From: Patescibacteria group bacterium
GTDB lineage: Bacteria; Patescibacteriota; Microgenomatia; UBA1400; UBA1449
DNA: 64,000 bases
Direction: 5' to 3'
NCBI GenBank assembly: GCA_050942955.1
Contig: JBMNOG010000003.1
Coordinates: 3,049 to 67,048 of the forward strand
Under the pieces are notes generated by a model, which saw only the letters and a program-made list of their open reading frames with translations, did no database searches and had not been told where the DNA came from. Below are positions 1-64,000 of the stretch, one piece after another (positions within the stretch are counted from its first letter, which is position 1; every line of letters starts with the position of its first letter). The position numbers were made by a program, and so were the translations under genes.

Positions 1-28
1 TAATGAAAAAGTCTGGCTTGATACGCTT

Positions 29-2614
29 GTGGAAGGAGTACTTGGTATCTACTTCACTCCTTCTCAATTTGACGAAAACAAAAATACAGTTACTTCTGAG
101 GAAAGACGGCAACTGGAGCAGTTGTACAAAGAACATACTGAAGCAGTGCGTGCCGAAGCAGATGCCAGAGAAGGAACTGGAGTTTTAGTTACTGCTGATA
201 AGGTTAACTTAAAACAGCAACTGGAACTCATCGCTAAATACCGTGCAGAAAACATTGAACCTCTTAAGCAAGAAATTATAGAAGAGTTAATTACGAACTC
301 AGACCTGGATTTCGAAGATAGATATAAAGCCCAAGTTATTGAAGAGGCCATAGACAAGGTCGCCGAAAACGTAGTGCACCTAAAAGCAAACACTGTTATC
401 CGCGGTGAAGAAATAACTCCGGAAAAAACTCAGGCAGTTATAGAGCAAACGTTAGTCAAAAATCAAAAAGGGAGAATAATAAATACGCTAGGGGTTGGAG
501 CAAAAATAAGTGAATACGTTAAAGCTAAACCTCCTCAGAATTTCTCTCAATCATCTCTTAAGTATATAGATGCCAACCAAAAAGTAGCGCCAAACTTACA
601 TACCGTTATTGGTTACTATAAACGATGTGGACTTTCTTCAGACCAGGCTTTCACAGCCGCTCACTATTTTGATAAGTACAGCCAGAACGAGACGGTAGAC
701 AAAGCATTTCAAAAAGCCGCCCATGAAGTAGTTGGCAAGCAGTTTGACAAAATGTTTGTTAAAAACATTAGGCAAGGAATCGACGAAGAGGTACTTCCAC
801 CTAGCTATGTCTTAACCAGCCTTCGGACATTGGAGCGCTACCAACAAGACAGGACCTTCTATTTTACAAAGTCCGGAAAACTACACCTTGACTCAATTAA
901 GACAGCAGAAGGCAATGTTTCTATCGACCAAATACAACTGGATCTAAATAAAGAAAGAGCTCGTGAAGGATTAGAGTTCTTTACAAGACAACAGGTTGAA
1001 ACTGCTGTTTTAGGTCAAAATTTTTTAGATATAGTACATGAGCAGGAAGGTGCAAGATTAACAAGAAAAGGGGTAGTTTTTAGCGAAGCAGAACAACGTT
1101 TAAATCAGGTTTACCAGACACAACTGGCTGTTATTCAAGACATAAGAAACACGGCTCATAGAACCAGTCATTCTGAACTTTTTTCTAGAGATTACTTCGA
1201 TCCTTCCCACAGAACTCTGCCCGCAATTTTCCTAAGTGATGCAGTATATGAAGAAACGATATGGCAAGCGACCGATACTGCCGCCTCAGTAGAAGCTTCA
1301 TTAAATAATGATGTTGTTGTCAATATTGTCTCCTCTGAAGGAAAAAAGTATGTCAGTAGTCGGTTGAACACTTTTAAGAACCGTTTTGGTAATTCTCTTA
1401 TCACCAAAGCTGAACAGTGGGCAGTTGAAAACATGGCAAAGAAGGGATTAAAGGGGTTAGCGGCAAAGGGCTTGAGCAAACTCATTGGTGCCAGCATTCC
1501 GGTTCTCAATGCCATCGTTGCTGTTGACACTGCTTTAGAGTTAGCTGAAAAATTACCAGTAGTCGGTATTATTGCTAGACCGATAAAGGGGTTATGGGAT
1601 GGTCTCAAAAAGGCTGCCCTGGTTTTAGGCGGGACAGCCATTGCTGGGGTAGCTACCCTTGCCACATTCCTAATATCTAAGTTTGTAGGAGTTGTTGTTA
1701 GCGGGGGAATCGGAGCTATTGCTGGAGGAGTTGTTGGTGGAATCATTGGTTCTTCTTTTGGTCCATGGGGCACTGTTGCCGGAATCGGTATTGGTTCAAC
1801 CATTGGTACAAAAGCGAGTTTGTGGTTCTCTAACAGTGGGGGATTTTCTGGCTTGGCAACGAAAGCATCATCTGCAACAAGCTCAGTACTATCAGCCGGC
1901 GGAGGAGTAGTTGTCATCGCCGCACCAATTATTGCCATAAGTGCAGTGGCAGCCACAACTATGCTTATTAACAGTTCGCTTATGGCCGCATTTTCCTTAC
2001 CGCCATTTGACCAGCTTACCGAGTATTATCAAAACCTTCCTTATACTTCATTGTCTTGCGAAGACAGTAATGGTAACCCCATAGAAATCCCGGCAGGCTT
2101 TGCCAATGGGTTTCCTCTACAAGAAGGGCAAGTAACCGCAGGAACTTTCATGCACACCGGCAGAAGTGTTCACACAAACGCAATTGATATCGCTGTAAAA
2201 CCTGGAACAGAAGTTTTTGCTACCCACGATGGAGTCGTTAGGTTTGCCGGAATACAAGGTAGTCTGACTACTGGATACGGTAGGGTGGTCTTTTTGCAGG
2301 GCAGTGCTGAGGGTAAGGCATTTGAAACTCGCTACGCTCACCTACTTAGTATAGAAGAAGGAATCGTATCAGGAGCTGCAGTAAAGAGAGGAAAACGAAT
2401 CGGGTTGGTTGGCTCAACAGGCAACAGTAGTGGTCCGCATATTCATTATGAGTTAGTTGCAGACCAGTATTTTTCAAAAATTAATATTGCCTGTACACTT
2501 CCGATTAGTAATGATGCTAGAAACAGAATTATGAATGGTCAGAAAACAGGTACTGGGTGTTTAGGAGCTACACAATGCAATATTGATCTTACAAAAGATA
2601 TAATTAGCAACTAG
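29..2614 (+). CDS. Large membrane-spanning protein with a C-terminal M23 (LytM) peptidase domain. It has a long soluble coiled-coil-like N-terminal region and a glycine-zipper-rich transmembrane block at roughly aa 480-650. The true start is probably upstream of the window: the reading frame is open back to position 2.
   Basis: 861-aa ORF. The C-terminal region carries M23 metallopeptidase signatures (HTGRSVHTNAIDIAV..., GYGRVVFLQG..., HLLSIEEG..., GSTGNSSGPHIHYEL). The Gly/Ala/Ile-rich stretch (GGIGAIAGGVVGGIIG...) is typical of multi-pass or tape-measure-like proteins. There is no stop codon between window position 2 and the annotated GTG at position 29. Confidence 0.6.
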   Translation: MEGVLGIYFTPSQFDENKNTVTSEERRQLEQLYKEHTEAVRAEADAREGTGVLVTADKVNLKQQLELIAKYRAENIEPLKQEIIEELITNSDLDFEDRYKAQVIEEAIDKVAENVVHLKANTVIRGEEITPEKTQAVIEQTLVKNQKGRIINTLGVGAKISEYVKAKPPQNFSQSSLKYIDANQKVAPNLHTVIGYYKRCGLSSDQAFTAAHYFDKYSQNETVDKAFQKAAHEVVGKQFDKMFVKNIRQGIDEEVLPPSYVLTSLRTLERYQQDRTFYFTKSGKLHLDSIKTAEGNVSIDQIQLDLNKERAREGLEFFTRQQVETAVLGQNFLDIVHEQEGARLTRKGVVFSEAEQRLNQVYQTQLAVIQDIRNTAHRTSHSELFSRDYFDPSHRTLPAIFLSDAVYEETIWQATDTAASVEASLNNDVVVNIVSSEGKKYVSSRLNTFKNRFGNSLITKAEQWAVENMAKKGLKGLAAKGLSKLIGASIPVLNAIVAVDTALELAEKLPVVGIIARPIKGLWDGLKKAALVLGGTAIAGVATLATFLISKFVGVVVSGGIGAIAGGVVGGIIGSSFGPWGTVAGIGIGSTIGTKASLWFSNSGGFSGLATKASSATSSVLSAGGGVVVIAAPIIAISAVAATTMLINSSLMAAFSLPPFDQLTEYYQNLPYTSLSCEDSNGNPIEIPAGFANGFPLQEGQVTAGTFMHTGRSVHTNAIDIAVKPGTEVFATHDGVVRFAGIQGSLTTGYGRVVFLQGSAEGKAFETRYAHLLSIEEGIVSGAAVKRGKRIGLVGSTGNSSGPHIHYELVADQYFSKINIACTLPISNDARNRIMNGQKTGTGCLGATQCNIDLTKDIISN

Positions 2615-2619
2615 ACAAA

Positions 2620-3636
2620 ATGCTTTTACAAAAACGAAAAGTCTCACTAATTTCCGGACTCATACTCGCAGCTGTCGCCATAGCTTTAATAAGTGTAGTT
2701 TTATCAGTTGCAAAAAAGAGGCAGGCTATCCCTCCTCAGACACTACCCCAAACATCCCTGCCTCCGACTGAACAACAATTCTCCCTAAAATACAGCTATT
2801 TAGGAGAGTTACCAACCCTTCAGAGATCTGCTCCTGTATATACTTTTGAAGGTGAACAGATGCTAAATCAAGAGAGAGCTCTGGAGCTAGCAGCCCCCTG
2901 GGGATACTCTGGTGAGCCTCAAAGCTTTCCTGACACTTCAGGGACTGTGTTTGTATTTACTGATACAAACACCTCACTTACTATTTATTCCAGTCCCGCC
3001 CATCTTGAGTACATCGATTTTACAGAAAAACCTTTAGCAGCAATGCTTAGTGAAGAAGAACTACTAAATACTGCCTCTCTCTTCCTTTCGCAACGATTGT
3101 CTCATAGTAGACTCTTTGCATTGAGTAAGCCCTATATTACTTATAAGACCAGTGATGGTTTTAATATGTTTGACACAAGTTCCTTAGAGCAAGCAGACTA
3201 CGTAGAGCTGCGTTATACCTATACACTTGAAAGTCTTCCTGTTATTAGCAAAGAAACTCAGGATCACCCAATCGTACTACTCTTAAACGTAGATGGTTCA
3301 GTACGAAAAGCCAGCATTACTCTCTTTACTGAAAATCTTACTCCTCTTGGGACTACTCAACTTACAAAACCTCAAGAAGCCCTTAATGCTGTAAATAGTG
3401 GTTTAGGAACAATTTCAACACTACATGACCCCGAAGTCGCCTACACTCAAGTCCAACCTCAATCAATAACCCAAGCTGCCTTTCACTCTTTAGAGCTCAT
3501 TTATATTTATGATGCAGACAATCGGCAGATTCTTCCCTATTACCGCTTTTCAGGAATTGCTACCACAATTGATGAAAGGCGGTTGGAGATTGAGGTACTT
3601 CTAACTGCTTTACCTCAAGAAGTATTCCAAAAATAA
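2620..3636 (+). CDS. Hypothetical membrane-anchored protein. It has one N-terminal transmembrane helix and a Pro/Gln-rich linker.
   Basis: 338-aa ORF lying 5 nt after the stop of the upstream gene, so probably co-transcribed. N-terminal hydrophobic helix LISGLILAAVAIALISVVLSV. I recognise no known catalytic motif. Confidence 0.45.
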   Translation: MLLQKRKVSLISGLILAAVAIALISVVLSVAKKRQAIPPQTLPQTSLPPTEQQFSLKYSYLGELPTLQRSAPVYTFEGEQMLNQERALELAAPWGYSGEPQSFPDTSGTVFVFTDTNTSLTIYSSPAHLEYIDFTEKPLAAMLSEEELLNTASLFLSQRLSHSRLFALSKPYITYKTSDGFNMFDTSSLEQADYVELRYTYTLESLPVISKETQDHPIVLLLNVDGSVRKASITLFTENLTPLGTTQLTKPQEALNAVNSGLGTISTLHDPEVAYTQVQPQSITQAAFHSLELIYIYDADNRQILPYYRFSGIATTIDERRLEIEVLLTALPQEVFQK

Positions 3637-3640
3637 ATTG

Positions 3641-3713
3641 TGCGCGAACTAGGACTCGAACCTAGAACCACCAAGGTATAAGCTTGGCGCTCTACCAATT
3701 GAGCTATTCGCGC
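3641..3713 (-). tRNA. tRNA with anticodon UAU (DNA TAT). This is an Ile2-type tRNA that would read AUA. It is 73 nt long with no encoded CCA.
   Basis: The reverse complement folds into a canonical cloverleaf. Acceptor stem GCGCGAA/TTCGCGC. D-stem GCTC/GAGC. Anticodon stem CCAAG/CTTGG with loop CTTATAC (U33, anticodon TAT, A37). Variable loop TGGTT. T-stem CTAGG/CCTAG with T-loop TTCGAGT. Discriminator A. Confidence 0.65.
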
Positions 3714-3775
3714 ATCAGGGGAATTATACCAATAAATATCTACCCAGTTAATCCCTAAGCCTGAATGGCAAAACG

Positions 3776-6106
3776 TTACAATTTGGCTCTCTGGGCAATT
3801 TCAGCTTCAACCAACTCGCGGTCTTTTCCGTACTTAAGCCTCGACAACTGGACAATCATCTTCCCCAGTTTGGGGTTTTTTAGTTTGTTGTAGATATCCA
3901 TATCTTTGGAGAGATCTAAAGTAAACGGGGGAACAGGTTCATTGTTTACAATAGTTTTGCAAAAAATGTTGTAGCGTTCAATATTGATAAGATCAGTTTC
4001 TGTAAATACTGGCTGAAACTCGTGCTGAAGGTAGTTGGCATCCGTTACTCCTACACGGAACGCAACTAAAGTACCAACGTTACCAAAGATAGCGTTCTTG
4101 ACTTCATCCTCAATCTGACCAATAAACTGATTAGCAACAATTAAATTAAGATGATACTTTCTAGCCTCAGAAAGGATCTGGGCAAAGTCAGGAGTAGCAA
4201 AGTTCTGGAACTCGTCAACATATAAGTAAAAGTCAGGCCGCTGGTCTTCAGGTACGTCTTGTCTACTCATAGCGGCTAGTAATATCTTAGGAACCAGTAA
4301 AAGCCCCAAAAAGTTAGAGTTCTCTTCCCCTATTCTCCCCTTAGCAAGGTTAATAAGTAAAATCTTCTTCTCATCCATAACTTTCCGAAAATCAAATGCC
4401 GATGAACTTTGCCCAATAATATTTCTCATCATCTTATCAGTAACGAAACGACCGAACTTTGAGGTAATGTAGTCAAGAACTTCAGATTTATGGAAATCAG
4501 AAGTCTGGGCAATTTGATCCGTCCAGTAACGCCTGACAACCGGATCTTTAACTTTCGGTAGTAGTTCCTGGACAAACTTAGGATCAGTTAAAACCCTAAC
4601 GACTTCAATAAATGTCGAGCCCTTTTCGGACATAACCGTTAGCATGGCATTTCTGATAGCGTGTTCAAACCGTGGACCAATAATACCTGTTTTGTGAGGA
4701 TCATAAAGCTTGTACATAAGGCCAATAATAGCCGAGGCAACAAAGTGTTTCTGCTCTTCGGTATATGCTTCCATAATATTCATACCCATTGGCCGTTCCG
4801 TATCAGCCGGATTAAAGTAAATTACATCTTCTGCCCTTTCAGGAGGGATAAACTCAAGGATCTGTTCAACTGTGTCATGTGGATCAATAAAACAGACTCC
4901 ATGACCAGCTCTAATATCCTGGAGAATCAGATCAGTTAACATAACAGACTTACCTGTACCGGTTTTACCAATAATGTACATGTGCCGCTGGCGGTCTTTG
5001 TCGCTGATATACACATGTCTAGTAGTACCTCGATAAACATTTCTACCTAAATATGTACCTTCATGAGGAATACCGACCGGTGCCGGAGCCCGCTTGGCCG
5101 AGAGCCAGTGAATATGAGGTGTCTCCACGCTTTTATTGGGAAAGTGAAAAATAGTTGCCAGTTCTTCTGCAGATAGCACTGATTTACCTCCAAATATTGG
5201 TTGGTAACGGTAGATAAAATCAATCATAAAGGAGTGTTTAAATAATCTAAATTTCGGTTTAGTAAAACTGTTTAAGTCCGAACTAAACTGTTTAAAAACC
5301 CCAGTTAAATTATTAAGATGCATCTTGGCTCTAGGCAAATCAGTTGATGAAGCAACTATTCTAATAGTTGTATGAAAACCAACCTTGGAACACTTGTTCT
5401 CAATTGCATCATAGGTTTTGGGATCAATATTGTACTTCGCTTTCTCAGGATCAGATTCGTTTTTCTTGGTTTTAGAAATGTAGCTTTTTCCTGTATGGCT
5501 CCAGGTGTTATCAGCTGGAGAAATGATAATCTGGACAGCACAGCCTTCGCCATCACCCATCTTAGCCAGGGCTGAAGTAAGTGAAGACAGAGGATCAGTA
5601 GCTAAGTCTTTATAGACTTTTATAGGATTGTAGCTACTGGACTTAAGAATAAGGTTTGTATATGCAACTTTGCCATCTTCGGAAAAAATGTTGTACTCAT
5701 CGACTTCCCTAACATCTGCCGCTGGGTACGCTCCGAATATTTGTTTTTCAACTAAATCCTGAAGTTCTCTTGGTACAGCCACATAAAAACGAATGTCCTC
5801 CTTTTTGCCAACTATTTCAAAAGAGAGGTGTGGTTGAGCGCTAAGTTTTCCTTCCAAGCCAGACTTGTATATCGAGTGCAGTGAAGCAAACATCTGTTCT
5901 GCCGCATCAATTTTGATTTCATTATCCCGAGGTAGCGCTACCTGAAGCAAAACTGTATCTAGTGATACTTCCTCACGCTTCCGAAACTTGAAAAAGAGAA
6001 AGGCAAGGTAACCGACTATCCCAATACCGGTTAATGAAAGTAATGCAGTTACCGTTAAAACAAAGAAGTAACTAACTTGGCTGGTAAATGTTGATATTGG
6101 ATCCAT
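3776..6106 (-). CDS. Type IV secretion or conjugation-type P-loop ATPase. It is VirB4/VirD4 (TraG/TraD/TrwB)-like, with an N-terminal transmembrane anchor.
   Basis: 776 aa. N-terminal hydrophobic segment. Walker A HMYIIGKTGTGKSV. Walker B LYVDEFQNF. The RKYHLNLIVANQ motif is typical of VirB4, T4CP and HerA ATPases. I cannot decide between VirB4 and VirD4 from motifs alone. Confidence 0.6.
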   Translation of the reverse strand: MDPISTFTSQVSYFFVLTVTALLSLTGIGIVGYLAFLFFKFRKREEVSLDTVLLQVALPRDNEIKIDAAEQMFASLHSIYKSGLEGKLSAQPHLSFEIVGKKEDIRFYVAVPRELQDLVEKQIFGAYPAADVREVDEYNIFSEDGKVAYTNLILKSSSYNPIKVYKDLATDPLSSLTSALAKMGDGEGCAVQIIISPADNTWSHTGKSYISKTKKNESDPEKAKYNIDPKTYDAIENKCSKVGFHTTIRIVASSTDLPRAKMHLNNLTGVFKQFSSDLNSFTKPKFRLFKHSFMIDFIYRYQPIFGGKSVLSAEELATIFHFPNKSVETPHIHWLSAKRAPAPVGIPHEGTYLGRNVYRGTTRHVYISDKDRQRHMYIIGKTGTGKSVMLTDLILQDIRAGHGVCFIDPHDTVEQILEFIPPERAEDVIYFNPADTERPMGMNIMEAYTEEQKHFVASAIIGLMYKLYDPHKTGIIGPRFEHAIRNAMLTVMSEKGSTFIEVVRVLTDPKFVQELLPKVKDPVVRRYWTDQIAQTSDFHKSEVLDYITSKFGRFVTDKMMRNIIGQSSSAFDFRKVMDEKKILLINLAKGRIGEENSNFLGLLLVPKILLAAMSRQDVPEDQRPDFYLYVDEFQNFATPDFAQILSEARKYHLNLIVANQFIGQIEDEVKNAIFGNVGTLVAFRVGVTDANYLQHEFQPVFTETDLINIERYNIFCKTIVNNEPVPPFTLDLSKDMDIYNKLKNPKLGKMIVQLSRLKYGKDRELVEAEIAQRAKL

Positions 6107-6167
6107 GCTTATCTCTTAAGTAAATAAAGCTTTATAGACTAATTAAAATATTTATTGTAACACACAT

Positions 6168-6761
6168 TTATTGTGTGTCTTTTTTATAAAACACCCGCCC
6201 TGGATACAATAAAATGTTCCTGTGACACCATTCAGCAAGCCAGCGAATAGAGTCAACGACTTTATGGTGAAAAGCTTTTTCAATTTCTTCCTCATCTATA
6301 GGAAGTACGATGTTTGGTCTGGCTATTTGCGTGGATTTGATTAAAATTTCACCATATTCATCTTTTACTGGCTTTGGTAAAGTAACTGTTTGCGGGTTAG
6401 GGATTTCTTCTACCCACTCTTTTAATTCCAATGGTGGTTCAAACTCAGCCGCTACTTCTCTTACCGGCACTCTTTCAGGAGAAGTTGTTCCGGTTGTTTG
6501 TTCCTGCCTCTCCTTGTCTCGACTACCTACTGTTTGAACTTTTGTATCTGTTTTCTTTTGTGATGCAATAAGTTCTTGCAGTTCTTTATCTAAAGTATCA
6601 ACCGGCTTTTGTTTTTTTGTTAATTTCTGAACCTCTTGGGTTTCTTCATGTTTCTTTTTTTCTTCGAGCTGCGTGATTTGAGACTGAAGTTTGGCAACTG
6701 TTTGAGATGAAACCGAATCATCCTGAGACGAAACGGGTGAGTTTGGGGCAGAGTGATCCAT
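6168..6761 (-). CDS. Hypothetical protein. It has a low-complexity, charged coiled-coil N-terminal half and a conserved C-terminal region.
   Basis: 197-aa ORF packed tightly between cobA and the T4SS ATPase on the same strand. Ser/Gln/Lys/Glu-rich. No recognised motif. Confidence 0.4.
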   Translation of the reverse strand: MDHSAPNSPVSSQDDSVSSQTVAKLQSQITQLEEKKKHEETQEVQKLTKKQKPVDTLDKELQELIASQKKTDTKVQTVGSRDKERQEQTTGTTSPERVPVREVAAEFEPPLELKEWVEEIPNPQTVTLPKPVKDEYGEILIKSTQIARPNIVLPIDEEEIEKAFHHKVVDSIRWLAEWCHRNILLYPGRVFYKKDTQ

Positions 6762-6773
6762 GAAGATATGATA

Positions 6774-7397
6774 TCAAAAATCCAAACCTTTTACTGCTTT
6801 ATTTCCCAGATCATAGGGATGTTTTACCTTTTGCATTTGGGTTACTAAATCTGCGGACTCAACTAGCTCTTGAGTTGCATTTCTGCCAGTTAAAACAAGG
6901 TGAGTTTTCCCTCTTTTTTCAATCATCTGTTTAACCTTTTTCCAATCCAGCAGCTTCTCGGAAAGTGCATTACAGATCTCATCACAAACAATAACGTTGT
7001 ACTTTTCTTGTTTAAGTAATTCTTCAGTTTTTGAAAGTGCTTTCTCAGCCTCCTTTCTATGCTCTTCTGGGGTAGCTGTGTCTAAAACCACTCCGCCTCC
7101 TTTAAGTGAAGCTGTCTTTTGTTTTTCCGAAATTTTTGAGCTTTGAGCTGCTTTCTTTGCACTTAGCACTTGGCTCTTTGCGCTTTGTATATAAAACCCT
7201 CTTCCTAACACAAAAAAGTCTATGGGCATAAACTGAGGAAGTCTAAACTCGCTTATCTTCCAGGAAGCTTCTTTGTACCAGGCTATCCAGCCGACTTTCA
7301 GTCCAGCACAAACAGCTCTTACTGCCACCCCTAAGGCCGCGGAAGTTTTTCCTTTGCCATCTCCTGTAAAAACATACACCAGACCCTTTTGTTTCAT
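6774..7397 (-). CDS. cobA: Cob(I)alamin (cob(I)yrinic acid a,c-diamide) adenosyltransferase of the CobA/BtuR/CobO family.
   Basis: P-loop VFTGDGKGKTSAALGVAVRA. C-terminal HLVLTGRNATQELVESADLVTQMQKVKHPYDLGNKAVKGLDF, which aligns with the BtuR C-terminus. The protein carries a low-complexity insert. Confidence 0.8.
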   Translation of the reverse strand: MKQKGLVYVFTGDGKGKTSAALGVAVRAVCAGLKVGWIAWYKEASWKISEFRLPQFMPIDFFVLGRGFYIQSAKSQVLSAKKAAQSSKISEKQKTASLKGGGVVLDTATPEEHRKEAEKALSKTEELLKQEKYNVIVCDEICNALSEKLLDWKKVKQMIEKRGKTHLVLTGRNATQELVESADLVTQMQKVKHPYDLGNKAVKGLDF

Positions 7398-8065
7398 AGT
7401 TCTCCCATAGATTTAGTTTCTTTTTTCACTGCTTCTTCCCAGTTTGGTTTCAACGGAACATCAAAGCTTTTTAATATTACCTCTAGCTTTGGCAAAGGCA
7501 AACCAATTATGCCTGTCATACTACCATCAGTTTTTTCTACAAATGCCTCACCCAGTTCCTGGATAGCATACCCGCCCGCTTTATCCAGAGGTTTATTGGT
7601 TTCAACATAGTTTTCAATAAGCGAATCGGAAACAGGCTTAAAGGTAACACTAGAAACCGAGAAGTCAGTCATAAAGCGGTTTATTCTAGTATTGAGAACA
7701 GATATACCAGTAAAGACTTTATGGGTTCTGCCACACAAGCTCCTAAGCATTTTCTTAGCTCCTTCAAGGTCTTCAGGCTTACCAAATACGTGCCATTTTG
7801 CATCTTTTTCTAAAACAACAATAGTGTCGGCAGAAATAATAATAGTTTCACTTTCCCCATTACCTGATGCGTCTTTTGTAGGCAATCTTCCAACAACCTC
7901 TTTAGCTTTCGCTAAAGCTAGTTTAACTACCAATTCTTCAGGGGTTCTGGCGAGTTTAACAAACGCTTCTTCATTAAGATTGCTGGGAATAATTTGAAAC
8001 GTATCAATAATAAGTGAAAGCAGGTCTTTTCTTCTCGGAGATGAAGATGCCAGAATTATGTTCAT
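7394..8065 (-). CDS. maf: Maf-like nucleoside-triphosphate pyrophosphatase (house-cleaning, septum-associated).
   Basis: N-terminal ILASSSPRRKDLL Maf signature. Its 4-nt overlap with cobA suggests translational coupling. Confidence 0.75.
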   Translation of the reverse strand: MNIILASSSPRRKDLLSLIIDTFQIIPSNLNEEAFVKLARTPEELVVKLALAKAKEVVGRLPTKDASGNGESETIIISADTIVVLEKDAKWHVFGKPEDLEGAKKMLRSLCGRTHKVFTGISVLNTRINRFMTDFSVSSVTFKPVSDSLIENYVETNKPLDKAGGYAIQELGEAFVEKTDGSMTGIIGLPLPKLEVILKSFDVPLKPNWEEAVKKETKSMGEL

Positions 8066-8079
8066 AGGGGTATTGTACC

Positions 8080-8412
8080 TTATTTGTCAGGTTCAAATTC
8101 CCCGTTTCCCAATCGCTTCTCCAACCTTTTAAGCATCGCTCTATATTCTTTTTCTAAATCAATGTCATACTTTGTTGCCATCATAAAAAGGACATCCAGT
8201 ATATCGCAAAGAGAATCAGCTAGCCCTTCTTCGCCTTGCCAAGCCCTTCTTTTTGGTTTGGCTTTTTCAGCAACGAGGATCGCATTTGCAAGTTCCCCAA
8301 CTTCTTCCACCAAATCAACAAAGGTTGTCTTCTTATCCCACTGAACCGGAAACTTTTGGTGTAAGAGCTTGGTTTTTTCCTGAAGAGCCCTGAGAGATTT
8401 TAAATTTTTCAT
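8080..8412 (-). CDS. Small MazG-family nucleotide pyrophosphohydrolase.
   Basis: 110 aa. The EEVGELA...E.LAD..DVL pattern (VDLVEEVGELANAILV ... EEGLADSLCDILDVLFMM) is typical of MazG-like NTP-PPases. Confidence 0.7.
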   Translation of the reverse strand: MKNLKSLRALQEKTKLLHQKFPVQWDKKTTFVDLVEEVGELANAILVAEKAKPKRRAWQGEEGLADSLCDILDVLFMMATKYDIDLEKEYRAMLKRLEKRLGNGEFEPDK

Positions 8413-8430
8413 TTTAGGTTTTTAATTGTC

Positions 8431-10764
8431 TTACAAGCTGCATTTACTAAAACCGCAGTTAAGGCACATCGAGCAGCCTTCACTCATTTGCAGGGGAGAG
8501 CCGCACTCAGGACAGAGAGAGGTATCAGGCACTAAGTGCTGAGTGTTGGGTTTTTTAGTTTCAATACTTTTTCTTTGATTCTTAGCACTTAGATCTTCAT
8601 TCTTGGCACCTTCTCTCATCCGTTCCTTAAGTGACTTTATTTTAATTTTGCTTTGAATAATCGGCTCAGCTTTTTTCCTGGAACTAGATTTTAATTGCTC
8701 TACTTTCTGTGTCTTTTTTAAAATTTGAATGCTCTTTGAACCATCACGGTAGATAGTAATACCCTTACACCCTAATTTCCAGGCAAGAAGATAGGCTTTC
8801 TCAATATCTTCAATGGTTGCATTATGAGGAAAATTTATTGTTTTGGAAACAGCGTTATCTGTGTACTTTTGGAAAGCAGCCTGCATCCGCACGTGATCTT
8901 CCCAGGAAATGTCATGAGCTGTCACAAAAATGTTGCGGATTTTTGCCGGAATTGCCGATATTTCTTGACAGCTACCCGTTTTAACAACTTCTTCAATAAC
9001 CTCCTGCCGTTTATCTTTATTTGGAATTACTTCTTTTAAGACTTCTTCAAAGTAGGGATTAACATAGGTTAAGCCTTCATCTTCAACCACATTTTTAACG
9101 TATGAAAGTAGAAATACAGGTTCAATTCCGGAAGAACAGTTGGCAATCATAGAGATTGTTCCGGTTGGGGCAATGGTAGTAATTGCAAGGTTGCGTTGCT
9201 TCACTCCTTTTTTCTCATAAAGACTTCCTTTCCAGTTGGCAAACACCCCCTTTTCTTTAGCTAGTACCTCCGATTCGTTATGAGACACAGAGTAAATAAA
9301 ACGCATCACTTTTTCGGCTAAGCCAAGCGCTTCAGAAGAGTTGTAGGCAATCTCAAGCTGATAGAGCATATCCGCCCAACCCATAACCCCAAGACCAATC
9401 CTTCGATTTGCTTTAGCCATTTGTTCCACTTCAGGAATGGGGTATAAAGAGATATCCACCCCATTATCTAAAAATCTAACAGCCAATCTCACTACTTCTT
9501 CAAGCCTTTTCCAGTGTACTCTTTTTCCTGGCTTTTCTTCATTTTCGATGATAAATTTTGCTAAGTTAAGTGAACCCAAGTTACAGACATCAAACGGATG
9601 CAGAGGCTGTTCACCGCAGGGATTAGTAGCCTGGAGCGGACCAAGTGTTTCTAAAACCGGATTGTTGCGGTTAATTGTATCGAGATATATAACCCCGGGG
9701 TCACCCGTTCGCCAGGCTAGAGTAACTATTTGGTCAAATAAGCTGCGCGCCGGTATAGTTTGAACAATTTCTTTTGTTCGCGGGTTAAGAAGGTCAAAAT
9801 CCTTGTCTTTTTCTACTGCCTGCATAAATAGGTCGCTAACTCCTACGGAAATGTTAAAGTTATTAACTTCCTGTTCTTCGGTTTTGCAGGTGATAAAGTC
9901 TAAAATATCTGGGTGATCAACATTAAGAATCCCCATATTAGCCCCGCGCCGAAAGCCTCCCTGCATAATCTGTCTCGTAGCTGCATCAAAGACTTTCATA
10001 AAAGAAATCGGACCGGATGAGTAACCGCCGGAAGAAACAACATAATCACCTTTAGGACGAAGGGCACTAAAGTTAAAGCCTGTGCCGCCACCTTTTTGCT
10101 GGATAAGCGCCATCCACTTTACTGCATCAAAAATTCCTTCCATTGAGTCTTTAACTGGCAAAACAAAGCAGTTAGCAAGCATGCTTTTTTCAAGCCCGGC
10201 CGTGCGCAGATACCCTCCTGCCGGAACAAACTCAAAGGTGGTCATCATTCCTAGAAATGCTTTCTCCCACTTCTTTTTATCTCTTTTTTCGTTAGCTGCT
10301 ATCGCTTTAGCCACTCTTTCAAACAGTTGCTTGGGTGTTTCGACTACCTTTCCTTCATCATTGTGCCGAAGGTAGCGGCTTTCCATTACTTTAAGCTGGT
10401 TAAAGGTAAGTCCAAGGTCATCAGTAACTCCAATACTTTGTTTTGCTTCCCGTTCTTCCGTACGTTCTGCCCGGTAAAGAATGTAGGCTTTGGCCGTTTT
10501 GTAGTAGCCGGCAGCCATCAAAACCTGCTCAACGACATCCTGCATAGTTTCAACTGCAGGCGGCTGGCCGTTAACTGTTCGGGTAAAAAGATCGATGGCA
10601 ATAGGAGTCAGGCGTTTTGCTTCTCTGATACTTTTGTCTTTATCTTTAAGTTCTTTACTTCCTAAAAAAGCTTTGTACATGGCTTGAGTCACTTTGTTAG
10701 GATCAAAGTTAACTAATCTGCCGTCGCGCTTTTGGATTTGAGTAATGGGGTTATGAGATGACAT
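8431..10764 (-). CDS. nrdJ: Class II (adenosylcobalamin-dependent) ribonucleotide reductase, paralog 1. It has an N-terminal ATP-cone.
   Basis: 777 aa. N-terminal ATP-cone-like region (KRDGRLVNFDPNKV ... AKAYILYRAERTE). CFVLP and TNPCGEQPL active-site motifs. C-terminal zinc ribbon CPECGSPLQMSEGCSMCLNCG. Confidence 0.9.
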   Translation of the reverse strand: MSSHNPITQIQKRDGRLVNFDPNKVTQAMYKAFLGSKELKDKDKSIREAKRLTPIAIDLFTRTVNGQPPAVETMQDVVEQVLMAAGYYKTAKAYILYRAERTEEREAKQSIGVTDDLGLTFNQLKVMESRYLRHNDEGKVVETPKQLFERVAKAIAANEKRDKKKWEKAFLGMMTTFEFVPAGGYLRTAGLEKSMLANCFVLPVKDSMEGIFDAVKWMALIQQKGGGTGFNFSALRPKGDYVVSSGGYSSGPISFMKVFDAATRQIMQGGFRRGANMGILNVDHPDILDFITCKTEEQEVNNFNISVGVSDLFMQAVEKDKDFDLLNPRTKEIVQTIPARSLFDQIVTLAWRTGDPGVIYLDTINRNNPVLETLGPLQATNPCGEQPLHPFDVCNLGSLNLAKFIIENEEKPGKRVHWKRLEEVVRLAVRFLDNGVDISLYPIPEVEQMAKANRRIGLGVMGWADMLYQLEIAYNSSEALGLAEKVMRFIYSVSHNESEVLAKEKGVFANWKGSLYEKKGVKQRNLAITTIAPTGTISMIANCSSGIEPVFLLSYVKNVVEDEGLTYVNPYFEEVLKEVIPNKDKRQEVIEEVVKTGSCQEISAIPAKIRNIFVTAHDISWEDHVRMQAAFQKYTDNAVSKTINFPHNATIEDIEKAYLLAWKLGCKGITIYRDGSKSIQILKKTQKVEQLKSSSRKKAEPIIQSKIKIKSLKERMREGAKNEDLSAKNQRKSIETKKPNTQHLVPDTSLCPECGSPLQMSEGCSMCLNCGFSKCSL

Positions 10765-10775
10765 AGTTTAAAAAC

Positions 10776-12737
10776 CTACAGTTTACACTGACTCCACCCG
10801 CATTCATGACAGGTAGCACAGCCTTCGGATTTAACGATACGGGCCCCGCATTCAGGACAGGAAGAGGTGCTCAGTGCTGAGTTCTGGGTACTAAGATTTT
10901 CAGTTTTACTAACCTTTTCTATAAGATCACTATTCGTGTCCAACTTCGTACTTGGTACTTCGTACTTAGTACTTTTGACATTCAATACCTGATCCTGTTT
11001 ACTGCCGTCGCGGTAGATCGTAATTCCCTTGCACCCTAACCGCCAAGCAAGCATATATGCGTTGCGCACATCTTCAGCTGTTGCGTTATGAGGAAAATTA
11101 ATCGTTTTGGAGACGGAATTGTCAAAATGTTTCTGCCAGGCAGCCTGAATTCGGACATGCCACTCAGGTTCAATCTGATGAGAAGTAACAAACAGTTTCT
11201 TTTCTTTTTTGTTCAGGTGCTCAACACTACCAAGGTTTCCTTCTGCCGCTATTGTTTCCAAAACACTCCTAACCTCTTTCTTTGTTAGACCCTTTGTTTT
11301 CAGATACTCTTCAAACTCAGGGTCAATCATCATTAACTCTTCTGTCGGCCGATTTTTTTTATCATCTTCAAAAAAGGTTTTTCGCAGGGTCACTAAAGAA
11401 AAAACAGGTTCAATTCCGGAAGAACAATTGGCCAGCATAGAGATAGTGCCGGTTGGGGCAATCATTGTGAGAGCGCAATTTCGGTACCGTTCCGCACTGC
11501 CAGCATAAATTGACCGGTCCCAGTTGGGGAATACACCCCGTTCTTTGCCAAGCTCTAAAGACATTTCTTCAGCTTTGCGTCTGATAAACTTAGCTAACCT
11601 TTCCGAAAGCCTGATAGCTTCTTCGCTGTTGTAGGGAATGCCAAGTTTAAAAAGCAAGTGAGCAAAGCCCATCACTCCAAGACCAATGCGACGGTTGCCG
11701 TTTTTTACCATTTCTTCAATTTCTTTAAGCGGATAGTTATTTACTTCGATCATATCGTCTAAAAGACGTACCGCTACTTTTATAGATTTTTCCAGATCAT
11801 CCCAGTCAATTTCATAACTACCGTTTTTATCTTTTACTATATGATTTGAAAGGATAATTGAAGTAAGGTTGCACGACTCATAGGGCAGTAGGGGTATCTC
11901 ACCGCAAGGGTTAGTACAGTTAATTACTCCCAGAGAAGGGGTGGGGTTATCTTCCTGCATTCTATCCAAAAAAGCCAGCCCTGGGTCACCTGTTGCCCAA
12001 GCGTGTTCAACGATTAAGTCAAATAGTTTTCGGGCTTTAATCTTTTTAACTACCTCCCCATTCCGGGGGTTAATAAGTTCCCAAGGTTTATCCTGCTCAA
12101 CTGCCTCCATAAACTCATTCGTTACTCCTACTGACACATTAAAGTTTTTAATCGTACCGTCTTCTTCTTTTAAAGTAATAAAGTCGATAATGTCAGGATG
12201 ATCAACATTTAAAACCCCAATGTTAGCGCCTTGTCTTTTTGAGCCTTGGAGAATTTTTGATAAAGCAGCCGAGTAGGCACTTAAGAAATCAACCGGGCCA
12301 GAAGCTGCACCAGGGACATTTTTAACTTTATCTCCACGGGGTCTGATTTTGGAAAAGTTGAAACCTGTGCCACCGTTATTTTTGTGAACAACTGCCGCAT
12401 CTCCTAAGGTTTTAAAAATTGAGTGGATATTATCTTCAACCGGTAAAACAAAGCAGGATGAAAGCTGGCCTGTACCCCCGGGATTGCCAGCTTCAAACAA
12501 GGCTTTACCGGCTACCACAAATTTCAAATTTACCATCCGCTCAAAAAACTGCTTAGCTGTTTTTTCAACAATTCCATTCATCCCCCAGTTGATCTCAGCC
12601 TTAGCAAGATGCTGGGCAACGCGCCAGAACATTTCTCCCGGAGTTTCGATTACATTCCCTTCCATATCTGTTCGCAAGTAGCGTTTTTCGGCAATCTTTT
12701 TCGCACTTTTAGTCAAGTTTGGTTCAGTAATTTTCAT
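10776..12737 (-). CDS. nrdJ: Class II ribonucleotide reductase, paralog 2. It has no ATP-cone.
   Basis: 653 aa. CFVLPVED and NPCGEIPL motifs. C-terminal CPECGARIVKSEGCATCHECG zinc ribbon. It sits 11 nt upstream of paralog 1. Confidence 0.85.
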   Translation of the reverse strand: MKITEPNLTKSAKKIAEKRYLRTDMEGNVIETPGEMFWRVAQHLAKAEINWGMNGIVEKTAKQFFERMVNLKFVVAGKALFEAGNPGGTGQLSSCFVLPVEDNIHSIFKTLGDAAVVHKNNGGTGFNFSKIRPRGDKVKNVPGAASGPVDFLSAYSAALSKILQGSKRQGANIGVLNVDHPDIIDFITLKEEDGTIKNFNVSVGVTNEFMEAVEQDKPWELINPRNGEVVKKIKARKLFDLIVEHAWATGDPGLAFLDRMQEDNPTPSLGVINCTNPCGEIPLLPYESCNLTSIILSNHIVKDKNGSYEIDWDDLEKSIKVAVRLLDDMIEVNNYPLKEIEEMVKNGNRRIGLGVMGFAHLLFKLGIPYNSEEAIRLSERLAKFIRRKAEEMSLELGKERGVFPNWDRSIYAGSAERYRNCALTMIAPTGTISMLANCSSGIEPVFSLVTLRKTFFEDDKKNRPTEELMMIDPEFEEYLKTKGLTKKEVRSVLETIAAEGNLGSVEHLNKKEKKLFVTSHQIEPEWHVRIQAAWQKHFDNSVSKTINFPHNATAEDVRNAYMLAWRLGCKGITIYRDGSKQDQVLNVKSTKYEVPSTKLDTNSDLIEKVSKTENLSTQNSALSTSSCPECGARIVKSEGCATCHECGWSQCKL

Positions 12738-12764
12738 AGTTATTTCTTATATGTTTATGCTATT

Positions 12765-12800
12765 TGACAAAGCTGATAGATTTTTTAATCAGCTTTGTCA
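12765..12800. promoter_or_regulatory. Perfect 13-bp inverted repeat with a 9-nt spacer in the RNR3-RNR2 intergenic region. It could be an operator, attenuator or terminator.
   Basis: TGACAAAGCTGAT-agatttttt-AATCAGCTTTGTCA. A second imperfect hairpin (TTCGTTTCC-tatct-GGAAAC-aga-AAACGAA) follows at about 12822-12850. Confidence 0.4.
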
Positions 12801-12850
12801 TGCTGAGTTTTTCGTTTCCTATCTGGAAACAGAAAACGAAGCGCTATTTT

Positions 12851-14950
12851 TTACACATCACACTTACTGTACCCACACTCAGGGCACGTCATACAACCCT
12901 CTCCTTTGCGCATAACCGCTCCACATTCAGGGCAGGAAGATAGGGCATCAGTTGGTTTAAAAGGACGGGGAACTTGATCAATTCTGCGTTTCACTAACGG
13001 AGTTCCCCGAAACTCAGAGGCGCCATTTGTGGTATATGCATCATTTTTCTTACTGCCGCTTTCTAAAACTACTTCTTTTCTTGAGCCAGTTACATAGACC
13101 GTTATCCCCTTACAACCAAGTTTCCAAGCAAGCATATATGCCCTTTTTACATCGTCAACTGTGGCATTTGAAGGAAAGTTAATCGTTTTGGAAATCGAGT
13201 TGTCTACAAACTGCTGGAGCGCTGCCTGCATCCGAACGTGCTGGCTTGCCGTTAAATCAGATGAAACAACAAATACTTTCCTGATTTCCTCCGGAATTTC
13301 GGCAATCCCCTGGCAACTTCCGCTTTGTCTCACTTTTTCAAAAATAAGTTCTCTTTTTTTCTTGCTAATACCACTTTTTGTAAGCGCTTTAGCAAACAAG
13401 TCGCTCTCATAGTAGAGTTGTTTAAAGTCTTCCCCGTTATCATAGTCCGCCCCCTCGTGCGTTTTCATTACATAACTTAAAGAAAAGACAGGTTCGCAGC
13501 CATACCCTTCTAAGCCAGAAACAGTTGCAATTGCGCCTGTCGGGGCAATAGTGTTCTGACAAGCATTACGGACACCATACTTTTTAATATCTTTTACTAA
13601 CGTTTTCCAATCGAGAATAGGGCGATTAAATGGTGTTTCAGACTTAACTAATGGTTTATTTATCGTAAAAACAAAACTATTCTTGTTGTAAACACTTTCA
13701 CTTATTCCGGGAAATGGCCCTCTGTCTTTAGCTAGTTCAACGCTGGCTTTAAGAGTATGAAAGCGAATAAACTCCATCACCTGACCAGCTAAGTCTTCTC
13801 CTTCTTTTGAACCATAAGGGACCCCAATTAGGTACATTAAGTCAGCCAGTCCCATAATGGAAACGCCGATTCGCCTATTTTTAAAAGCTGCTTCTTGCAG
13901 CAGAGGTACAGCTGGTACGTACTTGTTTACCTCAACCACATCGTCTAAAAAGCGGGTTATAACTTCTGTTGTTTTCTGCAACGCTTTCCAATCTATTTCA
14001 TAGTCAAACACTTTGCTGGCAAGTGATTTCCCTTTGGCTTTCTTGGGTTTTACATGTTGGCGGAGGTTAATACTGGCCATACAACAGTTTTCCCCTGGTC
14101 CCAGCCACTGCTCGCCGCAGGGATTCGTTGCTTCCAGGGTATATTGCTGCGGCACCGGGTTGTCTCGATTTGCACTGTCAAGGAAAAGGACTCCAGGTTC
14201 ACCATTATGATGGGCAAAGGTGGCAATCTTAGTAAACAAGTCTTTCGCTTTTACTTTTTTTACTACTTCTTTACTATAGGGATCGATAAGAGAAAATAGC
14301 TTATTGCCTTCCACTGCCCTCATAAACTCATCGGTGATCCCCACTGAAATATTGAAGTGCTCAACCTCTCCCTCACTTTCTTTGCAGCAGATAAAGTCTT
14401 CAATATCCGGATGGTTTATCGGCAAAACCGCCATACATGCACTTCGTCTTCCCCCACCTTGCCCAATAACCCAGAAAGCGGTGTCGTAGATTTTTAAGAA
14501 AGAAACTGCTCCGGTAGCTTTTCCTTTGCTGGTACTGATAAAAGAACCTTTATGTCTGATTCTGCCAAAAGAAAAACCAACTCCTCCACCTGATTGAAGA
14601 ATTAAGACCGCATCGCGAAGAGTTGAAAAAATACTGTGCTCCATCTTGCCTAAATCGTCTTCAATCGGCAAGACAAAGCAGTTAGCCAGTTGTCCAGAAC
14701 CTGTACCAGCATTAGCAATCGTTCTTCCATTAGGAAGAAAACGGAGTTTACATAAGTTATCAAAAAACTCTTCCCGAACATCATTGGGATCAATCCCATC
14801 CCGGTACTGATTTTCCGCTTCTGCTACCACCCGTGCCACTCGTGCAAAAATGTCTTCAACTGACTCAACAGTTTTACCATACTCATCCCGTAAACTGTAA
14901 CGTTTGATAAAGACTTCTAGAGCATTTGGGGGTAGCTTAATTTTGGGCAT
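12851..14950 (-). CDS. nrdJ: Class II ribonucleotide reductase, paralog 3. It has no ATP-cone. I trimmed the start to the internal Met MPKIK so that it abuts the nrdR stop.
   Basis: CFVLPIEDD and NPCGEQWL motifs. C-terminal [21 protein letters not shown]. The longer ORF (to 15034) overlaps nrdR by 83 nt. The ATG at 14950 leaves a 1-nt gap after the nrdR stop. Confidence 0.85.
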
Positions 14951-14951
14951 A

Positions 14952-15398
14952 TTAGTCAAGTTCCTGAATTTGTTTTTTAAATTCTCCAACACTGTTAAAT
15001 TCAAGAAAAACGCTGGCAAACCTAAGGTAAGCAACCGGATCCATGTGCTTAAGTCTTGTTAGAATCATTCGCCCAATATCAGATGAAGAAACCTCGGTTG
15101 ACTTCCGGTTCATTAGCCGTAACTCAATATCTTCAATTATTTTCTCAATATCTTCTTCCAGGATATCTCTCTTTTCACAAGCTAATTTTATGCCATACTT
15201 CATTTTTACCCGATCAAAATCCTCTTTGTTGCCATCTTTTTTTACTACTTTAAGATCAATAATCTCAACTCTTTCGTATGTAGTAAATCGCTTCTGGCAT
15301 CTATTACATTCCCGTCTACGGCGCGTAACCTGACCGTCCTCGCTATCGCGAGATTCTAGAACAGAACTTTTTGGTGAGTTACAGTAGGGACACAACAC
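14952..15398 (-). CDS. nrdR: NrdR transcriptional repressor (zinc ribbon plus ATP-cone).
   Basis: N-terminal CPYC...CNRC zinc ribbon (MLCPYCNSPKSSVLESRD...RRRRECNRCQKRFTTYE) followed by an ATP-cone. It lies immediately upstream of the RNR array. Confidence 0.9.
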   Translation of the reverse strand: MLCPYCNSPKSSVLESRDSEDGQVTRRRRECNRCQKRFTTYERVEIIDLKVVKKDGNKEDFDRVKMKYGIKLACEKRDILEEDIEKIIEDIELRLMNRKSTEVSSSDIGRMILTRLKHMDPVAYLRFASVFLEFNSVGEFKKQIQELD

Positions 15399-15448
15399 AA
15401 TGATCCTTAGAATTTCGAGATTTGCACATTACCTTTTATATTTTCATA

Positions 15449-15464
15449 ACACTATTCATAGTGT
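15449..15464. promoter_or_regulatory. Putative NrdR box 51-66 bp upstream of the nrdR start.
   Basis: ACACTATTCATAGTGT is a near-perfect palindrome with 7-bp arms ACACTAT / ATAGTGT. It matches the NrdR-box consensus acaCwAtATaTwGtgt. Confidence 0.5.
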
Positions 15465-15588
15465 GCTATAAAAATGTAGAGCACTATAAATCAGCGGTCA
15501 ATAGGTGTATTGAAACAAGAATAAGGACTAGGTTGTTTTAGGCTGTTTTATCAACAAGAATATGATTGAAGCAGTTTTTCCGCAAAGC

Positions 15589-16320
15589 CTACTGCTGAGC
15601 TGAGGAAGAAGCTTCAACACTAACTTCTACTGAAGGTTTAGGAAGATAGTCTCCTAGAGTTTCTTCAAATCTATTTTTTACAGCCAGACTTGTTTCCTCA
15701 AGTACTCTTTTTTCCCGATCAGAAACTTTTCCCTTAAGTTCAGAAATAATTTCCTGGTGTTTTTGATAGGTATTAACTAACCGTTTTTTTGAAGCTTCTT
15801 GATCAAAGTTATTTCCTTGCTTATCAATTACCTGATGTAACTGAGACTCTGCCCGAAGTAAATATTTTTCGGCTTTGGTTATTGTTGTAGTTCCCAAAGT
15901 TTGCTGGTTACCAAAAATTAACGCTTGTCCGGCCCCCAGTCTTTTATCAGCATACAGAAGCAGTAGTTCGTACTGGCGCTCCGGATCTTTGGCCAACCAA
16001 AGATTAATCTTATCCCTTAGCATCTTAATACAGTAAAGTGGATGGTCTGGTAGAATTCCGGGATACGGAAGATGATGGTCAATTAAGTTAGTTTTTTCCT
16101 TTCCTAATATGGTAGTAGTACTAGCACTGGCTTCGGAGGAAATCTCATCAGCTACAGATGCAAACACGGTTTTAGAGAAATTTTTTTGAATTAGGCCTGG
16201 ATGAGCAATACGAAAGGCTGAGATAATAACCATAAAGAAAGCTAAACAGACAAAAGTTCCGGATAGAAGTAAGCGCGAACTAATCATACAGTTACTTTTC
16301 TTTATAACCCAATTCATCAA
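15589..16320 (-). CDS. Hypothetical membrane-anchored protein. It resembles the DUF5667-type proteins common in CPR genomes.
   Basis: 243 aa. N-terminal transmembrane helix. Conserved HPLY...LRDKINLWL...RL region. No catalytic motif. Confidence 0.35.
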   Translation of the reverse strand: MMNWVIKKSNCMISSRLLLSGTFVCLAFFMVIISAFRIAHPGLIQKNFSKTVFASVADEISSEASASTTTILGKEKTNLIDHHLPYPGILPDHPLYCIKMLRDKINLWLAKDPERQYELLLLYADKRLGAGQALIFGNQQTLGTTTITKAEKYLLRAESQLHQVIDKQGNNFDQEASKKRLVNTYQKHQEIISELKGKVSDREKRVLEETSLAVKNRFEETLGDYLPKPSVEVSVEASSSAQQ

Positions 16321-16915
16321 GGGCTTTTTGTAATGTTTGTTCTTTGCTTAATGTGAAAGTATCTATAACCAAATCATATAACTCGGGATTCCAAAAATAA
16401 ATTGGCTCATTTGCTAAAGAAGGCTTAGCCTTTACCACCCAGTCCTGCCATTCTTTAGCATACATTTTCTGCCATTTTTCCAAATTTTTTTGTTCTCGTT
16501 CGAATATGTGTTTTTTAGCATCAGCAACAGATATATTATCACGGTTAACTAATCGGTCTACTCTAATAGGGTCATCACTGCATACTACTAATATTTTTAA
16601 GGTACCTGGAATTCCCTGAGCCATAAAACCAGAAAGCCAAGCATCAATGACCCGATGATCTTTTTCCTTTAAGCTCTTTCTAGTCTGATAATCTACCTTC
16701 CTATCAAAGTCATCGCTGTACACTGTTGCATCATGATGCAACTTGTTGTTGCGATCAAACAAACCTTGTTCAATCGCATATGCTCTCATAAAATCCCCAC
16801 CGCTGAAGTAATCCCATCCTAAAGTTTTAGCTAGAGTTTTAGCCAGAGTTGAGGAGCCAGCTCCAGGTAAGCCGGAAACAGTGATGTTTCTGTACCGCAA
16901 ATTTTTTCCAGTCAT
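16292..16915 (-). CDS. P-loop nucleotide kinase resembling cytidylate kinase family 2 (archaeal-type Cmk).
   Basis: Walker A ITVSGLPGAGSSTLAKTLA. Kinase-like VDRLVNRDNISVADAKKHIFEREQ region. Confidence 0.5.
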   Translation of the reverse strand: MTGKNLRYRNITVSGLPGAGSSTLAKTLAKTLGWDYFSGGDFMRAYAIEQGLFDRNNKLHHDATVYSDDFDRKVDYQTRKSLKEKDHRVIDAWLSGFMAQGIPGTLKILVVCSDDPIRVDRLVNRDNISVADAKKHIFEREQKNLEKWQKMYAKEWQDWVVKAKPSLANEPIYFWNPELYDLVIDTFTLSKEQTLQKALDELGYKEK

Positions 16916-16992
16916 ACTATTCCTCCAGTACGTGCATAATTTGCTAATTTTAGCGCATCACTTCTTCTGAGTCCAGAGAAAACTTACCTATC

Positions 16993-17520
16993 CTATTGTA
17001 AAGACGGCTGAAAAGCTACAGCACAGATAGACTGAGCTTTCTCAATAGCTGTAAGTATCTGCTGTAATCTCTCCTTGGCTTCATGTAAAGTTATATGTTG
17101 AGTATTATCAATAAAGTAGTGAAAAATCTTGTTGCGGCACTCTTTCCAAGTTTGCCACAAAAGTTCTGGAAGTTCTTTGCTGTGGTACAAATTTTCCAGA
17201 TCGTCATACAAAGCTTCAAAACTGTTTGGATCACTTTGTGCCAGTGCTGGATTTAAAGCCTTCCCTACTCTAAATCGTTTACCAGTATATCGCTTCTCTG
17301 ATATTAACCCTAAACGGAAGAGCATATCTTTGACAAAGCCTTCGTAGGCTTTTGCTGCAGGCATAACTATAAAGGAGTAGTCATAAAACGTTTTTTTCTT
17401 ATACTCGATATCTTCGATAAGGTAAAAGCTTTGCTGTAAAAGCTCTCTTTGAGAGGCAGGAAGTTTCTTAAACCATTCTTTTGCATGAAGCGTTTCTAAG
17501 GTATACTTAGTTTCTGACAT
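16993..17520 (-). CDS. Hypothetical protein. Possible HEPN-like domain.
   Basis: 175 aa. C-terminal ECRNKIFHY contains an R-x4-H arrangement like the HEPN RNase motif. Otherwise no recognised similarity. Confidence 0.3.
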   Translation of the reverse strand: MSETKYTLETLHAKEWFKKLPASQRELLQQSFYLIEDIEYKKKTFYDYSFIVMPAAKAYEGFVKDMLFRLGLISEKRYTGKRFRVGKALNPALAQSDPNSFEALYDDLENLYHSKELPELLWQTWKECRNKIFHYFIDNTQHITLHEAKERLQQILTAIEKAQSICAVAFQPSLQ

Positions 17521-17694
17521 AAATAATTTTGCCTTAAATCTTCTTTGTTCAACCGGGAAAAATTCCTCTATGTTTACTCTACCGTCTTTGGTGCTACTAG
17601 TTCAAGATGAGTTATTTTTCATTAAAAAGTAATACTCTTGCGTTATAATGACTTTGCTATTGCTGCAGTAAAACATTAAAACTAACTTCAATGT

Positions 17695-20001
17695 ATGTCT
17701 GCTAAAAAAACCTGGGAAAAACGACAGAAGCAAAAAAACGTTAAAAAACAGAAAAAGCAAAGTAGGACGAAATCCTATTCTTTTAGCATAGAAAAGAGTT
17801 GGTTAAAACATCTCGGAAAGACCAGATACACCTTAGCTCTAGGATTTGTAGTTCTACTTCTTTTGGTTTTCTCAGTAGCAAGCTATCTGTTTATTTTCAA
17901 GGACTTACCCTCCCCAACTAATCTCACCAAAAATGACTTTCCTGTTTCAACAGAAATTTACGACCGGGAAGGCAGATTACTGTATGAAATATATGCTGAA
18001 CAGAATAGGAAACCAATTAAGCTCAAAAATATCCCTCGACATGTAAAGGAAGCTACTATAGCTATCGAGGATAAAGATTTTTACAAACATGGGGGATTTG
18101 CTATTACAGGTATTACTCGGGCACTGTATAAGAATATTTTTAAAGGAGAGTTTCAAGGCGGCTCAACCATTACTCAGCAGCTCGTAAAAACTGCCCTCCT
18201 AACACCTGAGAGAACCATACGGCGTAAAGTTAGAGAACTACTCCTTTCATCAGTAATAGAAATCCTTTATTCAAAAGACGAAATATTGGAAATGTACCTG
18301 AACCACATTCCTTACGGCGGTACTGCCTATGGCATTGAGCAGGCTGCTCATCTTTACTTTGGAAAGTCGGCTAAGGATTTGAGCCTTGCCGAAAGTGCAC
18401 TTCTGGCAGGATTGCCTCAGGCGCCCAGCCGGTACTCACCATTTGGCTCCAACCCAGAACTAGCAAAGCAACGACAGGAACAAGTGCTTCAAAGAATGGT
18501 TGAAGACGGCTACATAACACCCGAAGAAAAAGAACAGGCATACAACACTAAGCTAACATATGCTAAGCAACACATTGATATTAAAGCTCCTCACTTTGTT
18601 TTATATGTTAAAGATCTTTTAGTTGAAAAGTATGGCCAGAAAAAGGTTGAACAAGGAGGTTTGAGAGTTACGACAACTCTTGATTTACCTTTTCAGGAGT
18701 ATGCTCAAGCCTCCGTAGCCGCTGAAATTGCAACACTTGAAAGATATAATGTAACTAATGGAGCCACCCTTGTTACTAAACCTTCTACAGGTGAAATATT
18801 AGCAATGGTGGGCTCGAGAGGCTATTTTGACGAAGCTATTGATGGTAAGGTCAACTTAACTACTAGCCTTCGTCAGCCAGGTTCATCAATTAAACCTCTC
18901 AATTACGCTCTAGGAATTTTCAAAGGTTATCCAGCTTCAACCATGTTTTTAGATATCCCTACCTGCTTTACCGCCCCAGGGCAACCTTCTGCATACTGCC
19001 CTAAAAACTACGACGGACGTTTCCATGGACCACAGCAAATGCGCTATGCCCTTGCAAATTCCTACAATATTCCTGCCGTGAAGATGTTAGCTCTAAACAC
19101 AGTTGAGGATTTCATTGCCACAGCTTCGGCAATGGGCATCTCTACATGGCATAATCCCAAAAACTACGGTCTTTCATTAACTTTGGGTGGCGGAGAGGTC
19201 AAGATGGTTGATATGGCCGTTGCCTTTGGAACCCTTGCTAATTCAGGTATCCGAATTGATCTTAATCCGATCTTAAAAGTTGAAACATATAAAGGTGAAA
19301 TACTTGAAGAGTATAATCATGAAAAAAATCCCCCCACGGGTAAAAGAATACTTCCACCCGAAGTTACATTTATTATTTCTGATATTCTTGCAGATAATCG
19401 TGCCCGAATCCCTGCATTTGGAGCATACTCAAAACTTGTTATTCCAGATAAAACCGTTTCTGTAAAAACTGGTACAACTGATGACCTAAGAGATAACTGG
19501 ACAGTTGGGTACACACCAGAGTTTCTAGCGGCAGTGTGGGTAGGCAACAATGATAACTCTAAAATGAATGGTTACGTGGTCTCTGGTGTTACGGGTGCAG
19601 CCCCGATCTGGAACTCGGTAATGAGCTATGTGCTTGATGGAAGGGAGGATGTTATTCCGCCAAAGCCGGAGAATGTTATTGGTACCAGCGTTTGTGCGTA
19701 TCAGCAGACCAATCCCGAAAACCCTCAAACTTGCGAGGGTAGGTTTGAGTACTTTATAAAAGGCACTGAGACAAATCAACTTCATGGATATATTGCGAAA
19801 AAAAATACATGGATAGATAAAGAGACTGGCCGTCCACCTCTTCCAGGAAAAGTAGACAACCTTGAACTCCAGGAGCGACTGATGGCAAGCGATGCTTTTA
19901 CCGCCGATTATTGTGTCGACTGCTCTCATGAAGGAGAGCCGCCAACTACAATTAATCTCAACCAGTTTTACAGCAAGCTGGAAGCAAAGAATAATCCATA
20001 A
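17695..20001 (+). CDS. Class A penicillin-binding protein (PBP1A; bifunctional GT51 transglycosylase plus transpeptidase).
   Basis: Lys-rich N-terminus and a transmembrane helix. GT51 motifs EDKDFYKHGGF and QGGSTITQQLVK. Transpeptidase motifs SIKP (SxxK) and KTGTT. An extended -10 (TGcgTTATAAT) lies upstream at about 17641. Confidence 0.85.
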   Translation: MSAKKTWEKRQKQKNVKKQKKQSRTKSYSFSIEKSWLKHLGKTRYTLALGFVVLLLLVFSVASYLFIFKDLPSPTNLTKNDFPVSTEIYDREGRLLYEIYAEQNRKPIKLKNIPRHVKEATIAIEDKDFYKHGGFAITGITRALYKNIFKGEFQGGSTITQQLVKTALLTPERTIRRKVRELLLSSVIEILYSKDEILEMYLNHIPYGGTAYGIEQAAHLYFGKSAKDLSLAESALLAGLPQAPSRYSPFGSNPELAKQRQEQVLQRMVEDGYITPEEKEQAYNTKLTYAKQHIDIKAPHFVLYVKDLLVEKYGQKKVEQGGLRVTTTLDLPFQEYAQASVAAEIATLERYNVTNGATLVTKPSTGEILAMVGSRGYFDEAIDGKVNLTTSLRQPGSSIKPLNYALGIFKGYPASTMFLDIPTCFTAPGQPSAYCPKNYDGRFHGPQQMRYALANSYNIPAVKMLALNTVEDFIATASAMGISTWHNPKNYGLSLTLGGGEVKMVDMAVAFGTLANSGIRIDLNPILKVETYKGEILEEYNHEKNPPTGKRILPPEVTFIISDILADNRARIPAFGAYSKLVIPDKTVSVKTGTTDDLRDNWTVGYTPEFLAAVWVGNNDNSKMNGYVVSGVTGAAPIWNSVMSYVLDGREDVIPPKPENVIGTSVCAYQQTNPENPQTCEGRFEYFIKGTETNQLHGYIAKKNTWIDKETGRPPLPGKVDNLELQERLMASDAFTADYCVDCSHEGEPPTTINLNQFYSKLEAKNNP

Positions 20002-20082
20002 TTTATTTCAGAAGATTTTAATTAATTAAACTTACGTTAACTTCCTGTTTTTTTGTAACAAGAGGGATGTTACAATCTTTTC

Positions 20083-22629
20083 ATGGCAGCAAGGACAGAA
20101 CAAAGATCCACTCTAAAAGAGAAAAGTATATTGGAGTGGATAGTTTATATTCTCCAGATTATCGGCAGATTCACATATAAAAGTATTTTCTATGCTCTTA
20201 AGTTTATCTACATTACTGCAGGTAGCTTTGTTAGTACTTTAAAAACCCCCTTTTCCTACACTCGCTCAACACTTCCTCCTTACAAAAAAGGGTACAAAAA
20301 AACAGCTAGAAAAAAGAGTAGACGTTCCTTCCAGTTATATGGAATCATAAAAAGGGTTTTGTTTTTCTGCAATTTTCTCGTACAGAGAATACTTAATTTT
20401 CTTAGATTTAACAGACTAAAAGATATTGTAAAAAATTTCAGTAAACAGTTTTATCTTTTCTATTTCTTTTTAGTTAGCCTAAAAGAAAGAAGCAATCATA
20501 GTTTTATTAAAAGAATTCATATCTCTGTTACAAGGATCACAGGAAAACTAAGTAAAAAAAAGAAGGTTACGAGATTTGGTCTTTTTGTACGTTACACGTT
20601 TCTCCTACTAAGCATAACTGCTTTCAGCATAACTGCCTTTGTTTACTACACAATTTTAAGAGATTTACCTAACCCCAATGAATTGATCAGTCGAAACCAG
20701 GTCTTGACGACCAAAATTTACGCTAGAGATGGTTCATTGCTTTTTAAAATATATCGTAATCAAAACCGAAGTCTCGTTAAACTCGAAGACATTCCAGCAC
20801 ACCTTGTTAATGCGACAGTAGCAGCAGAAGATAAAGAGTTCTGGAACCACTCCGGATTCTCTTTAGCAGGAATCATAAGAGCTGTAAAAAAGAACCTTGA
20901 AACTGACGTGTACCTGCAAGGAGGGTCTACTATTACTCAGCAACTGGTAAAAAATGCACTTCTGTCTTCGGAACGAACATACGTGAGAAAACTAAAGGAG
21001 TTGGTATTGGCAATTGAAGTTGAACTTATTTTCAGTAAGGATGAAATTTTGCAAATGTACTTCAACGAGATCCCTTATGGGGGAGTAGCTTACGGCGTAG
21101 CTGAGGCAGCAGAAACGTACTTTGGTAAATCAGTGCAAGAGCTTAATCTAGCAGAATCAGCCCTACTTGCCGGCATTCCTACTGCTCCAACCAGATACTC
21201 ACCCCTTGGAGCTCATCCTGAGTACGCAATTTATCGCCAGCACCACGTTCTCAACCGCATGGTCGAGGATGGCTACATAACCCCGGAAGAAAGCCTTGAA
21301 GCTAAAAGGACAAAACTTGTATTAAAGCCGCACCATGCAGAAATCCTTGCCCCACATTTTGTAATGTACGTTAAAGATCTTCTGGTCGAAAAGTATGGAA
21401 CCAGGATGTTAGAAGAAGGTGGTCTTGAAGTAATTACTTCTCTTGATCCTAAGGTACAGACTAGCGCTGAAAACGCAGTAAAGGCTGAAATTGAAAAACT
21501 CCTCCCCATGCATGTTACTAATGGCGCTGCTTTAGTAACTCACCCCTACACTGGAGAGATTCTGGCGATGGTCGGGTCCCGCAACTACTTTGATACTAAT
21601 AGTGATGGAAATGTTAACGTTACTACTAGCCTTCGTCAGCCAGGTTCATCAATCAAACCTCTTACTTATGCCTTAGCCTTGCAGTCAGGGTTTACTCCTG
21701 CTTCGATGATTGATGATGCTCCGGTTTCTTATCCTGATGGGAACCGTGCTTATACTCCGGTTAACTATGATGGCCGCTTCCATGGTAGGGTCACTCTCCG
21801 TACAGCCCTAGGTTCAAGTTTTAACATCCCTGCCGTAAAACTACTCAACCAATTGGGTGTAGACAACTTAATTGATTTTGCTGAAACTATGGGCATCACC
21901 ACCTGGAAAGACCGCAGCCGTTTTGGTTTAAGTCTTACTCTAGGTGGGGGCGAAGTCAAAATGACAGACATGGCAGTCGTGTATGGAGTCTTCGCTAATC
22001 AGGGACTTAAAGTCAATCTTCATCCCATTCTTCAGGTCAAAGGCCCTGATGGTAGAATTCTGGATGATTTTTACTGCAACCCAGGCTTTCACTTTCTTCC
22101 AAGTGCTGCCGCAAGTAGTAAAAATGTCTTTTGCCAACCCCAAGCTGTCTTAAGCCCCAGTATTGCTTACCAGATTAGCGATATGCTCTCCGATAATAAC
22201 GCCCGCACCCCTGCTTTTGGACCCAACTCTTTACTTAAAATCGATAATCATCAAGTAGCGGTTAAAACTGGGACAACAAACGATAGAAGAGATAATTGGA
22301 CAATTGGATACACTCCAGAGTATGTAGTGGTAGTGTGGGTAGGAAATAATGACAATACACCTATGAGTAGCGTAGCTTCGGGTATTACCGGAGCCACTCC
22401 GATCTGGCACAGTATTATCACAGATCTTCTTACCAATACTTCGGAACCTGTTACCTTCCAACCTCCGAGCGGGCTTATTCCAGTCCAGATATGTGAAGAT
22501 AATGGGCTCTTAGCTTGTTCAACTTGTCGCAATATAAAAACAGAGTACTTTATACCCGGAACTCAACCAAAACAAAGCTGCCAACAGGAAACATTGGAAA
22601 GAATTTCTGAGCAACAAACACAGATTTAA
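20083..22629 (+). CDS. Second class A penicillin-binding protein paralog. It has an unusually long, basic N-terminal extension, and the start may be internal.
   Basis: EDKEFWNHSGF, QGGSTITQQLVK, SIKP and KTGTT motifs. The N-terminal ~180 aa are Lys/Arg/Phe-rich and precede the transmembrane helix. Confidence 0.8.
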   Translation: MAARTEQRSTLKEKSILEWIVYILQIIGRFTYKSIFYALKFIYITAGSFVSTLKTPFSYTRSTLPPYKKGYKKTARKKSRRSFQLYGIIKRVLFFCNFLVQRILNFLRFNRLKDIVKNFSKQFYLFYFFLVSLKERSNHSFIKRIHISVTRITGKLSKKKKVTRFGLFVRYTFLLLSITAFSITAFVYYTILRDLPNPNELISRNQVLTTKIYARDGSLLFKIYRNQNRSLVKLEDIPAHLVNATVAAEDKEFWNHSGFSLAGIIRAVKKNLETDVYLQGGSTITQQLVKNALLSSERTYVRKLKELVLAIEVELIFSKDEILQMYFNEIPYGGVAYGVAEAAETYFGKSVQELNLAESALLAGIPTAPTRYSPLGAHPEYAIYRQHHVLNRMVEDGYITPEESLEAKRTKLVLKPHHAEILAPHFVMYVKDLLVEKYGTRMLEEGGLEVITSLDPKVQTSAENAVKAEIEKLLPMHVTNGAALVTHPYTGEILAMVGSRNYFDTNSDGNVNVTTSLRQPGSSIKPLTYALALQSGFTPASMIDDAPVSYPDGNRAYTPVNYDGRFHGRVTLRTALGSSFNIPAVKLLNQLGVDNLIDFAETMGITTWKDRSRFGLSLTLGGGEVKMTDMAVVYGVFANQGLKVNLHPILQVKGPDGRILDDFYCNPGFHFLPSAAASSKNVFCQPQAVLSPSIAYQISDMLSDNNARTPAFGPNSLLKIDNHQVAVKTGTTNDRRDNWTIGYTPEYVVVVWVGNNDNTPMSSVASGITGATPIWHSIITDLLTNTSEPVTFQPPSGLIPVQICEDNGLLACSTCRNIKTEYFIPGTQPKQSCQQETLERISEQQTQI

Positions 22630-22646
22630 TAGTCGTTTAGTTAAGA

Positions 22647-24191
22647 TTATTTTTCTATGAGGCTCTCACCTGTCATCTCCTGAGGCTTTTCAATACCCAT
22701 AAGCTCCAAAACTGTGGGCGCTACATCCTGCAAACCCTTACCTTTTTTAAGATGAATACTTTTGTATACCGTGTCATTAGAAACAAAAATTAAAGGCACA
22801 GGGTTTGTTGTGTGACTGGTGCGCCACTCTTCTGTTTGGTCTTCAGCATTGCCATGATCTGCAAAGACAAGGATAGTGTAGTTTTTAGCTAAGCCTTTTT
22901 CTGTAATTTTACCCACACACTCATCAACAGCGGCAATCGCCTTATGAATAGCTTCAATATCACCTGTATGTCCAACCATATCTCCATTCACCAGATTGGT
23001 AACAATAAGATCATACTTCTCTTCATCAATCGCTTTAGTAAGTACTTCTGTAATTTCATAAACACTCATCTCCGGCTTTTTGTCATAGGTTTCTACTTTA
23101 GGCGAGGGAATGAGAATCCGATCCTCATTTTCATACGGCTCTTCAATCTGCCCATTAAAGAAAAAAGTAACATGGGCATACTTTTCTGTTTCCGAAATAC
23201 GCAGTTGATGCATCCCTTGCTTTGCAACTACTTCCCCTAGAAAGTTAGTTAACACCTGGTCTTTGAAGGCTACTTTTGGAACTTGAGGTGTAAAGTACTG
23301 AGTCATGGTCACAAAAAAGATGTCTAGAGGTTTAGTTTCCCAACCAGTAAACTCTATTTCTGTCATGGCTTGTGTTAGCTGCCGCGGCCTGTCTGTTCTA
23401 AAGTTGTAAAAAATAAAGGAATCGTCTGGCTTAATTCCCCCATACCATTCAGCTTTCCCGGGAGTGATAAATTCATCCGTTTCTCCTTTAGCATGACACT
23501 CCTCAAGATACGCCTTTGCCTCATCAAAAACTCTTTCTGTTTGCGCGTTTACAATACACTCATACGCTTTTTTTGTGCGCTGCCACCTTTTATCCCTATC
23601 CATCGCATAGTACCTACCAGAGACTGTGGCAATTTTGCCAAACCCAATCTCAGCAATTTTCTTGTTAAGGGTGTTGAGATGTTTAAGACTGGCTGTTACA
23701 GGAGCATCTCTACCATCGGTAATAACGTGGACAACTACATTGGTAAAGTTTTGTTTTTTGCAAAGATCAAGTAAAGCCAAAAGGTGATTAATGTGAGCGT
23801 GAACCCCCTCTACCTGTAACAATCCAACAAGATGGAGAGTGGTGTTGTGTTTTTTACAGTTCTCAATTGCTTCCAGAAACTCTGGTATCTTAAAAAAACT
23901 ACCTTCTTCAATAGCTTTATTAATCCTTGCTAGTGATTGGAAAATGATCCGCCCCCCACCGATTGTCATATGTCCAACCTCTGAGTTACCTTGGTACCCA
24001 TGAGGAACTCCTACTGCTTCCCCACTGGCATTAAGTAAAGTATTAGGGTACTTAGCCATTAGTTTATCTGTATTGGGTGTAGGAGTTTCGGCAATGGCAT
24101 TGTGTTCTTTTTCTTTTCTGTACCCCCAACCATCACGAATAACTAAGATAACTTTATGCTTTGGTTTCATATGTATGAAATAAAGAGACAA
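22647..24191 (-). CDS. gpmI: 2,3-bisphosphoglycerate-independent phosphoglycerate mutase.
   Basis: 514 aa. The VILVIRDGWG N-terminal region and GNSEVGH motif are typical of iPGM. Confidence 0.9.
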   Translation of the reverse strand: MSLYFIHMKPKHKVILVIRDGWGYRKEKEHNAIAETPTPNTDKLMAKYPNTLLNASGEAVGVPHGYQGNSEVGHMTIGGGRIIFQSLARINKAIEEGSFFKIPEFLEAIENCKKHNTTLHLVGLLQVEGVHAHINHLLALLDLCKKQNFTNVVVHVITDGRDAPVTASLKHLNTLNKKIAEIGFGKIATVSGRYYAMDRDKRWQRTKKAYECIVNAQTERVFDEAKAYLEECHAKGETDEFITPGKAEWYGGIKPDDSFIFYNFRTDRPRQLTQAMTEIEFTGWETKPLDIFFVTMTQYFTPQVPKVAFKDQVLTNFLGEVVAKQGMHQLRISETEKYAHVTFFFNGQIEEPYENEDRILIPSPKVETYDKKPEMSVYEITEVLTKAIDEEKYDLIVTNLVNGDMVGHTGDIEAIHKAIAAVDECVGKITEKGLAKNYTILVFADHGNAEDQTEEWRTSHTTNPVPLIFVSNDTVYKSIHLKKGKGLQDVAPTVLELMGIEKPQEMTGESLIEK

Positions 24192-24242
24192 CTGAGCGTT
24201 GTCTCTTTGGTCATTACCCAGTTTTGTAATGTAGGTGGCCTC

Positions 24243-25244
24243 TTAGTCTAAAACCTGCTCAACTAAGCGATTAGCATACCCCCACTCGTTGTCATACCAG
24301 GCATATACTTTCACTAAATCTCCGTCAATGACTTGTGTTAAAGACAAGTCCACTACCGCTGAGGCTTCACAGCCAATTATATCAGAAGAGACTAAGGGTT
24401 TTTGAGTAACATAGAGAAAGTACTTTAACTCATCCCGCTTCGAAGCCTCAATAAACATTTCATTAACTTCTTCAACGGTAGTAGGCCGATCAACTAGATA
24501 CGTAAGATCCGAGAGGGAAGCTGTAGCTACCGGAACTCTGATAGCAATACCATCAAATTTACCCTTAAGCTGGGGTAAAACCTTAGTCATTGCTATCGCT
24601 GCTCCGGTTGATGTCGGAATAACATTTTGACTAGCTGACCTGGCACGACGCAGATCTTTTTTGTGCGATCCATCTTGTAAAGACTGGTCAGAAGTAAAAG
24701 CATGGATTGTTGTCATGGCTGCTTTTTTAACTGTAAAGTTTTCAAGCATGACTTTGCTTACCGGCGAGATACAGTTAGTAGTACAGGAAGCATTGGAAAC
24801 AAGCGTTTTCCCTTTTGCCTCTTCATCATTGACGCCTTTAACAACAGTTTGGATACCTTCTCCTTTTCCAGGGGCAGAAAGAATCACCTGTTTAACACTC
24901 CCTCGCAGGTGTTTACTCATACCTCTTTCGTCTTCAAATACACCAGTAGACTCAAGTACTGTTTCTACACCATAATCTCCCCAAGGAATGTTTTCCGGTT
25001 CTCGTTCAGCACTGACAAAAATTCTTTTACCGTTAACAATCATGTAGTCCCCGTCTACCTCAACACTTCCGGGAAAACGGCGGTACATGGTGTCAAACTC
25101 AAAAATATGCGCCCAACCTTTAGTATCCATACTACCGGATGTATTAATAATGGGGACTTCAATTCTGTCTGAAAATTTTTGCAGAATAACCCGAAGAGCT
25201 AATCTTCCGATACGGCCAAAGCCATTGATACCAATTTTTTTCAT
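24243..25244 (-). CDS. gap: Glyceraldehyde-3-phosphate dehydrogenase, type I.
   Basis: MKKIGINGFGRIGR NAD-binding N-terminus. SNASCTTNC active-site cysteine. WYDNEWGY C-terminal motif. Confidence 0.9.
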   Translation of the reverse strand: MKKIGINGFGRIGRLALRVILQKFSDRIEVPIINTSGSMDTKGWAHIFEFDTMYRRFPGSVEVDGDYMIVNGKRIFVSAEREPENIPWGDYGVETVLESTGVFEDERGMSKHLRGSVKQVILSAPGKGEGIQTVVKGVNDEEAKGKTLVSNASCTTNCISPVSKVMLENFTVKKAAMTTIHAFTSDQSLQDGSHKKDLRRARSASQNVIPTSTGAAIAMTKVLPQLKGKFDGIAIRVPVATASLSDLTYLVDRPTTVEEVNEMFIEASKRDELKYFLYVTQKPLVSSDIIGCEASAVVDLSLTQVIDGDLVKVYAWYDNEWGYANRLVEQVLD

Positions 25245-25373
25245 AGGACAGCTAACACTAATTGCCAGGTTATGTTATCTTTTAACCATGACAATTAGGC
25301 AGTATGAAATTACTAACTACTGGTTTCTTTTACCATCTTAACAAATTTATAGAAAAAAGTATGGAGGAAAAGA

Positions 25374-25814
25374 TTACTTCTCAAGTTGCATAATCTTCTC
25401 GAGTCTTCTTATATGTCTTTTTTCGTTTTTAAATTCAGCTGCCAGAAATGTTTTTACTAACTGGAAAACCTTAAACTTGGTAGTGTAATCAGCTGCAATT
25501 GCCAAGACATTAATATCATCATCTTCAACAAAGCTCTTCACCTGTTGATGATTAAAACCTAAACTACAACGGATACCTTTAACTTTATTAGCCGCCACAC
25601 AGATACCTGCACCGGAACCACAGAAAACTACTCCTTTCCCTTTTTTATCTTCCAAAACTTTCTGGGCAACCTTATAGGCATAATCGGGATAATCATCGTC
25701 TGCATTGTATTCATACGCTCCTAAATCTTTAAAGGGAATTTTTTTGGTGGTTAACCAAGTCTTCAATTGGTTTTTGCGTTTTAAGCCTCGGTGGTCAGTT
25801 GCTAAATAGAGCAT
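25374..25814 (-). CDS. rpiB: Ribose-5-phosphate isomerase B (RpiB/LacAB family).
   Basis: 146 aa. The CGSGAGICVAANKVKGIRC motif matches the RpiB active-site region. Confidence 0.85.
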   Translation of the reverse strand: MLYLATDHRGLKRKNQLKTWLTTKKIPFKDLGAYEYNADDDYPDYAYKVAQKVLEDKKGKGVVFCGSGAGICVAANKVKGIRCSLGFNHQQVKSFVEDDDINVLAIAADYTTKFKVFQLVKTFLAAEFKNEKRHIRRLEKIMQLEK

Positions 25815-25824
25815 AAAGTGTGCT

Positions 25825-26418
25825 TTACACTACTAATTGTGATTTTTTCTCTAACTCTTCTTTTTCCTGATCGAACTCTTGTATGGCCTCAAGCACTTCC
25901 TCAACTGAATTAACTATTCTGAACACCTCGGTATCATTGGATCTCATCATCATGTTTTTATTAATAACATCGATAATCTCATGCCAAAAGTCTCCGTAAA
26001 GAATGAAGGGTTTGTGATTACCATAATAAAGACGTGCCAAACACCAGGCCGTTCCTAGTTCTGATATCGTTCCCGTACCGCCATTAAAAATAACATAACA
26101 GTCTCCATGCTCCATTAAAGTAAACATTCGTTCAATATAGTTCGTTGTTTTAATTTCTTTATCTGTCTGGTTTTTTATGTAACGACCTTCAAAGCCAGGA
26201 GCATCTTTGGGATCAAATGTTACAGATAGAGTTTTACCGTTAACCGCTTCAGCTCCTTCGGTAGCTGCCAGCATTGCTCCCGGACCACCACCATTAACAA
26301 TCGTATACCCTTCCTGGGCTAAACGCTTTGCAACTGCAAACACTTCTTTATATAAATTAGAGTTTGTCTCTGCTCCTGCTCCGCCAAAAATTGCAACATT
26401 TTGAATCTTCTTCGCCAT
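25825..26418 (-). CDS. LOG-family protein (cytokinin riboside 5'-monophosphate phosphoribohydrolase-like; TIGR00730 Rossmann-fold protein).
   Basis: GGGPGAM and GGTGTISE (PGGxGTxxE) LOG signatures. Confidence 0.75.
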   Translation of the reverse strand: MAKKIQNVAIFGGAGAETNSNLYKEVFAVAKRLAQEGYTIVNGGGPGAMLAATEGAEAVNGKTLSVTFDPKDAPGFEGRYIKNQTDKEIKTTNYIERMFTLMEHGDCYVIFNGGTGTISELGTAWCLARLYYGNHKPFILYGDFWHEIIDVINKNMMMRSNDTEVFRIVNSVEEVLEAIQEFDQEKEELEKKSQLVV

Positions 26419-26511
26419 AATAATGCTTCAACTTTATAAAGTCAGCTTTAGTCTAACACAAAAATGAGGTTAGAACACATCCGTCCTAACCCCATCGTCT
26501 TTTTACAATTC

Positions 26512-27066
26512 TTACTTATAACTACCTTCAAGAACTCGCTCACCTATCGTAGTATCACCGTCTTCAATTTCTCGGCTAACTACAATTTTAGAGTACTGCG
26601 ACTTATCTCCTTGGGCTGAGTAAAGCAACTCTCCACTGGTACTAGACATATCCAGTCTTCCAATAGAGTTGACAGCACCATCTTCTTTTTCTAACCATAC
26701 TTCATAGTAGTAACCTTTTTGAAGAGGGCTAAGGCCCTCGACCTGCACCTTTTGGTAGTAGGCATTGTCCTCTATTTTCCTAAAAGCTTTACCTGTTCCT
26801 GAGTTACCTTCAGTAGCAGTCAAAGTGATTGGTTCAACATCCATGAGTTTCTGAGAAATCTCTTGCTTCTTCTGCTCAGCTTCTTCCGGAGAGATTTCTT
26901 CTACGGTATCACCTGTCTTTTTCACAATAGTACCATTATCAAGAGTAAGAATTTCCTCAACTGGAGGGATTTCTTCACCTTGACCTTCAAAGGCTTTGTT
27001 TCTATTCCAAATGTAGCTGCCTAAAAGTACTGCAAAAATTGCTGCTACAATAATCCACTGTTTCAT
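26512..27066 (-). CDS. Membrane-anchored protein with an anti-sigma-K (RskA) C-terminal-like extracytoplasmic domain.
   Basis: N-terminal transmembrane helix MKQWIIVAAIFAVLLGSYIW. The C-terminal YYEVWLEKEDGAVNSIGRLD...IVVSREIEDGDTTIGERVLEG pattern resembles the RskA C-terminal domain. Confidence 0.35.
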   Translation of the reverse strand: MKQWIIVAAIFAVLLGSYIWNRNKAFEGQGEEIPPVEEILTLDNGTIVKKTGDTVEEISPEEAEQKKQEISQKLMDVEPITLTATEGNSGTGKAFRKIEDNAYYQKVQVEGLSPLQKGYYYEVWLEKEDGAVNSIGRLDMSSTSGELLYSAQGDKSQYSKIVVSREIEDGDTTIGERVLEGSYK

Positions 27067-27253
27067 GGGTGTATGTCACCTCCCTCCGGTATAAGGTATT
27101 AATAAGCTGTGCGCTTACAAAAAACCTGCACTTCAAGCTAAAGGAGAAAGCTCCTTCAGAAAGGGCAGGAATTACTCCTACTTTAGCTAATAACTGACTC
27201 CGCTGTCAATCCTTAGTTTATCCTAGACCAGTGATAACTGGTATACTTAAAGC

Positions 27254-27652
27254 ATGAAAAGAGGAGTATGGATTATTGCTGTCGGATTCTTTTTGGCAAG
27301 TTGTGTAGTTAAAACTCCAATTACAGCTACCCAGGAGTGGTTACAACTACTAAAAAACCAGCAGTTTGAGCAAGCTACTCAACATATGGTAGTCATTACT
27401 AATCAAACTCCAGCTCCCTTAACTCAGGAACAGAAAGATACCTTCATAGCGCAGTATCAACAAAATTACCAGCAAATTCATTCCTTTTCTGTTGATAATA
27501 TGGTTGCCCTACCTGAGCAAACCTTAAAGGAAATGGGTATTGGTGAAGGGTATGAGGTTTATTATGTTCAAACTTCCCAAAAAAAAGGGAAGCAGCACCT
27601 AAAAACGTTTGTTGTAAAAGTTGGAGACCAGTGGAAGGTCGTAAAGAAATAG
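27254..27652 (+). CDS. Hypothetical lipoprotein.
   Basis: The signal peptide contains an LASC lipobox (MKRGVWIIAVGFFLASCVV). 132 aa. No known domain. Confidence 0.45.
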   Translation: MKRGVWIIAVGFFLASCVVKTPITATQEWLQLLKNQQFEQATQHMVVITNQTPAPLTQEQKDTFIAQYQQNYQQIHSFSVDNMVALPEQTLKEMGIGEGYEVYYVQTSQKKGKQHLKTFVVKVGDQWKVVKK

Positions 27653-27656
27653 AATT

Positions 27657-29435
27657 TTATTCCTTTTGACTTCCTGCAAGCTGCTTAACTTGTTCCAGAG
27701 TGGTTGCTTCAGTTACATCCTTATCATCTCTGAATTTTATGAACCTGGGGAAACGCAGAGATAAACCGGTTTCATGAATTGGAGACCGAGAGATTGAGTC
27801 AGCCCTAATCTCAATAAGTATCTCCGGCTTAACCCATACATCAGGAATAAGGGTTTTATCTGCAACATAGTTTTTGGGCATTTTCTTTACTTTACTAACC
27901 TCACAGCGCTTGAGCATCTCTTTAAGCTTTTCTTCAGAAAAACCCGATCCCACTTTAGAGAGAGAGTAAATTTTGCCGTCATGAGGAATACCTACCAAAA
28001 CCTTCCCCAAACCTAGCTTAGCCCACTTCCCCTCCCCTTTAAAGTAACCCATCACCACAGCATCAACTGTATCTGCTAGCTCTGACTGCATCGCCACTTT
28101 ATACTTCACCCAGGTAAAGTCCCTTTTTCCGGCACGGTAGGGAGCTTCCACCTTTTTTGCCATAAGCCCTTCAAGTCCTTCTTTGGCCACTTCAGTAAAG
28201 AAGTCTTCAAAACTATCCGGATCACTTACTAAGCGCTGTTCGGTGAGAACAAAGGGAGAATCTTTGCGAACCTTTTTGAATACTTTTTCCAAAAAGGTTC
28301 GCCTGTCTTTTTGAGAAGTATTTACTAATGAGACACCGTTTAGGTACAGGATATCAAACGTAAATACCTGAAGAGGAATTTCTTCTTTAACTTGGTCAAT
28401 ATTGTGTTTACGCTTGCGCTTCACAGTTTCCTGAAAGTCAAGAAGCTTGCCAGTAGATGGGTCAACTGCCACCGCCTCGCCATCTAAAATTGCTGAATTC
28501 ACAGGTAAATCCTGAGCAGCCGCCACTAAATCCGGAAACATGTGAGTGGTACTATCCAAGTTACGAGAAAATATCCTGACAAAGGCTTTTTTAGTCTCTT
28601 CAAAAAGAGCAGGCGTTTCTTCCTCTACTTCGTCAGAAACTTTGCTTTTATCAATATGGACTTGTACACGAAAGCCGTCAAACTTGGGTTCTAGAAAAGT
28701 GCTGTCATCCATTCTCTCCAGGATTTCTTCTTTACTCAGAAGGGGAGTGGAGAGAGCTGGACGTATCGGAGTTCCCGTTTCCGGAGTAAGGCCCTTTAGA
28801 GTTTTTAGACCTTTTTCTTTTAAAAGTCTGGCAATCTGACCAATATCAGCCCTTATGTTAAAAGCATGTTCAAGTTCAGCTCTAAGGGACTTATCCCCCG
28901 TTTCCATCCAGCTTAATGCGTCAAGAATAGTCATATCCGAAAAGCCAAGGCGCAACTTCTGCAGGGGAATCCGGACAAGGTACTTACCACCTAGGCTACT
29001 TACTGATTGAAGTAAGTTCACCATTCCTTGAACTTTTCTTTCCTGACTGCCGATTCCAGCTTGTTTGGCAATGGCTACAAGTCTTTCATACACATTGGAG
29101 ATAGAAAGGTTTTTATTCGTAACTAAATCTGGATTTTGTTTCGCAAAGGTATAGAAGACCTCTCCTAAATCACCTGTATTTTTAAAAACATCATTTACTC
29201 TTTTTTCTGAAGTTTTGACTACCTGAGCAATAACTCTTACCATCATCTTCTCTGCAAGTTGCAGTTCAAGTCCAACAAACTTCGGAACCAACCTTCCCAA
29301 AACTAGGTAACAGATTTTATCTATCTCATTAGCTTCAGACTCTTTAAAGAGTGCTGCTAGTTGTTTGGTCATATCCAGACGTGAGTCTGTGGCTTCGATT
29401 TTCTGAAGGTAGCGAGACAGCTTTGAAAAAAGCAT
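27657..29435 (-). CDS. ATP-dependent DNA ligase (archaeal/eukaryotic-type, Lig family).
   Basis: Adenylation motif KxDG: EPKFDGFRVQVHI. The length and the downstream OB-fold-like region fit an ATP-dependent ligase. No NAD-dependent LigA lies in the window. Confidence 0.85.
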   Translation of the reverse strand: MLFSKLSRYLQKIEATDSRLDMTKQLAALFKESEANEIDKICYLVLGRLVPKFVGLELQLAEKMMVRVIAQVVKTSEKRVNDVFKNTGDLGEVFYTFAKQNPDLVTNKNLSISNVYERLVAIAKQAGIGSQERKVQGMVNLLQSVSSLGGKYLVRIPLQKLRLGFSDMTILDALSWMETGDKSLRAELEHAFNIRADIGQIARLLKEKGLKTLKGLTPETGTPIRPALSTPLLSKEEILERMDDSTFLEPKFDGFRVQVHIDKSKVSDEVEEETPALFEETKKAFVRIFSRNLDSTTHMFPDLVAAAQDLPVNSAILDGEAVAVDPSTGKLLDFQETVKRKRKHNIDQVKEEIPLQVFTFDILYLNGVSLVNTSQKDRRTFLEKVFKKVRKDSPFVLTEQRLVSDPDSFEDFFTEVAKEGLEGLMAKKVEAPYRAGKRDFTWVKYKVAMQSELADTVDAVVMGYFKGEGKWAKLGLGKVLVGIPHDGKIYSLSKVGSGFSEEKLKEMLKRCEVSKVKKMPKNYVADKTLIPDVWVKPEILIEIRADSISRSPIHETGLSLRFPRFIKFRDDKDVTEATTLEQVKQLAGSQKE

Positions 29436-29463
29436 AGTGATAATTGCTGAATAGGCAGACTAA

Positions 29464-30582
29464 TTATTTTAGTTTAAGGGTATAGTAGGCTCCCTTTGTC
29501 TTCCCTAGTTTCTTAACCAAATCCTTTTCCATAAGACCTTTTATTTCCCGGAGAATGGTATCTTCAGATATCATTGGTAAGAGTTGGACAGCATCTTTCA
29601 TATACAGCGCTTCGTGTTCCCTTAAAAACTCTACTAGTTTTATCTGTCTTTCAGAAAGAGATATCTGCTGTCCCAGCCGGTTAAGCATACGTTCATCCAG
29701 TGAGAGTTCTCGAACTTTCTCTTTAACCTTATCCAGCTCCTGAACGAGTCCCAAAGTAAAGTACTCCAACCACTGGGTCAGATCTCCAGTAATACTCACA
29801 CTATTGAGAGCCTGGTAATACTCAGCTGGAGTACGGTCATAGTGTTCCTCAAGTGAAAAAAAACGTTTTATATCGTACTCTTCTCTAAAGAGAACTAGTG
29901 TAGCCATGGCTCTAGCCACACGACCGTTACCATCAACAAAAGGATGGATACGGGCTATCTCATAGTGGGCAATACCTGCCCGAAGCACCGGATGAATGTC
30001 TTTACTGGTAAATGAGTTGAGCCATTCTAAAAAGTGTTCTATCTGATAAGGGACCTCCACCGGATTTGGGGGTCTGTACGTCACTTCTCCGGTAGCCGCA
30101 TCTTTTACAACAACTTTTGTTGAACGGTAGTTGCCAGCCTCATCTGCCTCAAGAATTTTTTCTACTGTTAATTTATGTATAGTCTTAATCTCATCTTCTG
30201 TATATCGAGTAAAACGCTGGGTATTAACCCGCAACGAATCCACATACTCTAAAACTTTGCGGTAATTTAAGATTTCCTGGATATCCCTCTCTCTCGCTGC
30301 CACTCCTGCTTGGTTGGCAATTATTTTTGCCGGCTTTTCAGTCCCATTCTCAGCTACGTTTTCAAAAATAAGTTTTGCTTGACCAAGGGAAAGATCATTG
30401 CCTTCAATATGGGTACCGTAGTGAACAGTACGCAAAACTGCATCCTCCCGAAAGGTTTTTTCCCAAGCCGGAATAAGAGGAGCATTGTCAATCACCCCTT
30501 TAGCGGCTTCGATTTTGCCGACATTTATTAGAATTTGGTTAGTAATTGAAAACTTGGGTTCAAACAAAGCTATAAACTTCAA
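29464..30582 (-). CDS. Fic/DOC family protein (AMPylator-type) with a C-terminal winged-helix region.
   Basis: Canonical Fic motif HPFVDGNGRVARAM. C-terminal helix-turn-helix-like region. Confidence 0.85.
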   Translation of the reverse strand: MKFIALFEPKFSITNQILINVGKIEAAKGVIDNAPLIPAWEKTFREDAVLRTVHYGTHIEGNDLSLGQAKLIFENVAENGTEKPAKIIANQAGVAARERDIQEILNYRKVLEYVDSLRVNTQRFTRYTEDEIKTIHKLTVEKILEADEAGNYRSTKVVVKDAATGEVTYRPPNPVEVPYQIEHFLEWLNSFTSKDIHPVLRAGIAHYEIARIHPFVDGNGRVARAMATLVLFREEYDIKRFFSLEEHYDRTPAEYYQALNSVSITGDLTQWLEYFTLGLVQELDKVKEKVRELSLDERMLNRLGQQISLSERQIKLVEFLREHEALYMKDAVQLLPMISEDTILREIKGLMEKDLVKKLGKTKGAYYTLKLK

Positions 30583-30656
30583 GACACAGGGTTATGTTTG
30601 TATCTTGAAGCCTATTTTATTCTCGCATTTTCTGCGGAATTTTCAAGACTGATTGC

Positions 30657-31517
30657 TTACTTGGTCAACTGGTCCCAGAGAACTTCCGGAACTTTATCTG
30701 CCAGCTGGTCAGCACTAAAATAAGGGCCAACCTTTTCATACAGAGTGTCACCGGCCAAACCGTTGATATAAACACCAACCGCCGCCGCTGTAAATAAATC
30801 ATTAGTACAAGTCAGAGCGGCAATAAGCCCTGCCAGGACATCGCCAGTACCGCCTTTAGTCATCCCCTCATTCCCGGTATTATTAAGGATCTCTGCTTCT
30901 CTACTTGCAATAATATCTACTTTTCCTTTAAGAACAATCACACATCCCGTCTCCAGGGCTTTCTGTCTAACTACAGCCACTTTTTCTTCAAGACTGAGAG
31001 CAGAAAGAGAAATTCCAAACAATCTTTTAAATTCTCCTTCATGGGGAGTAATCACTGCTTCTTTAAGAATCTTAAGGTGTGTTGGCTTAATCACCTGAAG
31101 GGCTCCGGCATCTAAAATCCATTTCTTTTCCGGAAATTGCCGGATTAACGACAGGGTCTTTTTGCAGGTTTCTTCTCCGCTTTCTCCTGTGCCGGTATAC
31201 TCTTTTGATCCTCTAACCATTCCGGGGCCAATTAAAACTGCATCAGAGTTAGTAATATACTCCGGTTCCTTACCCTGGGGAATAAGAATAAATGAATAAA
31301 GGTTTTTTTTAAGATGTTTCGTCAACTCCTGGTTCTCTGAAACAGAAGAGTAGTAAACCATATCTACAATCCGTGAAGCTACAGTCAGAGCCCAGAGCGA
31401 AGCTCCATGAAATAGATGGGAGCCACCGACAATAGTCAGTTTGCCGTTATCTCCTTTATGTGAATTTTTCTTGAGTTTTTTTAGTTTTTTTACAAACTGG
31501 GTGTCTACGTAGTTCAT
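30657..31517 (-). CDS. nnrD: ADP-dependent NAD(P)H-hydrate dehydratase (YjeF C-terminal / carbohydrate-kinase-like).
   Basis: GDNGKLTIVGGS...GGTGDVLAGLIAALT motifs of the NnrD/YjeF-C family. Confidence 0.8.
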   Translation of the reverse strand: MNYVDTQFVKKLKKLKKNSHKGDNGKLTIVGGSHLFHGASLWALTVASRIVDMVYYSSVSENQELTKHLKKNLYSFILIPQGKEPEYITNSDAVLIGPGMVRGSKEYTGTGESGEETCKKTLSLIRQFPEKKWILDAGALQVIKPTHLKILKEAVITPHEGEFKRLFGISLSALSLEEKVAVVRQKALETGCVIVLKGKVDIIASREAEILNNTGNEGMTKGGTGDVLAGLIAALTCTNDLFTAAAVGVYINGLAGDTLYEKVGPYFSADQLADKVPEVLWDQLTK

Positions 31518-31521
31518 GTAT

Positions 31522-32610
31522 TTAATCTAAAGTTACTAACTCCATTGTAGTTTGAACTGGTTTTTCAATAAAGCGAACCTCAGTTGTAGCTATGAGTGTC
31601 TGCTGCTTAGTAATTATATTTAAAACCATTTTCTGGTGATTTTTGTCCAGTTCCGAAAAGATATCGTCTAAGAGTAAGAGTGGCCGTTTCCCAGTTTTCT
31701 GGGTAATAAACTCCAGTTCGCCCATCTTTAAAGCCAGCACCCCCATTCGCTGTTCCCCTCTGGAACCATAAGTCGCTAAGTCTCTCTTTTTATGGTTCTG
31801 TTGGAAAATACTAAAGGTATCTCGGTGAGGACCGATAAGGGTCCGGCTGCTAGCAATTTCTGCTTGGTGGTACTTTAAAAGTCTCTCAGGGGAAATAGTG
31901 CTGGGATCGTAGATAAATGTAAAATAGGGAATATCTTCAAGATTTCTATCCATAATTTCGCGAAACTGCGCTGAACTACAGTAGGTATTTAAAAATGTTA
32001 CATACTCATCACGTTTTTTGCGAAGTATCTCTCCGTTTTTAATAAGGAGACGGTTCCAAAACTCAAGTTGGTTTTCATGCGCCTTCCCTTCAGCTATTGC
32101 TGACAAAAGCTTGTTTCTCTGCCTCAAGCCTTTTTGATAAGACAAAAGGCTTCTGTCATATTCCCAATCTATCTGTGAGAGGACAAAGTCAAGGTAAGCA
32201 CGTTTGTGACCAGGGCTGCCAACAACAAGCTGAATATCCTGTGGTTCAAACAACACAACTTTCAACCGTCCCATAAAATCCTTGCGGCGCTTACCTACAC
32301 CATTGACCACAAACCGCTTTTTTGCAACAGGTTTTCCCTGCCACGTACCATGAGTAAGTACCACCTCTAGACTTTCATCCTCAACTTCTCCACTAATACG
32401 GCCAAACTCCTCCTCAAACGTTATCATTTCTTCATCTTTATCTGCCCGAAAACTTTTCCCTAACGCTAGAAGGGTAACAGCTTCTAAGATGTTAGTCTTC
32501 CCTGTTGCATTAGGACCGACAAATGTAGTCACTTCTTTGGTAAAAGTAAAGTTTTTCTGCTTATGAGAACGGAAGTTAAAAAGTTGTAGGTTTTTTAGCT
32601 GCATACTCAT
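31522..32610 (-). CDS. recF: DNA replication and repair protein RecF.
   Basis: The N-terminal LKNLQLFNFRSH...FVGPNATGKTNILEAV Walker A is typical of RecF. 362 aa. Confidence 0.85.
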   Translation of the reverse strand: MSMQLKNLQLFNFRSHKQKNFTFTKEVTTFVGPNATGKTNILEAVTLLALGKSFRADKDEEMITFEEEFGRISGEVEDESLEVVLTHGTWQGKPVAKKRFVVNGVGKRRKDFMGRLKVVLFEPQDIQLVVGSPGHKRAYLDFVLSQIDWEYDRSLLSYQKGLRQRNKLLSAIAEGKAHENQLEFWNRLLIKNGEILRKKRDEYVTFLNTYCSSAQFREIMDRNLEDIPYFTFIYDPSTISPERLLKYHQAEIASSRTLIGPHRDTFSIFQQNHKKRDLATYGSRGEQRMGVLALKMGELEFITQKTGKRPLLLLDDIFSELDKNHQKMVLNIITKQQTLIATTEVRFIEKPVQTTMELVTLD

Positions 32611-33464
32611 TATTTTTGGCAGTACTGGCAGTAGAAAGTTCCTCTACCTCCCAATTTGGTTTTCTGAATTATTGTACCGCAACGCTGGCAAGCACTACCC
32701 TCTTTCTTATACACTAAAAAGTGGTACTGGTAATCTCCTTCCTCTCCCAGAAGTTGACGGTAGCTACTTTGGGAAGTTCCGCCGTACTTAATCCCCAGCT
32801 CTATTATCTTGTTCAAGCTTTCGTGAAGCTTCCTAATCTCTTGCGTATTCAAGGTCTTAGCTGGTCTTCTCGGGTCAATACCTGCATCCCACAGGACATC
32901 ATTAGCATAAATATTACCCACACCTGCTACTTTTTTCTGATCCATTAAAACTAACTTTACTGGACGACTGCTTGCAGACAAGGCTGAGGCTAAACTACTA
33001 ACCGTAAACTCCGACGCAAGCGGTTCGATACCTGAAAACTCTTTTAGTTCCTGATCCAAGCTCTTCTGGTTTCCGATTACTTTCACCCATCCAAAAACTC
33101 TCATATCATTAAAAAATAGTGAGCTGCCGTCTTTAAATTTTATTTCAACCCTCGTATGTTTTACCGGGTGCTGAGCCAGCCATTCCAGAGTAGGGTGACC
33201 TCCGGCAACCTGTTTGTCTTTATCAACAAAGATAAGCTGACCAGTCATTTTGAGATGGATAAGAAGTTTTGGAAAGTCAGTCTCAAAATCAATAAGAATA
33301 ACTTTGGCTTTGCGCCTTGTCTTGGTTACAAGTTTACCAAGAAGCAGTTTCTTATTGCCGCGAAAGCTTTTTTTACGGAATACCCTAACTTGAGCAACAG
33401 TTTTCCCTCTTATAACTTGGTTTAATTGTCTGACTATAGTTTCAACTTCAGGTAATTCTGGCAT
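32610..33464 (-). CDS. mutM: Formamidopyrimidine-DNA glycosylase (Fpg/MutM/Nei family).
   Basis: N-terminal MPELPEVE catalytic proline. C-terminal zinc finger CQRCGTIIQ...CQYCQ. Confidence 0.85.
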   Translation of the reverse strand: MPELPEVETIVRQLNQVIRGKTVAQVRVFRKKSFRGNKKLLLGKLVTKTRRKAKVILIDFETDFPKLLIHLKMTGQLIFVDKDKQVAGGHPTLEWLAQHPVKHTRVEIKFKDGSSLFFNDMRVFGWVKVIGNQKSLDQELKEFSGIEPLASEFTVSSLASALSASSRPVKLVLMDQKKVAGVGNIYANDVLWDAGIDPRRPAKTLNTQEIRKLHESLNKIIELGIKYGGTSQSSYRQLLGEEGDYQYHFLVYKKEGSACQRCGTIIQKTKLGGRGTFYCQYCQK

Positions 33465-33499
33465 GGTATACTTTGAACTAATAAATACTTTCTCAGCTT

Positions 33500-34345
33500 A
33501 TGTTGCAAACAGATTTTCTTACCCTGATCCTAATATCATTAGTTGCCGGTGTAGCTATTTATAAAATTTCCTTTTTTAGCCGAAAATCAATTGGCTATTT
33601 TTCTCTCCTGCAGATTATTTATTTAGTCATTATCCCAGGATTTGTTTATACTTTAGCATATTCTTACTTACAGTCTATTCTGAAACGACCACTCAATAGC
33701 AGCATTATTCTACCAGATAGTCTCATTATCAATATACTTCTTCTATCAATGCTTTTTTCTTACGGAGGCATTGCTGTTCACGCTGTTACCAAGATGCTTT
33801 CTGAGGTCGAGTCATTGCGCAATAAACATTCTGAGGCGTATAAGATTAACCGGTACTTTCATCTGAACTTCTCTCATAATCTCATATATAGTGGGGGAGT
33901 TGTGTCATTTATTTGCTTCACGCTTCTGGAGCTCAACCACGTTGTCCCTAATAACAATAATAACTTCATATTGGCGATGATGAAGGGATTAATCTTAGGA
34001 GGAAGCATTATCATGGCCATGTACTGGTACACTGTTTCGAAAGATGATTATATTGGCCGCTGGTCCGACCTAAAAACGGTGTTTCTCAGTATCTGGGTAG
34101 GATTTCTTACTATCCTTTATGGTGTCCAAAAAGTAGATCCTTCTATTCGTGACTACCAGCTCCTTTTACCGGCACTGTTGAGTTTTTCTCTTATAGCCCT
34201 ATTAAATATGTTTTTAGTTTTTAGAAGATTTAAAAGAGGGGGCTTTGCGCTTTACTTCAATTTTGGCAGGAAGAAAAAGAAGCTTGTAGAGGTATCAGAT
34301 AAAATCTTCTCCTCAAAAAACAATCCTCAACCAAAATTGGATTGA
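33500..34345 (+). CDS. Hypothetical multi-pass integral membrane protein.
   Basis: 281 aa with about six or seven hydrophobic helices. No recognised motif. Confidence 0.4.
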   Translation: MLQTDFLTLILISLVAGVAIYKISFFSRKSIGYFSLLQIIYLVIIPGFVYTLAYSYLQSILKRPLNSSIILPDSLIINILLLSMLFSYGGIAVHAVTKMLSEVESLRNKHSEAYKINRYFHLNFSHNLIYSGGVVSFICFTLLELNHVVPNNNNNFILAMMKGLILGGSIIMAMYWYTVSKDDYIGRWSDLKTVFLSIWVGFLTILYGVQKVDPSIRDYQLLLPALLSFSLIALLNMFLVFRRFKRGGFALYFNFGRKKKKLVEVSDKIFSSKNNPQPKLD

Positions 34346-34346
34346 G
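34316..34346 (-). terminator. Intrinsic terminator hairpin between convergent genes. A U-run follows on the minus strand.
   Basis: CAATCCTCAACCAA-aa-TTGGATTGAGGATTG is a near-perfect ~14-bp stem. On the minus strand it is followed by TTTTTTGAGG. Confidence 0.55.
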
Positions 34347-34369
34347 GATTGTTAACTGTTTCAGTTACT

Positions 34370-34567
34370 TTAAGCTTTTTTCAAAACGGGCATACCGGTT
34401 CTTTCAGTCTCAACGACTTGATAACCAGCTGGAACCTCGTCTAAAGCGTTATCTCTAACCTCTCGAGCAAAGAAGTAAATTCTCTGATTTCTGCCACCTC
34501 GAAGGGTTACGTCTCTGTAGTGGAGGTAGTAATCTACTCCTTTAGAATTGGTGAATTTATAGGCCAT
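34370..34567 (-). CDS. Small conserved hypothetical protein (65 aa).
   Basis: A strong RBS (GAAGGAGGTGAGCATTC-ATG) immediately upstream supports a real gene. No recognised domain. Confidence 0.5.
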   Translation of the reverse strand: MAYKFTNSKGVDYYLHYRDVTLRGGRNQRIYFFAREVRDNALDEVPAGYQVVETERTGMPVLKKA

Positions 34568-34788
34568 GAATGCTCACCTCCTTCAAAGTGGTTGATCTGT
34601 CTTCATTTTTTAAAAACTCCCTCTGGTATTAGAGGAACGTTAGCACCATACTAGAGGAAATAGCCTGTTGTTGTCAAGAAGAAATTTGTTCAATTTGCTT
34701 GTTATTACTGATTTTTAGACACATTCATTTAAATTCGCAGTAAACCAAGAATGATGGGTAACTATTTGGGATTGATAACACAATAATT

Positions 34789-35412
34789 TTATTTATCACT
34801 CTCACTTATTACCTCATTAATTCTTTTTACCATGTCCTCAATCCCTTTTTCGCTCATACCATGAGCTTTAGCACCATCCTGTAGAGTTTCATACGCTGCA
34901 GCAAAACACCCCACACAGTGAAGTCCATACTCACCCACTAAAACTTGAGCAGCTTTAGGATACTGACTTATTAGTTCACCTAGGAGTGTATTTTTGGTTA
35001 TATGGTTTATCTTAGGCATTTTTCTCCTTTTTACTTTGCTAATGTTTCTTATTGATACTGCTTTATGAAGAGCTTTTAACCCCAGCCCGGCACACTTGAC
35101 TCTTCCTATAGCTACTGGCCCTCCCATAAGTTTGTAAACGTCATTAAGGGATAGTTTTCTAACTTCAGAGAGCTTTTTCCCTTTAACAGTTTCTGTCAGA
35201 AGAGAGGATGCAGCTTTTGAGATGGCGCACCCTTGACACAGAAACTTTACTTCCTGGATGCAGTTAGCTTCATTCAGTTTTAACTGGAGTTTTATAGTAT
35301 CCCCACAGCTTGAATTTTCTTCCTGTACCTCCACATCAGGGGAAAGAATCTCCCCCTGGTTTCGGGGATATTTGTAGTGATCAAGAATTATTTTGCGATA
35401 TATGTCGTTCAT
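34789..35412 (-). CDS. sufU: SUF Fe-S scaffold SufU (IscU-like) fused to a C-terminal DUF1858 (hybrid-cluster-protein-associated redox disulfide) domain.
   Basis: The N-terminal ILDHYKYPRN...SCGD...CQGCAISKAS...AIGRVKCAGLGL region is SufU/NifU-like. The C-terminal ~70 aa carry a CVGC motif typical of DUF1858. Confidence 0.75.
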   Translation of the reverse strand: MNDIYRKIILDHYKYPRNQGEILSPDVEVQEENSSCGDTIKLQLKLNEANCIQEVKFLCQGCAISKAASSLLTETVKGKKLSEVRKLSLNDVYKLMGGPVAIGRVKCAGLGLKALHKAVSIRNISKVKRRKMPKINHITKNTLLGELISQYPKAAQVLVGEYGLHCVGCFAAAYETLQDGAKAHGMSEKGIEDMVKRINEVISESDK

Positions 35413-36638
35413 ATTCCAAAAACAGTTTTTACTTTTTGCAAACCTTTAATAAGCTGGTCAATTTCTGTTTTCGTATTATATAAATAGAATGAGGCCCGAG
35501 TAGTGGCATTTAGATTAAGTAGTGTGTGCAAAGGCATACAACAATGCTGGCCGGAACGGGCTGCTACTCCAACACTATCCAAAACCTGAGCAACATCATG
35601 AGCATGTACTTTTTTGAATTCAAAAGCAATCAAGCCACTACGGTTTTTGGGGTCTTTTGGTCCTAAAACAGTCACTTCAGGTATGTCTGCAAGTTTTTCC
35701 AAACAATACTCTGTTAGTTCCTTTTCATGCTCTTGGATACTTTCCATGCCGATTTTCTGCAAATATTTGACTGCTTCTGCTAGCCCTACAGCCCCTGCAA
35801 TATTTGATGTTCCGGCTTCAAATTTGTAGGGGAGTTCGTTGTACTCGGATTTGTCCCAGTAAACTGCAGAAATCATATCTCCGCCCCCTAAAAACGGCGG
35901 CATAGCTTCTAGAAGTTCTCTCTTTCCCCATAACACTCCAATAGCCATAGGTCCGACCATTTTGTGGCCTGAAAATGCCAAGAAATCACACCCCAGATCT
36001 TTAACTGAAACCGGCATATGTGGCACGCTCTGAGCTCCATCAATAATACAAATAATTTCACGATTATATTGCTTTACCTTTTTTATAATTTGCTTGACCG
36101 GATTGATAGTTCCCAAAACATTGGAAACGTGGACAAGGGAAAGTATTTTTGTTTTAGGCGAAAGCAGCTGCTCAAGGCTTTGTAAGTCCAGTTCACCTGA
36201 GTCAGTGAGTGGAATAAACTTTAAAAACGTCCCTGTTTTTTGAGCAACTATTTGCCACGGGACAATGTTAGAGTGATGTTCCATTTGGGTCAGAATAATT
36301 TCATCACCTTTTCTTAGATTAATCTCTCCTAAGCTGTGTGCTACAAGATTGATTGCCTCAGTGGTGTTGCGTACAAAAACTGTCTCTTCAAATTTCCCCC
36401 CGATAAAATCTGCGACTATTTTTTTTGACTCTTCATACTTGACTGTTGCTTCCTGAGCAAGGGTATGGACACCCCTGTGAGCATTGGCGTTGGAGTTTTC
36501 GTAGTAACCAGAGATAGCTTCAATTACCTGTCTGGGTTTTTGCGTCGTAGCACTGTTATCCAGATAGGCAAGAGGGTAACCGTTAATCTTTTTTTGTAAA
36601 ATCGGAAAATCTGAACGAACAGCATGAACATCAAACAT
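35409..36638 (-). CDS. sufS: Cysteine desulfurase SufS (class II aminotransferase).
   Basis: PLP-lysine region FSGHKMVGPMAIGVLWGK. Length 409 aa. Position within the suf operon. Confidence 0.9.
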   Translation of the reverse strand: MFDVHAVRSDFPILQKKINGYPLAYLDNSATTQKPRQVIEAISGYYENSNANAHRGVHTLAQEATVKYEESKKIVADFIGGKFEETVFVRNTTEAINLVAHSLGEINLRKGDEIILTQMEHHSNIVPWQIVAQKTGTFLKFIPLTDSGELDLQSLEQLLSPKTKILSLVHVSNVLGTINPVKQIIKKVKQYNREIICIIDGAQSVPHMPVSVKDLGCDFLAFSGHKMVGPMAIGVLWGKRELLEAMPPFLGGGDMISAVYWDKSEYNELPYKFEAGTSNIAGAVGLAEAVKYLQKIGMESIQEHEKELTEYCLEKLADIPEVTVLGPKDPKNRSGLIAFEFKKVHAHDVAQVLDSVGVAARSGQHCCMPLHTLLNLNATTRASFYLYNTKTEIDQLIKGLQKVKTVFGI

Positions 36639-37176
36639 AGGTGCTCCTTATAGTTTTGACTATTTGTTTTTCAATATTTTTTTTTAGTTTTTTATCATGA
36701 ATTCTGGCAAGTACTGGTTCCAAAAAACTTTCTGCCAGAAGTGCTTTAGCCTCTTTTTTACTAAAGCCCCGACTCATAAGGTAAAGTAGGGCATCTTTAT
36801 TAGTTCTGCCAATTGACGCTTTATGGGAAGCTTTGACTTCACTACCTGTAATTTCCAGTTGGGGTAGAGCTTCTGCCTTAGCTTCTTCTCCTACTAATAA
36901 CACTCTTTGTTCAAGATGAGTCTTACTGGCTTTAGCCTTACTTTCTACTTTTACCTTGCCAACAAGCGTAGCCTGGGCGCCTTCAAACAACACTCCTCTC
37001 ATGTGTACTTTTGAGGAAGTTTTTGAGCCAAGGTGTTTAATAATAGTACTGCATTTAAATATTTCTTTCGCTTTCCCAACAAAAAACACTAGCACTTCTA
37101 TGCCACTTTGAGGATTTATCTCTTGCATGATATCTTCTTTAACTCCTGGTTTAAGAAATTTTACTACCTGTTTCAT
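36631..37176 (-). CDS. sufD: Short SufD-like protein (SufBD-family C-terminal domain only).
   Basis: 181 aa. It shares the LLYLMSRGFS(K/E)KEA C-terminal motif with the adjacent SufB and sits between sufB and sufS. Confidence 0.6.
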   Translation of the reverse strand: MKQVVKFLKPGVKEDIMQEINPQSGIEVLVFFVGKAKEIFKCSTIIKHLGSKTSSKVHMRGVLFEGAQATLVGKVKVESKAKASKTHLEQRVLLVGEEAKAEALPQLEITGSEVKASHKASIGRTNKDALLYLMSRGFSKKEAKALLAESFLEPVLARIHDKKLKKNIEKQIVKTIRSTYV

Positions 37177-38504
37177 ACATTTCCTTCCATCTCAAGCTCG
37201 ATCAAACGATTAAGTTCGACTGCATATTCCAAAGGAAACTGCTGTACAACTGGTTCAATAAACCCGGAAACAATTAAGGTATTCGCCTCTTTCTCGCTAA
37301 ATCCCCGGCTCATAAGGTAGAGTAACTGTTCTTCTTCAATTTTCGATACTGTGGCCTCATGTTCCACAGTTGCATTACTGCTCCTAATCTTATTATCAGG
37401 ATATGCATTCGCACTGCTTTTATCGTCTAGGATAAGAGAGTTACACGTAATTTTGGAATGGCAGTGTTTTACTTTTTCATCTATATATACTAATCCCCGA
37501 TAAGAGCTTTTACCTCCACCTTTAGAAAGCGACTTGGAGGTGATTGCACTAGTAGTATTACTTGCTAAATGTATCATTTTTGCGCCTGTATCCTGACATT
37601 GGTCTTTTGCTGCCATAGAAACGGATAACATTTCCCCATGCGCTCCTTTACCTTTTAAAAGACACGCCGGGTATTTCATTGTTGTTAAAGAACCAAAGTT
37701 ACCATCCACCCAGAACATCTCCCCACTTTCATATACAATAGCTTTCTTAGTTACCAGGTTATAGACATTGGTAGACCAGTTTTGGATCGTTGAGTACTGG
37801 CATCTGGCATTTTTGCCGACAAATATCTCTACTACTCCAGAATGAAGTGATTGGTCAGTGTACCTTGGAGCACTACAACCCTCGATGTAATGGACGCTAG
37901 CACTCTCTTCAAGAATAATGAGAGTACGTTCAAACTGGCCTGCCAAAGGGGAGTTAATCCAAAAGTAGGCTTGAAGAGGCATAGTCACTTTTACCCCTTT
38001 TGGTACATATAGAAATGTTCCCCCAGACCAGACAGCCGTATTAAGAGCGGCAAACTTATTGTCTTCTGCAGACACTAGTGTAGAAAAGTACTGCTTTACT
38101 AGTTTGGAGTAATACTTCAAACCTTCGTCCATACTTGAAAAGACTACTCCTTGTTTTTTTAGATTTTCCTTGAGTGACCCATAAATAACTTCGCTATCAA
38201 ACTGAGAGCTTACTCCAGCCAAATACTCTTGTTCTGCTTTAGGAATGCCAAGCCTATCAAACGTTATCTTAATTTCTTTAGGCACTTGATTCCAAGAACG
38301 CTTTGTCTTTGCCCCATGATCAAAGTAGTAGGAAATGGCATCAAAATTTAGTTCAGAAAGATCCGAACCCCAAATAGGTAACGGTTTTTGATAGAAAGTT
38401 TCTAAGGCTTTCAAGCGAAGATTAAGCATCCATTGAGGTTCACCTTTTGTGGCAGAGATATTTTTTACTGTGTCCTGACTTACTCCTTTGGTATTGCTGT
38501 TCAT
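37173..38504 (-). CDS. sufB: Fe-S cluster assembly protein SufB.
   Basis: 443 aa SufBD-family protein directly downstream of sufC. Conserved C-terminal SufB region. Confidence 0.85.
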   Translation of the reverse strand: MNSNTKGVSQDTVKNISATKGEPQWMLNLRLKALETFYQKPLPIWGSDLSELNFDAISYYFDHGAKTKRSWNQVPKEIKITFDRLGIPKAEQEYLAGVSSQFDSEVIYGSLKENLKKQGVVFSSMDEGLKYYSKLVKQYFSTLVSAEDNKFAALNTAVWSGGTFLYVPKGVKVTMPLQAYFWINSPLAGQFERTLIILEESASVHYIEGCSAPRYTDQSLHSGVVEIFVGKNARCQYSTIQNWSTNVYNLVTKKAIVYESGEMFWVDGNFGSLTTMKYPACLLKGKGAHGEMLSVSMAAKDQCQDTGAKMIHLASNTTSAITSKSLSKGGGKSSYRGLVYIDEKVKHCHSKITCNSLILDDKSSANAYPDNKIRSSNATVEHEATVSKIEEEQLLYLMSRGFSEKEANTLIVSGFIEPVVQQFPLEYAVELNRLIELEMEGNV

Positions 38505-38521
38505 GACTATAGGGGAGAGGT

Positions 38522-39256
38522 TTAAACCGCGAGTGAACTATACCCCTTCTTTTCAACTACTTTAAGTAAACTCTTTCCTCCGGATTTAACTATAGCTCCA
38601 TTTATAAGTATGTGGACTTTAGATGGTTTTACATATTCCAGGATTTTCCCCTGATGGGTTATGAGAATGCAACCCATACCGTTTTTAACCATGTTATTAA
38701 TAGTAGTAGCAGCTACCTGTAAACCATCTCTATCCAAACCTGAATCAATCTCATCAAAAACGGCTACTTTGGGCATTACTACCATTGCCTGCAGAAGCTC
38801 CATTCTTTTTTTCTCTCCTCCGGAAAACTCATCATTAAGAGATCTATTAAGAAATGAAGACGTCAAACCCAGGCTCTCGATCTGTTTGTTAAGAGTATTT
38901 TTAAACTCCAAAAAGGGGAGAGGGGATTCCTGATGGAGATGATGGAGTTGGCGCAGAAAAGGAAAGACCTCAACCCCTTCTAAAACTACCGGCTCCTGAG
39001 AAGATACAAATATCCCCAACCTTGCCCGCTCTTGCATTGAAAGTGTCATAAGGTCAGTACTGTTGAAAGTAAGTTTTGACCTCTCTCCTATTACCTTGTA
39101 ATCAGGAAAACCTATAATTGTTTTGGCTAATGAAGATTTTCCAGAGCCGTTAGGACCTATAAGGACATGAATTTGTCCAGGCTTAACATCTAGACTAACA
39201 TCTTTCAGCACTTTAGTTTTACCAACAATCACAGTGAGATTTTTTACACTGAGCAT
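38522..39256 (-). CDS. sufC: Fe-S cluster assembly ATPase SufC (ABC-type).
   Basis: Walker A GPNGSGKSSL. ABC signature LNDEFSGGEKKR. Walker B VAVFDEIDSGLD. Confidence 0.9.
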   Translation of the reverse strand: MLSVKNLTVIVGKTKVLKDVSLDVKPGQIHVLIGPNGSGKSSLAKTIIGFPDYKVIGERSKLTFNSTDLMTLSMQERARLGIFVSSQEPVVLEGVEVFPFLRQLHHLHQESPLPFLEFKNTLNKQIESLGLTSSFLNRSLNDEFSGGEKKRMELLQAMVVMPKVAVFDEIDSGLDRDGLQVAATTINNMVKNGMGCILITHQGKILEYVKPSKVHILINGAIVKSGGKSLLKVVEKKGYSSLAV

Positions 39257-39329
39257 AATACAATAAACATGTTTACATTTTCTAAAAAGTAGAAACCCCT
39301 ATTTTCCCCTACTTCGAACAATAACCGAA

Positions 39330-39725
39330 TTATGCCAAATCAGCCACAGAATATTTTGATAACACTCCATCAATCTCATTCTGCACTTTTTGCCATACAC
39401 CTTTTATGCGGCATGTCTTTTCGCGGGCACACTGCCCTTCTCTCTGGCAGTGAATGAGTCCCATTTCTCCATCAAGGATTCTAATAACATCTGCTAGAGA
39501 TACTGTTTTAAGGTCTTTTATGAGAAAGTATCCTCCTCTAGATCCTTCTTTACTATCTACTAACCCAGCTTTTTTAAGGTCAGTGGCGATTTGAGACAGG
39601 AACCGGTAGGGCAGATGGTTATGTCTGGAAACAGCACTTAAGGATAAATGTTTTTTGTCCCCTACTCTGTGAAGCGCTAGGAGAAACAGTAATCCGTACT
39701 CACTCTTGAGAGAAATCTGCAACAT
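39330..39725 (-). CDS. Rrf2-family (IscR/SufR-like) transcriptional regulator with Fe-S-ligand cysteines.
   Basis: N-terminal wHTH (YGLLFLLALH...). Three Cys plus a His (HCQREGQCAREKTC). It is the first gene of the suf operon. Confidence 0.8.
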   Translation of the reverse strand: MLQISLKSEYGLLFLLALHRVGDKKHLSLSAVSRHNHLPYRFLSQIATDLKKAGLVDSKEGSRGGYFLIKDLKTVSLADVIRILDGEMGLIHCQREGQCAREKTCRIKGVWQKVQNEIDGVLSKYSVADLA

Positions 39726-39793
39726 GAGGGAGATTATACCAAAAAACTCCTACTTGTTTAGTAGGAGTTTTTCAAAAGTAATTATCTTGATTG

Positions 39794-40531
39794 CTACTGC
39801 AGTTCAAAAACTACTATTACCGAACTTTTTACCGTACCTGTACCGGGTTCAATTGGAGCGCCTCCGCCACCAAAACCCCGTTCAAGCATAGGGATTACTC
39901 CTTGTAAAGTACCACCCTCACTAATACTAACTACCTTTCCTAGTTTCTTCCCAGCTAAACTAGCCATTCGACCTGCTTTTTCTCTGGCGTTAGCAAGAGC
40001 TTCTTCGTATAATTCCATCTCAGTAGCGTTAGTATTATCTAAAGTGAAGTTTGGTCCATAGACATTAGTTGCCCCTGAACTTGCCAACATATCTGCTAGT
40101 TCTGAAGCCCGGTCAATATCACGTAGCTTTATTTCTATCGAATTGTTAACTCGCCATTGTCCTGGTTGGAACCGCTGTCTTCCACCTTCTGTAATTGGTT
40201 CTTGTTCCTGAAAAATACTTACATTTTGCGTTTTTATATCCCCTTCGGCAATTCCAAAGTCTTTAATTGCCTGGGTAAGTGTCGTTACTTTTTCATTTAC
40301 TTCAGCAACCGCTATATCTTTATTATCATTTACTGACTCAACTCCAGCAGTAAAGGTAGCCACCTGATTCTGCTGCTGGGTCTCAGCTTCACCCGTTACT
40401 GTCACAGTTGAACCAGGCATAAGTTGCAGTTTTCCCCAGTTAAATGCACCCCAGGGAATAAGGTAGAGAGCTGCTGTTAGTACCACTGCAGTCCCCAAAA
40501 TAAAGACCACGTTTCTAAAAAGTTCTTTCAT
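39794..40531 (-). CDS. SIMPL-domain (DUF541, YggE-like) secreted or membrane-anchored protein.
   Basis: N-terminal transmembrane or signal segment. Sequence pattern consistent with the SIMPL fold (VTGEAE...QIKTQNVSI...). Confidence 0.6.
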   Translation of the reverse strand: MKELFRNVVFILGTAVVLTAALYLIPWGAFNWGKLQLMPGSTVTVTGEAETQQQNQVATFTAGVESVNDNKDIAVAEVNEKVTTLTQAIKDFGIAEGDIKTQNVSIFQEQEPITEGGRQRFQPGQWRVNNSIEIKLRDIDRASELADMLASSGATNVYGPNFTLDNTNATEMELYEEALANAREKAGRMASLAGKKLGKVVSISEGGTLQGVIPMLERGFGGGGAPIEPGTGTVKSSVIVVFELQ

Positions 40532-40693
40532 AAAACCTCCTTTTTATTGCTTTTATCAGCATAATAAATACCTGGCAACTTGTCAAAATAAGTTAGGACT
40601 ATTTATATCGTAGGTAAGGGAGAGTGAAAAAAAGTGAAGTAAACAGTTTGGGCCAGCGCAAAGCGCTGGCCCAAATACCTATTTTACTTATTT

Positions 40694-42793
40694 CTACTCA
40701 ATCACAATTCTTCCATCAAGCACGCGTACACCATTACCCTTTGGTAATACCATAAGAGGGTTAACATCCAACTCGATAATTTCAGGAAAGTCAGTCAAAA
40801 GCTGTGATAGTCTTCCCAAACATTCAACAATCGCTTCTTTGTCCAAAGCACTCTGCCCCCGCACCCCATCAAAAATCTTACTAGACCTGATCTCACTAAC
40901 CATCCGCCAGGCATCGTCTTTGGTAATGGGAGCTAAACCAAACGTCACATCTTTAAAGACTTCAACGTAAATTCCTCCCAAACCAAACATGATCATGTGT
41001 CCTAAGCTCGCATCTTTGTTTGCGCCCAAGATAACTTCAGTGCCGTTTTCCGGAGCCATTTCCATTAATAGCACTCCTTCCAATCTGGCTTCAGGCTTGC
41101 TGATAGATACTCTCTGCATCATCTCATCAAACTTCTCAGCTACAGTTTCTTTTGTAATGTTAAGCATCACTCCTCCAACATCGCTTTTGTGCAAAATATC
41201 AGGTGAAATAATCTTCATTGCCAGTTTTCCGCCAATTTCTTTGGCTACACTCACTGCCTCATCTTTAGTTTTAGCCTGGGCAGACTTAAGTAGAGGAAAG
41301 TTGTAGGCTTTAAAAATTTCCATAGCCTCGGCTTCTGGGAAAGACTTTTGACCGTTAGCTTTGGCTTTGGCAAAAATATCTACAACCTTACTTTTGTCTA
41401 CATCAGGGTAACTAAAGGTTTCTCCATCAGTCTTTTTACTCCAGGAAACAAACTTGCTCAGTGTCGCCATTGCCTTAGCTGCAGACTCAGGAAAGATTGA
41501 GGTAGCTACCCCTTCGCTTTGTAGAATCTTCACTCCGGGTTCAACTGTGTCTTTACCCATAAAACTAACAACAATCGGCTTTTGGGTTGTCTTTTTTACA
41601 GCAGCAATGGCTTTGGCAGTTTCTTCAATCTCAGTCATTGATTGAGGAGTTAAAACTACAATAATTCCCTCAACGTGTGGATCTTTCTCAGCTAGTTTGA
41701 GAGCTTGCTCGTATCGATCTGCTCTGGCATCTCCTAAAACATCAATAGGATTATGGGTATTGGCAGCAGGCGGTAGCACTGCTTTCAAGGCCTCTTCTGT
41801 CTTATTCTCAAATTTAGCAAGTTCAAGATCATTACTTACCACTTCATCGGTCGTTAAAACTCCCGGACCGCCAGCATTGGTAATTATCGCTACCTTTTTA
41901 ACTTCTGAAAGATCGTTTTTAGCAAAAATCTGAGCATACTCAAAGAGTTGAGAAACTGAGTTCGCCCTGATAACTCCAGCTTGCTTAAATAAAGCTTCGT
42001 ATGCCGCATCTCCTCCTGCTAACGAACCGGTATGGGAAGCAATAGCACTGGCCCCGGCTGAAGTCCGCCCGGACTTTAATACAATAATTGGCTTGGGATT
42101 ATTCCCCCTAGTCACCTTCTTAACAGTTGAAATAATTTTCGCAGAATCTGTAAGCTGTTCAGCATAAATCAGGACAGCTCTGGTTTTTGGATCACCGGCT
42201 AGATACTCAATAAGAGCCAGTTCATCAACATCAGCCTTGTTGCCGATACTGACAAACTTAGAAAATCCAAGGTTAATATCTTTAGCATAATCAATAACTG
42301 AGGTACATAAAGCTCCGCTTTGAGAGATAAAAGCCACACTCCCCTCATCAGGCATTCTAGCAGCAAATGAGGCATTCATAGAGATTTCCGGATTAATCGC
42401 TCCCAAGCAGTTAGGACCAACAAGAGCAATGTCGTGTTTTTGACACACTTTTTTAAGCTCTTCTTCAAGTTCACTATTCCCTGCTTCCTTAAACCCAGCT
42501 GAAATAACAATACAAGCCTTAGCTCCTTTAGTGGCTGCTACTTCCATAACCGAAGGAACAAACTTTGCCGGAATAGCTACTACAGCCAGGTCAATCTCAC
42601 TATCAACTTCACTAATATCGTGATAGACTTTTACCCCGTAAAGTTCATTAGCATTAGGATTTATTGGGTAGATTTTGCCTTTATAACCTTGTTTTACTAA
42701 GTTTTTTACAACGTCATTTCCAACTGTCTTTTCTTTTGTCGAGGCACCAATAATGGCAATTGACTTCGGGTAAAACAGTGCATCTAAATTCAT
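40694..42793 (-). CDS. Acetyl-CoA synthetase (ADP-forming), a fused alpha-beta NDP-forming acyl-CoA synthetase.
   Basis: 699 aa. N-terminal CoA-binding domain (SIAIIGASTKEKTVGN). Succinyl-CoA-synthetase-like ligase domains. ATP-grasp C-terminus. Confidence 0.85.
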   Translation of the reverse strand: MNLDALFYPKSIAIIGASTKEKTVGNDVVKNLVKQGYKGKIYPINPNANELYGVKVYHDISEVDSEIDLAVVAIPAKFVPSVMEVAATKGAKACIVISAGFKEAGNSELEEELKKVCQKHDIALVGPNCLGAINPEISMNASFAARMPDEGSVAFISQSGALCTSVIDYAKDINLGFSKFVSIGNKADVDELALIEYLAGDPKTRAVLIYAEQLTDSAKIISTVKKVTRGNNPKPIIVLKSGRTSAGASAIASHTGSLAGGDAAYEALFKQAGVIRANSVSQLFEYAQIFAKNDLSEVKKVAIITNAGGPGVLTTDEVVSNDLELAKFENKTEEALKAVLPPAANTHNPIDVLGDARADRYEQALKLAEKDPHVEGIIVVLTPQSMTEIEETAKAIAAVKKTTQKPIVVSFMGKDTVEPGVKILQSEGVATSIFPESAAKAMATLSKFVSWSKKTDGETFSYPDVDKSKVVDIFAKAKANGQKSFPEAEAMEIFKAYNFPLLKSAQAKTKDEAVSVAKEIGGKLAMKIISPDILHKSDVGGVMLNITKETVAEKFDEMMQRVSISKPEARLEGVLLMEMAPENGTEVILGANKDASLGHMIMFGLGGIYVEVFKDVTFGLAPITKDDAWRMVSEIRSSKIFDGVRGQSALDKEAIVECLGRLSQLLTDFPEIIELDVNPLMVLPKGNGVRVLDGRIVIE

Positions 42794-42891
42794 AGTGGTA
42801 AACGCTGTTAAAAGGTAAGCGAGGAGAGCAAAGATTAAGACTTTTGCCCTGCTCCCTACTCTTTATGCTGTTTTTTCTTTTTTATTAATAA

Positions 42892-43620
42892 TTAGCGAAT
42901 ATAGACCTTGTTAAAGTATTGTAGAAAAATACCCTTAGCTTTTTCCACCTCATCTGCAGTTGGTGGTTTAACCCGAGAAAGTGGGTAAGATTTTCCTAGT
43001 AACTTGTACTTATACACACCAAGCGTATGGTAAGGCAAAATTTCAACTCTTTCCACATACTTAAAGTCTTTGAAATGTTGCCCCCATTTATAGAGGTATT
43101 CTTCCTGATCAGAGTATCCTGGGACTAAAACATACCTAAGCCACATTTTCTTTTTATGTGTTTCCAAATACTCTGCAGTTTTTAAAACATTTTCATTACT
43201 AAATCCAGTGATTTTCTTGTGCCACTTGAGGTTAATATGCTTGATATCAAGTAGGACTAAATCAGTATACTCATATAGTTTGCAAACCTGATCCGTAAAC
43301 AGTGAACCATTCGTATCTAGGGCAGTTCTAAACCCGATTTTTTTTGCTTTTTTAAAAAGATCTACTAATCCTTCTACTTGGAGCGTAGGTTCTCCTCCGG
43401 AAACCGTCAACCCGCCTTTATCTTTAAAATATTCTTTTTCTTTTTTAAGAAGCTCAATAACATCATCTGAAGACATCTGTTTTGCTTTAGTGTTTACATT
43501 CTGCGTATCAACGTTATGACAGTACAGGCAACGAAAGTTACAGCCTTGAAGAAAAATAACTAGTCTAATCCCAGGACCTTCATGGGTACCAAAAGTTTCA
43601 ATTGAATGTACATTCAGCAT
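42892..43620 (-). CDS. pflA: Pyruvate formate-lyase activating enzyme (radical SAM). I trimmed the start to the internal Met MLNVHS.
   Basis: CNFRCLYCHN radical-SAM cluster motif. The longer ORF start falls inside the pflB-pflA intergenic hairpin. Confidence 0.85.
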   Translation of the reverse strand: MLNVHSIETFGTHEGPGIRLVIFLQGCNFRCLYCHNVDTQNVNTKAKQMSSDDVIELLKKEKEYFKDKGGLTVSGGEPTLQVEGLVDLFKKAKKIGFRTALDTNGSLFTDQVCKLYEYTDLVLLDIKHINLKWHKKITGFSNENVLKTAEYLETHKKKMWLRYVLVPGYSDQEEYLYKWGQHFKDFKYVERVEILPYHTLGVYKYKLLGKSYPLSRVKPPTADEVEKAKGIFLQYFNKVYIR

Positions 43621-43626
43621 ATAAAC

Positions 43627-43653
43627 AAAAACCCTGCCCAATCAAGCAGGGTT
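43627..43653 (-). terminator. Hairpin between pflB and pflA, probably a terminator or attenuator.
   Basis: AAACCCTGC-ccaatcaa-GCAGGGTTT. On the minus strand it is followed by TTTTGTTTAT. Confidence 0.5.
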
Positions 43654-43665
43654 TACCCAAGATCC

Positions 43666-45897
43666 TTACATTGATTCATGGAACGTTCGGGCAATAACCT
43701 CTTTTTGTTGCTCAGGGCTTAGTTTTACAAAGTTAACCGCATATCCCGAAACACGGATGGTTAACTGCGGATACTCTTCCGGATGTTCCATTGCTCTTTC
43801 CAGTGTTTCTCTATTAAGAACATTCACATTCAAATGGTGTGCCTTTTTACCAAAGTAGCCATCTATCATTGTGGCTAAATTTTCCTTCTGTTCACCTTCT
43901 TCTGCACCAAGCGTTCTAGGAACAATGCTGAAGGTATTGGATACTCCATCTCGAGCATCCTGATAGTCAATCTTAGCGACAGAGTTTAGTGAAGCAATTG
44001 CGCCGGAACTATCCCGACCATGCATTGGATTAGCACCTGGCGCAAACGGCTCACCAGCTTTTCTGCCATCCGGTGTTGCCCCTGTTTTCTTGCCATAGAC
44101 TACATTTGAAGTAATAGTCAGGATAGAAAGCGTAGGAGTGGCATTACGGTAGATGTAATGTTTTCTCAAGTTAGTAATAAACTGGTTCACCACATCATGA
44201 GCCATTACATCTACTATATCGTTGTCATTGCCGTACTTCGGGAAGTCACCTTCTATCTTAAAGTTAGTGGTTAAGCCTTTTTCATTTCTGACAGGAGTAA
44301 CTTTAGCGTACTTTATGGCAGAAAGAGAGTCAGCAACAACTGAAAGCCCTGCCGCTCCAAAGGCCATATTCCGGTGGACATTGGTATCCATAAGTGCCAT
44401 TTGCGCCCGCTCATAGTAGTACTTGTCATGCATATAATGGATAACATTCATAGTATTAACATACAAACCGGCCAACTGCTCCAAAACCTTGTCATAGTTT
44501 TTTTTGACTTCTTCATAGTCAAGCACACCATCTTTGATTGGCTTAATACCGTCAACAATCATAACCCCAGTCATTTCGTCTCTGCCTTCGTTAAGTGCCA
44601 TAAGAAGAGCCTTAGCAAGATTGCAGCGGGCACCAAAAAACTGCATTTCTTTGCCTGTTTCCATCATGGAGACACAACAAGCAATACAGTAGTCATCCGT
44701 ATTCCCTACTTTGCACATCAGATCGTCATTTTCGTACTGAATCGAAGAGGTATCAATTGAAACCTGGGCACAAAAGTCTTTAAAAGGCTTAGGAAGTTTA
44801 TCTGACCAAAGAACGGTTAAGTTAGGCTCAGGTGCTGGTCCAAGATTATAAAGAGTTTGAAGGAAACGGTAGGTAGTTTTTGTGACTTTATGCTGGCCAT
44901 TCTTCCAGACACCTGCCAAACATTCCGTTACCCAAGTAGGATCGCCGGCAAAAAGCTGGTTATATTCACTCATTCTAAGGTGCCTTACCAACCTAAGTTT
45001 AATAATAAACTGGTCAATTATTTCCTGAGCTTCTTCTTCAGTTAATTTGCCTTCAGCCATATCTTTTTCAATATAGATATCAAAAAAACTTGAGACATTC
45101 CCCAGGCTCATAGCAGCACCATCCTGTTCCTTAATAGCCGCCAAGTAACCAAAATACGTCCACTGAACTGCTTCCCGGGCATTGGTAGCAGGTTTTGAAA
45201 CATCAAAACCATACGTTTTCGCCATTTCTTTAATCATTTCTAAAGCCCGTATCTGTTCGCTTATCTCTTCCCTTAACTGAATAACCTCTTCTGTCATATC
45301 TCCATCCAATTTTTCTTTGTCTTTCTGCTTTTCTTCAATTAGTCGGTCTACGCCGTACAAAGCAATTCTGCGATAATCTCCAATTATTCTTCCTCTTGAG
45401 TAGTTATCTGGTAGTCCGGTTAAAATCCCACAGCTTCGAAGCTCTCTCATTTTTGGGGTATAGACATCAAACACTCCATCGTTGTGAGTTTTGCGATACT
45501 GTTCACAGATTTTGACCACTCCTTCATCCAGTTCATACCCGTTTTCTTCGCAGGCTTTCTTAACCACTCTCCAGCCGCCAAACGGTTTAATCGGGCGCTT
45601 CAAAGGCGCATCAGTTTGTAGGCCCACAATCACTTCAAGCCCGTCTGCAATGTAGCCGGCATCATGACTGGTAATAGTGGAGATTGTATTAGTATCAATA
45701 CTGAAAACACCACCTTTATCTAATTCCTTTTTAAGAAGTTCCTTACACTTATTCCACAACTCCTGAGTTTTCTTTGAAGGTCCGACTAAAAATGAACTGT
45801 CACCATTGTAGGGAGTAATATTGCGAAAAATGAAGTCCCGTGTATTTATTTCCTTTTCCCAAATACCTTTTTTAAAAGGAGTTTTTACAGTAGACAT
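43666..45897 (-). CDS. pflB: Formate C-acetyltransferase (pyruvate formate-lyase, glycyl-radical enzyme).
   Basis: 743 aa. C-terminal glycyl-radical motif RVSGYAV. Cysteine pair CCVSMMETG. Adjacent to pflA. Confidence 0.9.
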
Positions 45898-46082
45898 AGA
45901 TCTTCCTTTCGGCTCCCCGCAAAAGAAATCTTTTGCAACGAGTCTATGTTTTTTAGTAAAAGTAGCAAAAGGTTGTAAAAAGAAAATAAGCTTTTACGAA
46001 AAATTCATGAAAAGCTTCACTGTTAGTGTAGCACTAAACTCGAGTAAAAAAAGAGGGAAAATACATACCGAATACATAAAAA

Positions 46083-46116
46083 GTAGGCGGAGTAGATATA
46101 CTCTTGCTCCGCCTAC
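46083..46116 (-). terminator. Intrinsic terminator downstream of the coiled-coil protein gene.
   Basis: GTAGGCGGAG-tagatatactcttg-CTCCGCCTAC 10-bp GC-rich stem. On the minus strand it is followed by TTTTTATG. Confidence 0.55.
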
Positions 46117-46131
46117 TTCAAAAATTAAGGA

Positions 46132-46899
46132 TTATTTTGAGAAAAGTTTAAACAACCATCCAAAAAGGCTTGGGGTCTTTTCCTCAGTTTCGGCCTGTTC
46201 TTGAAGTGATGTATTTGCCTCTTCAAGAGCTGTGATTGCCCCTTCAATCTTTTCCAATTCTTCAGGATCACTTACTTCATCTTTCAGCTGAACCAGTTGA
46301 GCAATTCTTTCTTCGTTGTTTTCAATTTGCTCTTGTAAACTTTTAAGTGCTTTAAAGTTGGGACCAATGAGGTTTCTCAGGAAACCTTTGCGTTCATCTA
46401 GTTTATTGAGTTGCTCCTGAATCCTCTCCTGTGCCTGAATTTGCGCTTCGGCGACTGCTCTAATCCGCTCTTGGACCTGCTCTTTAGCTTCATTTTGAGT
46501 TTTGGCAACTTCACGCACTTGTTGTCCAATACCGCCTTCTCTATTGGGATTTGCTAGTAACGCCTCAACCCTTTGTGCCACTACACTCATGTGTTGTCTG
46601 GCTACTGCACTTCGGGAGCTACCGGGAGTTGTTGATGTGTTGCCCTCTTCTCCAGATGAAGTAGCTTCAAAATTCTCCTGTTCTTGATTAGAAGTTGCCA
46701 CTTGTTGATTCTCACCGGCATTTTGAACCTGAATTTGGTTAGTATTTTTAATGGTTTTTACAGCAGGTATAGAAGTTGCAATAGGCTGGTCTCTTCTCTC
46801 TTGAGCTTGTGCTTTACCAGATGTTTTGGCTGCAAAAGTAAGAGCGGGCAGCGTTAAAAATGCAGCAAAAATTACTAAAAAAGTAAGAAGTTTTTTTAT
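46132..46899 (-). CDS. Secreted coiled-coil protein. The start codon is uncertain.
   Basis: The annotated ORF (from 46701) lacks a signal peptide. The same frame stays open upstream to a stop at 46933-46935 and encodes a signal peptide (KKLLTFLVIFAAFLTLPALTFAAKTSGKA). That extension has no ATG, GTG or TTG. An ATA codon at 46899 is preceded by GGAAAGGAAAT. The C-terminal half is Gln/Glu-rich coiled coil. Confidence 0.4.
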   Translation of the reverse strand: MKKLLTFLVIFAAFLTLPALTFAAKTSGKAQAQERRDQPIATSIPAVKTIKNTNQIQVQNAGENQQVATSNQEQENFEATSSGEEGNTSTTPGSSRSAVARQHMSVVAQRVEALLANPNREGGIGQQVREVAKTQNEAKEQVQERIRAVAEAQIQAQERIQEQLNKLDERKGFLRNLIGPNFKALKSLQEQIENNEERIAQLVQLKDEVSDPEELEKIEGAITALEEANTSLQEQAETEEKTPSLFGWLFKLFSK

Positions 46900-46982
46900 A
46901 GTATTTCCTTTCCGGGTATATCCCCAAAAATACTATAGAACATATAATTAGTAACGGCAAGTTGTTATGAATGGTAATACTT

Positions 46983-48089
46983 TTAGGAATTATCGTTTTC
47001 AACAACCATTGCAGCGATACACGTGGTAACCGGCACAGCGATCACCAACCCAATACTGCCTACAAGAGTCTTGACAACTTCAGTGGCAATTATTTCATGA
47101 TTAATAACATGAGCAAAAGGTTGAGGGTTATCGATAAATAGAAGTAGTAGTGGCAGTGAGGCGCCGGCATACACTAGTATCAAAGTATTTATCATGGAGG
47201 CAATGTGGTCCTGCCCAATCTTCATAGCCTTTTGATACAGATCTTTGAATCCTAGTTTTTTCTCTGTTTCTTTAAGTTGTAAGACAATTGCTGCCTGGGC
47301 TACCGTAATATCGTCCAGAATTCCCAAAGCTCCCACAATAATTCCGGCCAGCAGTAAACCTTTAATATTAACTGTATCTCCCATAGCCACTTGCAAAAAA
47401 CCAGCTTCTTCTGAGGCAAAACCAGTTAGTTTAGCAGCACTAACAAAAATCCCAGCTAAAACCCCTGTCACTAGAAGTGAGACAAACGTTCCGATAATAG
47501 CTACAGCTGTTTTTTTGTTTACTCCATGAGAGAGGTAAAACGTAAAGGGAATAATGACTATAGAACTTACAATCGCAATAAAAATCGGATTAGCACCTTG
47601 GTATATTTGCGGCAGTATAAATTTGAAAATTATGAGAAAGGAAACAGCAAGACCAATAAATGAGCTTATCGCCCGTTTTTTAGCTACCAGTAAGGTAATA
47701 ACTAAAAAGATGAGCAAAAGACCAATGAGCGCATCACGCCTTATGTAATCAGCAATAAAATAAATGGTGTTGCCATCAATATCTGAGGTAGCATTAAGTA
47801 GGACTACATCCCCTTTTTTATATTGCTGTTGGTTTACCATAGGCACATTACCATTCTCAATCTCAAGAACCTTTCCCTCTTCATTAACGACTTCAAGTTT
47901 GAGTTTTTGATATAGCTGCTTTTCGCCCATAACCTCAATCTCTTTTTCCTCGATAATATCGACAATTTCAGCTTCGAGACTTTGGGGTTGTGAAGTGTCC
48001 TTTACCTCCATACCTTTAACAGTCCTTCCAAAACATAGAAAGATCGTAGTTAGAAAAAACAGTATGAGAAGAAATTTAGCGCTCATTGT
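46983..48089 (-). CDS. YibE/F-family multi-pass membrane protein. I trimmed the start to MSAKF.
   Basis: N-terminal extracytoplasmic domain followed by about seven transmembrane helices. The GILDDITVAQAAIV motif resembles YibE/F. The longer ORF overlaps the DUF134 gene. Confidence 0.5.
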   Translation of the reverse strand, partial: TMSAKFLLILFFLTTIFLCFGRTVKGMEVKDTSQPQSLEAEIVDIIEEKEIEVMGEKQLYQKLKLEVVNEEGKVLEIENGNVPMVNQQQYKKGDVVLLNATSDIDGNTIYFIADYIRRDALIGLLLIFLVITLLVAKKRAISSFIGLAVSFLIIFKFILPQIYQGANPIFIAIVSSIVIIPFTFYLSHGVNKKTAVAIIGTFVSLLVTGVLAGIFVSAAKLTGFASEEAGFLQVAMGDTVNIKGLLLAGIIVGALGILDDITVAQAAIVLQLKETEKKLGFKDLYQKAMKIGQDHIASMINTLILVYAGASLPLLLLFIDNPQPFAHVINHEIIATEVVKTLVGSIGLVIAVPVTTCIAAMVVENDNS

Positions 48090-48390
48090 CTTGTTCAATC
48101 CGGATAGCTTTACCTTTAACAATCGCCTCAGCCACTTTTTTGTTTGCGCTATCCAAAATCCTGGCAAATGTCGGCTGAGAAATATTCATTTTTTCAGCTG
48201 CCTGCGTCTGATTCAAACCATCAACATCATAAAGCTTCAAGGCTTCCAGTTCATCTGGCATCAAAGCCACTTCCTCGAGTAGTCGTAACGGTATCCCTCT
48301 GGGTTTAAAGTAGTAAACATTAGGCTCAAACTGGAGAAATCTGGGTCTTTTTGGACGCGGCATAAACACTATTATACCTAACTCCCCCAT
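48076..48390 (-). CDS. DUF134 (UPF0251) DNA-binding protein with a sigma-70 region-4-like HTH.
   Basis: MPRPKRPRFLQFEPNVYYFKPRGIPL...LEEVALMPDELEALKLYDVDGLNQTQAAEKMNISQPTFARIL is the typical DUF134 pattern. Confidence 0.75.
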   Translation of the reverse strand: MGELGIIVFMPRPKRPRFLQFEPNVYYFKPRGIPLRLLEEVALMPDELEALKLYDVDGLNQTQAAEKMNISQPTFARILDSANKKVAEAIVKGKAIRIEQDNER

Positions 48391-48425
48391 TCTTAAAAAA
48401 TGGGGGAGTTAGATAATTCTCACAC

Positions 48426-48683
48426 TTAGGCGTTTTCAAGCTCTACCTCTTCCTTTTTAACATCTTCAAGCTCCTCTTCTAATGCCTGGCGGTAGTTTGC
48501 CAGAGCCTGTTTTTGCTCCTCTTTTGTTTGAGGCCAGTCCCAGGAAAAGTATCTACCCATACCTCTACCTGAGCCAAAACGACGTCTCCAACCTAATCCT
48601 AACCCACAAGGCCCAAACCCCCGGCCAGTTCCTGGGCCCATTCCCGTTGGTCCTGTTCCATCAAATCCTGGCATTTTACTCAC
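48426..48683 (-). CDS. DUF5320-family Gly-rich coiled-coil protein. Proteins of this family often pair with DUF134.
   Basis: The N-terminal region is MPGFDGTGPTGMGPGTGRGFGPCGLG. A charged coiled coil follows. It lies immediately upstream of the DUF134 gene. Confidence 0.7.
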   Translation of the reverse strand: MSKMPGFDGTGPTGMGPGTGRGFGPCGLGLGWRRRFGSGRGMGRYFSWDWPQTKEEQKQALANYRQALEEELEDVKKEEVELENA

Positions 48684-48769
48684 CTCCCTTCAAACATTAT
48701 TATGAATATATATTCATATATATACGTACACATTATTTCTGTCAAGTAGCGCATGTAAAAGGAAAGCAG

Positions 48770-49102
48770 TTAGGTAAGGGAAGACAGGATAGAACTAATA
48801 ATAGCGACAAGTAAACCAAAAATGATGGCTGCCAATAAAGAGCCAATAGCAAAACCTGGAACCAATAAACTAGCTAAATACAGGATAAGAATATTTATTA
48901 CTAACGCAAATAACCCCAAGGTAAGAATAGTAATTGGCAAAGTCAAAAGCAGAAGAATCGGTTTTACAAACGTGTTAAGAAGCCCTAAAACCAATGCAAC
49001 AATAAGAGCAGTAAGAATTGAATCTACTACTACCCCAGGAATAAGATAAGCCGCCAGAAAAACTGCAATGGTATTAATGAGCAATCTTCCAAAAAATGAC
49101 AT
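48770..49102 (-). CDS. DUF360 / phage-holin-4-like small membrane protein.
   Basis: 110 aa with four hydrophobic helices. The sequence pattern matches the Phage_holin_4_2 / YvlD family. Confidence 0.55.
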   Translation of the reverse strand: MSFFGRLLINTIAVFLAAYLIPGVVVDSILTALIVALVLGLLNTFVKPILLLLTLPITILTLGLFALVINILILYLASLLVPGFAIGSLLAAIIFGLLVAIISSILSSLT

Positions 49103-49146
49103 GGGAGGAAACTACTTCTTTGATATGAAAATCTTGACAAAATACA

Positions 49147-49174
49147 GTAATACTTCAGTAAATCTACCTAAGAA
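49147..49174 (+). promoter_or_regulatory. Phased GTAA(G/A)-heptamer direct repeats upstream of the 49219 operon. This is a weaker copy of the regional motif.
   Basis: GTAATAC (49147), GTAAATC (49158) and CTAAGAA (49168). A TTGACA lies at 49133-49138. Confidence 0.35.
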
Positions 49175-49218
49175 CTTGCTATCTTCTTACATAGCTCTAA
49201 CGCTTTCTTAATTTTCTC

Positions 49219-50433
49219 TTGGCAATCAAATCCTATAGTTTAATTATGGAGTCATACGACTATCTTATTCAGGAACTACTATCTCAAGAAGGCAGGAACA
49301 TCCGGTCAAATACGTTTTTCCTTACAGCTTACTATCCAATTAAAAAACGGGAAAAGGCTTCTCTTCAGAAACTCAAAAAGGTGGTCTTAGATTGGCTCGA
49401 CACTCACTTCCGTAGGAATAAAGATATCGGTCAATTTTCCCGAATACACCATCAGCTATTGAAAACAGTGAGTAAACATCTAGAAAACTTTGAGCAAACA
49501 GATAAGGGTCTAGCTATTTTTGCTAAATTTAGTGCTTCCAGTAGGGTTGATAAAAGAAACAGAAGCATTCCCAAAAAGCAGGTATTAGTTGTTTCGCTCT
49601 CAAGGAGGCCTCGGGAAGAGTTTAGTGTAGGTAAAACGTACGACCTAGACCAGCTCGTCTGGATCCTCAACCAAAAACTTGAGTCAGTAGTTTTAAATAT
49701 CTCCCGTAAAAAAGCTGACGTTTATATTCTTGATGAGGGAAAACTTGGATTTATCACTCAAGTAGCAAATGATTACCTCTATAGTGGCGAACGAGAATAT
49801 CTCGAAGTACACCGGCCCACCCGGTCAGATTTTGCCGTGTACGGAACTGGTTCAGACAGATTTAAGCAGAGACAAAAGGATGAAGACATGCGCTTTCTAA
49901 CAGAGTTAGGTAAGTATATAAAAAATGAACCTTTACTGAAACTTCAGTTTGAGCATCTGGTCGTCGTCTATTCACATCTTTTTGAAGAGCACATTGATGA
50001 TTTTATAAAAAATCTTACCCATTCACTCCCTTACCTTACCCCAATTACTATCCAAAAAGATATTCAAACAGAAAAGGAGTTACACCAGGAAGTTTTAAAT
50101 ACAGTCAATAAACATAAAGAGTACTCCCAAAAACAGCAATTAAAGCAGGCCAAGAAAGAGATGTATAAGTATATAGAAGACTGGCAGAGTGTTGCCAAAG
50201 CATCCAGACAAAGAAAAATTAACACCCTGTTTATTACTGCTAAAGCTAAAAGTCCTGGTTACGTACTTAACCGGGATCTGGTGTATACGCATCCAGCCGC
50301 AGGTAGCCGGCGCGTAGAAAATATTGCTCCCTGGATAGTTCACAGTGCTCTTAAGGCTGATAGCCAGATAGTGGTTTTTCCAGAGTCTCTTCCCGAAACC
50401 GAAACCCCTATTGCTGCCTCACTGCGCTATTAA
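49219..50433 (+). CDS. eRF1/Pelota-superfamily-like protein (bacterial aeRF-like) in which the GGQ motif is replaced.
   Basis: The central region AVYGTGSDRFKQRQKDEDMRFLTELGKYI...LVVVYSHLF aligns in pattern with eRF1 domain 2 (...GGQSALRFARLRxEKRHNYVRKVAE...LILAG), with GTGSD in place of GGQ. 404 aa, consistent with a three-domain architecture. Confidence 0.4.
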   Translation: MAIKSYSLIMESYDYLIQELLSQEGRNIRSNTFFLTAYYPIKKREKASLQKLKKVVLDWLDTHFRRNKDIGQFSRIHHQLLKTVSKHLENFEQTDKGLAIFAKFSASSRVDKRNRSIPKKQVLVVSLSRRPREEFSVGKTYDLDQLVWILNQKLESVVLNISRKKADVYILDEGKLGFITQVANDYLYSGEREYLEVHRPTRSDFAVYGTGSDRFKQRQKDEDMRFLTELGKYIKNEPLLKLQFEHLVVVYSHLFEEHIDDFIKNLTHSLPYLTPITIQKDIQTEKELHQEVLNTVNKHKEYSQKQQLKQAKKEMYKYIEDWQSVAKASRQRKINTLFITAKAKSPGYVLNRDLVYTHPAAGSRRVENIAPWIVHSALKADSQIVVFPESLPETETPIAASLRY

Positions 50434-50436
50434 CAT

Positions 50437-50742
50437 ATGAAACCAAAAGAACTAAGAGTCATCGGAGAAAATACACTCATTACTACTGAGATGATAAGGT
50501 TAATTAATCAAGAATTTACCCAAAAGTTGTACAGATATTTTCCTAATTATTTACAGGATATAGAAAGAGCTCGTTTAACCGTTTCGACTAGCAAAGGAAT
50601 TGGTTATGCTCTTACTCTCGATATGTGGTTTCCTGAGATAGGACATACTCAAACTGAAGTTATAAAAGACAGTTTTTACTACGCCATTTTAGATCTATGG
50701 AAAAGAATAGAGAGAATGGCTAAACAATATCCTCAAATTTAG
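50437..50742 (+). CDS. Ribosome hibernation factor (HPF/RaiA/YfiA, S30AE family)-like small protein.
   Basis: 101 aa. The pattern LRVIGENTLITTEMIRLINQEF..KL.RYF....DIERARLTVS....GYALTLDMWFPEIG.....IKDSFYYAILDLWKRIERMAKQ matches the HPF topology and spacing. It starts 4 nt after the upstream gene. Confidence 0.4.
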   Translation: MKPKELRVIGENTLITTEMIRLINQEFTQKLYRYFPNYLQDIERARLTVSTSKGIGYALTLDMWFPEIGHTQTEVIKDSFYYAILDLWKRIERMAKQYPQI

Positions 50743-50744
50743 TC

Positions 50745-51290
50745 TTACCTCAGCCACCGCCTCCCCAAAAAAAGAGACACAATTATTCCTATAATTATCA
50801 CACATTGCCAGAATATCTGGAACACAAACCAAACTGAGTCGTTATGAAAAATTTTGTGAAGAAAACGGTATTCCTCCGGAGGATTGCGGTGCTTTTGAGC
50901 AAACTGTTCTGAAATCCAGTATTGGATTTCAGCGAAACTACGCACTGTCCAAAAAACTGATACAAAAAGTAAAAACAGAACCCAGTCCTTAAGAAAAAGG
51001 GTAGCTGCGGACACAAAAACCCAAAACAATCCAAAAACAATAGCGTCTCCCCAAACAAAGGCACCAATAAGGTTAAACACTCCGGCACTGCCAAAAGCAT
51101 TTTGCTTTCCTTTAGTTTCTCGTAAACCCCAGACAAATCCCGCAAGAGAAATAAACCCATAAATAGTGATGATAACTGATTGCCAAAGAAGCATTGGTTT
51201 ATTATAACTCAGGGAAGTAAGAGATCGGATTAACACCAAAACCAAAAAGGAGGTCGGAAGATCAGGGATTGTCGTAAGTATTCCATCCAC
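50745..51290 (-). CDS. Hypothetical integral membrane protein.
   Basis: 181 aa with four or five hydrophobic helices rich in Trp and Phe. No recognised motif. Confidence 0.4.
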   Translation of the reverse strand: MDGILTTIPDLPTSFLVLVLIRSLTSLSYNKPMLLWQSVIITIYGFISLAGFVWGLRETKGKQNAFGSAGVFNLIGAFVWGDAIVFGLFWVFVSAATLFLKDWVLFLLFVSVFWTVRSFAEIQYWISEQFAQKHRNPPEEYRFLHKIFHNDSVWFVFQIFWQCVIIIGIIVSLFLGRRWLR

Positions 51291-51624
51291 AACTATTAAG
51301 CCTGTTAGTACTCTCTAAATTTAGGTACTATGGTATATTAGTTGATCCTCCAACCTCTCAAAGTGTGGGTGTGTAATACTCCTTTTCTCATGACTATGTC
51401 TGCAAATCATGTCCACTAAAAACAGATACCAAGCTTTTCTTATTAGTAAAAAAAACTTATGGGAAACAATGAAGTGAGCATTTTGATTCATCTCCCGTAA
51501 TGCTAGTTAGAGAATGTAAAAATAATGTTAGAAATAAGTATTAAAACAGTCAGAGAGTAATTAGAGATAGGAAAGCTTAGTTTGCTTGACTTCAAGTAGT
51601 AAATAAAGTACTTTTTGAACATTC

Positions 51625-51654
51625 TGTAAGAAGTCTGTAAAAATTGTGTAAGAA
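51625..51654 (+). promoter_or_regulatory. Triple 11-bp-phased TGTAAGAA direct repeat (putative response-regulator binding site).
   Basis: TGTAAGAA (51625), TGTAAAAA (51636) and TGTAAGAA (51647). The motif ends 2 nt before the annotated ATG at 51657. The true start of that gene may be the downstream Met at 51750. Confidence 0.55.
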
Positions 51655-51656
51655 AC

Positions 51657-52208
51657 ATGGAGCCCCAAGTTTCACCTTTCCCTTCTCTGTACCAGTCTAA
51701 TCTTTTTACATTAGTCTTGGATCAACAGGAAGACAAGACGAAGATTACCATGAAGATCCATGATTCTCTAGTTAATACGAGAGAGTTGCCCGGAACTCTG
51801 GCTATACTTGAAGAAAACCTACCTTCGATTTTTAGAACAACGTGTTTTAATGATGACCATGTTTCTTTTCTTAAAGAGGTAAGGCATACTGAGGTCGGAC
51901 ATCTTTTCGAACATATCATACTGGCTTATTTATGCGAAAACACAGTTGTTGAAAAAAACTGCAGTATTACGTACAAAGGAGAAACAAGTTGGAATTGGTT
52001 AAAGGATGATTTTGGAACATACCACATTACCTTAAACGTCGGCAAAAAAGATGCCAATGTTTTTTTTTCTTCGCTAGAGAAAAGTATTATCCTTTTAGAT
52101 ACCATTATGCGGGAGGGTAAACAAAAAGAGGTTAATATCAATTCTTCGTTTATGTTCAGGCAGTTCGAGGAAAACTACCATACTCCCCCTGCCCACCCGT
52201 TGTTTTAA
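51657..52208 (+). CDS. Hypothetical protein. The start may be at the internal Met at 51750.
   Basis: 183-aa ORF. No recognised domain. The phased repeat lies directly upstream. Confidence 0.4.
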   Translation: MEPQVSPFPSLYQSNLFTLVLDQQEDKTKITMKIHDSLVNTRELPGTLAILEENLPSIFRTTCFNDDHVSFLKEVRHTEVGHLFEHIILAYLCENTVVEKNCSITYKGETSWNWLKDDFGTYHITLNVGKKDANVFFSSLEKSIILLDTIMREGKQKEVNINSSFMFRQFEENYHTPPAHPLF

Positions 52209-52222
52209 AAGTACATTATAGG

Positions 52223-52498
52223 CTAAACCTCTTCTTTTTCTAGTTTCTGCTTTGCTTTATCCAATTCTTTTACTATTCTTCTCCTGCTTTTTTCTTTGAC
52301 CTCCTCAGCTTTCTCCTGGGCTTCTTTTAACTTCTCTTCGCCTTTTTCCCGCCATTCGTCCATTTTTTTCTGAACCTTTTTGCGCATGTCTCTATCAGCC
52401 ATTACTACCGCAACTGCACCCACAATTGCTCCGATAATTCCAGCCGTAAGCGCACTCATCCCTCTTCTACTATCTCTATCATCTACCATAGAAATCAC
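52223..52498 (-). CDS. YtxH-like (DUF948) stress-associated membrane-anchored coiled-coil protein.
   Basis: N-terminal transmembrane helix (ALTAGIIGAIVGAVAVVMA) followed by a Lys/Glu-rich coiled coil. Confidence 0.5.
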   Translation of the reverse strand: MISMVDDRDSRRGMSALTAGIIGAIVGAVAVVMADRDMRKKVQKKMDEWREKGEEKLKEAQEKAEEVKEKSRRRIVKELDKAKQKLEKEEV

Positions 52499-52722
52499 CT
52501 CCTTTTAGAACCACCTAACATATTTACTAGAAAACTTAAAACACCGACCCTAACTTTAGCTTGCCACCTTTGAACATTATGTGCCGTTTCTTTAACATCC
52601 TGAACTGTTTCATTAATAGATTTTAGTACTGTAACTATAAAATAGGCTGTAACAATAGCGGCTAAAATAATAATCCAGATAGCCACTGAGGCTGAGTAAT
52701 AAAATAATTCTTGAGCTGTCAT
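52495..52722 (-). CDS. Small DUF948-like membrane protein.
   Basis: 75 aa. One transmembrane helix plus an amphipathic helix. It overlaps the downstream gene by 4 nt. Confidence 0.4.
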   Translation of the reverse strand: MTAQELFYYSASVAIWIIILAAIVTAYFIVTVLKSINETVQDVKETAHNVQRWQAKVRVGVLSFLVNMLGGSKRR

Positions 52723-52757
52723 ATATTTTTAGCTTACCAAATGCTATCTTAAGATTT

Positions 52758-52785
52758 TGTGAAGCTGGTAAGAAATCGGCAAGAA
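52758..52785 (+). promoter_or_regulatory. Phased G(T/C)AAGAA repeats that overlap the -35 region upstream of a TATAAT at 52807-52812.
   Basis: GGTAAGAA (52767-52774) and GCAAGAA (52779-52785) are 11 bp apart, with a degenerate TGTGAAG copy upstream. The ATG follows at 52842. Confidence 0.5.
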
Positions 52786-52841
52786 AGTTGATATAAAAGA
52801 CTGATGCTATAATCGCAACAGAAGGGTAAGTTACTAATACT

Positions 52842-53561
52842 ATGCAGAAAAAAGATTCCCCATACCTAACATCTCAAGCACCATTGAAGCGACAGAGTGA
52901 TTTTATTGACTATACTATACATGAATTAAAAAATTCTCTTACAGTTATTAGTTCTTTTAGTCAGCTTTTAAAAAAGAGTCTAGAGAAACAGGGTGAACCC
53001 AAAATGCTTCTAAGTGTCTCCAAGATTGAGTCACAGATAAAAATCATGGCTCAACAACTTGATAGCTATGCTGACGCCCTAAAACTTGATTTTGGCAATC
53101 TTGACTTTGTTGAGGAAGCTTTTTCTTTGGATGAAGCTGTGACTGAGGTTGTTGTTGATTTTAAGAAAAGTAATCCTACCTACGTTTTTAGTATCATAGG
53201 AAGCACTAACAGACTTGTTCGAGCAGATAGATATCGAATAAAGCAGGTAGTAACCACTCTCCTTAATCAAGTAATAGCGTGTTCTTTAGAAAACAAAAAG
53301 GTAGTTATAAAACTAGCAACATCATCCAGCAAAGCAAAGGTTTCAGTGTGTGTATTCGAAAGAGTTTCCCCGAGCGACTACCAAATCCTAGGTGAAAAGT
53401 TTGCTCAAGCAAAAACTCAACCACTATCACCAGAAACAGATGTGCAGTTATTCCTGGCACATTCTGTCATCGAAAAATACAAGGGAAAACTCACTCTAAG
53501 TAGCAAAGAAAAAGGAGAAATTATCTTCTCCTTTTCCCTACCAATGTTAGTAACTGACTAA
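52842..53561 (+). CDS. Histidine-kinase-like protein. It has a DHp H-box but a degenerate ATP-binding (CA) domain.
   Basis: H-box IHELKNSLTVI. An N-box remnant LLNQVI. No recognisable G1 (DxGxG) or G2 (GxGxG) box. No transmembrane segment. Confidence 0.5.
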   Translation: MQKKDSPYLTSQAPLKRQSDFIDYTIHELKNSLTVISSFSQLLKKSLEKQGEPKMLLSVSKIESQIKIMAQQLDSYADALKLDFGNLDFVEEAFSLDEAVTEVVVDFKKSNPTYVFSIIGSTNRLVRADRYRIKQVVTTLLNQVIACSLENKKVVIKLATSSSKAKVSVCVFERVSPSDYQILGEKFAQAKTQPLSPETDVQLFLAHSVIEKYKGKLTLSSKEKGEIIFSFSLPMLVTD

Positions 53562-53569
53562 ACAGGAAT

Positions 53570-53830
53570 TCAAGTTCTTTGCAACCTTCTTCCAATCCAG
53601 ATAAGTAAAACTGCACCGGCTGTAGCTACTAGAATACTGTAAAGATTAAAACCTGTAGCTCCGGGTTGACCGAATATATTCATGATAAGTCCACCTACTA
53701 CTGCTCCCAAAACCCCAAAAACAATATCCATAAGGATTCCCTGCGAGGAGTTTGTACCCATAATTACAGACGCAAGCCACCCAGCCACTAATCCTAAAAG
53801 GGCTAAAATTAAAATTGACATTTCGTTCAC
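53570..53830 (-). CDS. GlsB/YeaQ/YmgE-family (transglycosylase-associated) stress membrane protein.
   Basis: 86 aa. The LGLVAGWLASVIMG...FGVLGAVVGGLI pattern is typical of this family. RBS AAAGGAGGTGAACGAA-ATG. Confidence 0.75.
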   Translation of the reverse strand: MNEMSILILALLGLVAGWLASVIMGTNSSQGILMDIVFGVLGAVVGGLIMNIFGQPGATGFNLYSILVATAGAVLLIWIGRRLQRT

Positions 53831-53875
53831 CTCCTTTTCGGATTGCTTTTACTACAATCAAACTACTGCCTAGCA

Positions 53876-53946
53876 ATAAGAACCAAAAGTGAAATGTGTA
53901 AGAATCAGGTAAGACAAACAGAGGTATAAGAAAAACCCGATAAGAA
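53876..53946 (+). promoter_or_regulatory. Cluster of (A/G)TAAGA(A/C) heptamers between the GlsB-like gene and the OmpR-type response-regulator gene.
   Basis: ATAAGAA 53876, GTAAGAA 53898 and GTAAGAC 53909 share an 11-bp phase. Further copies lie at 53926 and 53940. Confidence 0.5.
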
Positions 53947-53954
53947 CTTCAGGA

Positions 53955-54626
53955 CTACTCTTTTATGACATACCCAAAACCCCTAACTGACTTAATAAGC
54001 TCCTTATCAAAGCCAGCATCGATTTTTTTCCGAAGATAGCCAATGTAGACATCAACTACTCGAGTTTCAATATCAGGAGAGTAAAGCCAGATACGGTTTA
54101 AGATAGCCTCTCTTGTTAAAACCCTGCCCTTGTTTGCCATTAAATATTCAAGTAGTTTGAATTCCTGAGGGGTTAGCTTAATTTTCCTATCTCCCCGTTT
54201 TACTTCCAGAGTTTTCTTATCAAGCACAAGATCAGATACCTTGAGTTTAGCATTTTGGGTAGCGTGATCCCGCAGCCTAGCTCTAATGCGGGCAATGAGC
54301 TCATCTGTTTCAAAGGGTTTGGCAATATAGTCGTCAGCTCCAAGATTAAGCCCTTTTACCACATCGGATGTAGCTCCTTTAGCTGTTAACATGATAATTG
54401 GAAGATCGGGAAATAGTTTCTTTGTCTCGCTGCACACTGTTTCTCCACCCATAGTTGGCAACCCTAAATCCAAAATAACCAAATCCGGCTGGGTTTTTTT
54501 AATGACCTTTAAGGCAGCTACACCATCGGCCACATCTTTAACAGAGTACCCATTGTCAAGCAGAAGGTCTTTTAGGTACTGTCTCAGGTCTGAATCGTCC
54601 TCAACTACAACTATTGTATGAACCAT
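53955..54626 (-). CDS. OmpR/PhoB-family response regulator (receiver plus winged-helix DNA-binding domain).
   Basis: The receiver region is VVEDDSDLRQ...DLVILDLGLP...ITAK. The C-terminal trans_reg_C region is LTPQEFKLLEYLMANKGRVLTREAILNRIW...VDVYIGYLRKKID. Confidence 0.9.
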   Translation of the reverse strand: MVHTIVVVEDDSDLRQYLKDLLLDNGYSVKDVADGVAALKVIKKTQPDLVILDLGLPTMGGETVCSETKKLFPDLPIIMLTAKGATSDVVKGLNLGADDYIAKPFETDELIARIRARLRDHATQNAKLKVSDLVLDKKTLEVKRGDRKIKLTPQEFKLLEYLMANKGRVLTREAILNRIWLYSPDIETRVVDVYIGYLRKKIDAGFDKELIKSVRGFGYVIKE

Positions 54627-54698
54627 ACACGTTTATTACTTTAATCATACTCATTAATTATGAATAAAATATGATCAAGTAATATCCTTTAACTTACT

Positions 54699-55064
54699 TT
54701 AGATATATCTTTCAACAATTTTTTCAAGCTTTTCTATATCAAACGGTTTACATAAATAATCATCGGCCCCGATTCTTTGTGTTATCTGTTCCGTGTCTTT
54801 ACTGGCAGAAATAATAACAATGGGTATATCCTTGGTTTTCTGGTCCTGCTTCAAGTGGCGCGTGATCTCTTCCCCACCTAAATTCGGCATCCAAAGGTCA
54901 AGTAAAATTAAATTTGGCCTAAGCTTTCTAACTTCTTCAAAGATGTGATCGGTACGAGTCATGCTCACCACCTGGTACGCCTTGTTTTCAAGTACAATCT
55001 TGACAATATCGGCAATACCTTCATCGTCATCACATACTAAAATTTTTTTCTCGCTGGTATTCAT
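54699..55064 (-). CDS. Single-domain CheY-like response regulator.
   Basis: 121 aa. ILVCDDDEGIAD...LILLDLWMPNLGGEE...ISASKD receiver motifs. Confidence 0.85.
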   Translation of the reverse strand: MNTSEKKILVCDDDEGIADIVKIVLENKAYQVVSMTRTDHIFEEVRKLRPNLILLDLWMPNLGGEEITRHLKQDQKTKDIPIVIISASKDTEQITQRIGADDYLCKPFDIEKLEKIVERYI

Positions 55065-55066
55065 AA

Positions 55067-57229
55067 TTAAGAAATACTTGGATAAACAGGGATAGTAAAG
55101 AAAAAGGTTGAACCTTCACCTACTTCACTCTTTACCCATATTTTCCCCCCATGTCTTGAAATGATTTCTTGAGAAATATACAATCCAATACCTAAGCCGG
55201 AAAACTTTTTTGATGGGTCATCTACTCTATAAAAGCGTTCAAAAATCTGTTCCTGGTGTTGCTTATCAATCCCAATACCAAAATCTGTAATTCCTACTTT
55301 TACAAATCCACCTTCACAGGTAACTGAAACAATTACTTTATCAGCATTAGGAGAGTATTTAATAGCATTTACCAGGAGGTTGGTAAAGACCTGCTCTAGT
55401 CTCTCTTTATCTCCAGTAACCTTCTGACAAGCCTTGCCCTGACATAGAATCACATGGTGACTATCCATAAGTTGGACACTGTCTATACCCTCTCTAACCA
55501 GTTCATCAAAATCAAACTCAGTGGTATTGAGCTGCAGCTTGCCTGATTGAATTTTTGAAACATCTAAAAGGTCAGTAATAAGACTATTAAGTCTATCTAT
55601 GTAAAGACTCATCTTTTTTAAGTAAAGTTTAACCTTTTCGTTATCCCAATCTTTTACCATCCTTTCCAAAATCTGGTTATAACCTTTTATGCTGGTTAGA
55701 GGTGTTTTAAGTTCATGGCTGGCTATACTGATGAATTCATCTTTACGTTGTTCAAGTTCTTTGCGGGCAGTAACATCATGGAAGTAAACAGAAATACCGT
55801 TTTCGGACGGGTAAACCCGGCTTTCATACCATTTCTGCTGAGGTTCAAAAAAGGCTTCAAGCGTTACCACCTCACCTTCTTCCATAGCATTTTTGTACGC
55901 CGGATACCAAACACTCTTCTCAAAGTCCGGCCAGACCTCAAAAATTGATTTTCCTAGATGTTCCTCCTTTACTTTTTTGTTAATGCGTTCAGCTTCTTTG
56001 TTAATGTAGATATACCGCCAATTTTGGTCCAATGCCACAAACCCATCGGAGATACTATCAAGAACATGAGAGATTCTCTTGTTAGTTTTTTCCAGTTCAA
56101 GTTTGATCTTCTTCTGTTCTGAAATATCAATAGCAAAACCTACCTCAAGCTGTCTGGCCTCATCCAACATTTTGCCCCCAATTAAAACAGGAATTTGAAC
56201 TCCATCCTTGCGAACATACTCTTTTTCTTTGGGCGAGTAATAGCCATATTTTCTTAACTGCGCCGCCATCTCTTTGTCCTGATCCAGATATTTCTTGGGT
56301 GTAATTTTATCTAGACGAACCTTCCCGAGCTGCATATCCTCCCGGGTATACCCTACCATATCTAAAAAGGCATCGTTAGCTTCGATAAGCTTGCCTTTAG
56401 TGGTAGCCAAAACTATGCCGATAATGCTCGACTGTACCAGTGCTTTAAAACGTTTTTCACTTTCTGCAAGCTGTCTTTCAGCTACCTTTTTAGCTAAAAC
56501 ATCCCGAAACACTAGCACTGTCCCAATCATCTTCCCTCTATCGTCTCTGATGGGTGAACCGTTGTTTTCTATGGGTATTTCATTACCGTTTCTGGAAACA
56601 AGAAGCATATGATTGGTTAAACCAATATTACAGCTCTCTCGAAGGATAGTTTCAGCAGGATTTTCTAATACTTCTTTCGTCTCTTCATTGATAATCTTGA
56701 GTACATTACATAAATTTCGCCCCATGCACTCATTAATTTTCCATCCAGTTAACCTCTGGGCTTCTTTATTCATAAAGGCTACCCTGCCCTGCCTATCCGT
56801 AGCTACTACTGCATCAGCAATACTGGAAAGAGTTACTTCAAACCATTTTCTCTGTCTCACTTCTTCTTCCCGAGATTGATCCAGTTTAGTCACTAAAGCC
56901 ACTATAGCTACTGCTGGCAGTGCATAAGACATAACCTGAAACATACGTGAAGGGTTCATGTTTAAAGGCTGTTTTCCCGTGATAAGAAAAATGTAGTCCA
57001 CTATGACAGCTATAAACACAGTTATAAATATTCCCCATTTAAAACGGCCGTAAAGCGAGTTAAGAATAATCAAAAAAAGCAGTAGAAGAAACGTAATGCT
57101 ATTGCCAACAAAGGTGTTGAAAAAAAGCTTTGCGTAGATTACTAACCCAGCTACGACCAATGCTTGAAGCGCATACACAACAAACACAAGAGTCTTACTG
57201 TATGAAAGTCTTTTAGTTAGAATAACCAT
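55067..57229 (-). CDS. Membrane-bound sensor histidine kinase with PAS domains. I trimmed the start to the internal Met MVILTK.
   Basis: N-terminal multi-transmembrane region. Two or three PAS-like segments. HisKA H-box SHELKTPLTSIKGY. The HATPase_c region has N, G1 and G2 boxes (NLLVNAIKYS, GITDFGIGI, GLGIGLYISQEIISRHGG). With the longer ORF start, a TATAAT would lie only 5 nt upstream. Confidence 0.85.
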   Translation of the reverse strand: MVILTKRLSYSKTLVFVVYALQALVVAGLVIYAKLFFNTFVGNSITFLLLLFLIILNSLYGRFKWGIFITVFIAVIVDYIFLITGKQPLNMNPSRMFQVMSYALPAVAIVALVTKLDQSREEEVRQRKWFEVTLSSIADAVVATDRQGRVAFMNKEAQRLTGWKINECMGRNLCNVLKIINEETKEVLENPAETILRESCNIGLTNHMLLVSRNGNEIPIENNGSPIRDDRGKMIGTVLVFRDVLAKKVAERQLAESEKRFKALVQSSIIGIVLATTKGKLIEANDAFLDMVGYTREDMQLGKVRLDKITPKKYLDQDKEMAAQLRKYGYYSPKEKEYVRKDGVQIPVLIGGKMLDEARQLEVGFAIDISEQKKIKLELEKTNKRISHVLDSISDGFVALDQNWRYIYINKEAERINKKVKEEHLGKSIFEVWPDFEKSVWYPAYKNAMEEGEVVTLEAFFEPQQKWYESRVYPSENGISVYFHDVTARKELEQRKDEFISIASHELKTPLTSIKGYNQILERMVKDWDNEKVKLYLKKMSLYIDRLNSLITDLLDVSKIQSGKLQLNTTEFDFDELVREGIDSVQLMDSHHVILCQGKACQKVTGDKERLEQVFTNLLVNAIKYSPNADKVIVSVTCEGGFVKVGITDFGIGIDKQHQEQIFERFYRVDDPSKKFSGLGIGLYISQEIISRHGGKIWVKSEVGEGSTFFFTIPVYPSIS

Positions 57230-57310
57230 AGTGAGTTTTAGATTGCTACGTTTTGCAAGCAAAGATATTATAGGAGATTTAGATTGATAAATGAAAGATT
57301 TTTTGCTGAA

Positions 57311-57339
57311 TTATTACGCTTTTCTTACTTATTTCTTAC
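57311..57339 (-). promoter_or_regulatory. Triple 11-bp-phased GTAAGAA / GTAATAA direct repeat upstream of the histidine-kinase and response-regulator operon, on its coding strand.
   Basis: The plus strand reads TTATTAC (57311), TTCTTAC (57322) and TTCTTAC (57333). On the minus strand a TATAAT lies at 57272-57267. Confidence 0.55.
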
Positions 57340-57420
57340 AGAAGATACAGAAACAACCCATAAAAGAAGGGTACTTTAACCACTTAAAGGAACGATCAAA
57401 CTAGGCTCACTTAATAAACC

Positions 57421-57444
57421 CCACCACCTTACTTAAGGTGGTGG
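57421..57444 (-). terminator. Hairpin downstream of the DUF378 gene.
   Basis: CCACCACC-ttacttaa-GGTGGTGG 8-bp GC stem. Confidence 0.45.
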
Positions 57445-57465
57445 AACACTAAAATAACACAATGA

Positions 57466-57669
57466 TTATCTCGTAGAGCGTTGCGTAGCTCTGAATAAAA
57501 TATAAAGAGCTGAGATCCCAACTAAAATATAGATAATCCTTGCCAGGATAGTAGCCCCAAAAATTGCGGCGACTAGATCAAGTCCAAAGAGACCCACTAG
57601 CCCCCAGTTAATACCTCCAATGATGAGGAGAATTAAGAATAACCAATCAAATCCGGAATATCCGTTCAT
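57466..57669 (-). CDS. DUF378-family small membrane protein. I trimmed the start to MNGYSG.
   Basis: The DWLFLILLIIGGINWGLVGLFGLDLVAAIFG pattern is DUF378. A strong RBS AAAGGAGGTAT-ATG sits at the trimmed start. Confidence 0.75.
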   Translation of the reverse strand: MNGYSGFDWLFLILLIIGGINWGLVGLFGLDLVAAIFGATILARIIYILVGISALYILFRATQRSTR

Positions 57670-57694
57670 ATACCTCCTTTCTGTTCTTGTATTG

Positions 57695-57791
57695 TAAGCA
57701 GGCTCAAGTAAAAAACATGTAAAGAAGCAGTAATAATTCAATAAAGGCAGGCCTTACAGATATTTGTTGTTTTTCTTACTAGTTTCTTTAC
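57695..57791. promoter_or_regulatory. Divergent intergenic region with phased GTAA(G/A)(G/A)AA heptamers in both orientations.
   Basis: Plus strand: GTAAG 57695, GTAAA 57708, GTAAAGAA 57719 and GTAATAA 57730. Minus orientation: TTCTTAC 57773 and TTCTTTAC 57784. Confidence 0.5.
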
Positions 57792-57795
57792 AAGT

Positions 57796-58338
57796 TTGAT
57801 TACTATCTCCTTGCTCAATACATACACTATGAAAAAAGTAGTTTTTAACAGCAAGAATTCAAACAAAAAACAGAAGCAAAATTATGAGACCTCTAAAAAC
57901 ACACAAGGTGAGCAAGAAACTTCAGAAAGACTAGAAAAATTAGCGAGGCAATCGAAAAGAATCATCTTCAAAGTTAATACTGTTCCATTCCTCACTTTTT
58001 TTAGTCCTACCAGAGTGGTAATTGATGAGGAAAAAGTGACTGTGGTTAATACAACTTTATTCGGCCGGGTTGCCCGAAAGGTATTTCCAATACTTTTTTC
58101 CCACTTACTTTCAGCAAGAACCGCTATAGAATTCTATTTTTTTGCAAGGTTAGAACTAGAAATTAAAGGCATGGAAACTAACCCTGAGTCAGTAGGTCCA
58201 CTAAAAAAAGATGATGCAGCAAAGGCCAGAAAAGTTATTAACGGTCTAATTGTAGTAACCAGAAATAAAGTTGACTTATCACCACTTAGCACAAAGGAGG
58301 TACTGGAAAAATTAGAAGAAATTGGACGCACAGAGTAG
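57796..58338 (+). CDS. Hypothetical protein.
   Basis: 180-aa ORF downstream of the phased repeats. Lys-rich N-terminus. No recognised domain. Confidence 0.35.
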   Translation: MITISLLNTYTMKKVVFNSKNSNKKQKQNYETSKNTQGEQETSERLEKLARQSKRIIFKVNTVPFLTFFSPTRVVIDEEKVTVVNTTLFGRVARKVFPILFSHLLSARTAIEFYFFARLELEIKGMETNPESVGPLKKDDAAKARKVINGLIVVTRNKVDLSPLSTKEVLEKLEEIGRTE

Positions 58339-58503
58339 TATTTCACCTCAACCTCTCTAAACACACAATTCTTTACAAATCATTTCAAAAGCAACAAGGC
58401 ATATTCTTACCCAACTGTTACCTTACCCTAATGCGACCCTAACATAACAGAAGTAACGTTAAGCTTGATTATATAGATAGTTTTGGAAAGGAGGTGGATA
58501 GCC

Positions 58504-58713
58504 GTGGCACAGAGAGGCAGAGGCTGGCATGGTGACCCGGAAGGACACGCCCGCGCAGGGAAAAAAGGTGGCCTGGCAACAAAGAGAAACCAGGGTGAAG
58601 ATTTCTATGAGAAAATTGGCCGAAAAGGTGGTAAAGCTAGTCCAACTAAGTTTGAAGAGGGGTCAGAACGAGCTAGAGAAGCAGGAAGAAAAGGCGGTAA
58701 AAGTTCTCACTAA
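58504..58713 (+). CDS. KGG-repeat general stress protein (YciG/con-10-like). I moved the start to the GTG downstream of the RBS.
   Basis: Repeated GKKGG / GRKGGK motifs (AGKKGGLAT, GRKGGKASP, GRKGGKSSH). The ORF tracker's TTG at 58483 lies inside the AGGAGGTG RBS. Confidence 0.65.
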   Translation: MAQRGRGWHGDPEGHARAGKKGGLATKRNQGEDFYEKIGRKGGKASPTKFEEGSERAREAGRKGGKSSH

Positions 58714-59461
58714 CTAGAGTCATACTCAAAAAGAGCGGGAGAGATCTCGTTCTTTTTGTTGGCGTTTACTTTTTTGCTATAGCGGTTACTTATAAAAAAA
58801 TGAGGAGTTGAAAAACTCCTCAAAATTTGATTGTGTCTCACCGGACATTAAAGATAGTATAACACGGATTGATTGCTTGGTAAAACAAAGGAAGTTACTT
58901 TTGCTTCAATAAGGCTTAGCAGGGTAATTCTTGGTTTATCAAGTTTAGAAACTTACAACTAAATAGTATTTCGTGGTTTAGCCTTGGTTTTTAGATACGT
59001 CTACAGAATCTCTAGCCAGACAAATTCGTACACTTAACCCCGAACGGTCATTTCCAAACTACACATTTACTGTCTCAGCAATTTTTTTATAGTTAGGAAA
59101 CCCCTTATGAGATCCCTGCCGGTAGCAATAATCCGAATCATTTTTGAGACATTTGGCTAACTTAATTTCTTCCTCGCTCCAAGAAATATGTCCATGATCA
59201 AGAATTAAAGTCTCTATCATCGCCTCTTTTTCTTCAGTAGACATTTGGGTATGTTTTTGCAAACTACTTGCCTACACTGTTTTGTAAACTCCGGACTTTC
59301 ATAATAACCTTCTGCCTGTCTTCTATTTTCTAACTCCTGTCATTTCCTTTTCACCAAACACGAAATTTCTCATCTGGTTATTATCGTATGCAAAACAAAG
59401 AGTAAACATACCTTCATCATCACCTTCAAGCTTTACGTTTTGAAATATGGTATAAACAAAA

Positions 59462-60181
59462 GTGTTACTTGTATTTACATTTCCTATGCCTAACTTCCAA
59501 ACTGCCACCATCATCAAACATGAGGTTCCAGCCGCTAAGTTTCATGATATCATCTTTGAGACACAAGAGCCTTTAACCTACTTTCCCGGGCAATTTATCA
59601 CTGTAAAAATTACGGACAATAAACTGAACTCTTACTCCATTGCAGGAAAAGTTGGTGAAAGACAGTATGGGTTGCTGGTGGACAGCACCCCAGGTGGACT
59701 GGGCTCTCAGTACTTTGAGTCACTCAAGGTAGGAGATACAATTTCTTTTCTTGGTCCCCTTGGCCATCTAAAATTTAATTCTAATGATGGCAGTCGGCAT
59801 CATATCTTTCTAGCAACCGGCTGCGGTATTGCTCCCATCAAACACATGGTAGAAACTGCTTTAAAAGAACAAGGCTGTCAAAAACCAATAACTCTTTACT
59901 TCGGACTCCGCTACAAAGATGATATTTTTTGGGATTATTATTTTAATGAACTGGCACAACAGTATCCTAACTTCACTTATAAACTTTGTCTTTCACGGCC
60001 TGATGAAACCTGGAAAGGGGCTTCTGGTCACATCACAGATTTACTTAAAGAAGACTTTAAAGACGCCAGCCATTGCTCAGCTTACATTTGTGGCAACCTT
60101 AAGATGGCTCAGGAGGCAAAAGAAATATTAGCTTCCTTAAACTGTCCGAATGAACGAGTGTACGCCGAAATGTATGGATAG
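59462..60181 (+). CDS. FNR-like oxidoreductase (ferredoxin-NAD(P)+ reductase / PyrK-like FAD/NAD(P)-binding protein).
   Basis: The FAD-binding-6 region contains NSYSIAG, an RxYS-like motif. NAD-binding GCGIAP motif. 239 aa. It lies 38 nt upstream of korA. Confidence 0.65.
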   Translation: MLLVFTFPMPNFQTATIIKHEVPAAKFHDIIFETQEPLTYFPGQFITVKITDNKLNSYSIAGKVGERQYGLLVDSTPGGLGSQYFESLKVGDTISFLGPLGHLKFNSNDGSRHHIFLATGCGIAPIKHMVETALKEQGCQKPITLYFGLRYKDDIFWDYYFNELAQQYPNFTYKLCLSRPDETWKGASGHITDLLKEDFKDASHCSAYICGNLKMAQEAKEILASLNCPNERVYAEMYG

Positions 60182-60219
60182 CAAGGTTGCCTAACTAGGC
60201 ATTATTTGCATATAATGAA

Positions 60220-61947
60220 GTGATGATGCCTCTATCTGCCCTGTTCACCTTCAAAATTGGTGGTCAAGCCGGCCAAGGAGTAAAATCTGCCGGGCTTATG
60301 TTTTCTAAAGTTGCCACCCGCTCCGGCTACTATATTTATACCCATACAGAATATCCTTCTTTGGTTCGAGGGGGACATAATGTTATGCAGGTAAGTGTGA
60401 GCGACAAAGAGGTTTTTGCCCCCACTCAGCATACCAACCTTCTCGTTGCTTTAAACCAGGAAACGATTGATCTTCATTACCATGAGTTAGTCGAGGGCGG
60501 GTTTTTGCTTTTTGACGAAGCTAGTAACTTGAATACTTCAAAAGTAAGCAACAATGTTCACATTTGCCCTATCCCTCTGGCAAAGCTGGCTGAAAACAGT
60601 GACGGCTCTCCTCTAATGAGTAATACCGTCGCCCTGGGAGCAACAATCGGTATTCTGGGCGGAGACATTAAGTATCTCAAGAACTTACTTAGTGAAGAAT
60701 TTGCCAAAAAAGGAGAGGAAGTTATCAAGCAAAACCATGCGGCCGCACTCACCGGCTACGATTACACCCGAAACCATTTTGCTCAGCTCATCACTAGCAC
60801 CCTTAAACCAAAAGAGGAACATCGTTCGTTAATGGTTGTTAACGGCAACCAGGCAGCTGCTTTGGGGGCAGTTGCCGCCGGCTTGCAATTTGCCGCTATC
60901 TACCCTATGACGCCAACTTCCAATATCCTTCATACTCTTGCCCCCCTGCAAAAAGAGTGTGGTTTTATTTATAAACAGCCTGAGGATGAACTGGCAGCCA
61001 TCAATATGGCGCTGGGTGCTTCCTTTGCCGGAGCAAGGTCTTTAGTGGCCACTTCAGGTGGGGGGTTTTGCTTAATGTCAGAAGGCTACGGCCTTGCGGG
61101 ACTGGCTGAGCTGCCGGTTGTTATTATTGAAGGTATGCGCGGTGCTCCTGCAACCGGTATTCCTACCTGGACAGAACAGGGAGATTTGCGTTTTGTCCTT
61201 CACGCTCACCAAGGCGACTTTCCTCGCATTGTTTTAGCAGCCGGTGACGCTAAGGAAACATTTGACCTTACGATGCAGGCATTTAACTTAGCTGACATCT
61301 ATCAAACACCAGTTCTTATCCTTATTGATAAACACATCTGCGAAAACGACCAAAGCTATGAACCGTTTGATTACTCCGGATACGAAGTAGACAGAGGGAG
61401 GTTTACAACCGAAAAAGTCGAAAATTACCAGCGCTTTGCCTTGTCCTCTGACGGCATTTCCCTGCGCTCTACTCCCGGTACAGGTAACCATCTTTTAGCT
61501 AACTCTGACGAGCATGATCAGTATGGCTATTCAAATGAAGAAATAGAAAACAGAAACCAGCAGATGCAGAAACGGATGAAGAAACTGGAAACATGTGCCC
61601 AAACCCATATGCCCGCCCCCCAGCTTTTCGGACCCGACAAAGCAGATGTGACCATTGTGTCCTGGGGGAGTAATAAAGGCAGTATCTTGCAAGCTATTGA
61701 ACAGTTTAATAACGTCAACTACCTCCACCTTACCTGGATTAACCCCTTCCCAACACAAGCAGTTAGGGAAAGACTACAAAAGGCTAAGTACCTCATTAAC
61801 ATTGAGTGTAACTACACAGCGCAAATGGGAGGCCTTATCAAGGAAAGAACAGGGATTGAGATTTTAGATAACTACCTTAAGTATGACGGCCGGCCGATTT
61901 ATCCTGAGGAGATTATTGAAAAAGTAAATAAAGTTCTAGGCAGATAA
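60220..61947 (+). CDS. korA: 2-oxoacid:ferredoxin oxidoreductase alpha subunit (fused gamma-alpha; KorA/OorA type).
   Basis: N-terminal gamma-like FKIGGQAGQGVKSAG. The alpha domain follows. 575 aa. Confidence 0.85.
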   Translation: MMMPLSALFTFKIGGQAGQGVKSAGLMFSKVATRSGYYIYTHTEYPSLVRGGHNVMQVSVSDKEVFAPTQHTNLLVALNQETIDLHYHELVEGGFLLFDEASNLNTSKVSNNVHICPIPLAKLAENSDGSPLMSNTVALGATIGILGGDIKYLKNLLSEEFAKKGEEVIKQNHAAALTGYDYTRNHFAQLITSTLKPKEEHRSLMVVNGNQAAALGAVAAGLQFAAIYPMTPTSNILHTLAPLQKECGFIYKQPEDELAAINMALGASFAGARSLVATSGGGFCLMSEGYGLAGLAELPVVIIEGMRGAPATGIPTWTEQGDLRFVLHAHQGDFPRIVLAAGDAKETFDLTMQAFNLADIYQTPVLILIDKHICENDQSYEPFDYSGYEVDRGRFTTEKVENYQRFALSSDGISLRSTPGTGNHLLANSDEHDQYGYSNEEIENRNQQMQKRMKKLETCAQTHMPAPQLFGPDKADVTIVSWGSNKGSILQAIEQFNNVNYLHLTWINPFPTQAVRERLQKAKYLINIECNYTAQMGGLIKERTGIEILDNYLKYDGRPIYPEEIIEKVNKVLGR

Positions 61948-61949
61948 CT

Positions 61950-62804
61950 ATGACAACACTTGCCGACTTAACTACACCCTGTAAACCCAACTGGTGCCCC
62001 GGCTGCGGCAACTTCGGTATCTGGACAGCTTTCCGCAATGCTGCTGTCAAAGAAAACTGGAATATTAGCAATACGGTTATTGCCGCCGGTATCGGCTGTC
62101 ATGGACATATCATTAACTTTGTTAAACTGCCGGCGTTTGAAGGCCTGCACGGCCGGGCAGTCCCTGTAGCTACAGGTGTTAAGATGGCTAATCACAAACT
62201 CAATGTCTTTGTTTTTACCGGAGACGGTGACTCACTCGGGGAAGGCGGTAACCACTGGGTGCATGCCTGCAGAAGAAACCACGACATCACCATTATTCTT
62301 CACGATAACGCTATCTACGGCCTCACAACCGGACAAACTTCCCCTGCTTCACAAAAAGGCTTTAAGTCAAAATCCACTCCTGAAGGTAATCCCGATGAAC
62401 CGATTAGACCGTTAGCCCTGGCTATCGCCGCAGGAGCTACCTTTGTTGCCAGAGGTTCAGCCTACGATCACGAAAAGTTAACTGAACTTATTATTGCCGC
62501 TAATAACCATAAAGGCATAGCTATTATTGATGTTTTACAAGCATGTATGAGTTTCAACCCAGAGGTAGCAGGCTACTACAAAGCTAACACCTACTACCTA
62601 GGAGATGATTACAATCCCAAAGATAAAAATGTTGCTTTTACTAAGGCGCTTGAGTGGGGAGAGAAAAGCATTCCTTTGGGTATTTTGTACAAAGAGGAGA
62701 AACCTTCGTATGAAATGGAAGTTCCCCAAATTGCCCAAAAACCACTAGTATCCACCCCTCCCCTAAAACGGGATATTGAAACACTATTCAAACAATATAT
62801 GTAA
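61950..62804 (+). CDS. korB: 2-oxoacid:ferredoxin oxidoreductase beta subunit (TPP-binding).
   Basis: CPGCGNFGI N-terminal motif. GDGD TPP/Mg-binding motif. It begins 2 nt after the korA stop. Confidence 0.85.
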   Translation: MTTLADLTTPCKPNWCPGCGNFGIWTAFRNAAVKENWNISNTVIAAGIGCHGHIINFVKLPAFEGLHGRAVPVATGVKMANHKLNVFVFTGDGDSLGEGGNHWVHACRRNHDITIILHDNAIYGLTTGQTSPASQKGFKSKSTPEGNPDEPIRPLALAIAAGATFVARGSAYDHEKLTELIIAANNHKGIAIIDVLQACMSFNPEVAGYYKANTYYLGDDYNPKDKNVAFTKALEWGEKSIPLGILYKEEKPSYEMEVPQIAQKPLVSTPPLKRDIETLFKQYM

Positions 62805-62843
62805 TATATAAAGGAGGCTGGGAATTCAGTTCCAGATAAACCT

Positions 62844-63764
62844 ATGAATGAAAAACATACCAAAGCTATTGCTCTTGCCTTAACAACTATGGTTATCTCC
62901 GGAATAGCGATTTTTATCAATAAGTTTGCGGTTAGCGCTATAAAACCCCCACTTGTTTTTACTGCTACTAAAAACCTGGGCGTTGGGCTATTTATTGTCA
63001 GTGTTCTGTTTTTAACTAAAAAGTGGCAGTGTATTAAAAAACTCACAAAAAGAGAAGTTAAAAACCTGGTTTTAATCGGGGTTATCGGCGGTTCTCTGCC
63101 TTTCTATCTTTTTTTTGAAGGTTTATCCAAGGCTTCGGCAGTCAATGCTGCTTTAATTCACAAAACACTCGTTCTTTGGGTAGCACTGCTTGCTTTACCT
63201 CTACTCAAAGAAAAACTTACTAAAATTCAGGTGTTGGCTGTTGGAGTACTCTTTGCCAGCAATCTCGTTATCGGCGGCTTTAAGGGGTTTGAATTCTCTC
63301 AAGGGGAATTAATGGTATTAGGTGCTACCATTCTCTGGGCTGTCGAAAACGTCATTGCCAAAAAGACGTTAAAAACGGTTGATCCGGATATCGTTGTTGG
63401 AGCTCGTATGGGGTTTGGAACAGTAATTCTCCTTGCTGCCGCTAGTTTCGTGTATCCGGCCAGTCTAACTCAGATTGGTAGTTTAACCCTAACTCAGAGT
63501 CTGTGGCTGGGAGTATCGGCAGTTACTTTAGCTGGGTATGTGATGAGTTGGTACAGAGCCTTAAAACTGGCTTCAGCTACACTAGTAACCTCTATTCTGG
63601 TTGGTTCAACCCTGATAACCAACCTGCTTTCAGCTATGTTCGTTACCCATACCTGGACAAAAGATATGACACTGCAAGCAGGGCTGATTATTTTAGGGGT
63701 AGTGCTGTTGATTTCTCAAAAAGTAAAACCTGAAGCTAGAGAAATATCTTTAGCTGAAAACTAG
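62844..63764 (+). CDS. EamA/DMT-superfamily transporter.
   Basis: 306 aa with ten predicted transmembrane helices in two EamA-like repeats. Confidence 0.75.
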   Translation: MNEKHTKAIALALTTMVISGIAIFINKFAVSAIKPPLVFTATKNLGVGLFIVSVLFLTKKWQCIKKLTKREVKNLVLIGVIGGSLPFYLFFEGLSKASAVNAALIHKTLVLWVALLALPLLKEKLTKIQVLAVGVLFASNLVIGGFKGFEFSQGELMVLGATILWAVENVIAKKTLKTVDPDIVVGARMGFGTVILLAAASFVYPASLTQIGSLTLTQSLWLGVSAVTLAGYVMSWYRALKLASATLVTSILVGSTLITNLLSAMFVTHTWTKDMTLQAGLIILGVVLLISQKVKPEAREISLAEN

Positions 63765-63964
63765 CCTAAAGACTCAAGAAAGCGCTTCGTCCAAAAGGAG
63801 AGTTTTTCTTCCTCATCTTGGGTTAAGATTTTTACCGCCATTCCCCAATGGACGGCGACCACTTTTCCTTTTTTCATTCCTGGGACAAAATCGCTGGAGT
63901 AAGAAAAAACATCCTTGATAGTTGCTAAATGGTATTTGTCTTTAGTCGCCTTAAGCGAAAACAC
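63761..63964 (-). CDS. C-terminal part of an uncharacterised gene at the window edge.
   Basis: The ORF is still open where the window ends. It overlaps the upstream gene by 4 nt. No domain is recognisable. Confidence 0.3.
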   Translation of the reverse strand: MFSLKATKDKYHLATIKDVFSYSSDFVPGMKKGKVVAVHWGMAVKILTQDEEEKLSFWTKRFLESLG

Positions 63965-64000
63965 AGAAGCTTCGACTTTATCTTGGGATATAATGTTTTC

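What the first reader, a model, noticed from the sequence alone, without database searches (positions are those of the whole stretch)
1..6106. T4SS-like module flanking a tRNA: a giant M23-peptidase membrane protein plus a VirB4/VirD4-like ATPase
An 861+ aa protein with a glycine-zipper transmembrane block and a C-terminal M23 peptidase may be a cell-wall-breaching component, like VirB1-equivalent hydrolases or tape-measure-like proteins. It is followed by a membrane-anchored hypothetical, then the tRNA(UAU), then a 776-aa membrane-anchored Walker A/B ATPase of the VirB4/T4CP superfamily.

A T4SS-like ATPase next to a tRNA is reminiscent of integrative elements, but no integrase, relaxase or direct repeat is visible in the window.

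In reduced-genome episymbionts, T4SS-like systems have been implicated in host interaction and DNA uptake, so the module may be chromosomal rather than mobile. The first gene probably continues upstream of the window.
Basis: partly seen in the sequence, partly recalled or inferred. Interest (0 to 1): 0.55.

Follow-up and report, generated by a model that had tools for sequence, protein, structure and literature searches.

The report
Orphan coupling-type ATPase beside wall-hydrolase operon
This candidate-phyla-radiation chromosome carries a widespread, already-reported stand-alone relative of conjugation "coupling" ATPases that sits beside an unrelated, fast-evolving cell-wall-hydrolase operon found only in its closest relatives, so the two do not form one secretion module or a mobile element.

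Summary

The family is very large in Patescibacteria, which has already been reported (PMC12102498). Here it is strongly conserved (80–89% identity among close relatives) and chromosomal. A small gene almost always precedes it. In Microgenomatia, tRNA-Ile(UAU) follows it, then Xer and DivIC.

The M23 giant and the 338-aa protein belong to a separate four-gene operon that converges on the ATPase. The operon occurs only in a narrow Beckwithbacteria sub-clade, evolves fast (27–47% identity), and is absent from all 80 other loci.

I found no integrase, relaxase, tRNA repeat or compositional shift. About 12 kb upstream of the window there is an array of seven VirB2-like pilin genes plus a polytopic membrane protein. 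The neighbourhood is therefore T4SS-flavoured, but pilin–ATPase proximity elsewhere is no better than chance. Overall this is a new member of a known kind, of modest interest.

The parts
2..2614 (+). C-terminal 870 aa of a 896-949-aa membrane protein (the 'M23 giant'). The start codon lies 76 or 235 nt upstream of the window. It has a soluble N-terminal part of about 560 aa with no signal peptide, then a TM block, then an M23 domain.
   Evidence: ORF. Full length from the identical contigs L001/L002. Pfam Peptidase_M23 at 70 bits. Homologues only in the sub-clade, at 27% identity.
1469..1987 (+). Gly/Ala-rich block of about 4-5 transmembrane helices (glycine-zipper type) in the M23 giant.
   Evidence: Hydropathy and composition, coordinates checked. 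Pfam Gly-zipper hit below cut-off. Weak PHROG tape-measure similarity over this stretch.
2177..2461 (+). M23 (LytM-type) metallopeptidase domain. The HxH and 'YAH' histidines are present. The first zinc-ligand motif is non-canonical (H-x4-D).
   Evidence: Alignment to solved M23 enzymes at 1e-14. In the sub-clade alignment the first His is replaced in 2 of 4 homologues.
2620..3636 (+). 338-aa protein with a single N-terminal TM anchor. It is the last gene of the M23 operon (5-nt gap to the M23 gene; the two overlap in relatives).
   Evidence: No family hit.
3640..3713 (-). tRNA-Ile with anticodon UAU. It is on the same strand as the ATPase and 62 nt downstream of it.
   Evidence: ARAGORN and Rfam at 74.7 bits. 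The same tRNA follows the ATPase in about 23 of 80 loci and in all close relatives.
3723..3751 (-). Promoter-like site (TTAACT-17-TATAAT with an extended TG) directly upstream of the tRNA.
   Evidence: Consensus scan, 10 of 12 matches. This is a pattern match only.
3776..6106 (-). 776-aa membrane-anchored ATPase of the DUF8128 + T4CP-like family (an orphan coupling-protein homologue).
   Evidence: Pfam TrwB_AAD_bind 31.9 bits (cut-off 20.5) and TraG-D_C 26.7 bits (cut-off 22). PF26449 precomputed on record. More than 7,800 homologues. 5,905 clusters at 50% identity with E<=1e-30.
5984..6079 (-). N-terminal hydrophobic anchor (residues 10-41), followed by the basic stretch KFRKRE, which suggests the rest of the protein is cytoplasmic.
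   Evidence: Hydropathy. Modelled as one long helix. Coordinates checked.
5063..5983 (-). DUF8128 domain (residues 42-348), which has the fold of the VirB4/TrwK N-terminal domain.
4946..4969 (-). Walker A motif GKTGTGKS.
   Evidence: G380, G383, G385 and K386 are invariant in the diverse alignment A2; all but T384 are invariant in the close alignment A1.
4199..4231 (-). Walker B region FYLYVDEFQNF.
   Evidence: Y629 and D631-N635 are invariant in A2.
6168..6761 (-). 197-aa acidic, probably disordered protein with a conserved C-terminal helix (…DSIRWLAEW…). It lies directly upstream of the ATPase on the same strand (61-nt gap) and is a candidate partner.
   Evidence: A small same-strand ORF abuts the ATPase in 64 of 73 loci. 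Homologues of p197 itself were found in 4 distant loci and all close relatives. The three class-specific groups of such ORFs show no detectable homology to each other.
6774..15392 (-). Same-strand housekeeping genes upstream of the ATPase: CobA-type adenosyltransferase, Maf, a MazG-like protein, three ribonucleotide-reductase genes, and NrdR. These are context, not part of any secretion system.
   Evidence: Pfam and NCBIfam. NrdR by tblastn. The RNR context is conserved in Microgenomatia.

Best explanation
Two independent units lie next to each other.

Unit 1 (window 3640-6761, minus strand) is a small acidic protein, a 776-aa ATPase and tRNA-Ile(UAU). The ATPase is a monoderm-type type IV coupling protein (T4CP) homologue. 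It has a single membrane anchor, a cytoplasmic domain with the VirB4 N-domain fold (DUF8128), and a RecA-like P-loop domain with intact Walker motifs. In Patescibacteria this gene has become an 'orphan': it is vertically inherited, strongly constrained and chromosomal, and it is detached from VirB4 and relaxase genes. Inferred: it forms a membrane-bound hexamer that uses ATP either to feed substrates to the lineage's T4SS-like apparatus encoded elsewhere, or for a derived, exapted task.

Unit 2 (from upstream of the window to 3636, plus strand) is a fast-evolving four-gene envelope operon specific to one sub-clade. It encodes a Zn-ribbon protein, an HExxH membrane protein, the M23 giant and an anchored 338-aa protein. 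Inferred: it remodels or breaches peptidoglycan at the cell surface, or regulates that process. In this sub-clade it occupies the position that Xer and DivIC hold in other Microgenomatia. Further upstream, strain-specific genes include seven VirB2-like pilins.

Nothing marks the region as a mobile element.
For: ATPase identity:
- Only the T4CP Pfam families pass their cut-offs.
- The family profile hits TrwB (8e-07) and DotL (7e-06) among solved structures, and no VirB4.
- The nearest annotated plasmid genes all carry T4CP-type names.
- An Embleya homologue (30% identity, 7e-52) has the same DUF8128 N-domain (hhalign 97.5%). It lies between a separate VirB4-type ATPase (P-loop_TraG, AAA_10) with PrgI/VirB3 on one side and a Replic_Relax protein with an NlpC/P60 hydrolase on the other.

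Orphan, core and chromosomal status:
- More than 7,800 homologues, with a steady length of about 776 aa among the 120 closest.
- 80-89% identity where the neighbouring genes are 27-58% identical.
- Housekeeping neighbours in every class: RNR, NrdR, DnaX, GyrB, Xer, DivIC, SmpB.
- tRNA-Ile(UAU) directly downstream in about 23 loci.
- The literature reports 5,713 T4CP homologues in 2,918 genomes, of which only 148 are near virB4 (PMC12102498).

Separateness of the M23 operon:
- It converges on the ATPase.
- None of 80 loci has an M23 or p338 gene within 10 kb of the ATPase.
- p338 has 7 homologues in total.
- Beckwithbacteria whose ATPases are 71-74% identical have Xer and DivIC at that position.

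Not mobile:
- No att-like repeat, uniform GC, no integrase or relaxase hit.
Against: - Within the sub-clade the M23 operon is always adjacent to the ATPase. The same contig also carries seven pilin genes, a polytopic 526-aa protein and a Cys-rich 1140-aa surface protein within 16 kb. A local functional association therefore cannot be excluded.
- Monoderm conjugation clusters do place a wall hydrolase next to the T4CP.
- Sequence scores against VirD4-like and VirB4 models are nearly equal (35 versus 32 bits), and full-length fold matches favour VirB4. The T4CP call rests mainly on Pfam cut-offs and the Embleya context.
- The function of the ATPase in any CPR organism is untested. The Saccharibacterial t4cp was reported as non-essential for epibiotic growth, which weakens the idea that it works with the essential T4SS.
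- The comparison loci had 10-kb flanks, whereas the pilin array here lies about 16 kb from the ATPase.
Confidence: 0.6

Rival explanations
1. One T4SS-like apparatus. Under this reading the pilin array, the polytopic 526-aa protein, the 1140-aa surface protein, the M23 operon and the DUF8128 ATPase together form a non-canonical pilus or secretion machine in this sub-clade. The ATPase, with its VirB4-like N-domain, would be the motor, and the M23 giant would be the wall-breaching component equivalent to VirB1.
For: - All seven pilin genes pass the PF18895 cut-off.
- The ATPase is the only Walker-A NTPase in the roughly 22-kb block.
- It has a VirB4 N-domain fold.
- Hydrolases accompany T4CPs in monoderm clusters.
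- Dojkabacteria-type loci again show pilins, then a SpoIID-domain hydrolase, within 8 kb of the ATPase.
- The M23 operon and the ATPase are adjacent in every sub-clade member examined.
Against: - Pilins lie within 10 kb of the ATPase in only 2-3 of 80 loci, which is about the chance expectation.
- The pilin, p526, p1140, p1214 and p302 genes have no counterparts in the relatives' loci examined, although those relatives share the M23 operon.
- The units are on different strands and are separated by a tRNA that has its own promoter-like site.
- A close relative is scored as having a VirB4.
- p526 and p1140 have no VirB6 or VirB1 family hits.
Confidence: 0.17
2. Exapted translocase. Under this reading the ATPase and its small partner no longer serve a T4SS. 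They would perform a core DNA- or division-related task, such as DNA translocation coordinated with Xer recombination and the divisome, or DNA uptake for nucleotide salvage.
For: - Conservation is unusually strong for a T4CP (80-89% identity).
- Almost none of these genes lies near virB4, and the literature raises exaptation.
- The recurrent neighbours are Xer (18 of 80 loci), DivIC (13), DnaX, GyrB and RNR/NrdR.
- Relatives on plasmids are mostly on non-mobilizable replicons (331 of 413).
- Full-length homologues occur in lytic Bacillus phages that have no T4SS.
Against: - The neighbour associations are convergent or merely syntenic, not operonic.
- Synteny within one class is weak evidence for a functional link.
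- TM7x is reported to have an annotated ftsK.
- The Saccharibacterial t4cp was reported as non-essential, which argues against a core role.
- No DNA-binding or gamma-like domain was identified.
Confidence: 0.2
3. Integrative or conjugative element, or prophage remnant, inserted at tRNA-Ile. The M23 giant would then be a tape-measure-like or conjugative hydrolase carried as cargo.
For: - The block begins exactly at the 3' side of the tRNA and replaces Xer and DivIC.
- Gene content beyond the four-gene operon differs between relatives.
- PHROG tape-measure and tail-lysin hits on the M23 giant.
- Large phage proteins with a C-terminal M23 domain exist among solved structures.
Against: - No integrase, relaxase, phage structural or packaging genes.
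- No repeat of the tRNA 3' end.
- GC content matches the flanking DNA.
- The operon's divergence (27-47%) across relatives whose ATPases are 80-89% identical fits long vertical residence.
- The ATPase-tRNA pair itself is ancestral.
Confidence: 0.04

Closest known systems
Patescibacteria T4CP (VirD4-like) homologues surveyed by Quiñonero-Coronel et al. 2025 (PMC12102498)
   Same: Same phylum and the same T4CP-type annotation. Like those homologues it is chromosomal, usually far from virB4, and has no relaxase. Assemblies of two relatives (GCA_001001885.1, GCA_012797845.1) are in that paper's dataset.
   Different: I could not confirm gene-by-gene that the paper's T4CP calls are this family, because its Table S3 is not held. 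The VirB4-like N-domain, the small upstream gene, the tRNA-Ile/Xer/DivIC synteny and the phage homologues do not appear in the sections of the paper that I read.
Monoderm conjugative coupling protein with a DUF8128 N-domain (Embleya sp. plasmid, WP_331738717.1)
   Same: Similar length (812 versus 776 aa), the same N-domain (hhalign 97.5%), and the same Pfam T4CP domains. The ATPase domain is 30% identical.
   Different: The Embleya gene sits between a VirB4-type ATPase with PrgI on one side and a Replic_Relax protein with an NlpC/P60 hydrolase on the other. The window gene has none of these neighbours.
TrwB/VirD4 (diderm T4CP; PDB 1E9R)
   Same: P-loop domain with a helical insertion. TrwB_AAD_bind passes the Pfam cut-off. 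The family profile hits TrwB at 8e-07, and Foldseek gives a target-normalised TM-score of about 0.5.
   Different: The solved TrwB (TrwBΔN70, about 435 residues) is essentially the nucleotide-binding domain, with no counterpart of the roughly 300-residue VirB4-like N-domain seen here. All NCBIfam T4CP scores are far below their cut-offs.
VirB4/TrwK (PDB 7O42)
   Different: No VirB4 family model reaches its cut-off (AAA_10 at 20.8 against 27.5; TIGR00929 at 32 against 643). A separate, genuine VirB4 co-occurs with a homologue of this family. The window protein carries its own membrane anchor.
PHROG 5156: Bacillus/Geobacillus phage proteins (phage G gp156, SPO1 gp27.4, TP-84)
   Same: Full-length homology that includes the N-domain (321 bits to the PHROG; tblastn 1e-40; Foldseek query-normalised TM-score 0.72).
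   Different: Identity is only 19-24%. The phage genes lie among unannotated genes, and their function is unknown.
Peptidoglycan hydrolases of monoderm T4SSs (VirB1 analogues such as the NlpC/P60 gene in the Embleya cluster) and phage tape-measure or internal proteins with C-terminal M23 domains
   Same: A large membrane-associated protein ending in a wall-hydrolase domain. M23 and LysM domains are reported on some CPR VirB1 homologues. There are PHROG tape-measure hits, and M23-bearing phage proteins appear among solved structures.
   Different: No lytic-transglycosylase or CHAP domain. No T4SS or phage genes in the same operon. The first zinc-ligand motif is atypical or lost in relatives. 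The N-terminal 560 aa has no homologue outside the sub-clade.

Membership tests
Type IV coupling protein (VirD4/TrwB/TraD) | P-loop NTPase domain with Walker A and Walker B motifs | tested here: met
   GKTGTGKS and FYLYVDEFQNF, conserved in the family alignments.
Type IV coupling protein (VirD4/TrwB/TraD) | Family models matched at curated thresholds | tested here: inconclusive
   Pfam TrwB_AAD_bind (31.9 against 20.5) and TraG-D_C (26.7 against 22) pass. All NCBIfam T4CP models fall far below their cut-offs, for example 52.6 against 366.
Type IV coupling protein (VirD4/TrwB/TraD) | N-terminal membrane anchor | tested here: met
   One hydrophobic segment of 32 residues (10-41).
Type IV coupling protein (VirD4/TrwB/TraD) | Acts as a second ATPase alongside a separate VirB4, next to relaxase or T4SS genes | tested here: not met
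   No VirB4, VirB3 or relaxase from about 16 kb upstream to 58 kb downstream. The feature is met for a homologue in Embleya.
Type IV coupling protein (VirD4/TrwB/TraD) | Hexameric ATPase that binds DNA or substrate and docks on the T4SS channel | not testable with these tools
   Requires biochemistry or multimer modelling.
VirB4 | VirB4-type N-terminal domain fold | tested here: met
VirB4 | VirB4 family models matched at curated thresholds | tested here: not met
   AAA_10 at 20.8 against 27.5. No CagE_TrbE_VirB hit at E <= 0.01. TIGR00929 at 32 against 643. No VirB4 chain hit by the family profile at E <= 1.
VirB4 | Adjacent membrane-embedded VirB3 partner | tested here: not met
   The upstream 197-aa protein has no TM segment and no PrgI/VirB3 hit.
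FtsK/SpoIIIE or HerA | Family models matched at curated thresholds | tested here: not met
   FtsK_SpoIIIE at 20.2 against 24 and DUF87 at 22.3 against 23.2. HerA chains score weaker than TrwB and DotL. The N-domain resembles VirB4, not HerA.
Peptidase M23 (LytM) | Domain model matched at threshold | tested here: met
   70 bits against a cut-off of 28.7. 1e-14 to solved M23 enzymes.
Peptidase M23 (LytM) | Zinc-ligand and catalytic motifs HxxxD and HxH | tested here: inconclusive
   HIH and YAH are invariant. The first motif is H-x4-D here, and the His is replaced by Y or L in 2 of 4 homologues.
Integrative/conjugative element or genomic island at a tRNA | Integrase and/or relaxase, direct repeat of the tRNA 3' end, atypical composition | tested here: not met
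   No Xer-like recombinase gene in the window or the close relatives' loci. No integrase or relaxase family recorded for the upstream genes. No repeat within 3 mismatches. GC 0.36-0.43 throughout.
Phage tail tape-measure protein | Lies in a phage tail gene cluster | tested here: not met
   There are weak PHROG hits on the M23 giant (4e-12), but no PHROG hits on any neighbouring gene.
VirB2-like T4SS pilin array (upstream of the window, L092 18854-22285) | PF18895 matched at threshold; two TM helices; tandem divergent copies | tested here: met
   Seven genes score 28.0-49 bits against a cut-off of 26.6. Each has two or more hydrophobic segments. This matches the arrays described in PMC12102498.

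The most novel reading that the evidence does not exclude
The DUF8128 ATPase and its small upstream partner form an autonomous machine that has been exapted away from type IV secretion. It would be retained under strong selection throughout Patescibacteria for a core DNA- or envelope-related task, possibly coordinated with Xer and DivIC, and it would share ancestry with enigmatic ATPases of lytic Bacillus phages. This would define a third functional branch beside VirB4 and VirD4.
Probability: 0.2. Interest if true: 0.65.

Novelty: new member of a known kind. Interest (0 to 1): 0.33.

Why it matters
Patescibacteria depend on host cells, and their T4SS-like machinery is essential in the one system tested. 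Yet their abundant coupling-protein homologues, about two per genome, have no assigned role.

This work shows that the family carries a VirB4-type N-domain, is among the most conserved genes in its neighbourhood, and travels with a small partner gene and housekeeping genes rather than with secretion genes. That sharpens the question of whether these ATPases still serve secretion or have been repurposed.

It also cautions against reading adjacency to a wall hydrolase as a secretion module. The practical gain is modest, because the family and its orphan status are already published.

Tried and rejected
1. A lytic-transglycosylase (VirB1-like) reading of the C-terminus of the 1140-aa upstream protein, based on motifs I recalled. 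It found no Pfam, NCBIfam or PDB support, so I dropped it.
2. A single conserved partner family upstream of the ATPase. The three class-specific groups show hhalign probabilities below 1%, so only the position is conserved.
3. A homologue search with the full M23 giant returned only the protein itself plus one weak M23-domain hit. Gly-rich words may have crowded the candidate list. Homologues at 27% identity were found only through synteny.
4. An exact-DNA scan of metagenome contigs to extend the contig upstream found nothing. The extension succeeded through the cluster look-up.
6. A fold search against AFDB50 was unavailable.
7. Defence-system models gave only generic P-loop similarity (mad8 at 57.9 bits, HerA) and nothing for the neighbours.
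8. Phage neighbourhoods of the homologues (TP-84, SPO1) gave no functional hint.
9. Sequence-model scores alone could not separate VirD4 from VirB4 (35.3 against 32.1 bits).
Full report
**Observation.**
The described features are real and lie at the stated coordinates.
- ORF 29..2614 (+) is open from base 2. It ends in a Peptidase_M23 domain (70 bits) and contains a Gly/Ala-rich transmembrane block.
- ORF 2620..3636 (+) encodes a 338-aa protein with one N-terminal TM segment.
- ARAGORN and Rfam place tRNA-Ile(UAU) at 3640..3713 (-).
- ORF 3776..6106 (-) encodes a 776-aa protein with a 32-residue anchor, Walker A GKTGTGKS and Walker B FYLYVDEFQNF.
- Two public Logan contigs contain the window sequence. 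One is identical over the 13.6 kb they share. They show that the first gene continues upstream, for a full length of 896-949 aa.

**The organism and its setting.**
The ATPase's exact sequence is recorded from a Patescibacteria MAG, and its closest relatives are Candidatus Beckwithbacteria (Microgenomatia). Downstream of the ATPase, the window's large ORFs are ordinary housekeeping genes:
- a CobA-type adenosyltransferase, Maf, a MazG-like protein, three ribonucleotide-reductase genes and NrdR;
- two class A PBPs, iPGM, DNA ligase, an ADP-forming acetyl-CoA synthetase type enzyme, pyruvate formate-lyase, a histidine kinase and PFOR.

**What the ATPase is.**
Sequence evidence:
- Only the coupling-protein Pfam families pass their gathering scores (TrwB_AAD_bind 31.9 against 20.5; TraG-D_C 26.7 against 22). 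DUF87, AAA_10 and FtsK_SpoIIIE fall below theirs.
- NCBIfam scores are all far below their cut-offs and barely separate VirD4-like from VirB4 (35.3 against 32.1 bits).
- A profile of diverse family members hits TrwB (8e-07) and DotL (7e-06) among solved structures, HerA more weakly, and VirB4 not at all.

Fold evidence:
- The full-length model (pLDDT 70) matches TrwK/VirB4 best over its whole length (2e-15, TM 0.3). TrwB aligns to the C-terminal half with a target-normalised TM-score of about 0.5.
- Modelling residues 42-348 alone (the region Pfam calls DUF8128) gave a confident model (pLDDT 88, pTM 0.87).

The architecture is therefore a membrane anchor, a VirB4-type N-domain and a T4CP-like P-loop domain.

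**VirB4 or VirD4?**
Comparative context settles this better than scores do.
- The nearest annotated plasmid relatives of the P-loop domain all carry T4CP-type names.
- On an Embleya plasmid, an 812-aa homologue (30% identity, 7e-52) has the same N-domain (hhalign 97.5%, 268 columns).
- That gene lies in a Gram-positive-type conjugation cluster: PrgI/VirB3, a separate 643-aa VirB4-type ATPase (P-loop_TraG, AAA_10, TraC_F_IV), this protein, a Replic_Relax protein and an NlpC/P60 hydrolase.

In that cluster the family member is the second ATPase, next to a genuine VirB4 and a relaxase-like gene, which is the position of a coupling protein. I therefore classify the window protein as a T4CP homologue of a monoderm subclass that retains a VirB4-like N-domain. 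It is not a VirB4, and it is not of the FtsK/HerA type.

**Distribution and conservation.**
- The family is very large. More than 7,800 relatives were scored in one search, and 5,905 clusters at 50% identity reach E <= 1e-30. Variants include forms of about 1,450 aa with the ATPase at the C-terminus and forms of 1,700-2,000 aa with long C-terminal extensions.
- Among close relatives the ATPase is 80-89% identical. Its neighbours are much less conserved: p197 55-58%, CobA 54-82%, p338 37-47% and the M23 giant 27%.
- Distant full-length homologues occur in Bacillus and Geobacillus phages (phage G gp156, SPO1 gp27.4, TP-84; PHROG 5156 at 321 bits). They share the N-domain fold.
- Published work already reports 5,713 VirD4-type T4CP homologues in 2,918 Patescibacteria genomes, only 148 of them near virB4. 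The Saccharibacterial t4cp was non-essential for epibiotic growth, and the authors raise exaptation (PMC12102498). Wang et al. 2023 note that there is no recognisable coupling protein within the essential T4SS cluster.

**Does the ATPase form a module with the M23 protein?**
I fetched 80 loci around homologues (40-68% identity) from genome representatives of many classes.
- None has an M23 gene, a p338 homologue, or any of the four upstream genes within 10 kb.
- What recurs is a small same-strand ORF abutting the ATPase start, present in 64 of the 73 loci with enough upstream sequence. It falls into class-specific groups that are not detectably homologous to each other.
- tRNA-Ile(UAU) lies directly downstream in about 23 loci.
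- A Xer-type tyrosine recombinase (18 loci) followed by DivIC (13 loci) lies beyond the tRNA.
- Other recurrent neighbours are class-specific housekeeping genes: RNR, NrdR and a PduO-type adenosyltransferase in Microgenomatia, DnaX in a second group of loci, and GyrB in Saccharimonadia-type loci.
- Beckwithbacteria whose ATPases are 71-74% identical also have partner-ATPase-Xer-DivIC-TrpRS.
- Only the closest relatives (ATPase at least 78% identical) have, in place of Xer and DivIC, the convergent operon p447 (Zn ribbon), TM230 (HExxH membrane protein), M23 giant and p338.
- A profile search with p338 finds just seven proteins in 5.8 billion. The M23 giant finds only itself.

The two units are transcribed towards each other across a tRNA that has its own promoter-like site.

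**Further upstream.**
Extending the source contig showed, beyond the M23 operon:
- two unannotated genes on the opposite strand (302 and 1214 aa);
- a polytopic 526-aa membrane protein with about 6-7 TM segments;
- a 1140-aa protein with an N-terminal anchor and 38 cysteines;
- seven tandem genes that all pass the Pfam cut-off for T4SS_pilin;
- then polyprenyl synthase and an ECF sigma factor.

Such VirB2-like arrays are a known hallmark of Patescibacteria T4SSs and are often distant from virB4. Several points limit the inference, however:
- These genes have no counterparts in the loci of relatives that share the M23 operon.
- An iterated pilin profile finds pilins within 10 kb of the ATPase in only 2-3 of 80 loci. 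Those are Dojkabacteria-type loci in which pilins precede a SpoIID-domain protein. That frequency is about what chance gives in a genome of about 1 Mb.
- p526 and p1140 have no VirB6 or VirB1 family or PDB hits.
- The ATPase is the only Walker-A protein in the block.
- A close relative's assembly is scored 'VirB4 present' in the published survey. This is compatible with a canonical motor encoded elsewhere, although I could not see which gene was called.

**Mobile or chromosomal?**
- The tRNA 3' end has no second copy, within 3 mismatches, in the window or in the 11 kb upstream. Other short repeats are at chance level.
- GC content is uniform.
- No integrase, relaxase or phage structural gene was found.
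- The ATPase-tRNA pairing is ancestral in Microgenomatia.
- The M23 operon has diverged in step with long residence.

The region is chromosomal. The replacement of Xer and DivIC by the envelope block looks like an old rearrangement rather than a recent insertion.

**The M23 giant.**
It has no signal peptide. A soluble, largely sub-clade-specific region of about 560 aa is followed by about 4-5 Gly/Ala-rich TM helices and then the M23 domain.
- The HxH and 'YAH' histidines are invariant.
- The first zinc-ligand motif reads H-x4-D here, and the histidine is absent in two of the four homologues. The domain may be catalytic in this genome, or it may be a LytM-type regulatory module.
- Weak PHROG similarity to tape-measure and tail-lysin proteins reflects this architecture. 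The neighbouring genes have no phage hits.

Inferred function: an envelope-embedded factor that remodels or breaches peptidoglycan, working with the HExxH membrane protein and the anchored p338. Whether it targets the cell's own wall or a host's is unknown.

**Mechanism, with what is shown and what is inferred.**
- Shown: the domain architecture, intact NTPase motifs, membrane anchoring, family membership at Pfam level, the T4CP position of a homologue in a true conjugation cluster, strong purifying selection, chromosomal synteny, and the separateness and narrow distribution of the M23 operon.
- Inferred: the ATPase hexamerises at the membrane and hydrolyses ATP to deliver or translocate a macromolecular substrate. 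The small acidic upstream protein may act as an adaptor.
- Whether the ATPase docks on the T4SS encoded elsewhere (my slight preference) or has been exapted cannot be decided here.

**Verdict.**
The finding is a correct observation with an over-extended interpretation. The ATPase is a new member of a published, abundant class of orphan T4CP homologues. The modestly new points are its VirB4-type N-domain, its phage relatives, and its conserved synteny with the small partner gene, tRNA-Ile and Xer/DivIC. The M23 operon is a lineage-specific envelope operon that merely abuts it.

Noticed in passing
L092 18854-22285 (about 11.5-15 kb upstream of window position 1, same contig): There is an array of seven tandem, divergent VirB2-like T4SS pilin genes (PF18895, 28-49 bits). 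It is followed by a 1140-aa protein with 38 cysteines and an N-terminal anchor, and by a polytopic 526-aa membrane protein. These genes have no counterparts in the loci of relatives that share the M23 operon.
   Followed up: partly
window 3640-3713 (-); also L003-L044, L083-L087: tRNA-Ile with anticodon UAU is an unusual way for bacteria to read AUA (from my own knowledge). It is a conserved immediate downstream neighbour of the ATPase in about 23 of 80 loci and in all close relatives.
   Followed up: partly
L004, L005, L043, L044, L090, L091 and others (downstream of the ATPase): A Xer-type tyrosine recombinase (Phage_integrase plus a SAM-like N-domain) faces the ATPase and tRNA and is followed by DivIC/FtsB. 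It occurs in 18 of 80 loci across several classes. It was not found in the window or in the close relatives' loci.
   Followed up: partly
window 8431-15392 (-) and 6774-7397 (-): There are three tandem ribonucleotide-reductase large-subunit-like genes plus NrdR, together with a CobA/BtuR-type corrinoid adenosyltransferase. Other Microgenomatia have a PduO-type adenosyltransferase in the same place. This looks like a B12-dependent RNR cluster.
   Followed up: no
L041 2066-8544 and L044 1701-9022: Dojkabacteria-type loci show pilins, then a coiled-coil protein with a SpoIID domain, a bPH_2 membrane protein and an unknown of 778-922 aa, just upstream of SmpB, the partner gene and the ATPase. This is a second case of a pilin array paired with a wall-hydrolase-domain protein.
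   Followed up: partly
phage records: Bacillus phage G gp155/gp156, SPO1 gp27.4 (L089 4803-7523), TP-84 (L088 5773-8037): Lytic Bacillus and Geobacillus phages encode full-length homologues of the DUF8128 ATPase (PHROG 5156, function unknown). Phage G has two adjacent genes with this N-domain fold.
   Followed up: partly
plasmid hits H16-H45: T4CP-named relatives of the ATPase domain lie mostly on non-mobilizable replicons (331 of 413), including many haloarchaeal and Streptomyces plasmids. The best hit (Sulfitobacter, 395 aa) lacks the N-domain and sits among transposases.
   Followed up: no
window 3776-5086 (-) (ATPase P-loop domain): The PADLOC model mad8 (from a methylation-associated defence system) matches the P-loop domain at 57.9 bits. 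No other defence components are nearby.
   Followed up: no
L003, L005-L008, L028, L047, L081 and others (record titles): Many genome-collection records that carry this typical Patescibacteria locus are titled 'uncultured Gammaproteobacteria', 'Bathyarchaeia', 'Limisphaerales' and so on. These look like mislabelled or mis-binned MAG contigs.
   Followed up: no
window 17695-22629 (+): Two class A penicillin-binding proteins (transglycosylase plus transpeptidase) lie in tandem.
   Followed up: no
L001 6378-7070 (+), about 0.3-1.0 kb upstream of window position 1: A 230-aa multi-pass membrane protein with an HEVSH motif precedes the M23 giant. It is the best-conserved gene of that operon (38-47% identity) but matches no family.
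   Followed up: no

What the first reader, a model, noticed from the sequence alone, without database searches (positions are those of the whole stretch)
6774..15464. Three tandem, divergent, full-length class II (B12-dependent) ribonucleotide reductases in one NrdR-headed array with a B12 adenosyltransferase, Maf and MazG
nrdR is followed by three NrdJ paralogs. Each has the CFVLP and NPCGE active-site motifs and its own C-terminal CxxC...CxxC zinc ribbon. Only the last, 8431-10764, carries an N-terminal ATP-cone. The paralogs are highly diverged from one another, not recent duplicates.

They are co-linear with cobA (cob(I)alamin adenosyltransferase, which makes the AdoCbl cofactor) and with two nucleotide-pool sanitising pyrophosphatases, MazG-like and Maf. 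Triplication of the essential RNR, with differing allosteric equipment, is unusual for a reduced genome.

Possible explanations are substrate-range or condition specialisation, or one or two copies that have been recruited to a non-RNR function.
Basis: partly seen in the sequence, partly recalled or inferred. Interest (0 to 1): 0.55.

Follow-up and report, generated by a model that had tools for sequence, protein, structure and literature searches.

The report
Conserved three-enzyme B12 ribonucleotide reductase operon
A tiny-genome (CPR/Microgenomates) bacterium carries three different, apparently all active, vitamin-B12-dependent ribonucleotide reductases in one operon; the trio is conserved across its relatives, and the copies differ at the sites that set substrate choice and regulation, so it is a natural test case for why some microbes keep several such enzymes.

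Summary
On the minus strand, nrdR (14952-15398) is followed by three full-length class II RNR genes: J1 12851-14950, J2 10776-12737 and J3 8431-10764. A MazG-like pyrophosphatase, Maf and a CobA-type adenosyltransferase follow.

The three copies are only about 42% identical. They share no long DNA repeats, and the same array occurs in independent assemblies, so it is not an assembly artefact.

It is also not a one-off. The nrdR plus three NrdJ array, usually with Maf, an adenosyltransferase and a DUF8128 ATPase, was present in all nine related Patescibacteria/Microgenomates loci I could read across the array. A tenth, cut locus from WWE3 also carries three class II RNRs. Each copy defines its own orthogroup (bootstrap 98-100%).

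All catalytic residues and the six-cysteine C-terminal zinc finger are about 100% conserved in more than 100 orthologs of each copy. This argues against pseudo-enzymes.

The copies differ in fixed ways at known specificity and regulation elements:
- Phosphate-specifying apical loop: PNGR, (C/V)AGK and PAG(C/G/R), against PNSP in single-copy relatives.
- Loop 2 and the specificity site.
- ATP-cone: 0/120, 48/120 and 119/120 homologs.

Best reading: three co-expressed isoenzymes that have split their functions. Published work treats multiple NrdJ per genome as a puzzle, and I found no description of this operon.

The parts
15473..15501 (-). sigma-70-like promoter candidate (TTGACC, 17 nt spacer, TACATT) upstream of nrdR
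   Evidence: Consensus scan. The number of such sites in the region is not above chance. Only its position, directly upstream of the NrdR-box-like site, makes it a candidate.
15449..15464 (.). NrdR-box-like 16-bp palindrome ACACTATGAATAGTGT (as read on the gene strand), just downstream of the -10-like hexamer
   Evidence: It is the only match in the 64-kb window to ACACWATATATWGTGT with up to 3 mismatches (2 mismatches; about 1 expected by chance). Similar palindromes lie 45-91 nt upstream of nrdR in L001, L003 and L082, with weaker ones in L087 and L088. The box consensus is quoted from memory of the NrdR literature.
14952..15398 (-). nrdR (148 aa): zinc-ribbon plus ATP-cone repressor
   Evidence: TIGR00244 176.8 bits (cutoff 124.65); Pfam Zn_ribbon_NrdR plus ATP-cone.
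12851..14950 (-). NrdJ paralog J1 (699 aa): class II RNR, no ATP-cone, C-terminal six-Cys zinc finger
   Evidence: TIGR02504 608 bits. Best PDB match is T. maritima NrdJ, E=1.7e-100. CFVLP lies at 14666-14680 and NPCGE at 14111-14125. The orthogroup has 100% bootstrap support.
14723..14734 (-). J1 apical phosphate loop P-N-G-R (T. maritima P89-N-S91-P)
   Evidence: PNGR is found in 116/116 J1 orthologs. The G-R pair is the published triphosphate determinant (PMC8365446).
14438..14464 (-). J1 loop 2, GQGGGRRSA
   Evidence: Each position is fixed at 99-100% within the J1 orthogroup.
12738..12850 (-). J1-J2 spacer (113 nt) with two strong hairpins. Possibly an intra-operon attenuator or RNA-stabilising element; its function is unknown.
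   Evidence: MFE -33.3 kcal/mol, z=-6.2. There is no T-run after the stems. It is not conserved in L003, where the spacer is 18 nt.
10776..12737 (-). NrdJ paralog J2 (653 aa): class II RNR, no ATP-cone here (48/120 homologs have one), six-Cys zinc finger
   Evidence: TIGR02504 659 bits. Best PDB match is T. maritima NrdJ, E=1.2e-114. CFVLP lies at 12441-12455 and NPCGE at 11898-11912. The orthogroup has 98% bootstrap support.
12504..12515 (-). J2 apical phosphate loop V-A-G-K
   Evidence: (C/V/P)xGK is found in 107/110 J2 orthologs. This motif is not among those described in PMC8365446.
12225..12251 (-). J2 loop 2, LQGSKRQGA
8431..10764 (-). NrdJ paralog J3 (777 aa): class II RNR with N-terminal ATP-cone and six-Cys zinc finger
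   Evidence: TIGR02504 721 bits. Best PDB match is T. maritima NrdJ, E=1.1e-125. CFVLP lies at 10156-10170 and NPCGE at 9610-9624. The orthogroup has 100% bootstrap support.
10459..10740 (-). ATP-cone of J3 (residues 9-102)
   Evidence: Pfam PF03477 64.6 bits. A cone is present in 119/120 J3 homologs, 48/120 J2 homologs and 0/120 J1 homologs.
10213..10224 (-). J3 apical phosphate loop P-A-G-G
   Evidence: Among J3 orthologs: PAGC 41, PAGG 30, PAGR 28, others 15.
9940..9966 (-). J3 loop 2, MQGGFRRGA
8080..8412 (-). small all-alpha MazG/YpjD/DCTPP1-like nucleoside-triphosphate pyrophosphatase (110 aa)
   Evidence: Pfam MazG 23.2 bits (cutoff 22). PDB hits are 5ie9, YpjD (2gta), RS21-C6 and dCTP pyrophosphatase 1. 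A MazG-like or NUDIX gene lies inside the array in L082, L084, L086, L087, L088 and L089.
7394..8065 (-). Maf nucleotide pyrophosphatase (223 aa)
   Evidence: Pfam Maf 182.9 bits; TIGR00172 151.7 bits (cutoff 117.15).
6774..7397 (-). CobA/CobO/BtuR-type ATP:corrinoid adenosyltransferase (207 aa). It overlaps the end of Maf by 4 nt.
   Evidence: Pfam PF02572 168.3 bits. It scores below the TIGR00708 cutoff (139.1 against 167.75), probably because of an insertion around residues 66-100. In L089 and L005 a PduO-type adenosyltransferase takes its place.

Best explanation
The locus is an NrdR-controlled operon encoding three separate, catalytically competent, adenosylcobalamin-dependent class II ribonucleotide reductases of the dimeric T. 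maritima type, each with the C-terminal zinc-finger reductant shuttle.

They are ancient paralogs or xenologs that a large group of Patescibacteria (Microgenomates-type CPR bacteria) keeps together. They are most likely co-expressed isoenzymes that have divided the work of one classical RNR.

The three differ in fixed, lineage-wide ways:
(i) The apical phosphate-binding loop. All three have Gly where diphosphate reducers have Ser, which predicts triphosphate-type or altered phosphate preference. The following residue is Arg in J1, Lys in J2 and variable in J3.
(ii) Loop 2 and the effector (specificity) site at the dimer interface.
(iii) dATP/ATP on-off control through an ATP-cone: never in J1, sometimes in J2, always in J3.

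The co-transcribed corrinoid adenosyltransferase turns scavenged cobalamin into the AdoCbl cofactor. The Maf and MazG/DCTPP1-like pyrophosphatases trim or convert (d)NTPs. An example would be dUTP or dCTP to the monophosphate, a step needed if NTPs are reduced directly.

Shown: the genes, their conservation, intact catalytic residues and the pattern of fixed differences.
Inferred: co-expression, triphosphate preference, and partitioning of substrates or effectors.
For: Family and active site.
- All three pass the NrdJ equivalog model and best match T. maritima NrdJ.
- NPCGE is the class II finger-loop motif (PMC9669993).
- The beta-A Cys, radical Cys, beta-F Cys, Asn, Glu, Gln203, Arg207, Asp141 and Arg171 equivalents are conserved at 95-100% in 110-116 orthologs of each copy. 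The one exception is Arg207 in J3, which is R 54% / K 39% (residue roles from PMC4728125).
- The six-Cys spacing C-x2-C-x9-C-x2-C-x2-C-x5-C is identical to the experimentally essential array of S. nassauensis NrdJd (PMC5704485).

Selection.
- dN is 0.15-0.34 with saturated dS against orthologs in L082 and L086.

Orthogroups.
- Within-group identity is 48-100%, against 36-48% between groups.
- NJ bootstrap support is 100, 98 and 100%.

Synteny.
- nrdR plus three class II RNRs occurs in all nine related loci read across the array: L003, L004 (cut before nrdR), L082, L084, L086, L087, L088, L089 and L090. A tenth, cut locus, L005, shows three class II RNRs in the part that is held.
- The order is J1-J2-J3 in seven of them.
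- All 76 non-CPR loci hold a single NrdJ.

Functional divergence.
- 18 of 34 group-specific fixed differences fall in T. maritima residues 132-212, which cover helix alpha-A, loop 1, helix alpha-B and loop 2 (odds ratio 5.4, p=7e-5).
- Apical loops are PNGR (116/116), xxGK (107/110) and PAG(C/G/R), against PNSP in almost all single-copy relatives.
- ATP-cone counts are 0/120, 48/120 and 119/120.

Independence of the enzymes.
- Slot 1 is filled by a different NrdJ type in three loci: a PNSP Dehalococcoidia-like enzyme in L090, a PAGR enzyme in L089, and a monomeric NrdJm-like enzyme in WWE3 locus L005. The count of three is kept.

Operon structure.
- Spacers between successive genes are 1, 113, 11, 18, 14 and -4 nt.
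- An NrdR-box-like palindrome sits at the promoter.
Against: - No enzymatic, expression or structural data exist for any of these proteins.
- The G-R rule for triphosphate specificity was established on a few enzymes. The reverse graft (S-P to G-R) inactivated S. nassauensis NrdJd (PMC8365446). The J2 (xAGK) and J3 (PAGG/PAGC) motifs have never been tested.
- All three retain the effector-binding Asp and Arg and the loop-2 Gln and Arg. Each could therefore still be a full four-substrate enzyme.
- Fixed differences at the dimer interface would also be expected if the paralogs formed heterodimers.
- In MAG L003 the J3 and Maf genes appear frameshifted. This is either assembly error or a sign that J3 can be lost.
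- Deep nodes of my NJ tree are unresolved.
- AdoCbl-contact residues could not be checked one by one.
Confidence: 0.6

Rival explanations
1. The three paralogs are subunits of one hetero-oligomeric RNR, as heterodimers or CRD-mediated higher oligomers. The ATP-cone of J3 (and of J2 in many lineages) would regulate the cone-less partners, and electrons would pass between subunits.
For: - The operon is tight, its gene order is conserved, and the genes always co-occur, which is typical of complex subunits.
- Fixed differences are concentrated in the helix alpha-A / alpha-B dimer-interface segment.
- The CRD drives oligomerisation and cross-subunit electron transfer in S. nassauensis NrdJd (PMC5704485).
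Against: - Slot 1 is replaced by unrelated NrdJ types, including a monomeric-type enzyme, in L005, L089 and L090. This is hard to reconcile with a co-evolved obligate interface.
- Each paralog keeps a complete active site, effector ligands and its own six-Cys shuttle.
- No heteromeric class II alpha-alpha' enzyme is known to me (own knowledge).
Confidence: 0.15
2. The copies are redundant or condition-specific isoenzymes (ecoparalogs). Each would be a complete RNR tuned to a different cobamide form, reductant, temperature or growth state. Some could be recent xenologs awaiting loss.
For: - Lundin et al. propose redundancy as the null hypothesis for same-class RNR paralogs (PMC3019208).
- CPR bacteria must scavenge corrinoids of varying structure (inference).
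- Slot 1 is exchanged between lineages.
- J3 may be decaying in L003.
Against: - All three sit in one operon behind one NrdR-type promoter, which gives little scope for condition-specific expression.
- Three orthogroups are retained across deep divergence (54-82% identity within the top 120 homologs of each) in genomes of about 1 Mb, with saturated dS and low dN. This argues for non-redundant selection.
- The differences map to substrate and effector elements. They do not map to the finger loop, and the C-terminal reductant shuttle is the same in all three.
Confidence: 0.17
3. One or two copies are pseudo-enzymes or have been recruited to a non-RNR role, for example as regulators or nucleotide sensors.
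For: - J2 has the most derived specificity site. In about 8% of J2 orthologs the third or sixth C-terminal cysteine is missing.
- J3 has lost the Arg of the phosphate loop in most members.
Against: - The radical Cys, both redox cysteines and the Asn/Glu of NPCGE are 100% conserved in all three groups.
- All three score 608-721 bits on the NrdJ equivalog model.
- dN is low in all three.
Confidence: 0.05
4. The array is an assembly artefact, such as a collapsed or chimeric repeat.
For: None was found.
Against: - The copies are about 42% identical in protein and share only short DNA stretches, at most 155 nt at about 70%.
- An identical array is found in two independently assembled runs.
- Nine other organisms, including a closed genome (CP065002.1), show the same architecture.
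Confidence: 0.01

Closest known systems
Dimeric class II RNR of Thermotoga maritima (NrdJ; PDB 1XJE, 1XJN, 3O0O)
   Same: - It is the best solved relative of all three copies (E from 1e-100 to 1e-125).
- The fold domains are the same.
- Cys134, Asn320, Cys322, Glu324, Cys333, Gln203, Arg207, Asp141 and Arg171 equivalents are present.
   Different: - T. maritima has one enzyme, with a PNSP (diphosphate) apical loop and a K-Q-G-S-R-R-R-G-A loop 2.
- This locus has three enzymes, with PNGR, VAGK and PAGG apical loops, and G, L or M at the Lys202 position.
- J3 adds an ATP-cone, and all three carry the zinc-finger tail.
NrdJd of Stackebrandtia nassauensis and the cysteine-rich C-terminal domain (Loderer et al. 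2017, PMC5704485)
   Same: The spacing of the six C-terminal cysteines is identical in J1, J2 and J3. The inferred role is the same: a Zn-structured Cys pair that re-reduces the active site.
   Different: The tails here are short, about 60-110 residues after the barrel, against 150-220 in that enzyme. This is the short C-terminus with zinc finger category of PMC9669993. The physiological reductant is unknown in both.
Genomes with more than one NrdJ and differing phosphate specificity (Schell et al. 2021, PMC8365446)
   Same: Several NrdJ genes co-occur in one genome, and they differ in the apical phosphate loop that the paper identified as the NDP/NTP determinant. The paper calls such co-occurrence a puzzle.
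   Different: - The published pattern is one PNSP enzyme plus one PAGR enzyme (69% of cases).
- This genome has three enzymes, none with PNSP.
- Their motifs are not among those described: the PNGR hybrid, (C/V)AGK and PAG(C/G).
- They sit in one conserved operon of a CPR clade that the paper does not mention.
Split class II RNR NrdJa+NrdJb of Pseudomonas aeruginosa
   Same: More than one adjacent nrdJ gene.
   Different: NrdJa and NrdJb are two halves of one enzyme, the barrel and the CRD (PMC5704485, PMC9669993). Here each gene encodes a complete barrel plus its own zinc finger.
Multi-class RNR repertoires (for example class Ia + Ib, or I + II + III in P. aeruginosa)
   Same: Several RNRs are kept in one genome, and NrdR is the common repressor.
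   Different: Those enzymes differ in oxygen and metal requirements and sit in separate, differently regulated operons (PMC3019208, PMC4009431). Here all three use the same cofactor chemistry and lie in one operon.

Membership tests
Class II (AdoCbl-dependent) ribonucleotide reductase, NrdJ | RNR all-alpha N-domain plus ten-stranded barrel domain; score above the NrdJ equivalog model cutoff | tested here: met
   Pfam PF00317 plus PF02867 in all three. TIGR02504 scores are 608, 659 and 721 bits against a cutoff of 400, and each is higher than the class I model TIGR02506 (328, 344, 381).
Class II (AdoCbl-dependent) ribonucleotide reductase, NrdJ | Finger-loop thiyl-radical cysteine in the class II motif N-P-C-x-E | tested here: met
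   NPCGE is present in J1, J2 and J3. N, C and E are 100% conserved in each orthogroup. NPCxE occurs in 3175/3347 class II sequences, whereas class I has NLCxE (PMC9669993).
Class II (AdoCbl-dependent) ribonucleotide reductase, NrdJ | [quoted passage not shown] | tested here: met
   The Cys of CFVLP is conserved at 99-100%. The beta-F Cys is 100% conserved in all three groups.
Class II (AdoCbl-dependent) ribonucleotide reductase, NrdJ | Residues that bind adenosylcobalamin | not testable with these tools
   The paper describing AdoCbl contacts in T. maritima NrdJ is not held, and no coordinates can be read. The support is indirect only: the equivalog score, the class II finger loop, and an adenosyltransferase gene in the operon.
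Class II (AdoCbl-dependent) ribonucleotide reductase, NrdJ | No separate radical-generating subunit (NrdB/NrdF) or activase (NrdG) partner | tested here: inconclusive
   None is present in the operon or among the 39 window ORFs scanned with Pfam. The radical-SAM gene at 42892-43641 lies next to a pyruvate formate-lyase, not next to an RNR. The rest of the genome was not available.
Class II (AdoCbl-dependent) ribonucleotide reductase, NrdJ | AdoCbl-dependent reduction of ribonucleotides in vitro | not testable with these tools
   This needs purified protein.
NrdJ cysteine-rich C-terminal zinc finger (CRD) | Six fully conserved cysteines at the extreme C-terminus with spacing C-x2-C-x9-C-x2-C-x2-C-x5-C | tested here: met
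   J1 is [25 protein letters not shown], and J2 and J3 have the same spacing. It equals Cys920, 923, 933, 936, 939 and 945 of S. nassauensis NrdJd (PMC5704485). Conservation is 100% in J1 and J3. In J2 the 3rd and 6th cysteines are at 92%.
Ribonucleoside-triphosphate-reducing NrdJ (apical loop P-[A/S/G]-G-R) | Gly-Arg pair in the apical phosphate loop, in place of the Ser-Pro of diphosphate reducers | tested here: inconclusive
   J1 is P-N-G-R: the G-R pair is met, but position 2 is the Asn of the diphosphate motif. J2 is V-A-G-K (Lys, not Arg; no Pro). J3 is P-A-G-G (no basic residue). None has the PNSP diphosphate motif. The specificity of these variants has not been measured.
Ribonucleoside-diphosphate-reducing NrdJ (apical loop P-N-S-P) | Ser (T. 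maritima Ser91) contacting the beta-phosphate, followed by Pro | tested here: not met
   None of the 340 aligned J1, J2 and J3 sequences (window copies plus 337 homologs) has PNSP, whereas nearly all single-copy relatives do.
ATP-cone-regulated RNR (overall activity site) | N-terminal ATP-cone domain (PF03477) | tested here: met
   Met for J3 only (64.6 bits, residues 9-102). Not met for J1 and J2 in this window. Across homologs the counts are J1 0/120, J2 48/120 and J3 119/120.
NrdR regulon | NrdR repressor gene | tested here: met
   TIGR00244 176.8 bits against a cutoff of 124.65.
NrdR regulon | Tandem pair of 16-bp NrdR boxes in the promoter (consensus quoted from memory) | tested here: inconclusive
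   One box-like palindrome is found at 15449-15464 (2 mismatches), and it is conserved in close relatives. No convincing second box was found. About one such match per window is expected by chance.
CobA/BtuR ATP:cob(I)alamin adenosyltransferase | Family HMM above the curated cutoff | tested here: inconclusive
   Pfam PF02572 scores 168.3 bits against a cutoff of 25.7, so it is met. The NCBIfam equivalog TIGR00708 scores 139.1 bits, below its cutoff of 167.75, and the match is split in two by an insertion.
Maf nucleotide pyrophosphatase | Family HMM above the curated cutoff | tested here: met
   PF02545 182.9 bits; TIGR00172 151.7 bits against 117.15.
MazG / all-alpha NTP pyrophosphatase | Family HMM above the curated cutoff | tested here: met
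   It is only marginally met: PF03819 scores 23.2 bits against a cutoff of 22. Weak PDB matches to YpjD, 5ie9 and DCTPP1 give E values from 6e-5 to 9e-3. There is no NCBIfam hit.

The most novel reading that the evidence does not exclude
The Microgenomates trio is a disassembled RNR. The four-substrate allosteric cycle that one enzyme normally runs through three loop-2 conformations (pyrimidines, A, G) would be parcelled out to three dedicated enzymes. These would probably reduce triphosphates, and only some would be under dATP shut-off. J1, with its PNGR hybrid motif nested among PNSP enzymes, would then represent a second, independent switch of phosphate specificity. That would contradict the published view that this trait changed only once in NrdJ evolution.
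Probability: 0.2. Interest if true: 0.85.

Novelty: new variant of a known kind. Interest (0 to 1): 0.6.

Why it matters
RNR is the only route to DNA building blocks, and its single-enzyme, four-substrate allostery is a textbook paradigm. The RNR field states openly that it does not know why some organisms keep several oxygen-independent NrdJ enzymes (PMC8365446).

This locus offers a clean natural experiment:
- Three complete NrdJ enzymes sit in one operon.
- They are retained by selection across a whole clade of roughly 1-Mb-genome, nucleotide-scavenging bacteria.
- The lineage-fixed differences between them are enriched at the elements known to set phosphate level, base specificity and on/off control.

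Expressing the three proteins would test directly whether specificity regulation can be partitioned among paralogs. It would also test what the untested apical-loop motifs (PNGR, CAGK, PAGG/PAGC) do, and whether phosphate specificity switched more than once.

The locus also bears on how CPR bacteria balance dNTP pools from scavenged nucleotides and scavenged B12.

Tried and rejected
- Rfam scan of the whole window at gathering thresholds. It found only a tRNA at 3641-3713, with no cobalamin riboswitch or other RNA element in or near the operon.
- Promoter and terminator consensus scans. Counts were not above shuffled expectation, so I used them only for position.
- Search for a second NrdR box. 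None was convincing.
- Search for other copies of the spacer hairpin. None was found, so it is not a repeated element in this window.
- Pseudo-enzyme idea. Rejected on residue conservation.
- Assembly artefact. Rejected.
- Lys202 idea. I first thought all three copies had lost a universal loop-2 Lys (T. maritima K202). Wider sampling showed two canonical types, K-Q-G-G and A-Q-G-G, so only the J2 loop is strongly atypical.
- dN/dS. dS is saturated, so only dN is informative.
- Literature searches combining NrdJ or ribonucleotide reductase with Patescibacteria, CPR, Microgenomates and candidate-phylum names. They returned nothing describing this operon.
- The paper on AdoCbl contacts in T. maritima NrdJ is not held, so B12-contact residues were not checked.
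- Structure prediction was not run. The tool returns no coordinates and cannot model pairs of chains, so it could not discriminate between the explanations.

Full report
**What is there.**
The region lies on the minus strand of a 40% G+C window in which nearly all genes point the same way. Reading 5' to 3' along the genes, it contains the following.

| Feature | Coordinates | Notes |
|---|---|---|
| Promoter-like site | 15501-15473 | consensus match only |
| NrdR-box-like palindrome | 15449-15464 | 16 bp |
| nrdR | 14952-15398 | |
| NrdJ 'J1' | 12851-14950 | 699 aa |
| Hairpin-rich spacer | 12738-12850 | 113 nt |
| NrdJ 'J2' | 10776-12737 | 653 aa |
| NrdJ 'J3' | 8431-10764 | 777 aa, N-terminal ATP-cone |
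| MazG/YpjD/DCTPP1-like pyrophosphatase | 8080-8412 | 110 aa |
| Maf | 7394-8065 | |
| CobA/BtuR-type corrinoid adenosyltransferase | 6774-7397 | |

The spacers between successive genes are 1, 113, 11, 18, 14 and -4 nt. J1 begins at the ATG at 14950, one base after the nrdR stop. The TTG start of the mechanical ORF list is not the real start.

**Checking the observation.**
- All three RNR genes carry the all-alpha and barrel domains. All exceed the curated cutoff of the NrdJ equivalog model: 608, 659 and 721 bits against 400.
- Each finds T. maritima NrdJ as its best solved relative.
- They are about 41-42% identical to each other.
- At the DNA level only short conserved-motif stretches are alike.
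- The same array is present on contigs assembled from two unrelated sequencing runs.

**It is a clade-wide feature, not a curiosity of one genome.**
- A scan of GTDB species representatives with J2 returned three CPR loci that hold the tandem genes. All 76 loci from other phyla hold a single NrdJ.
- Database searches with J1, J2 and J3 each returned 120 listed relatives at 54-82% identity (apart from the window's own or near-identical sequence). The names given by the sources include Beckwithbacteria, Woesebacteria, Pacebacteria, Collierbacteria, Chisholmbacteria, Microgenomates and Patescibacteria.
- At least 13 contig lengths recur in all three hit lists. This is a proxy for the three genes lying on the same contig.
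- I looked up seven long contigs, including contigs of 404, 777, 810 and 897 kb and the closed 1.27-Mb genome CP065002.1. Every one shows nrdR followed by three class II RNR genes. A MazG-like or NUDIX gene usually lies inside the array. Maf, an adenosyltransferase, a small conserved protein and a DUF8128/TrwB-like ATPase usually follow.
- With L003 and L004 this makes nine related loci that carry all three genes. L004 is cut just upstream of J1, so its nrdR cannot be seen. The gene order is J1-J2-J3 in seven of them.

**Three orthogroups.**
- The 360 homologs sort cleanly. Identity to the own-group window protein is 48-100%, against 36-48% to the other two.
- I built a neighbour-joining tree of 106 sequences on 595 well-occupied columns. 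J1, J2 and J3 are each monophyletic, with 100%, 98% and 100% bootstrap support.
- J2 and J3 fall in a 63-taxon clade (71% support) that excludes J1. Deeper nodes are unresolved.
I cannot say whether J2 and J3 arose by duplication inside the lineage.

**Are all three real enzymes?**
Residue roles below come from PMC4728125 and PMC9669993. In alignments of 109-115 orthologs per group:
- The beta-A cysteine (CFVLP), the Asn, radical Cys and Glu of NPCGE, and the beta-F cysteine are conserved at 99-100% in every group.
- So are the effector ligands equivalent to T. maritima Asp141 and Arg171, and the loop-2 Gln203.
- Arg207 is 100% conserved in J1 and J2, and is Arg or Lys in J3.
- The C-termini carry six cysteines with exactly the spacing of the S. 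nassauensis NrdJd array, in which each cysteine was shown to be needed for turnover (PMC5704485).
- Against orthologs in L082 and L086, dN is 0.15-0.34 while synonymous sites are saturated.

Nothing points to a pseudo-enzyme.

**Where they differ.**
Each group has residues that are fixed within the group but differ between groups.
- *Concentration.* Of 34 such columns, 18 lie in the roughly 80-residue stretch equivalent to T. maritima residues 132-212. This stretch covers helix alpha-A, loop 1, helix alpha-B and loop 2, which together form the specificity site at the dimer interface (odds ratio 5.4, p=7e-5).
- *Loop 2.* It reads [10 protein letters not shown] in J1, I-L-Q-G-(A/S)-K-R-Q-G-A in J2, and V-M-Q-G-G-(Y/F/K)-(R/K)-(R/M)-G-A in J3. 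Single-copy relatives have (I/V)-K-Q-G-G-x-R-R-G-A or I-A-Q-G-G-S-R-R-G-A.
- *Effector-phosphate ligand Lys158.* It is kept only in J2, and is Gln in J1 and J3.
- *ATP-cone.* It is absent from all 120 J1 homologs, present in 48 of 120 J2 homologs, and present in 119 of 120 J3 homologs.

**The phosphate loop.**
Schell et al. [quoted passage not shown]
- P-N-S-P marks NDP reducers such as T. maritima, where the Ser is Ser91.
- P-(A/S/G)-G-R marks NTP reducers.

At that position:
- J1 is P-N-G-R in 116/116 sequences.
- J2 is (C/V/P)-x-G-K in 107/110.
- J3 is P-A-G-C (41), P-A-G-G (30), P-A-G-R (28) or similar.
- Nearly every single-copy relative in my sample is P-N-S-P.

All three paralogs therefore have the pocket-opening Gly in place of the beta-phosphate-binding Ser. 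They differ in the next residue: Arg, Lys, or variable.

By the published rule J1 is predicted to reduce triphosphates. The J2 and J3 motifs are not among those described.

J1 is 48-53% identical to P-N-S-P enzymes but about 42% identical to J2 and J3. It groups with P-N-S-P representatives at 79% bootstrap, and it keeps the Asn of the diphosphate motif. This suggests a separate Ser-Pro to Gly-Arg change. It would be a second switch of a trait that the paper inferred to have changed only once. This rests on an NJ tree and needs a proper analysis.

**Slot replacement.**
In three loci the first position is occupied by a different class II enzyme, while the total stays at three.
- L090: a P-N-S-P enzyme about 50% identical to the Dehalococcoidia enzymes.
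- L089: a P-A-G-R enzyme with a long TSCPD-type tail. Its third slot holds only a distant relative of J3 (about 43% identical).
- WWE3 locus L005: a monomeric NrdJm-like enzyme (RNR_Alpha plus RNR-II insertion domain, P-S-M-R, with an ATP-cone). This locus is cut, so nrdR and the downstream genes cannot be seen.

J2 is retained in all of them. This argues that the enzymes act as separate units and that the number or functional spread is what is selected. It argues against a co-evolved obligate heteromer, at least for slot 1.

**How it most likely works.**
The steps below are inferred; the anatomy above is what is shown.
- NrdR binds the operator at the promoter and sets transcription of the whole operon according to the ATP/dATP state.
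- The three reductases are made together.
- CobA adenosylates scavenged corrinoid to give each of them its radical cofactor. These organisms lack cobalamin synthesis as far as the literature on CPR genomes goes (for example PMC7143001 for general biosynthetic poverty).
- Each reductase re-reduces its active site through its own zinc-finger Cys pair.
- The reductases differ in phosphate-level preference, in effector and base coupling, and in whether dATP can shut them off. J1 would be a cone-less, always-on enzyme. J3 would be dATP-controlled.
- If NTPs are reduced directly, dUTP and dCTP are produced. The MazG/DCTPP1-like and Maf pyrophosphatases in the operon could convert or remove them.

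I put 0.6 on this explanation of three active, non-redundant, co-expressed isoenzymes. The strong version, in which each enzyme is dedicated to one of the three loop-2 states, is much less certain (0.2).

**Rivals.**
- A hetero-oligomeric enzyme (0.15) is compatible with the tight operon and the interface-centred differences, but it fits poorly with slot replacement.
- Redundant or condition-tuned isoenzymes (0.17) are the published null hypothesis (PMC3019208). That reading fits poorly with single-operon expression and deep retention in roughly 1-Mb genomes.
- Pseudo-enzymes (0.05) and an artefact (0.01) are contradicted by the data.

**Comparison with what is known.**
- The proteins are ordinary members of the dimeric NrdJ family with the short-tail zinc finger.
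- NCBI already labels the window's own proteins adenosylcobalamin-dependent ribonucleoside-diphosphate reductase.
- The existence of genomes with two or more NrdJ is published: 1108 of 24,059 GTDB genomes, of which 69% combine predicted NDP and NTP types (PMC8365446).
- Three things appear not to be described in the library I could search. These are the conserved nrdR-headed three-enzyme operon of Microgenomates-type CPR bacteria, its paralog-specific signatures, and its apical-loop variants.
- I therefore rate it a new variant of a known kind and moderately-to-highly interesting. It is not categorically new.

**Limits.**
- There is no biochemistry and no expression data.
- AdoCbl-contact residues were not checked.
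- The phylogeny is neighbour-joining with weak deep nodes.
- Taxon names are those given by depositors.
- The count of related loci with the array is a convenience sample, not a census.

Noticed in passing
window 12738-12850: The 113-nt J1-J2 spacer folds into two strong hairpins (-33.3 kcal/mol, z=-6.2) without a following T-run. It is unique in the window and absent from the closest relative, L003, where the spacer is 18 nt. It could be an intra-operon attenuator or processing site, or a remnant of a lost J2 ATP-cone.
   Followed up: partly
window 15589-16320 and 16292-16915; L089 15699-17353; L090 1887-3150: A DUF5667 membrane protein and a cytidylate-kinase-like P-loop protein sit just upstream of nrdR in most related loci. 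In L090 DUF5667 is fused to DUF4430 and followed by DUF6580. In L089 DUF4430 and DUF6580 lie next to a PduO-type adenosyltransferase. These may be corrinoid capture or uptake genes.
   Followed up: partly
window 3776-6106 and 6168-6761: A DUF8128/TrwB-TraG-like ATPase (776 aa, 66-82% identical across relatives) and a small protein with a low-complexity N-terminus follow the adenosyltransferase in nearly every related locus. Their link to the RNR operon, if any, is unknown.
   Followed up: partly
L003 9844-12776: In MAG UBA1449 the J3 ortholog is split over three frames, Maf is in three pieces and the MazG-like gene is missing. J1, J2 and CobA are intact. This is either local assembly error or real decay of that segment.
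   Followed up: partly
L005 2518-5528: [quoted passage not shown] A PduO-type adenosyltransferase and FtsZ precede it.
   Followed up: partly
L004 (CAZQBH010000031.1): The record is titled 'uncultured Pseudomonadales bacterium', but its gene content and identities (J1 60%, J2 65%, J3 57%, DUF8128 ATPase 71%) are those of this CPR lineage. It is probably a mis-binned or mislabelled contig.
   Followed up: no
homologs P0013, P0066, P0135, P0152, P0252, P0310 and others; L090 7080-10004: Inteins (Intein_splicing and LAGLIDADG domains) interrupt members of all three orthogroups. Proteins longer than 900 aa number 5/120 in J1, 10/120 in J2 and 7/120 in J3.
   Followed up: no
P0361 (1351 aa), P0362 (1600 aa): Two library representatives match J1 in five separate stretches at about 41% identity. 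In one of them J1 residues 4-422 align to positions 799-1220. They may be fused tandem NrdJ genes or multi-intein proteins.
   Followed up: no
window 1-64000: GC skew is negative across almost the whole window and nearly all genes are on the minus strand. A published Microgenomates genome reports an unusual strand composition disparity (PMC7143001).
   Followed up: no
window 27657-29435; 40694-45897; 60220-61947: The window also encodes an ATP-dependent (archaeal/eukaryotic-type) DNA ligase, an ADP-forming acetyl-CoA synthetase, pyruvate formate-lyase with its radical-SAM activase, and a pyruvate:ferredoxin oxidoreductase subunit. This is a fermentative anaerobe that has a glycyl-radical enzyme, but no class III RNR was seen in the window.
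   Followed up: no
window 16993-17520: A 175-aa protein between the RNR neighbourhood and the PBP genes gives only weak sub-threshold hits to RNase LS/RnlA-type HEPN toxin domains (22.4 bits against a cutoff of 29).
   Followed up: no

What the first reader, a model, noticed from the sequence alone, without database searches (positions are those of the whole stretch)
49103..58482. Recurring cis-element: 11-bp-phased GTAAGAA direct repeats in six or more promoter regions around a two-component system (putative OmpR-family stress regulon)
Heptamers matching (T)GTAAGAA occur as two to four direct repeats with exact 11-bp spacing, one helical turn apart.

Instances:
- 51625-51654, upstream of the 51657 gene.
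- 52767-52785, overlapping the -35 region upstream of a TATAAT, before the degenerate kinase-like gene at 52842.
- 53876-53915, between the GlsB-like and OmpR-type response-regulator genes.
- 57311-57339, on the coding strand upstream of the histidine-kinase, CheY-like and OmpR-type operon (autoregulation).
- 57695-57736 and 57773-57791, in both orientations, in the divergent DUF378 / 57796 promoter region.
- A weaker copy at 49147-49174, upstream of the eRF1-like / HPF-like operon.

Tandem heptamers with 11-bp periodicity are the classic architecture of OmpR/PhoB-family response-regulator sites, for example PhoB boxes. The downstream genes are stress-type: GlsB/YmgE, YtxH/DUF948, DUF378, KGG-repeat and HPF-like. 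The sequence encodes a compact, locally wired stress regulon in which the motif and the regulator are co-located. I found this by reading the intergenic regions. It is not a known named motif.
Basis: seen in the sequence. Interest (0 to 1): 0.72.

Follow-up and report, generated by a model that had tools for sequence, protein, structure and literature searches.

The report
Response-regulator binding boxes of a CPR stress regulon
The repeated GTAAGAA heptamers spaced exactly 11 bp apart are real and conserved across many ultra-small (Patescibacteria/CPR) bacteria, and they are very probably the DNA docking sites of the neighbouring OmpR-type response regulator, which controls its own signalling genes and a set of small stress proteins.

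Summary

**In the window.** GTAAGAA-N4-GTAAGAA (up to 2 mismatches) occurs 10 times, against 1.3 expected. All 10 lie within 9 kb around the only OmpR-type regulator gene. A weight-matrix scan finds 9 sites in 64 kb, 8 of them in 51.5-58.4 kb. One is new, upstream of the KGG gene. The claimed weak copy at 49147-49174 fails.

**Taxonomy.** The contig is Patescibacteria. The regulator has more than 100 orthologue clusters at 65-82% identity across Microgenomates and Parcubacteria, all with an invariant recognition helix.

**Independent loci.** In 79 independent orthologous loci:
- the 11-bp phasing peak recurs (94 pairs against 4-25 at other spacings);
- 82% of sites lie in the 14% of DNA that is non-coding;
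- site density is about 50-100 times higher in the 100 bp upstream of the regulator gene.

Unrelated AT-rich loci show no peak.

**Two promoter classes.**
- Signalling genes (regulator, kinases) carry forward arrays 14 bp upstream of a -35 box.
- Effector genes (Transgly_assoc, KGG, DUF378, cell-wall enzymes) carry inverted arrays that end about 10 bp before the -10 box.

**Classification.** This is a new member of a known kind, an OmpR/PhoB-type direct-repeat operator closest to the WalR/VicR box. Binding and the sign of regulation are inferred, not shown.

The parts
57298..57341 (-). Site D: forward array of 3 strong units plus 1 weak unit (CTGTAAGAAAT AAGTAAGAAAA GCGTAATAATT CAGCAAAAAAT), upstream of the kinase/CheY/regulator operon
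   Evidence: The heptamer of the third unit (GTAATAA, 57317-57311) is followed by 14 bp, then -35-like TTTCAT (57296-57291), an 18-bp spacer, then TATAAT (57272-57267). Regulator promoters of relatives have the same layout. A positional orthologue is at L083 7268-7300.
57267..57296 (-). Inferred core promoter of the kinase operon: TTTCAT, 18-bp spacer, TATAAT
   Evidence: Read from the sequence. Not found by the strict consensus scan.
55067..57262 (-). Sensor histidine kinase: DUF4118 membrane domain, PAS domains, HisKA, HATPase_c. Probable ATG start at 57229.
   Evidence: NCBIfam best hit is WalK at 276 bits against a cut-off of 725.
54699..55064 (-). Single-domain CheY-like receiver
   Evidence: Conserved next to the kinase in L083, L086 and L089.
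53955..54626 (-). OmpR/PhoB-family response regulator, the proposed binder of the motif
   Evidence: Response_reg plus Trans_reg_C. It is the only winged-helix regulator of this type in the window. 120 listed orthologues at 65-100% identity share an invariant recognition helix ETRVVDVY(I/M)GYLRKK.
53936..53953 (-). Terminator-like hairpin directly after the regulator gene; it overlaps two unphased TAAGAA copies
53876..53915 (+). Site C: array inverted relative to the Transgly_assoc gene. Units are at 53909-15 and 53898-904, a degenerate third unit, and a fourth at 53876-82. The -10-like TAGTTT is at 53865-53860, 10 bp beyond the last unit.
   Evidence: It fits the class-O layout exactly: extra unit at +22 and TAnnnT at +39.
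53570..53830 (-). Transgly_assoc (GlsB/YmgE-like) small membrane protein; probable ATG at 53821
   Evidence: Orthologues carry inverted sites in 15 of 16 cases.
52766..52787 (+). Site B: two units (TGGTAAGAAAT CGGCAAGAAAG). It is forward for the degenerate kinase gene, and the proximal unit overlaps the -35 position of TATAAT 52808-52813. It is inverted for the divergent DUF948/YtxH-like operon.
   Evidence: Positional orthologue at L083 12580-12612.
52842..53561 (+). Degenerate cytoplasmic histidine kinase. The H-box (IHELKNSL) is kept; no DxGxG or GxGxG ATP-lid boxes are present.
52223..52722 (-). Two small genes, DUF948-like and YtxH-like (both below Pfam cut-offs); possible inverted-class targets of site B
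   Evidence: The promoter layout fits only approximately.
51624..51656 (+). Site A: three forward units (CTGTAAGAAGT CTGTAAAAATT GTGTAAGAAAC) that abut the annotated ATG of the 51657 ORF
   Evidence: The orthologue in L083 has a 3-unit forward site 45 bp upstream of its start. The true start here may be the ATG at 51750.
51514..51535 (+). Site A0: weaker additional array (ATGTAAAAATA ATGTTAGAAAT, followed by GTATTAA)
51657..52208 (+). Protein with a cyanophycin-synthase-N-like domain; a conserved forward-class target
   Evidence: Pfam PF18921 at 27.9 bits against a cut-off of 27. Cluster orientation is 5 forward, 0 inverted.
57706..57738 (+). Site E: three units (G at 57708/57719/57730), inverted relative to the DUF378 gene. 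The -10-like TACAAT (57696-57691) lies 11 bp beyond the last unit.
57466..57669 (-). DUF378 small membrane protein (ATG at 57669, Shine-Dalgarno GGAGGT at 57677-57672)
57771..57792 (-). Site F: two units (TGTAAAGAAAC TAGTAAGAAAA), inverted relative to the 57829 gene. The -10-like TACTAT (57801-57806) lies 9-10 bp beyond the last unit.
57829..58338 (+). Hypothetical protein with no family match
58402..58423 (-). Site H (new): two units (AGGTAACAGTT GGGTAAGAATA), inverted relative to the KGG gene. TAACGT lies at +39 (58454-58459).
   Evidence: KGG orthologues carry inverted sites in 12 of 12 cases.
58483..58713 (+). KGG-repeat (GsiB-like) stress protein; probable GTG start at 58504
49184..49191 (-). 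Single perfect TGTAAGAA with a TTCTTAA 21 bp further on (49205-49211). Doubtful site between the holin-like gene and the 49246 gene.
   Evidence: The region's best dimer score is 10.5, below the threshold of 14.

Best explanation
The heptamer arrays, consensus (T/A)GTAAGAA(A/T) repeated every 11 bp in 2-4 copies, are the operator of the OmpR/PhoB-family response regulator encoded at 53955-54626.

**Proposed mechanism (inferred).** After phosphorylation by the PAS kinase, regulator protomers bind head-to-tail, one per heptamer, on one face of the helix, as described for this family. The single-domain CheY-like receiver and the ATP-lid-less kinase paralogue may modulate the phosphorylation.

**Forward class.** Arrays read towards the gene and sit upstream of a recognisable -35 box. 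This class serves the signalling genes: the kinase/CheY/regulator operon, the degenerate kinase and the cyanophycin-synthase-N-like gene. It gives autoregulation.

**Inverted class.** Arrays cover roughly -62 to -23 of promoters that have a -10 box but no -35 box. This class serves small stress-type and envelope proteins: Transgly_assoc, DUF378, KGG, a hypothetical protein, and probably DUF948/YtxH. Here the regulator most likely substitutes for the -35 contact and activates transcription.

**Shown:** the motif, its phasing, its conservation, its link to the regulator gene, and the promoter layouts.
**Inferred:** that this regulator is the binder, that binding depends on phosphorylation, and the sign of regulation at each class.
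For: 1. Window statistics show a sharp 11-bp phasing peak and clustering around the two-component system.
2. There is only one OmpR-type winged-helix regulator in the window.
3. The regulator belongs to a large Patescibacteria orthogroup whose DNA-recognition helix is invariant.
4. The untrained consensus test on 79 independent orthologous loci (718 kb) gives 94 pairs at 11 bp, against 4-25 at other spacings, 38 at 22 bp and 29 at 33 bp.
5. 403 kb of unrelated low-GC loci carrying generic OmpR-type regulators show no peak: 5 pairs at 11 bp.
6. In the independent loci, 82% of sites fall in the 14% of DNA that is non-coding.
7. Site density is 5.4 per kb in the 100 bp upstream of the regulator start, against 0.05-0.1 per kb background. 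All 45 sites within 250 bp upstream are on the regulator's strand.
8. The layout is fixed. Forward class: dimer, 14 bp, TTGAnn, 17-18 bp, TATAAT. Inverted class: extra unit at +22 and TAnnnT at +39 in 23 of 51.
9. Five window sites have positional orthologues in the closest relative, L083, whose regulator is 82% identical.
10. Arrays of 2-4 units with 4-bp spacers that reach and replace the -35 box match published OmpR/PhoB-family activation complexes (PMC11825685).
Against: - There is no binding or expression data; everything rests on comparative sequence analysis.
- Only 35 of 65 relatives have an above-threshold dimer upstream of the regulator gene. Many of the rest show sub-threshold copies or a lone heptamer in the promoter spacer.
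- The strict sigma-70 consensus scan finds none of the inferred promoters, so the -35/-10 assignments are hand-read.
- The distance from array to -10 differs between promoters of the forward class: 29-32 bp at the degenerate kinase, 44-45 bp at the regulator and kinase promoters.
- Site A abuts the annotated start codon, so either the start or the promoter assignment is wrong.
- Related loci are not phylogenetically independent, so the p-values overstate the number of independent events.
Confidence: 0.8

Rival explanations
1. The arrays are bound by a different protein, for example the Crp-like regulator that often sits divergent from the kinase in relatives, or an unidentified factor. Linkage to the OmpR-type regulator gene would then reflect only membership of a shared stress island.
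For: No binding data exist. A Crp-family gene is a recurrent neighbour in relatives: 7 loci, 6 of them divergent from a kinase gene.
Against: Tandem direct repeats at 11 bp with a 4-bp spacer are the signature of OmpR/PhoB winged-helix regulators, not of Crp-type dimers, which use inverted repeats (established knowledge). The window has no Crp-like gene in the region. The sites peak sharply at a fixed distance upstream of the OmpR-type gene in every lineage, all on its strand. The regulator's recognition helix is invariant, as is the motif.
Confidence: 0.08
2. The heptamers are promoter elements read by RNA polymerase itself, either by an alternative sigma factor or as phased A-tract/UP-like curvature, with no dedicated regulator.
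For: The motif is A-rich, and 11-bp phasing of A-tracts bends DNA. A lone heptamer often sits inside the -35/-10 spacer of regulator promoters in relatives.
Against: The invariant positions are G1, T2, A3 and A4 rather than an A-tract. Arrays occur in both orientations and in 2-4 copies, which does not fit a sigma-factor box. AT-rich control loci lack the phasing peak. The elements are confined to the neighbourhood of one regulator gene.
Confidence: 0.05
3. Chance clustering of an AT-rich heptamer in AT-rich intergenic DNA.
For: The genome is 40% GC and TAAGAA-like words are common: 76 TAAGAA in the window.
Against: No shuffle out of 100 reaches the observed count. The spacing peak is specific to 11, 22 and 33 bp. 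It was replicated in 79 independent loci.
Confidence: 0.01

Closest known systems
WalR/VicR (YycF) box of Firmicutes: TGTWAH-N5-TGTWAH, refined in S. mutans to TGTWAHA-N4-TGTWAHA (PMC4168254)
   Same: Direct heptamer repeats with an 11-bp period and a TGTAA-type core followed by A. The binder is an OmpR/PhoB-family regulator paired with a PAS kinase. In relatives the targets include cell-wall enzymes: Peptidase_S11, GH18 and penicillin-binding-protein neighbours.
   Different: Position 6 is G here, which the WalR consensus excludes (H = not G), and the leading T is only weakly conserved. The regulator and kinase fail the NCBIfam YycF and WalK cut-offs (176 against 340; 276 against 725). The core targets are small stress proteins, and arrays often have 3-4 units.
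PhoB pho box (CTGTCATA(A/T)A(A/T)CTGTCA...) and actinobacterial PhoP PHO boxes (11-nt direct repeat units; PMC2275107, PMC11825685)
   Same: 7-bp core plus a 4-bp A/T-rich spacer. Tandem dimers in arrays of 2, 4 or 6 protomers overlap and replace the -35 box. The regulator controls its own operon.
   Different: The core sequence differs (GTAAGAA against TGTCA or GTTCA). PhoB equivalog score is 208 against a cut-off of 296. No phosphate-regulon genes are among the targets. At effector promoters the array is inverted relative to the pho-box orientation.
MtrA of Actinobacteria (best NCBIfam and PDB match)
   Same: Highest sequence similarity: 216 bits; PDB 2gwr at E=4e-45. MtrA also links envelope and osmotic-stress genes (own knowledge).
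   Different: Below the equivalog cut-off of 300. No MtrB or LpqB partners. The repeat sequence differs.
General stress regulons run by sigma factors (Bacillus sigma-B, E. coli RpoS)
   Same: Overlapping cargo. KGG/GsiB-like, YtxH, DUF948, YflT, BON and Transgly_assoc/YmgE-type proteins are typical sigma-B or RpoS general stress proteins (own knowledge, not tested here).
   Different: Control here is inferred to be by a two-component response regulator binding tandem repeats, not by an alternative sigma factor.

Membership tests
OmpR/PhoB-family response regulator with its operator | Receiver domain plus C-terminal winged-helix Trans_reg_C domain | tested here: met
   PF00072 E=2.5e-30 and PF00486 E=4.5e-28. 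PDB homologues include MtrA, DrrD, PhoP and PrrA.
OmpR/PhoB-family response regulator with its operator | Operator built of tandem direct repeats about one helical turn apart (6-7 bp core plus 4-5 bp spacer) | tested here: met
   Sharp spacing peak at 11, 22 and 33 bp in the window and in 86 related loci.
OmpR/PhoB-family response regulator with its operator | The regulator physically binds the repeats, with binding enhanced by phosphorylation | not testable with these tools
   Needs EMSA, footprinting or DAP-seq.
OmpR/PhoB-family response regulator with its operator | Cognate histidine kinase encoded nearby; operator upstream of the regulator's own gene or operon | tested here: met
   Kinase/CheY/regulator operon with site D upstream. 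45 of 45 sites upstream of orthologous regulator genes are on the gene's strand.
WalRK (YycFG) | Regulator and kinase reach the NCBIfam equivalog scores | tested here: not met
   YycF 176 against 340; WalK 276 against 725.
WalRK (YycFG) | Box TGTWAH-N5-TGTWAH | tested here: inconclusive
   TGTAAG-N5-TGTAAG matches 5 of 6 positions per half-site. Position 6 is G in 113 of 176 units, and G is excluded by H (PMC4168254).
PhoBR phosphate regulon | PhoB equivalog score, pho box CTGTCAT, and pst/pho target genes | tested here: not met
   208 against 296 bits. The core sequence differs. No phosphate genes are among the targets.
MtrAB | MtrA equivalog score and an MtrB/LpqB neighbourhood | tested here: not met
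   216 against 300 bits. The neighbouring kinase is a PAS or GAF type, and MtrB scores 147 against 450.

The most novel reading that the evidence does not exclude
One OmpR-family regulator, conserved with an invariant recognition helix across Microgenomates and Parcubacteria, is the master switch of a Patescibacteria general stress and envelope response. In this reading it fills the role that alternative sigma factors play elsewhere.

It would use an orientation code. Forward arrays upstream of a normal -35 box serve its own signalling genes. Inverted arrays that replace the -35 box serve effectors. A lone heptamer in the promoter spacer would provide feedback. The two orientations would then mean different polymerase contacts, or opposite signs of regulation.
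Probability: 0.35. Interest if true: 0.75.

Novelty: new member of a known kind. Interest (0 to 1): 0.6.

Why it matters
Regulatory networks of Patescibacteria are essentially uncharted. In the held library, four full-text searches for the motif or for a CPR, Patescibacteria or Saccharibacteria two-component regulon found no description of it.

This finding gives a concrete, testable regulator-operator pair that is conserved across much of the radiation. It comes with a predicted regulon of small stress proteins (Transgly_assoc, KGG, DUF378), cell-envelope enzymes and ion pumps. It offers a handle for reading metatranscriptomes of uncultured ultra-small bacteria and for building reporters.

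The strong orientation split between signalling and effector genes (30:1 against 11:50) is unusual for this regulator family. It could show how head-to-tail dimers contact RNA polymerase from either direction.

Tried and rejected
- **Genome-contig scan with the full regulator.** Only 36-45% identical, unrelated OmpR-type regulators came back. They were reused as negative controls.
- **Unbiased 7-mer self-phasing ranking within the single window.** GTAAGAA, GTAAAAA and TAAGAAA are the commonest exact words repeated at 11 bp, and the 48-60 kb bins are enriched. A-rich words and codon periodicity make this test noisy, so it is not decisive on its own.
- **Strict sigma-70 and terminator scan.** It found none of the promoters inferred by hand. 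It gave only a terminator-like hairpin after the regulator gene.
- **Pairwise alignment of orthologous promoters, window against L083.** The register slips, so the alignments are uninformative apart from showing the heptamers as conserved islands.
- **Four reverse GTAAGAA copies inside ORF 33500-34345.** No repeat family was found. They were treated as chance or coding.
- **Literature on orientation-dependent activation and repression by B. subtilis PhoP.** It could not be retrieved, so it is kept only as a recollection.
- **Claimed site at 49147-49174.** Rejected as background.

Full report
**Observation**

The region was read directly and the heptamers were put in register. Exact 11-bp phasing holds at the following G positions:
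- 51626/51637/51648 (+)
- 52768/52779 (+)
- 53898/53909 (+), with an in-register ATAAGAA at 53876
- 57339/57328/57317 (-)
- 57708/57719/57730 (+)
- 57790/57779 (-), if the first unit is read as TAAAGAA

With GTAAGAA at up to 1 mismatch, the same-strand spacing histogram of the whole 64-kb window has 7 pairs at 11 bp, 5 at 22 bp and 0-3 elsewhere. Every 11-bp pair lies in 51.5-57.4 kb.

The pattern GTAAGAANNNNGTAAGAA at up to 2 mismatches matches 10 times, against 1.34 +/- 1.24 in dinucleotide-preserving shuffles. No shuffle reaches 10.

A weight-matrix scan finds 9 sites in the window. Eight are in 51.5-58.4 kb and the ninth is a weak coding hit at 14255. Per intergenic region, the best dimer score is 17.7-25.3 for the motif regions and at most 9.1 for 20 others.

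The claimed weak copy at 49147-49174 scores 3.7 and is rejected. That region holds only one good unit, at 49184-49191 on the minus strand. Two sites were added: 58402-58423 (-), upstream of the KGG gene, and 51514-51535 (+).

**Genes**

Pfam confirms the following:
- an OmpR-type regulator (53955-54626)
- a CheY-like receiver
- a DUF4118/PAS histidine kinase
- Transgly_assoc
- DUF378
- KGG
- a kinase paralogue with weak HisKA and HATPase_c matches

The kinase paralogue keeps the H-box but has no G1/G2 ATP-lid boxes. YtxH and DUF948 are below the Pfam cut-offs. The 'eRF1-like' and 'HPF-like' labels rest on sub-threshold hits only: baeRF_family5 E=0.1 and Ribosomal_S30AE E=0.022. The regulator is the only winged-helix regulator of this type in the window.

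**Origin and relatives**

The regulator is identical to a protein that NCBI names from a Patescibacteria MAG. It has 120 listed relatives at 65-100% identity from Levybacteria, Pacebacteria, Microgenomates and Parcubacteria records. Its DNA-binding domain, including ETRVVDVY(I/M)GYLRKK, is almost invariant among them.

No named NCBIfam equivalog is reached. The scores are MtrA 216 against 300, PhoB 208 against 296 and YycF 176 against 340.

A first genome scan was wasted on generic OmpR-type regulators. Those loci then served as controls.

**Conservation test**

Seven orthologous loci fetched by exact protein look-up each show the 11-bp peak.

A metagenome scan with the family's DNA-binding-domain consensus gave 79 further independent loci, 718 kb in total.
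- With the untrained consensus, these have 94 pairs at 11 bp, 38 at 22 bp, 29 at 33 bp and 4-25 at other spacings.
- With a matrix trained only on the first eight sources, they have 108 dimers at 11 bp, against 9-18 at 8-14 bp.
- 82% of sites fall in the 14% of DNA that is non-coding.
- 403 kb of unrelated low-GC loci show no peak.

**Link to the regulator**

Site density is 5.4 per kb in the 100 bp upstream of the regulator's start codon and 1.2 per kb in the next 100 bp. Background is 0.05-0.1 per kb. All 45 sites within 250 bp upstream are on the regulator's strand.

In the window, and in the closest relative L083, the regulator is the last gene of a kinase/CheY/regulator operon, and the array sits upstream of the kinase. 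Five window sites have positional orthologues in L083.

**Promoter anatomy**

*Regulator and kinase promoters.* The layout is: dimer, 14 bp, TTGAnn, 17-18 bp, TATAAT. The window's site D follows it exactly, with TTTCAT at 57296-57291 and TATAAT at 57272-57267. In relatives a lone heptamer, forward or reversed, often sits in the -35/-10 spacer.

*Degenerate-kinase promoter.* The proximal unit overlaps the -35 position, 29 bp from its G to TATAAT 52808.

*Effector promoters.* The array is inverted. In gene orientation it reads TTCTTnC-N4-TTCTTAC, a degenerate unit, then TCTTAA/T in register at +22, 10 bp, then TAnnnT at +39. Each of the last two features occurs in 23 of 51. The window's Transgly_assoc, DUF378, 57829 and KGG promoters fit this layout within 1 bp.

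**Orientation rule**

Genes downstream of sites were clustered by BLASTP:

| Gene cluster | Forward | Inverted |
|---|---|---|
| Regulator | 53 | 3 |
| Kinases | 25 | 9 |
| Cyanophycin-synthase-N-like | 5 | 0 |
| Transgly_assoc | 1 | 15 |
| KGG | 0 | 12 |
| GH18 | 0 | 10 |
| Crp-like | 0 | 7 |

Some inverted counts simply mirror a divergent forward-class neighbour: 6 of the 7 Crp-like genes are divergent from a kinase gene.

Counting only sites that have a single downstream gene, signalling genes are 30:1 and all other genes are 11:50, Fisher p = 5e-14. Most of the 11 forward cases are low-scoring coding hits. Relatedness of the loci inflates this p-value, but the split is seen across lineages.

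**Mechanism**

The best explanation is that phosphorylated regulator protomers occupy successive heptamers head-to-tail.
- At signalling genes they sit upstream of a usable -35 box, giving autoregulation.
- At effector promoters, which lack a -35 box, an array spans about -62 to -23. It probably substitutes for the -35 contact, as tandem PhoP dimers do in published activation complexes (PMC11825685).

The sign of regulation at either class, and the meaning of the inversion, are not determined. I recall that B. subtilis PhoP uses opposite strands at activated and repressed promoters. I could not retrieve a source for that, so it is a lead only.

**Comparison with known systems**

The box is one base away from the WalR/VicR consensus TGTWAHA-N4-TGTWAHA and is built like a pho box (PMC4168254). 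However, the proteins fail the WalR, WalK, PhoB and MtrA equivalog thresholds, and the cargo differs.

In relatives the predicted regulon also includes Peptidase_S11, GH18, a GT4 glycosyltransferase, a GDE_C-like hydrolase, a P-type ATPase and a BON protein. This is a mix of envelope and general-stress functions. From my own knowledge, that mix resembles sigma-B or RpoS cargo.

Four full-text searches found no description of this motif or regulon in Patescibacteria.

**Verdict**

This is a real, conserved cis-element. It is very probably the operator of a Patescibacteria-wide OmpR-family regulator, making it a new member of a well-known kind. It has an unexplained and statistically strong orientation split between signalling and effector genes.

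Noticed in passing
L090, L091, L097, L106, L122, L123, L125, L129, L131, L137, L169 (regulator promoters); reversed form in L128, L143, L149, L152, L156, L157, L171: Many orthologous regulator promoters carry a single extra heptamer inside the -35/-10 spacer. It is either forward (TTGAnn-N3/4-GTAAGAA-N6-TATAAT) or reversed (TTGTGTGTTCTTAC-N9-TATAAT), and it sometimes occurs without any upstream dimer. It could be a feedback site. The window's own kinase promoter lacks it.
   Followed up: partly
window 49246-50742: This gene pair has only sub-threshold matches: a bacterial eRF1-like family (baeRF_family5, E=0.1) and the ribosome hibernation factor family (Ribosomal_S30AE, E=0.022 over nearly the whole profile). 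It may be a ribosome rescue and hibernation pair. It is not clearly under the motif.
   Followed up: partly
window 52842-53561: This cytoplasmic kinase paralogue keeps the phospho-acceptor His box but lacks both glycine-rich ATP-lid boxes. It is itself a conserved target of the motif, and L083 has a HisKA-only version. That suggests a regulator-induced phosphatase or phosphotransfer brake.
   Followed up: partly
window 51657-52208; L083 13127-13624: A protein with a cyanophycin-synthase-N-terminal-like domain is a conserved forward-class target (5 of 5). That groups it with the signalling genes rather than the effectors. In the window the array abuts its annotated ATG, so the real start may be the ATG at 51750.
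   Followed up: partly
window 53936-53953 (-): A terminator-like hairpin directly after the regulator gene overlaps the two unphased TAAGAA copies at 53926 and 53940. These are therefore probably not regulator sites.
   Followed up: no
window 57421-57444: A perfect 8-bp-stem hairpin (CCACCACC TTACTTAA GGTGGTGG) lies downstream of the DUF378 gene, between it and the kinase-operon promoter. It is probably a terminator or insulator.
   Followed up: no
window 48770-49102 (-); L088 18876-18919: A Phage_holin_4_2 family membrane protein neighbours the motif cluster in the window. In the Levybacteria relative L088 it sits next to a 4-unit array, so it may belong to the regulon in some lineages.
   Followed up: no
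window 33516, 33661, 33757, 34104 (-): Four exact reverse GTAAGAA copies lie inside one 281-aa ORF (33500-34345), unphased. No DNA repeat family was detected.
   Followed up: partly
L084 6022-6054 and 7595-7627: Two near-identical 3-unit arrays (CAACAAGAAAG CAGTAAGA.TT .GGTAAGAA) lie 1.5 kb apart on opposite strands. They flank a DUF192/YflT/KGG gene block in a relative.
   Followed up: no
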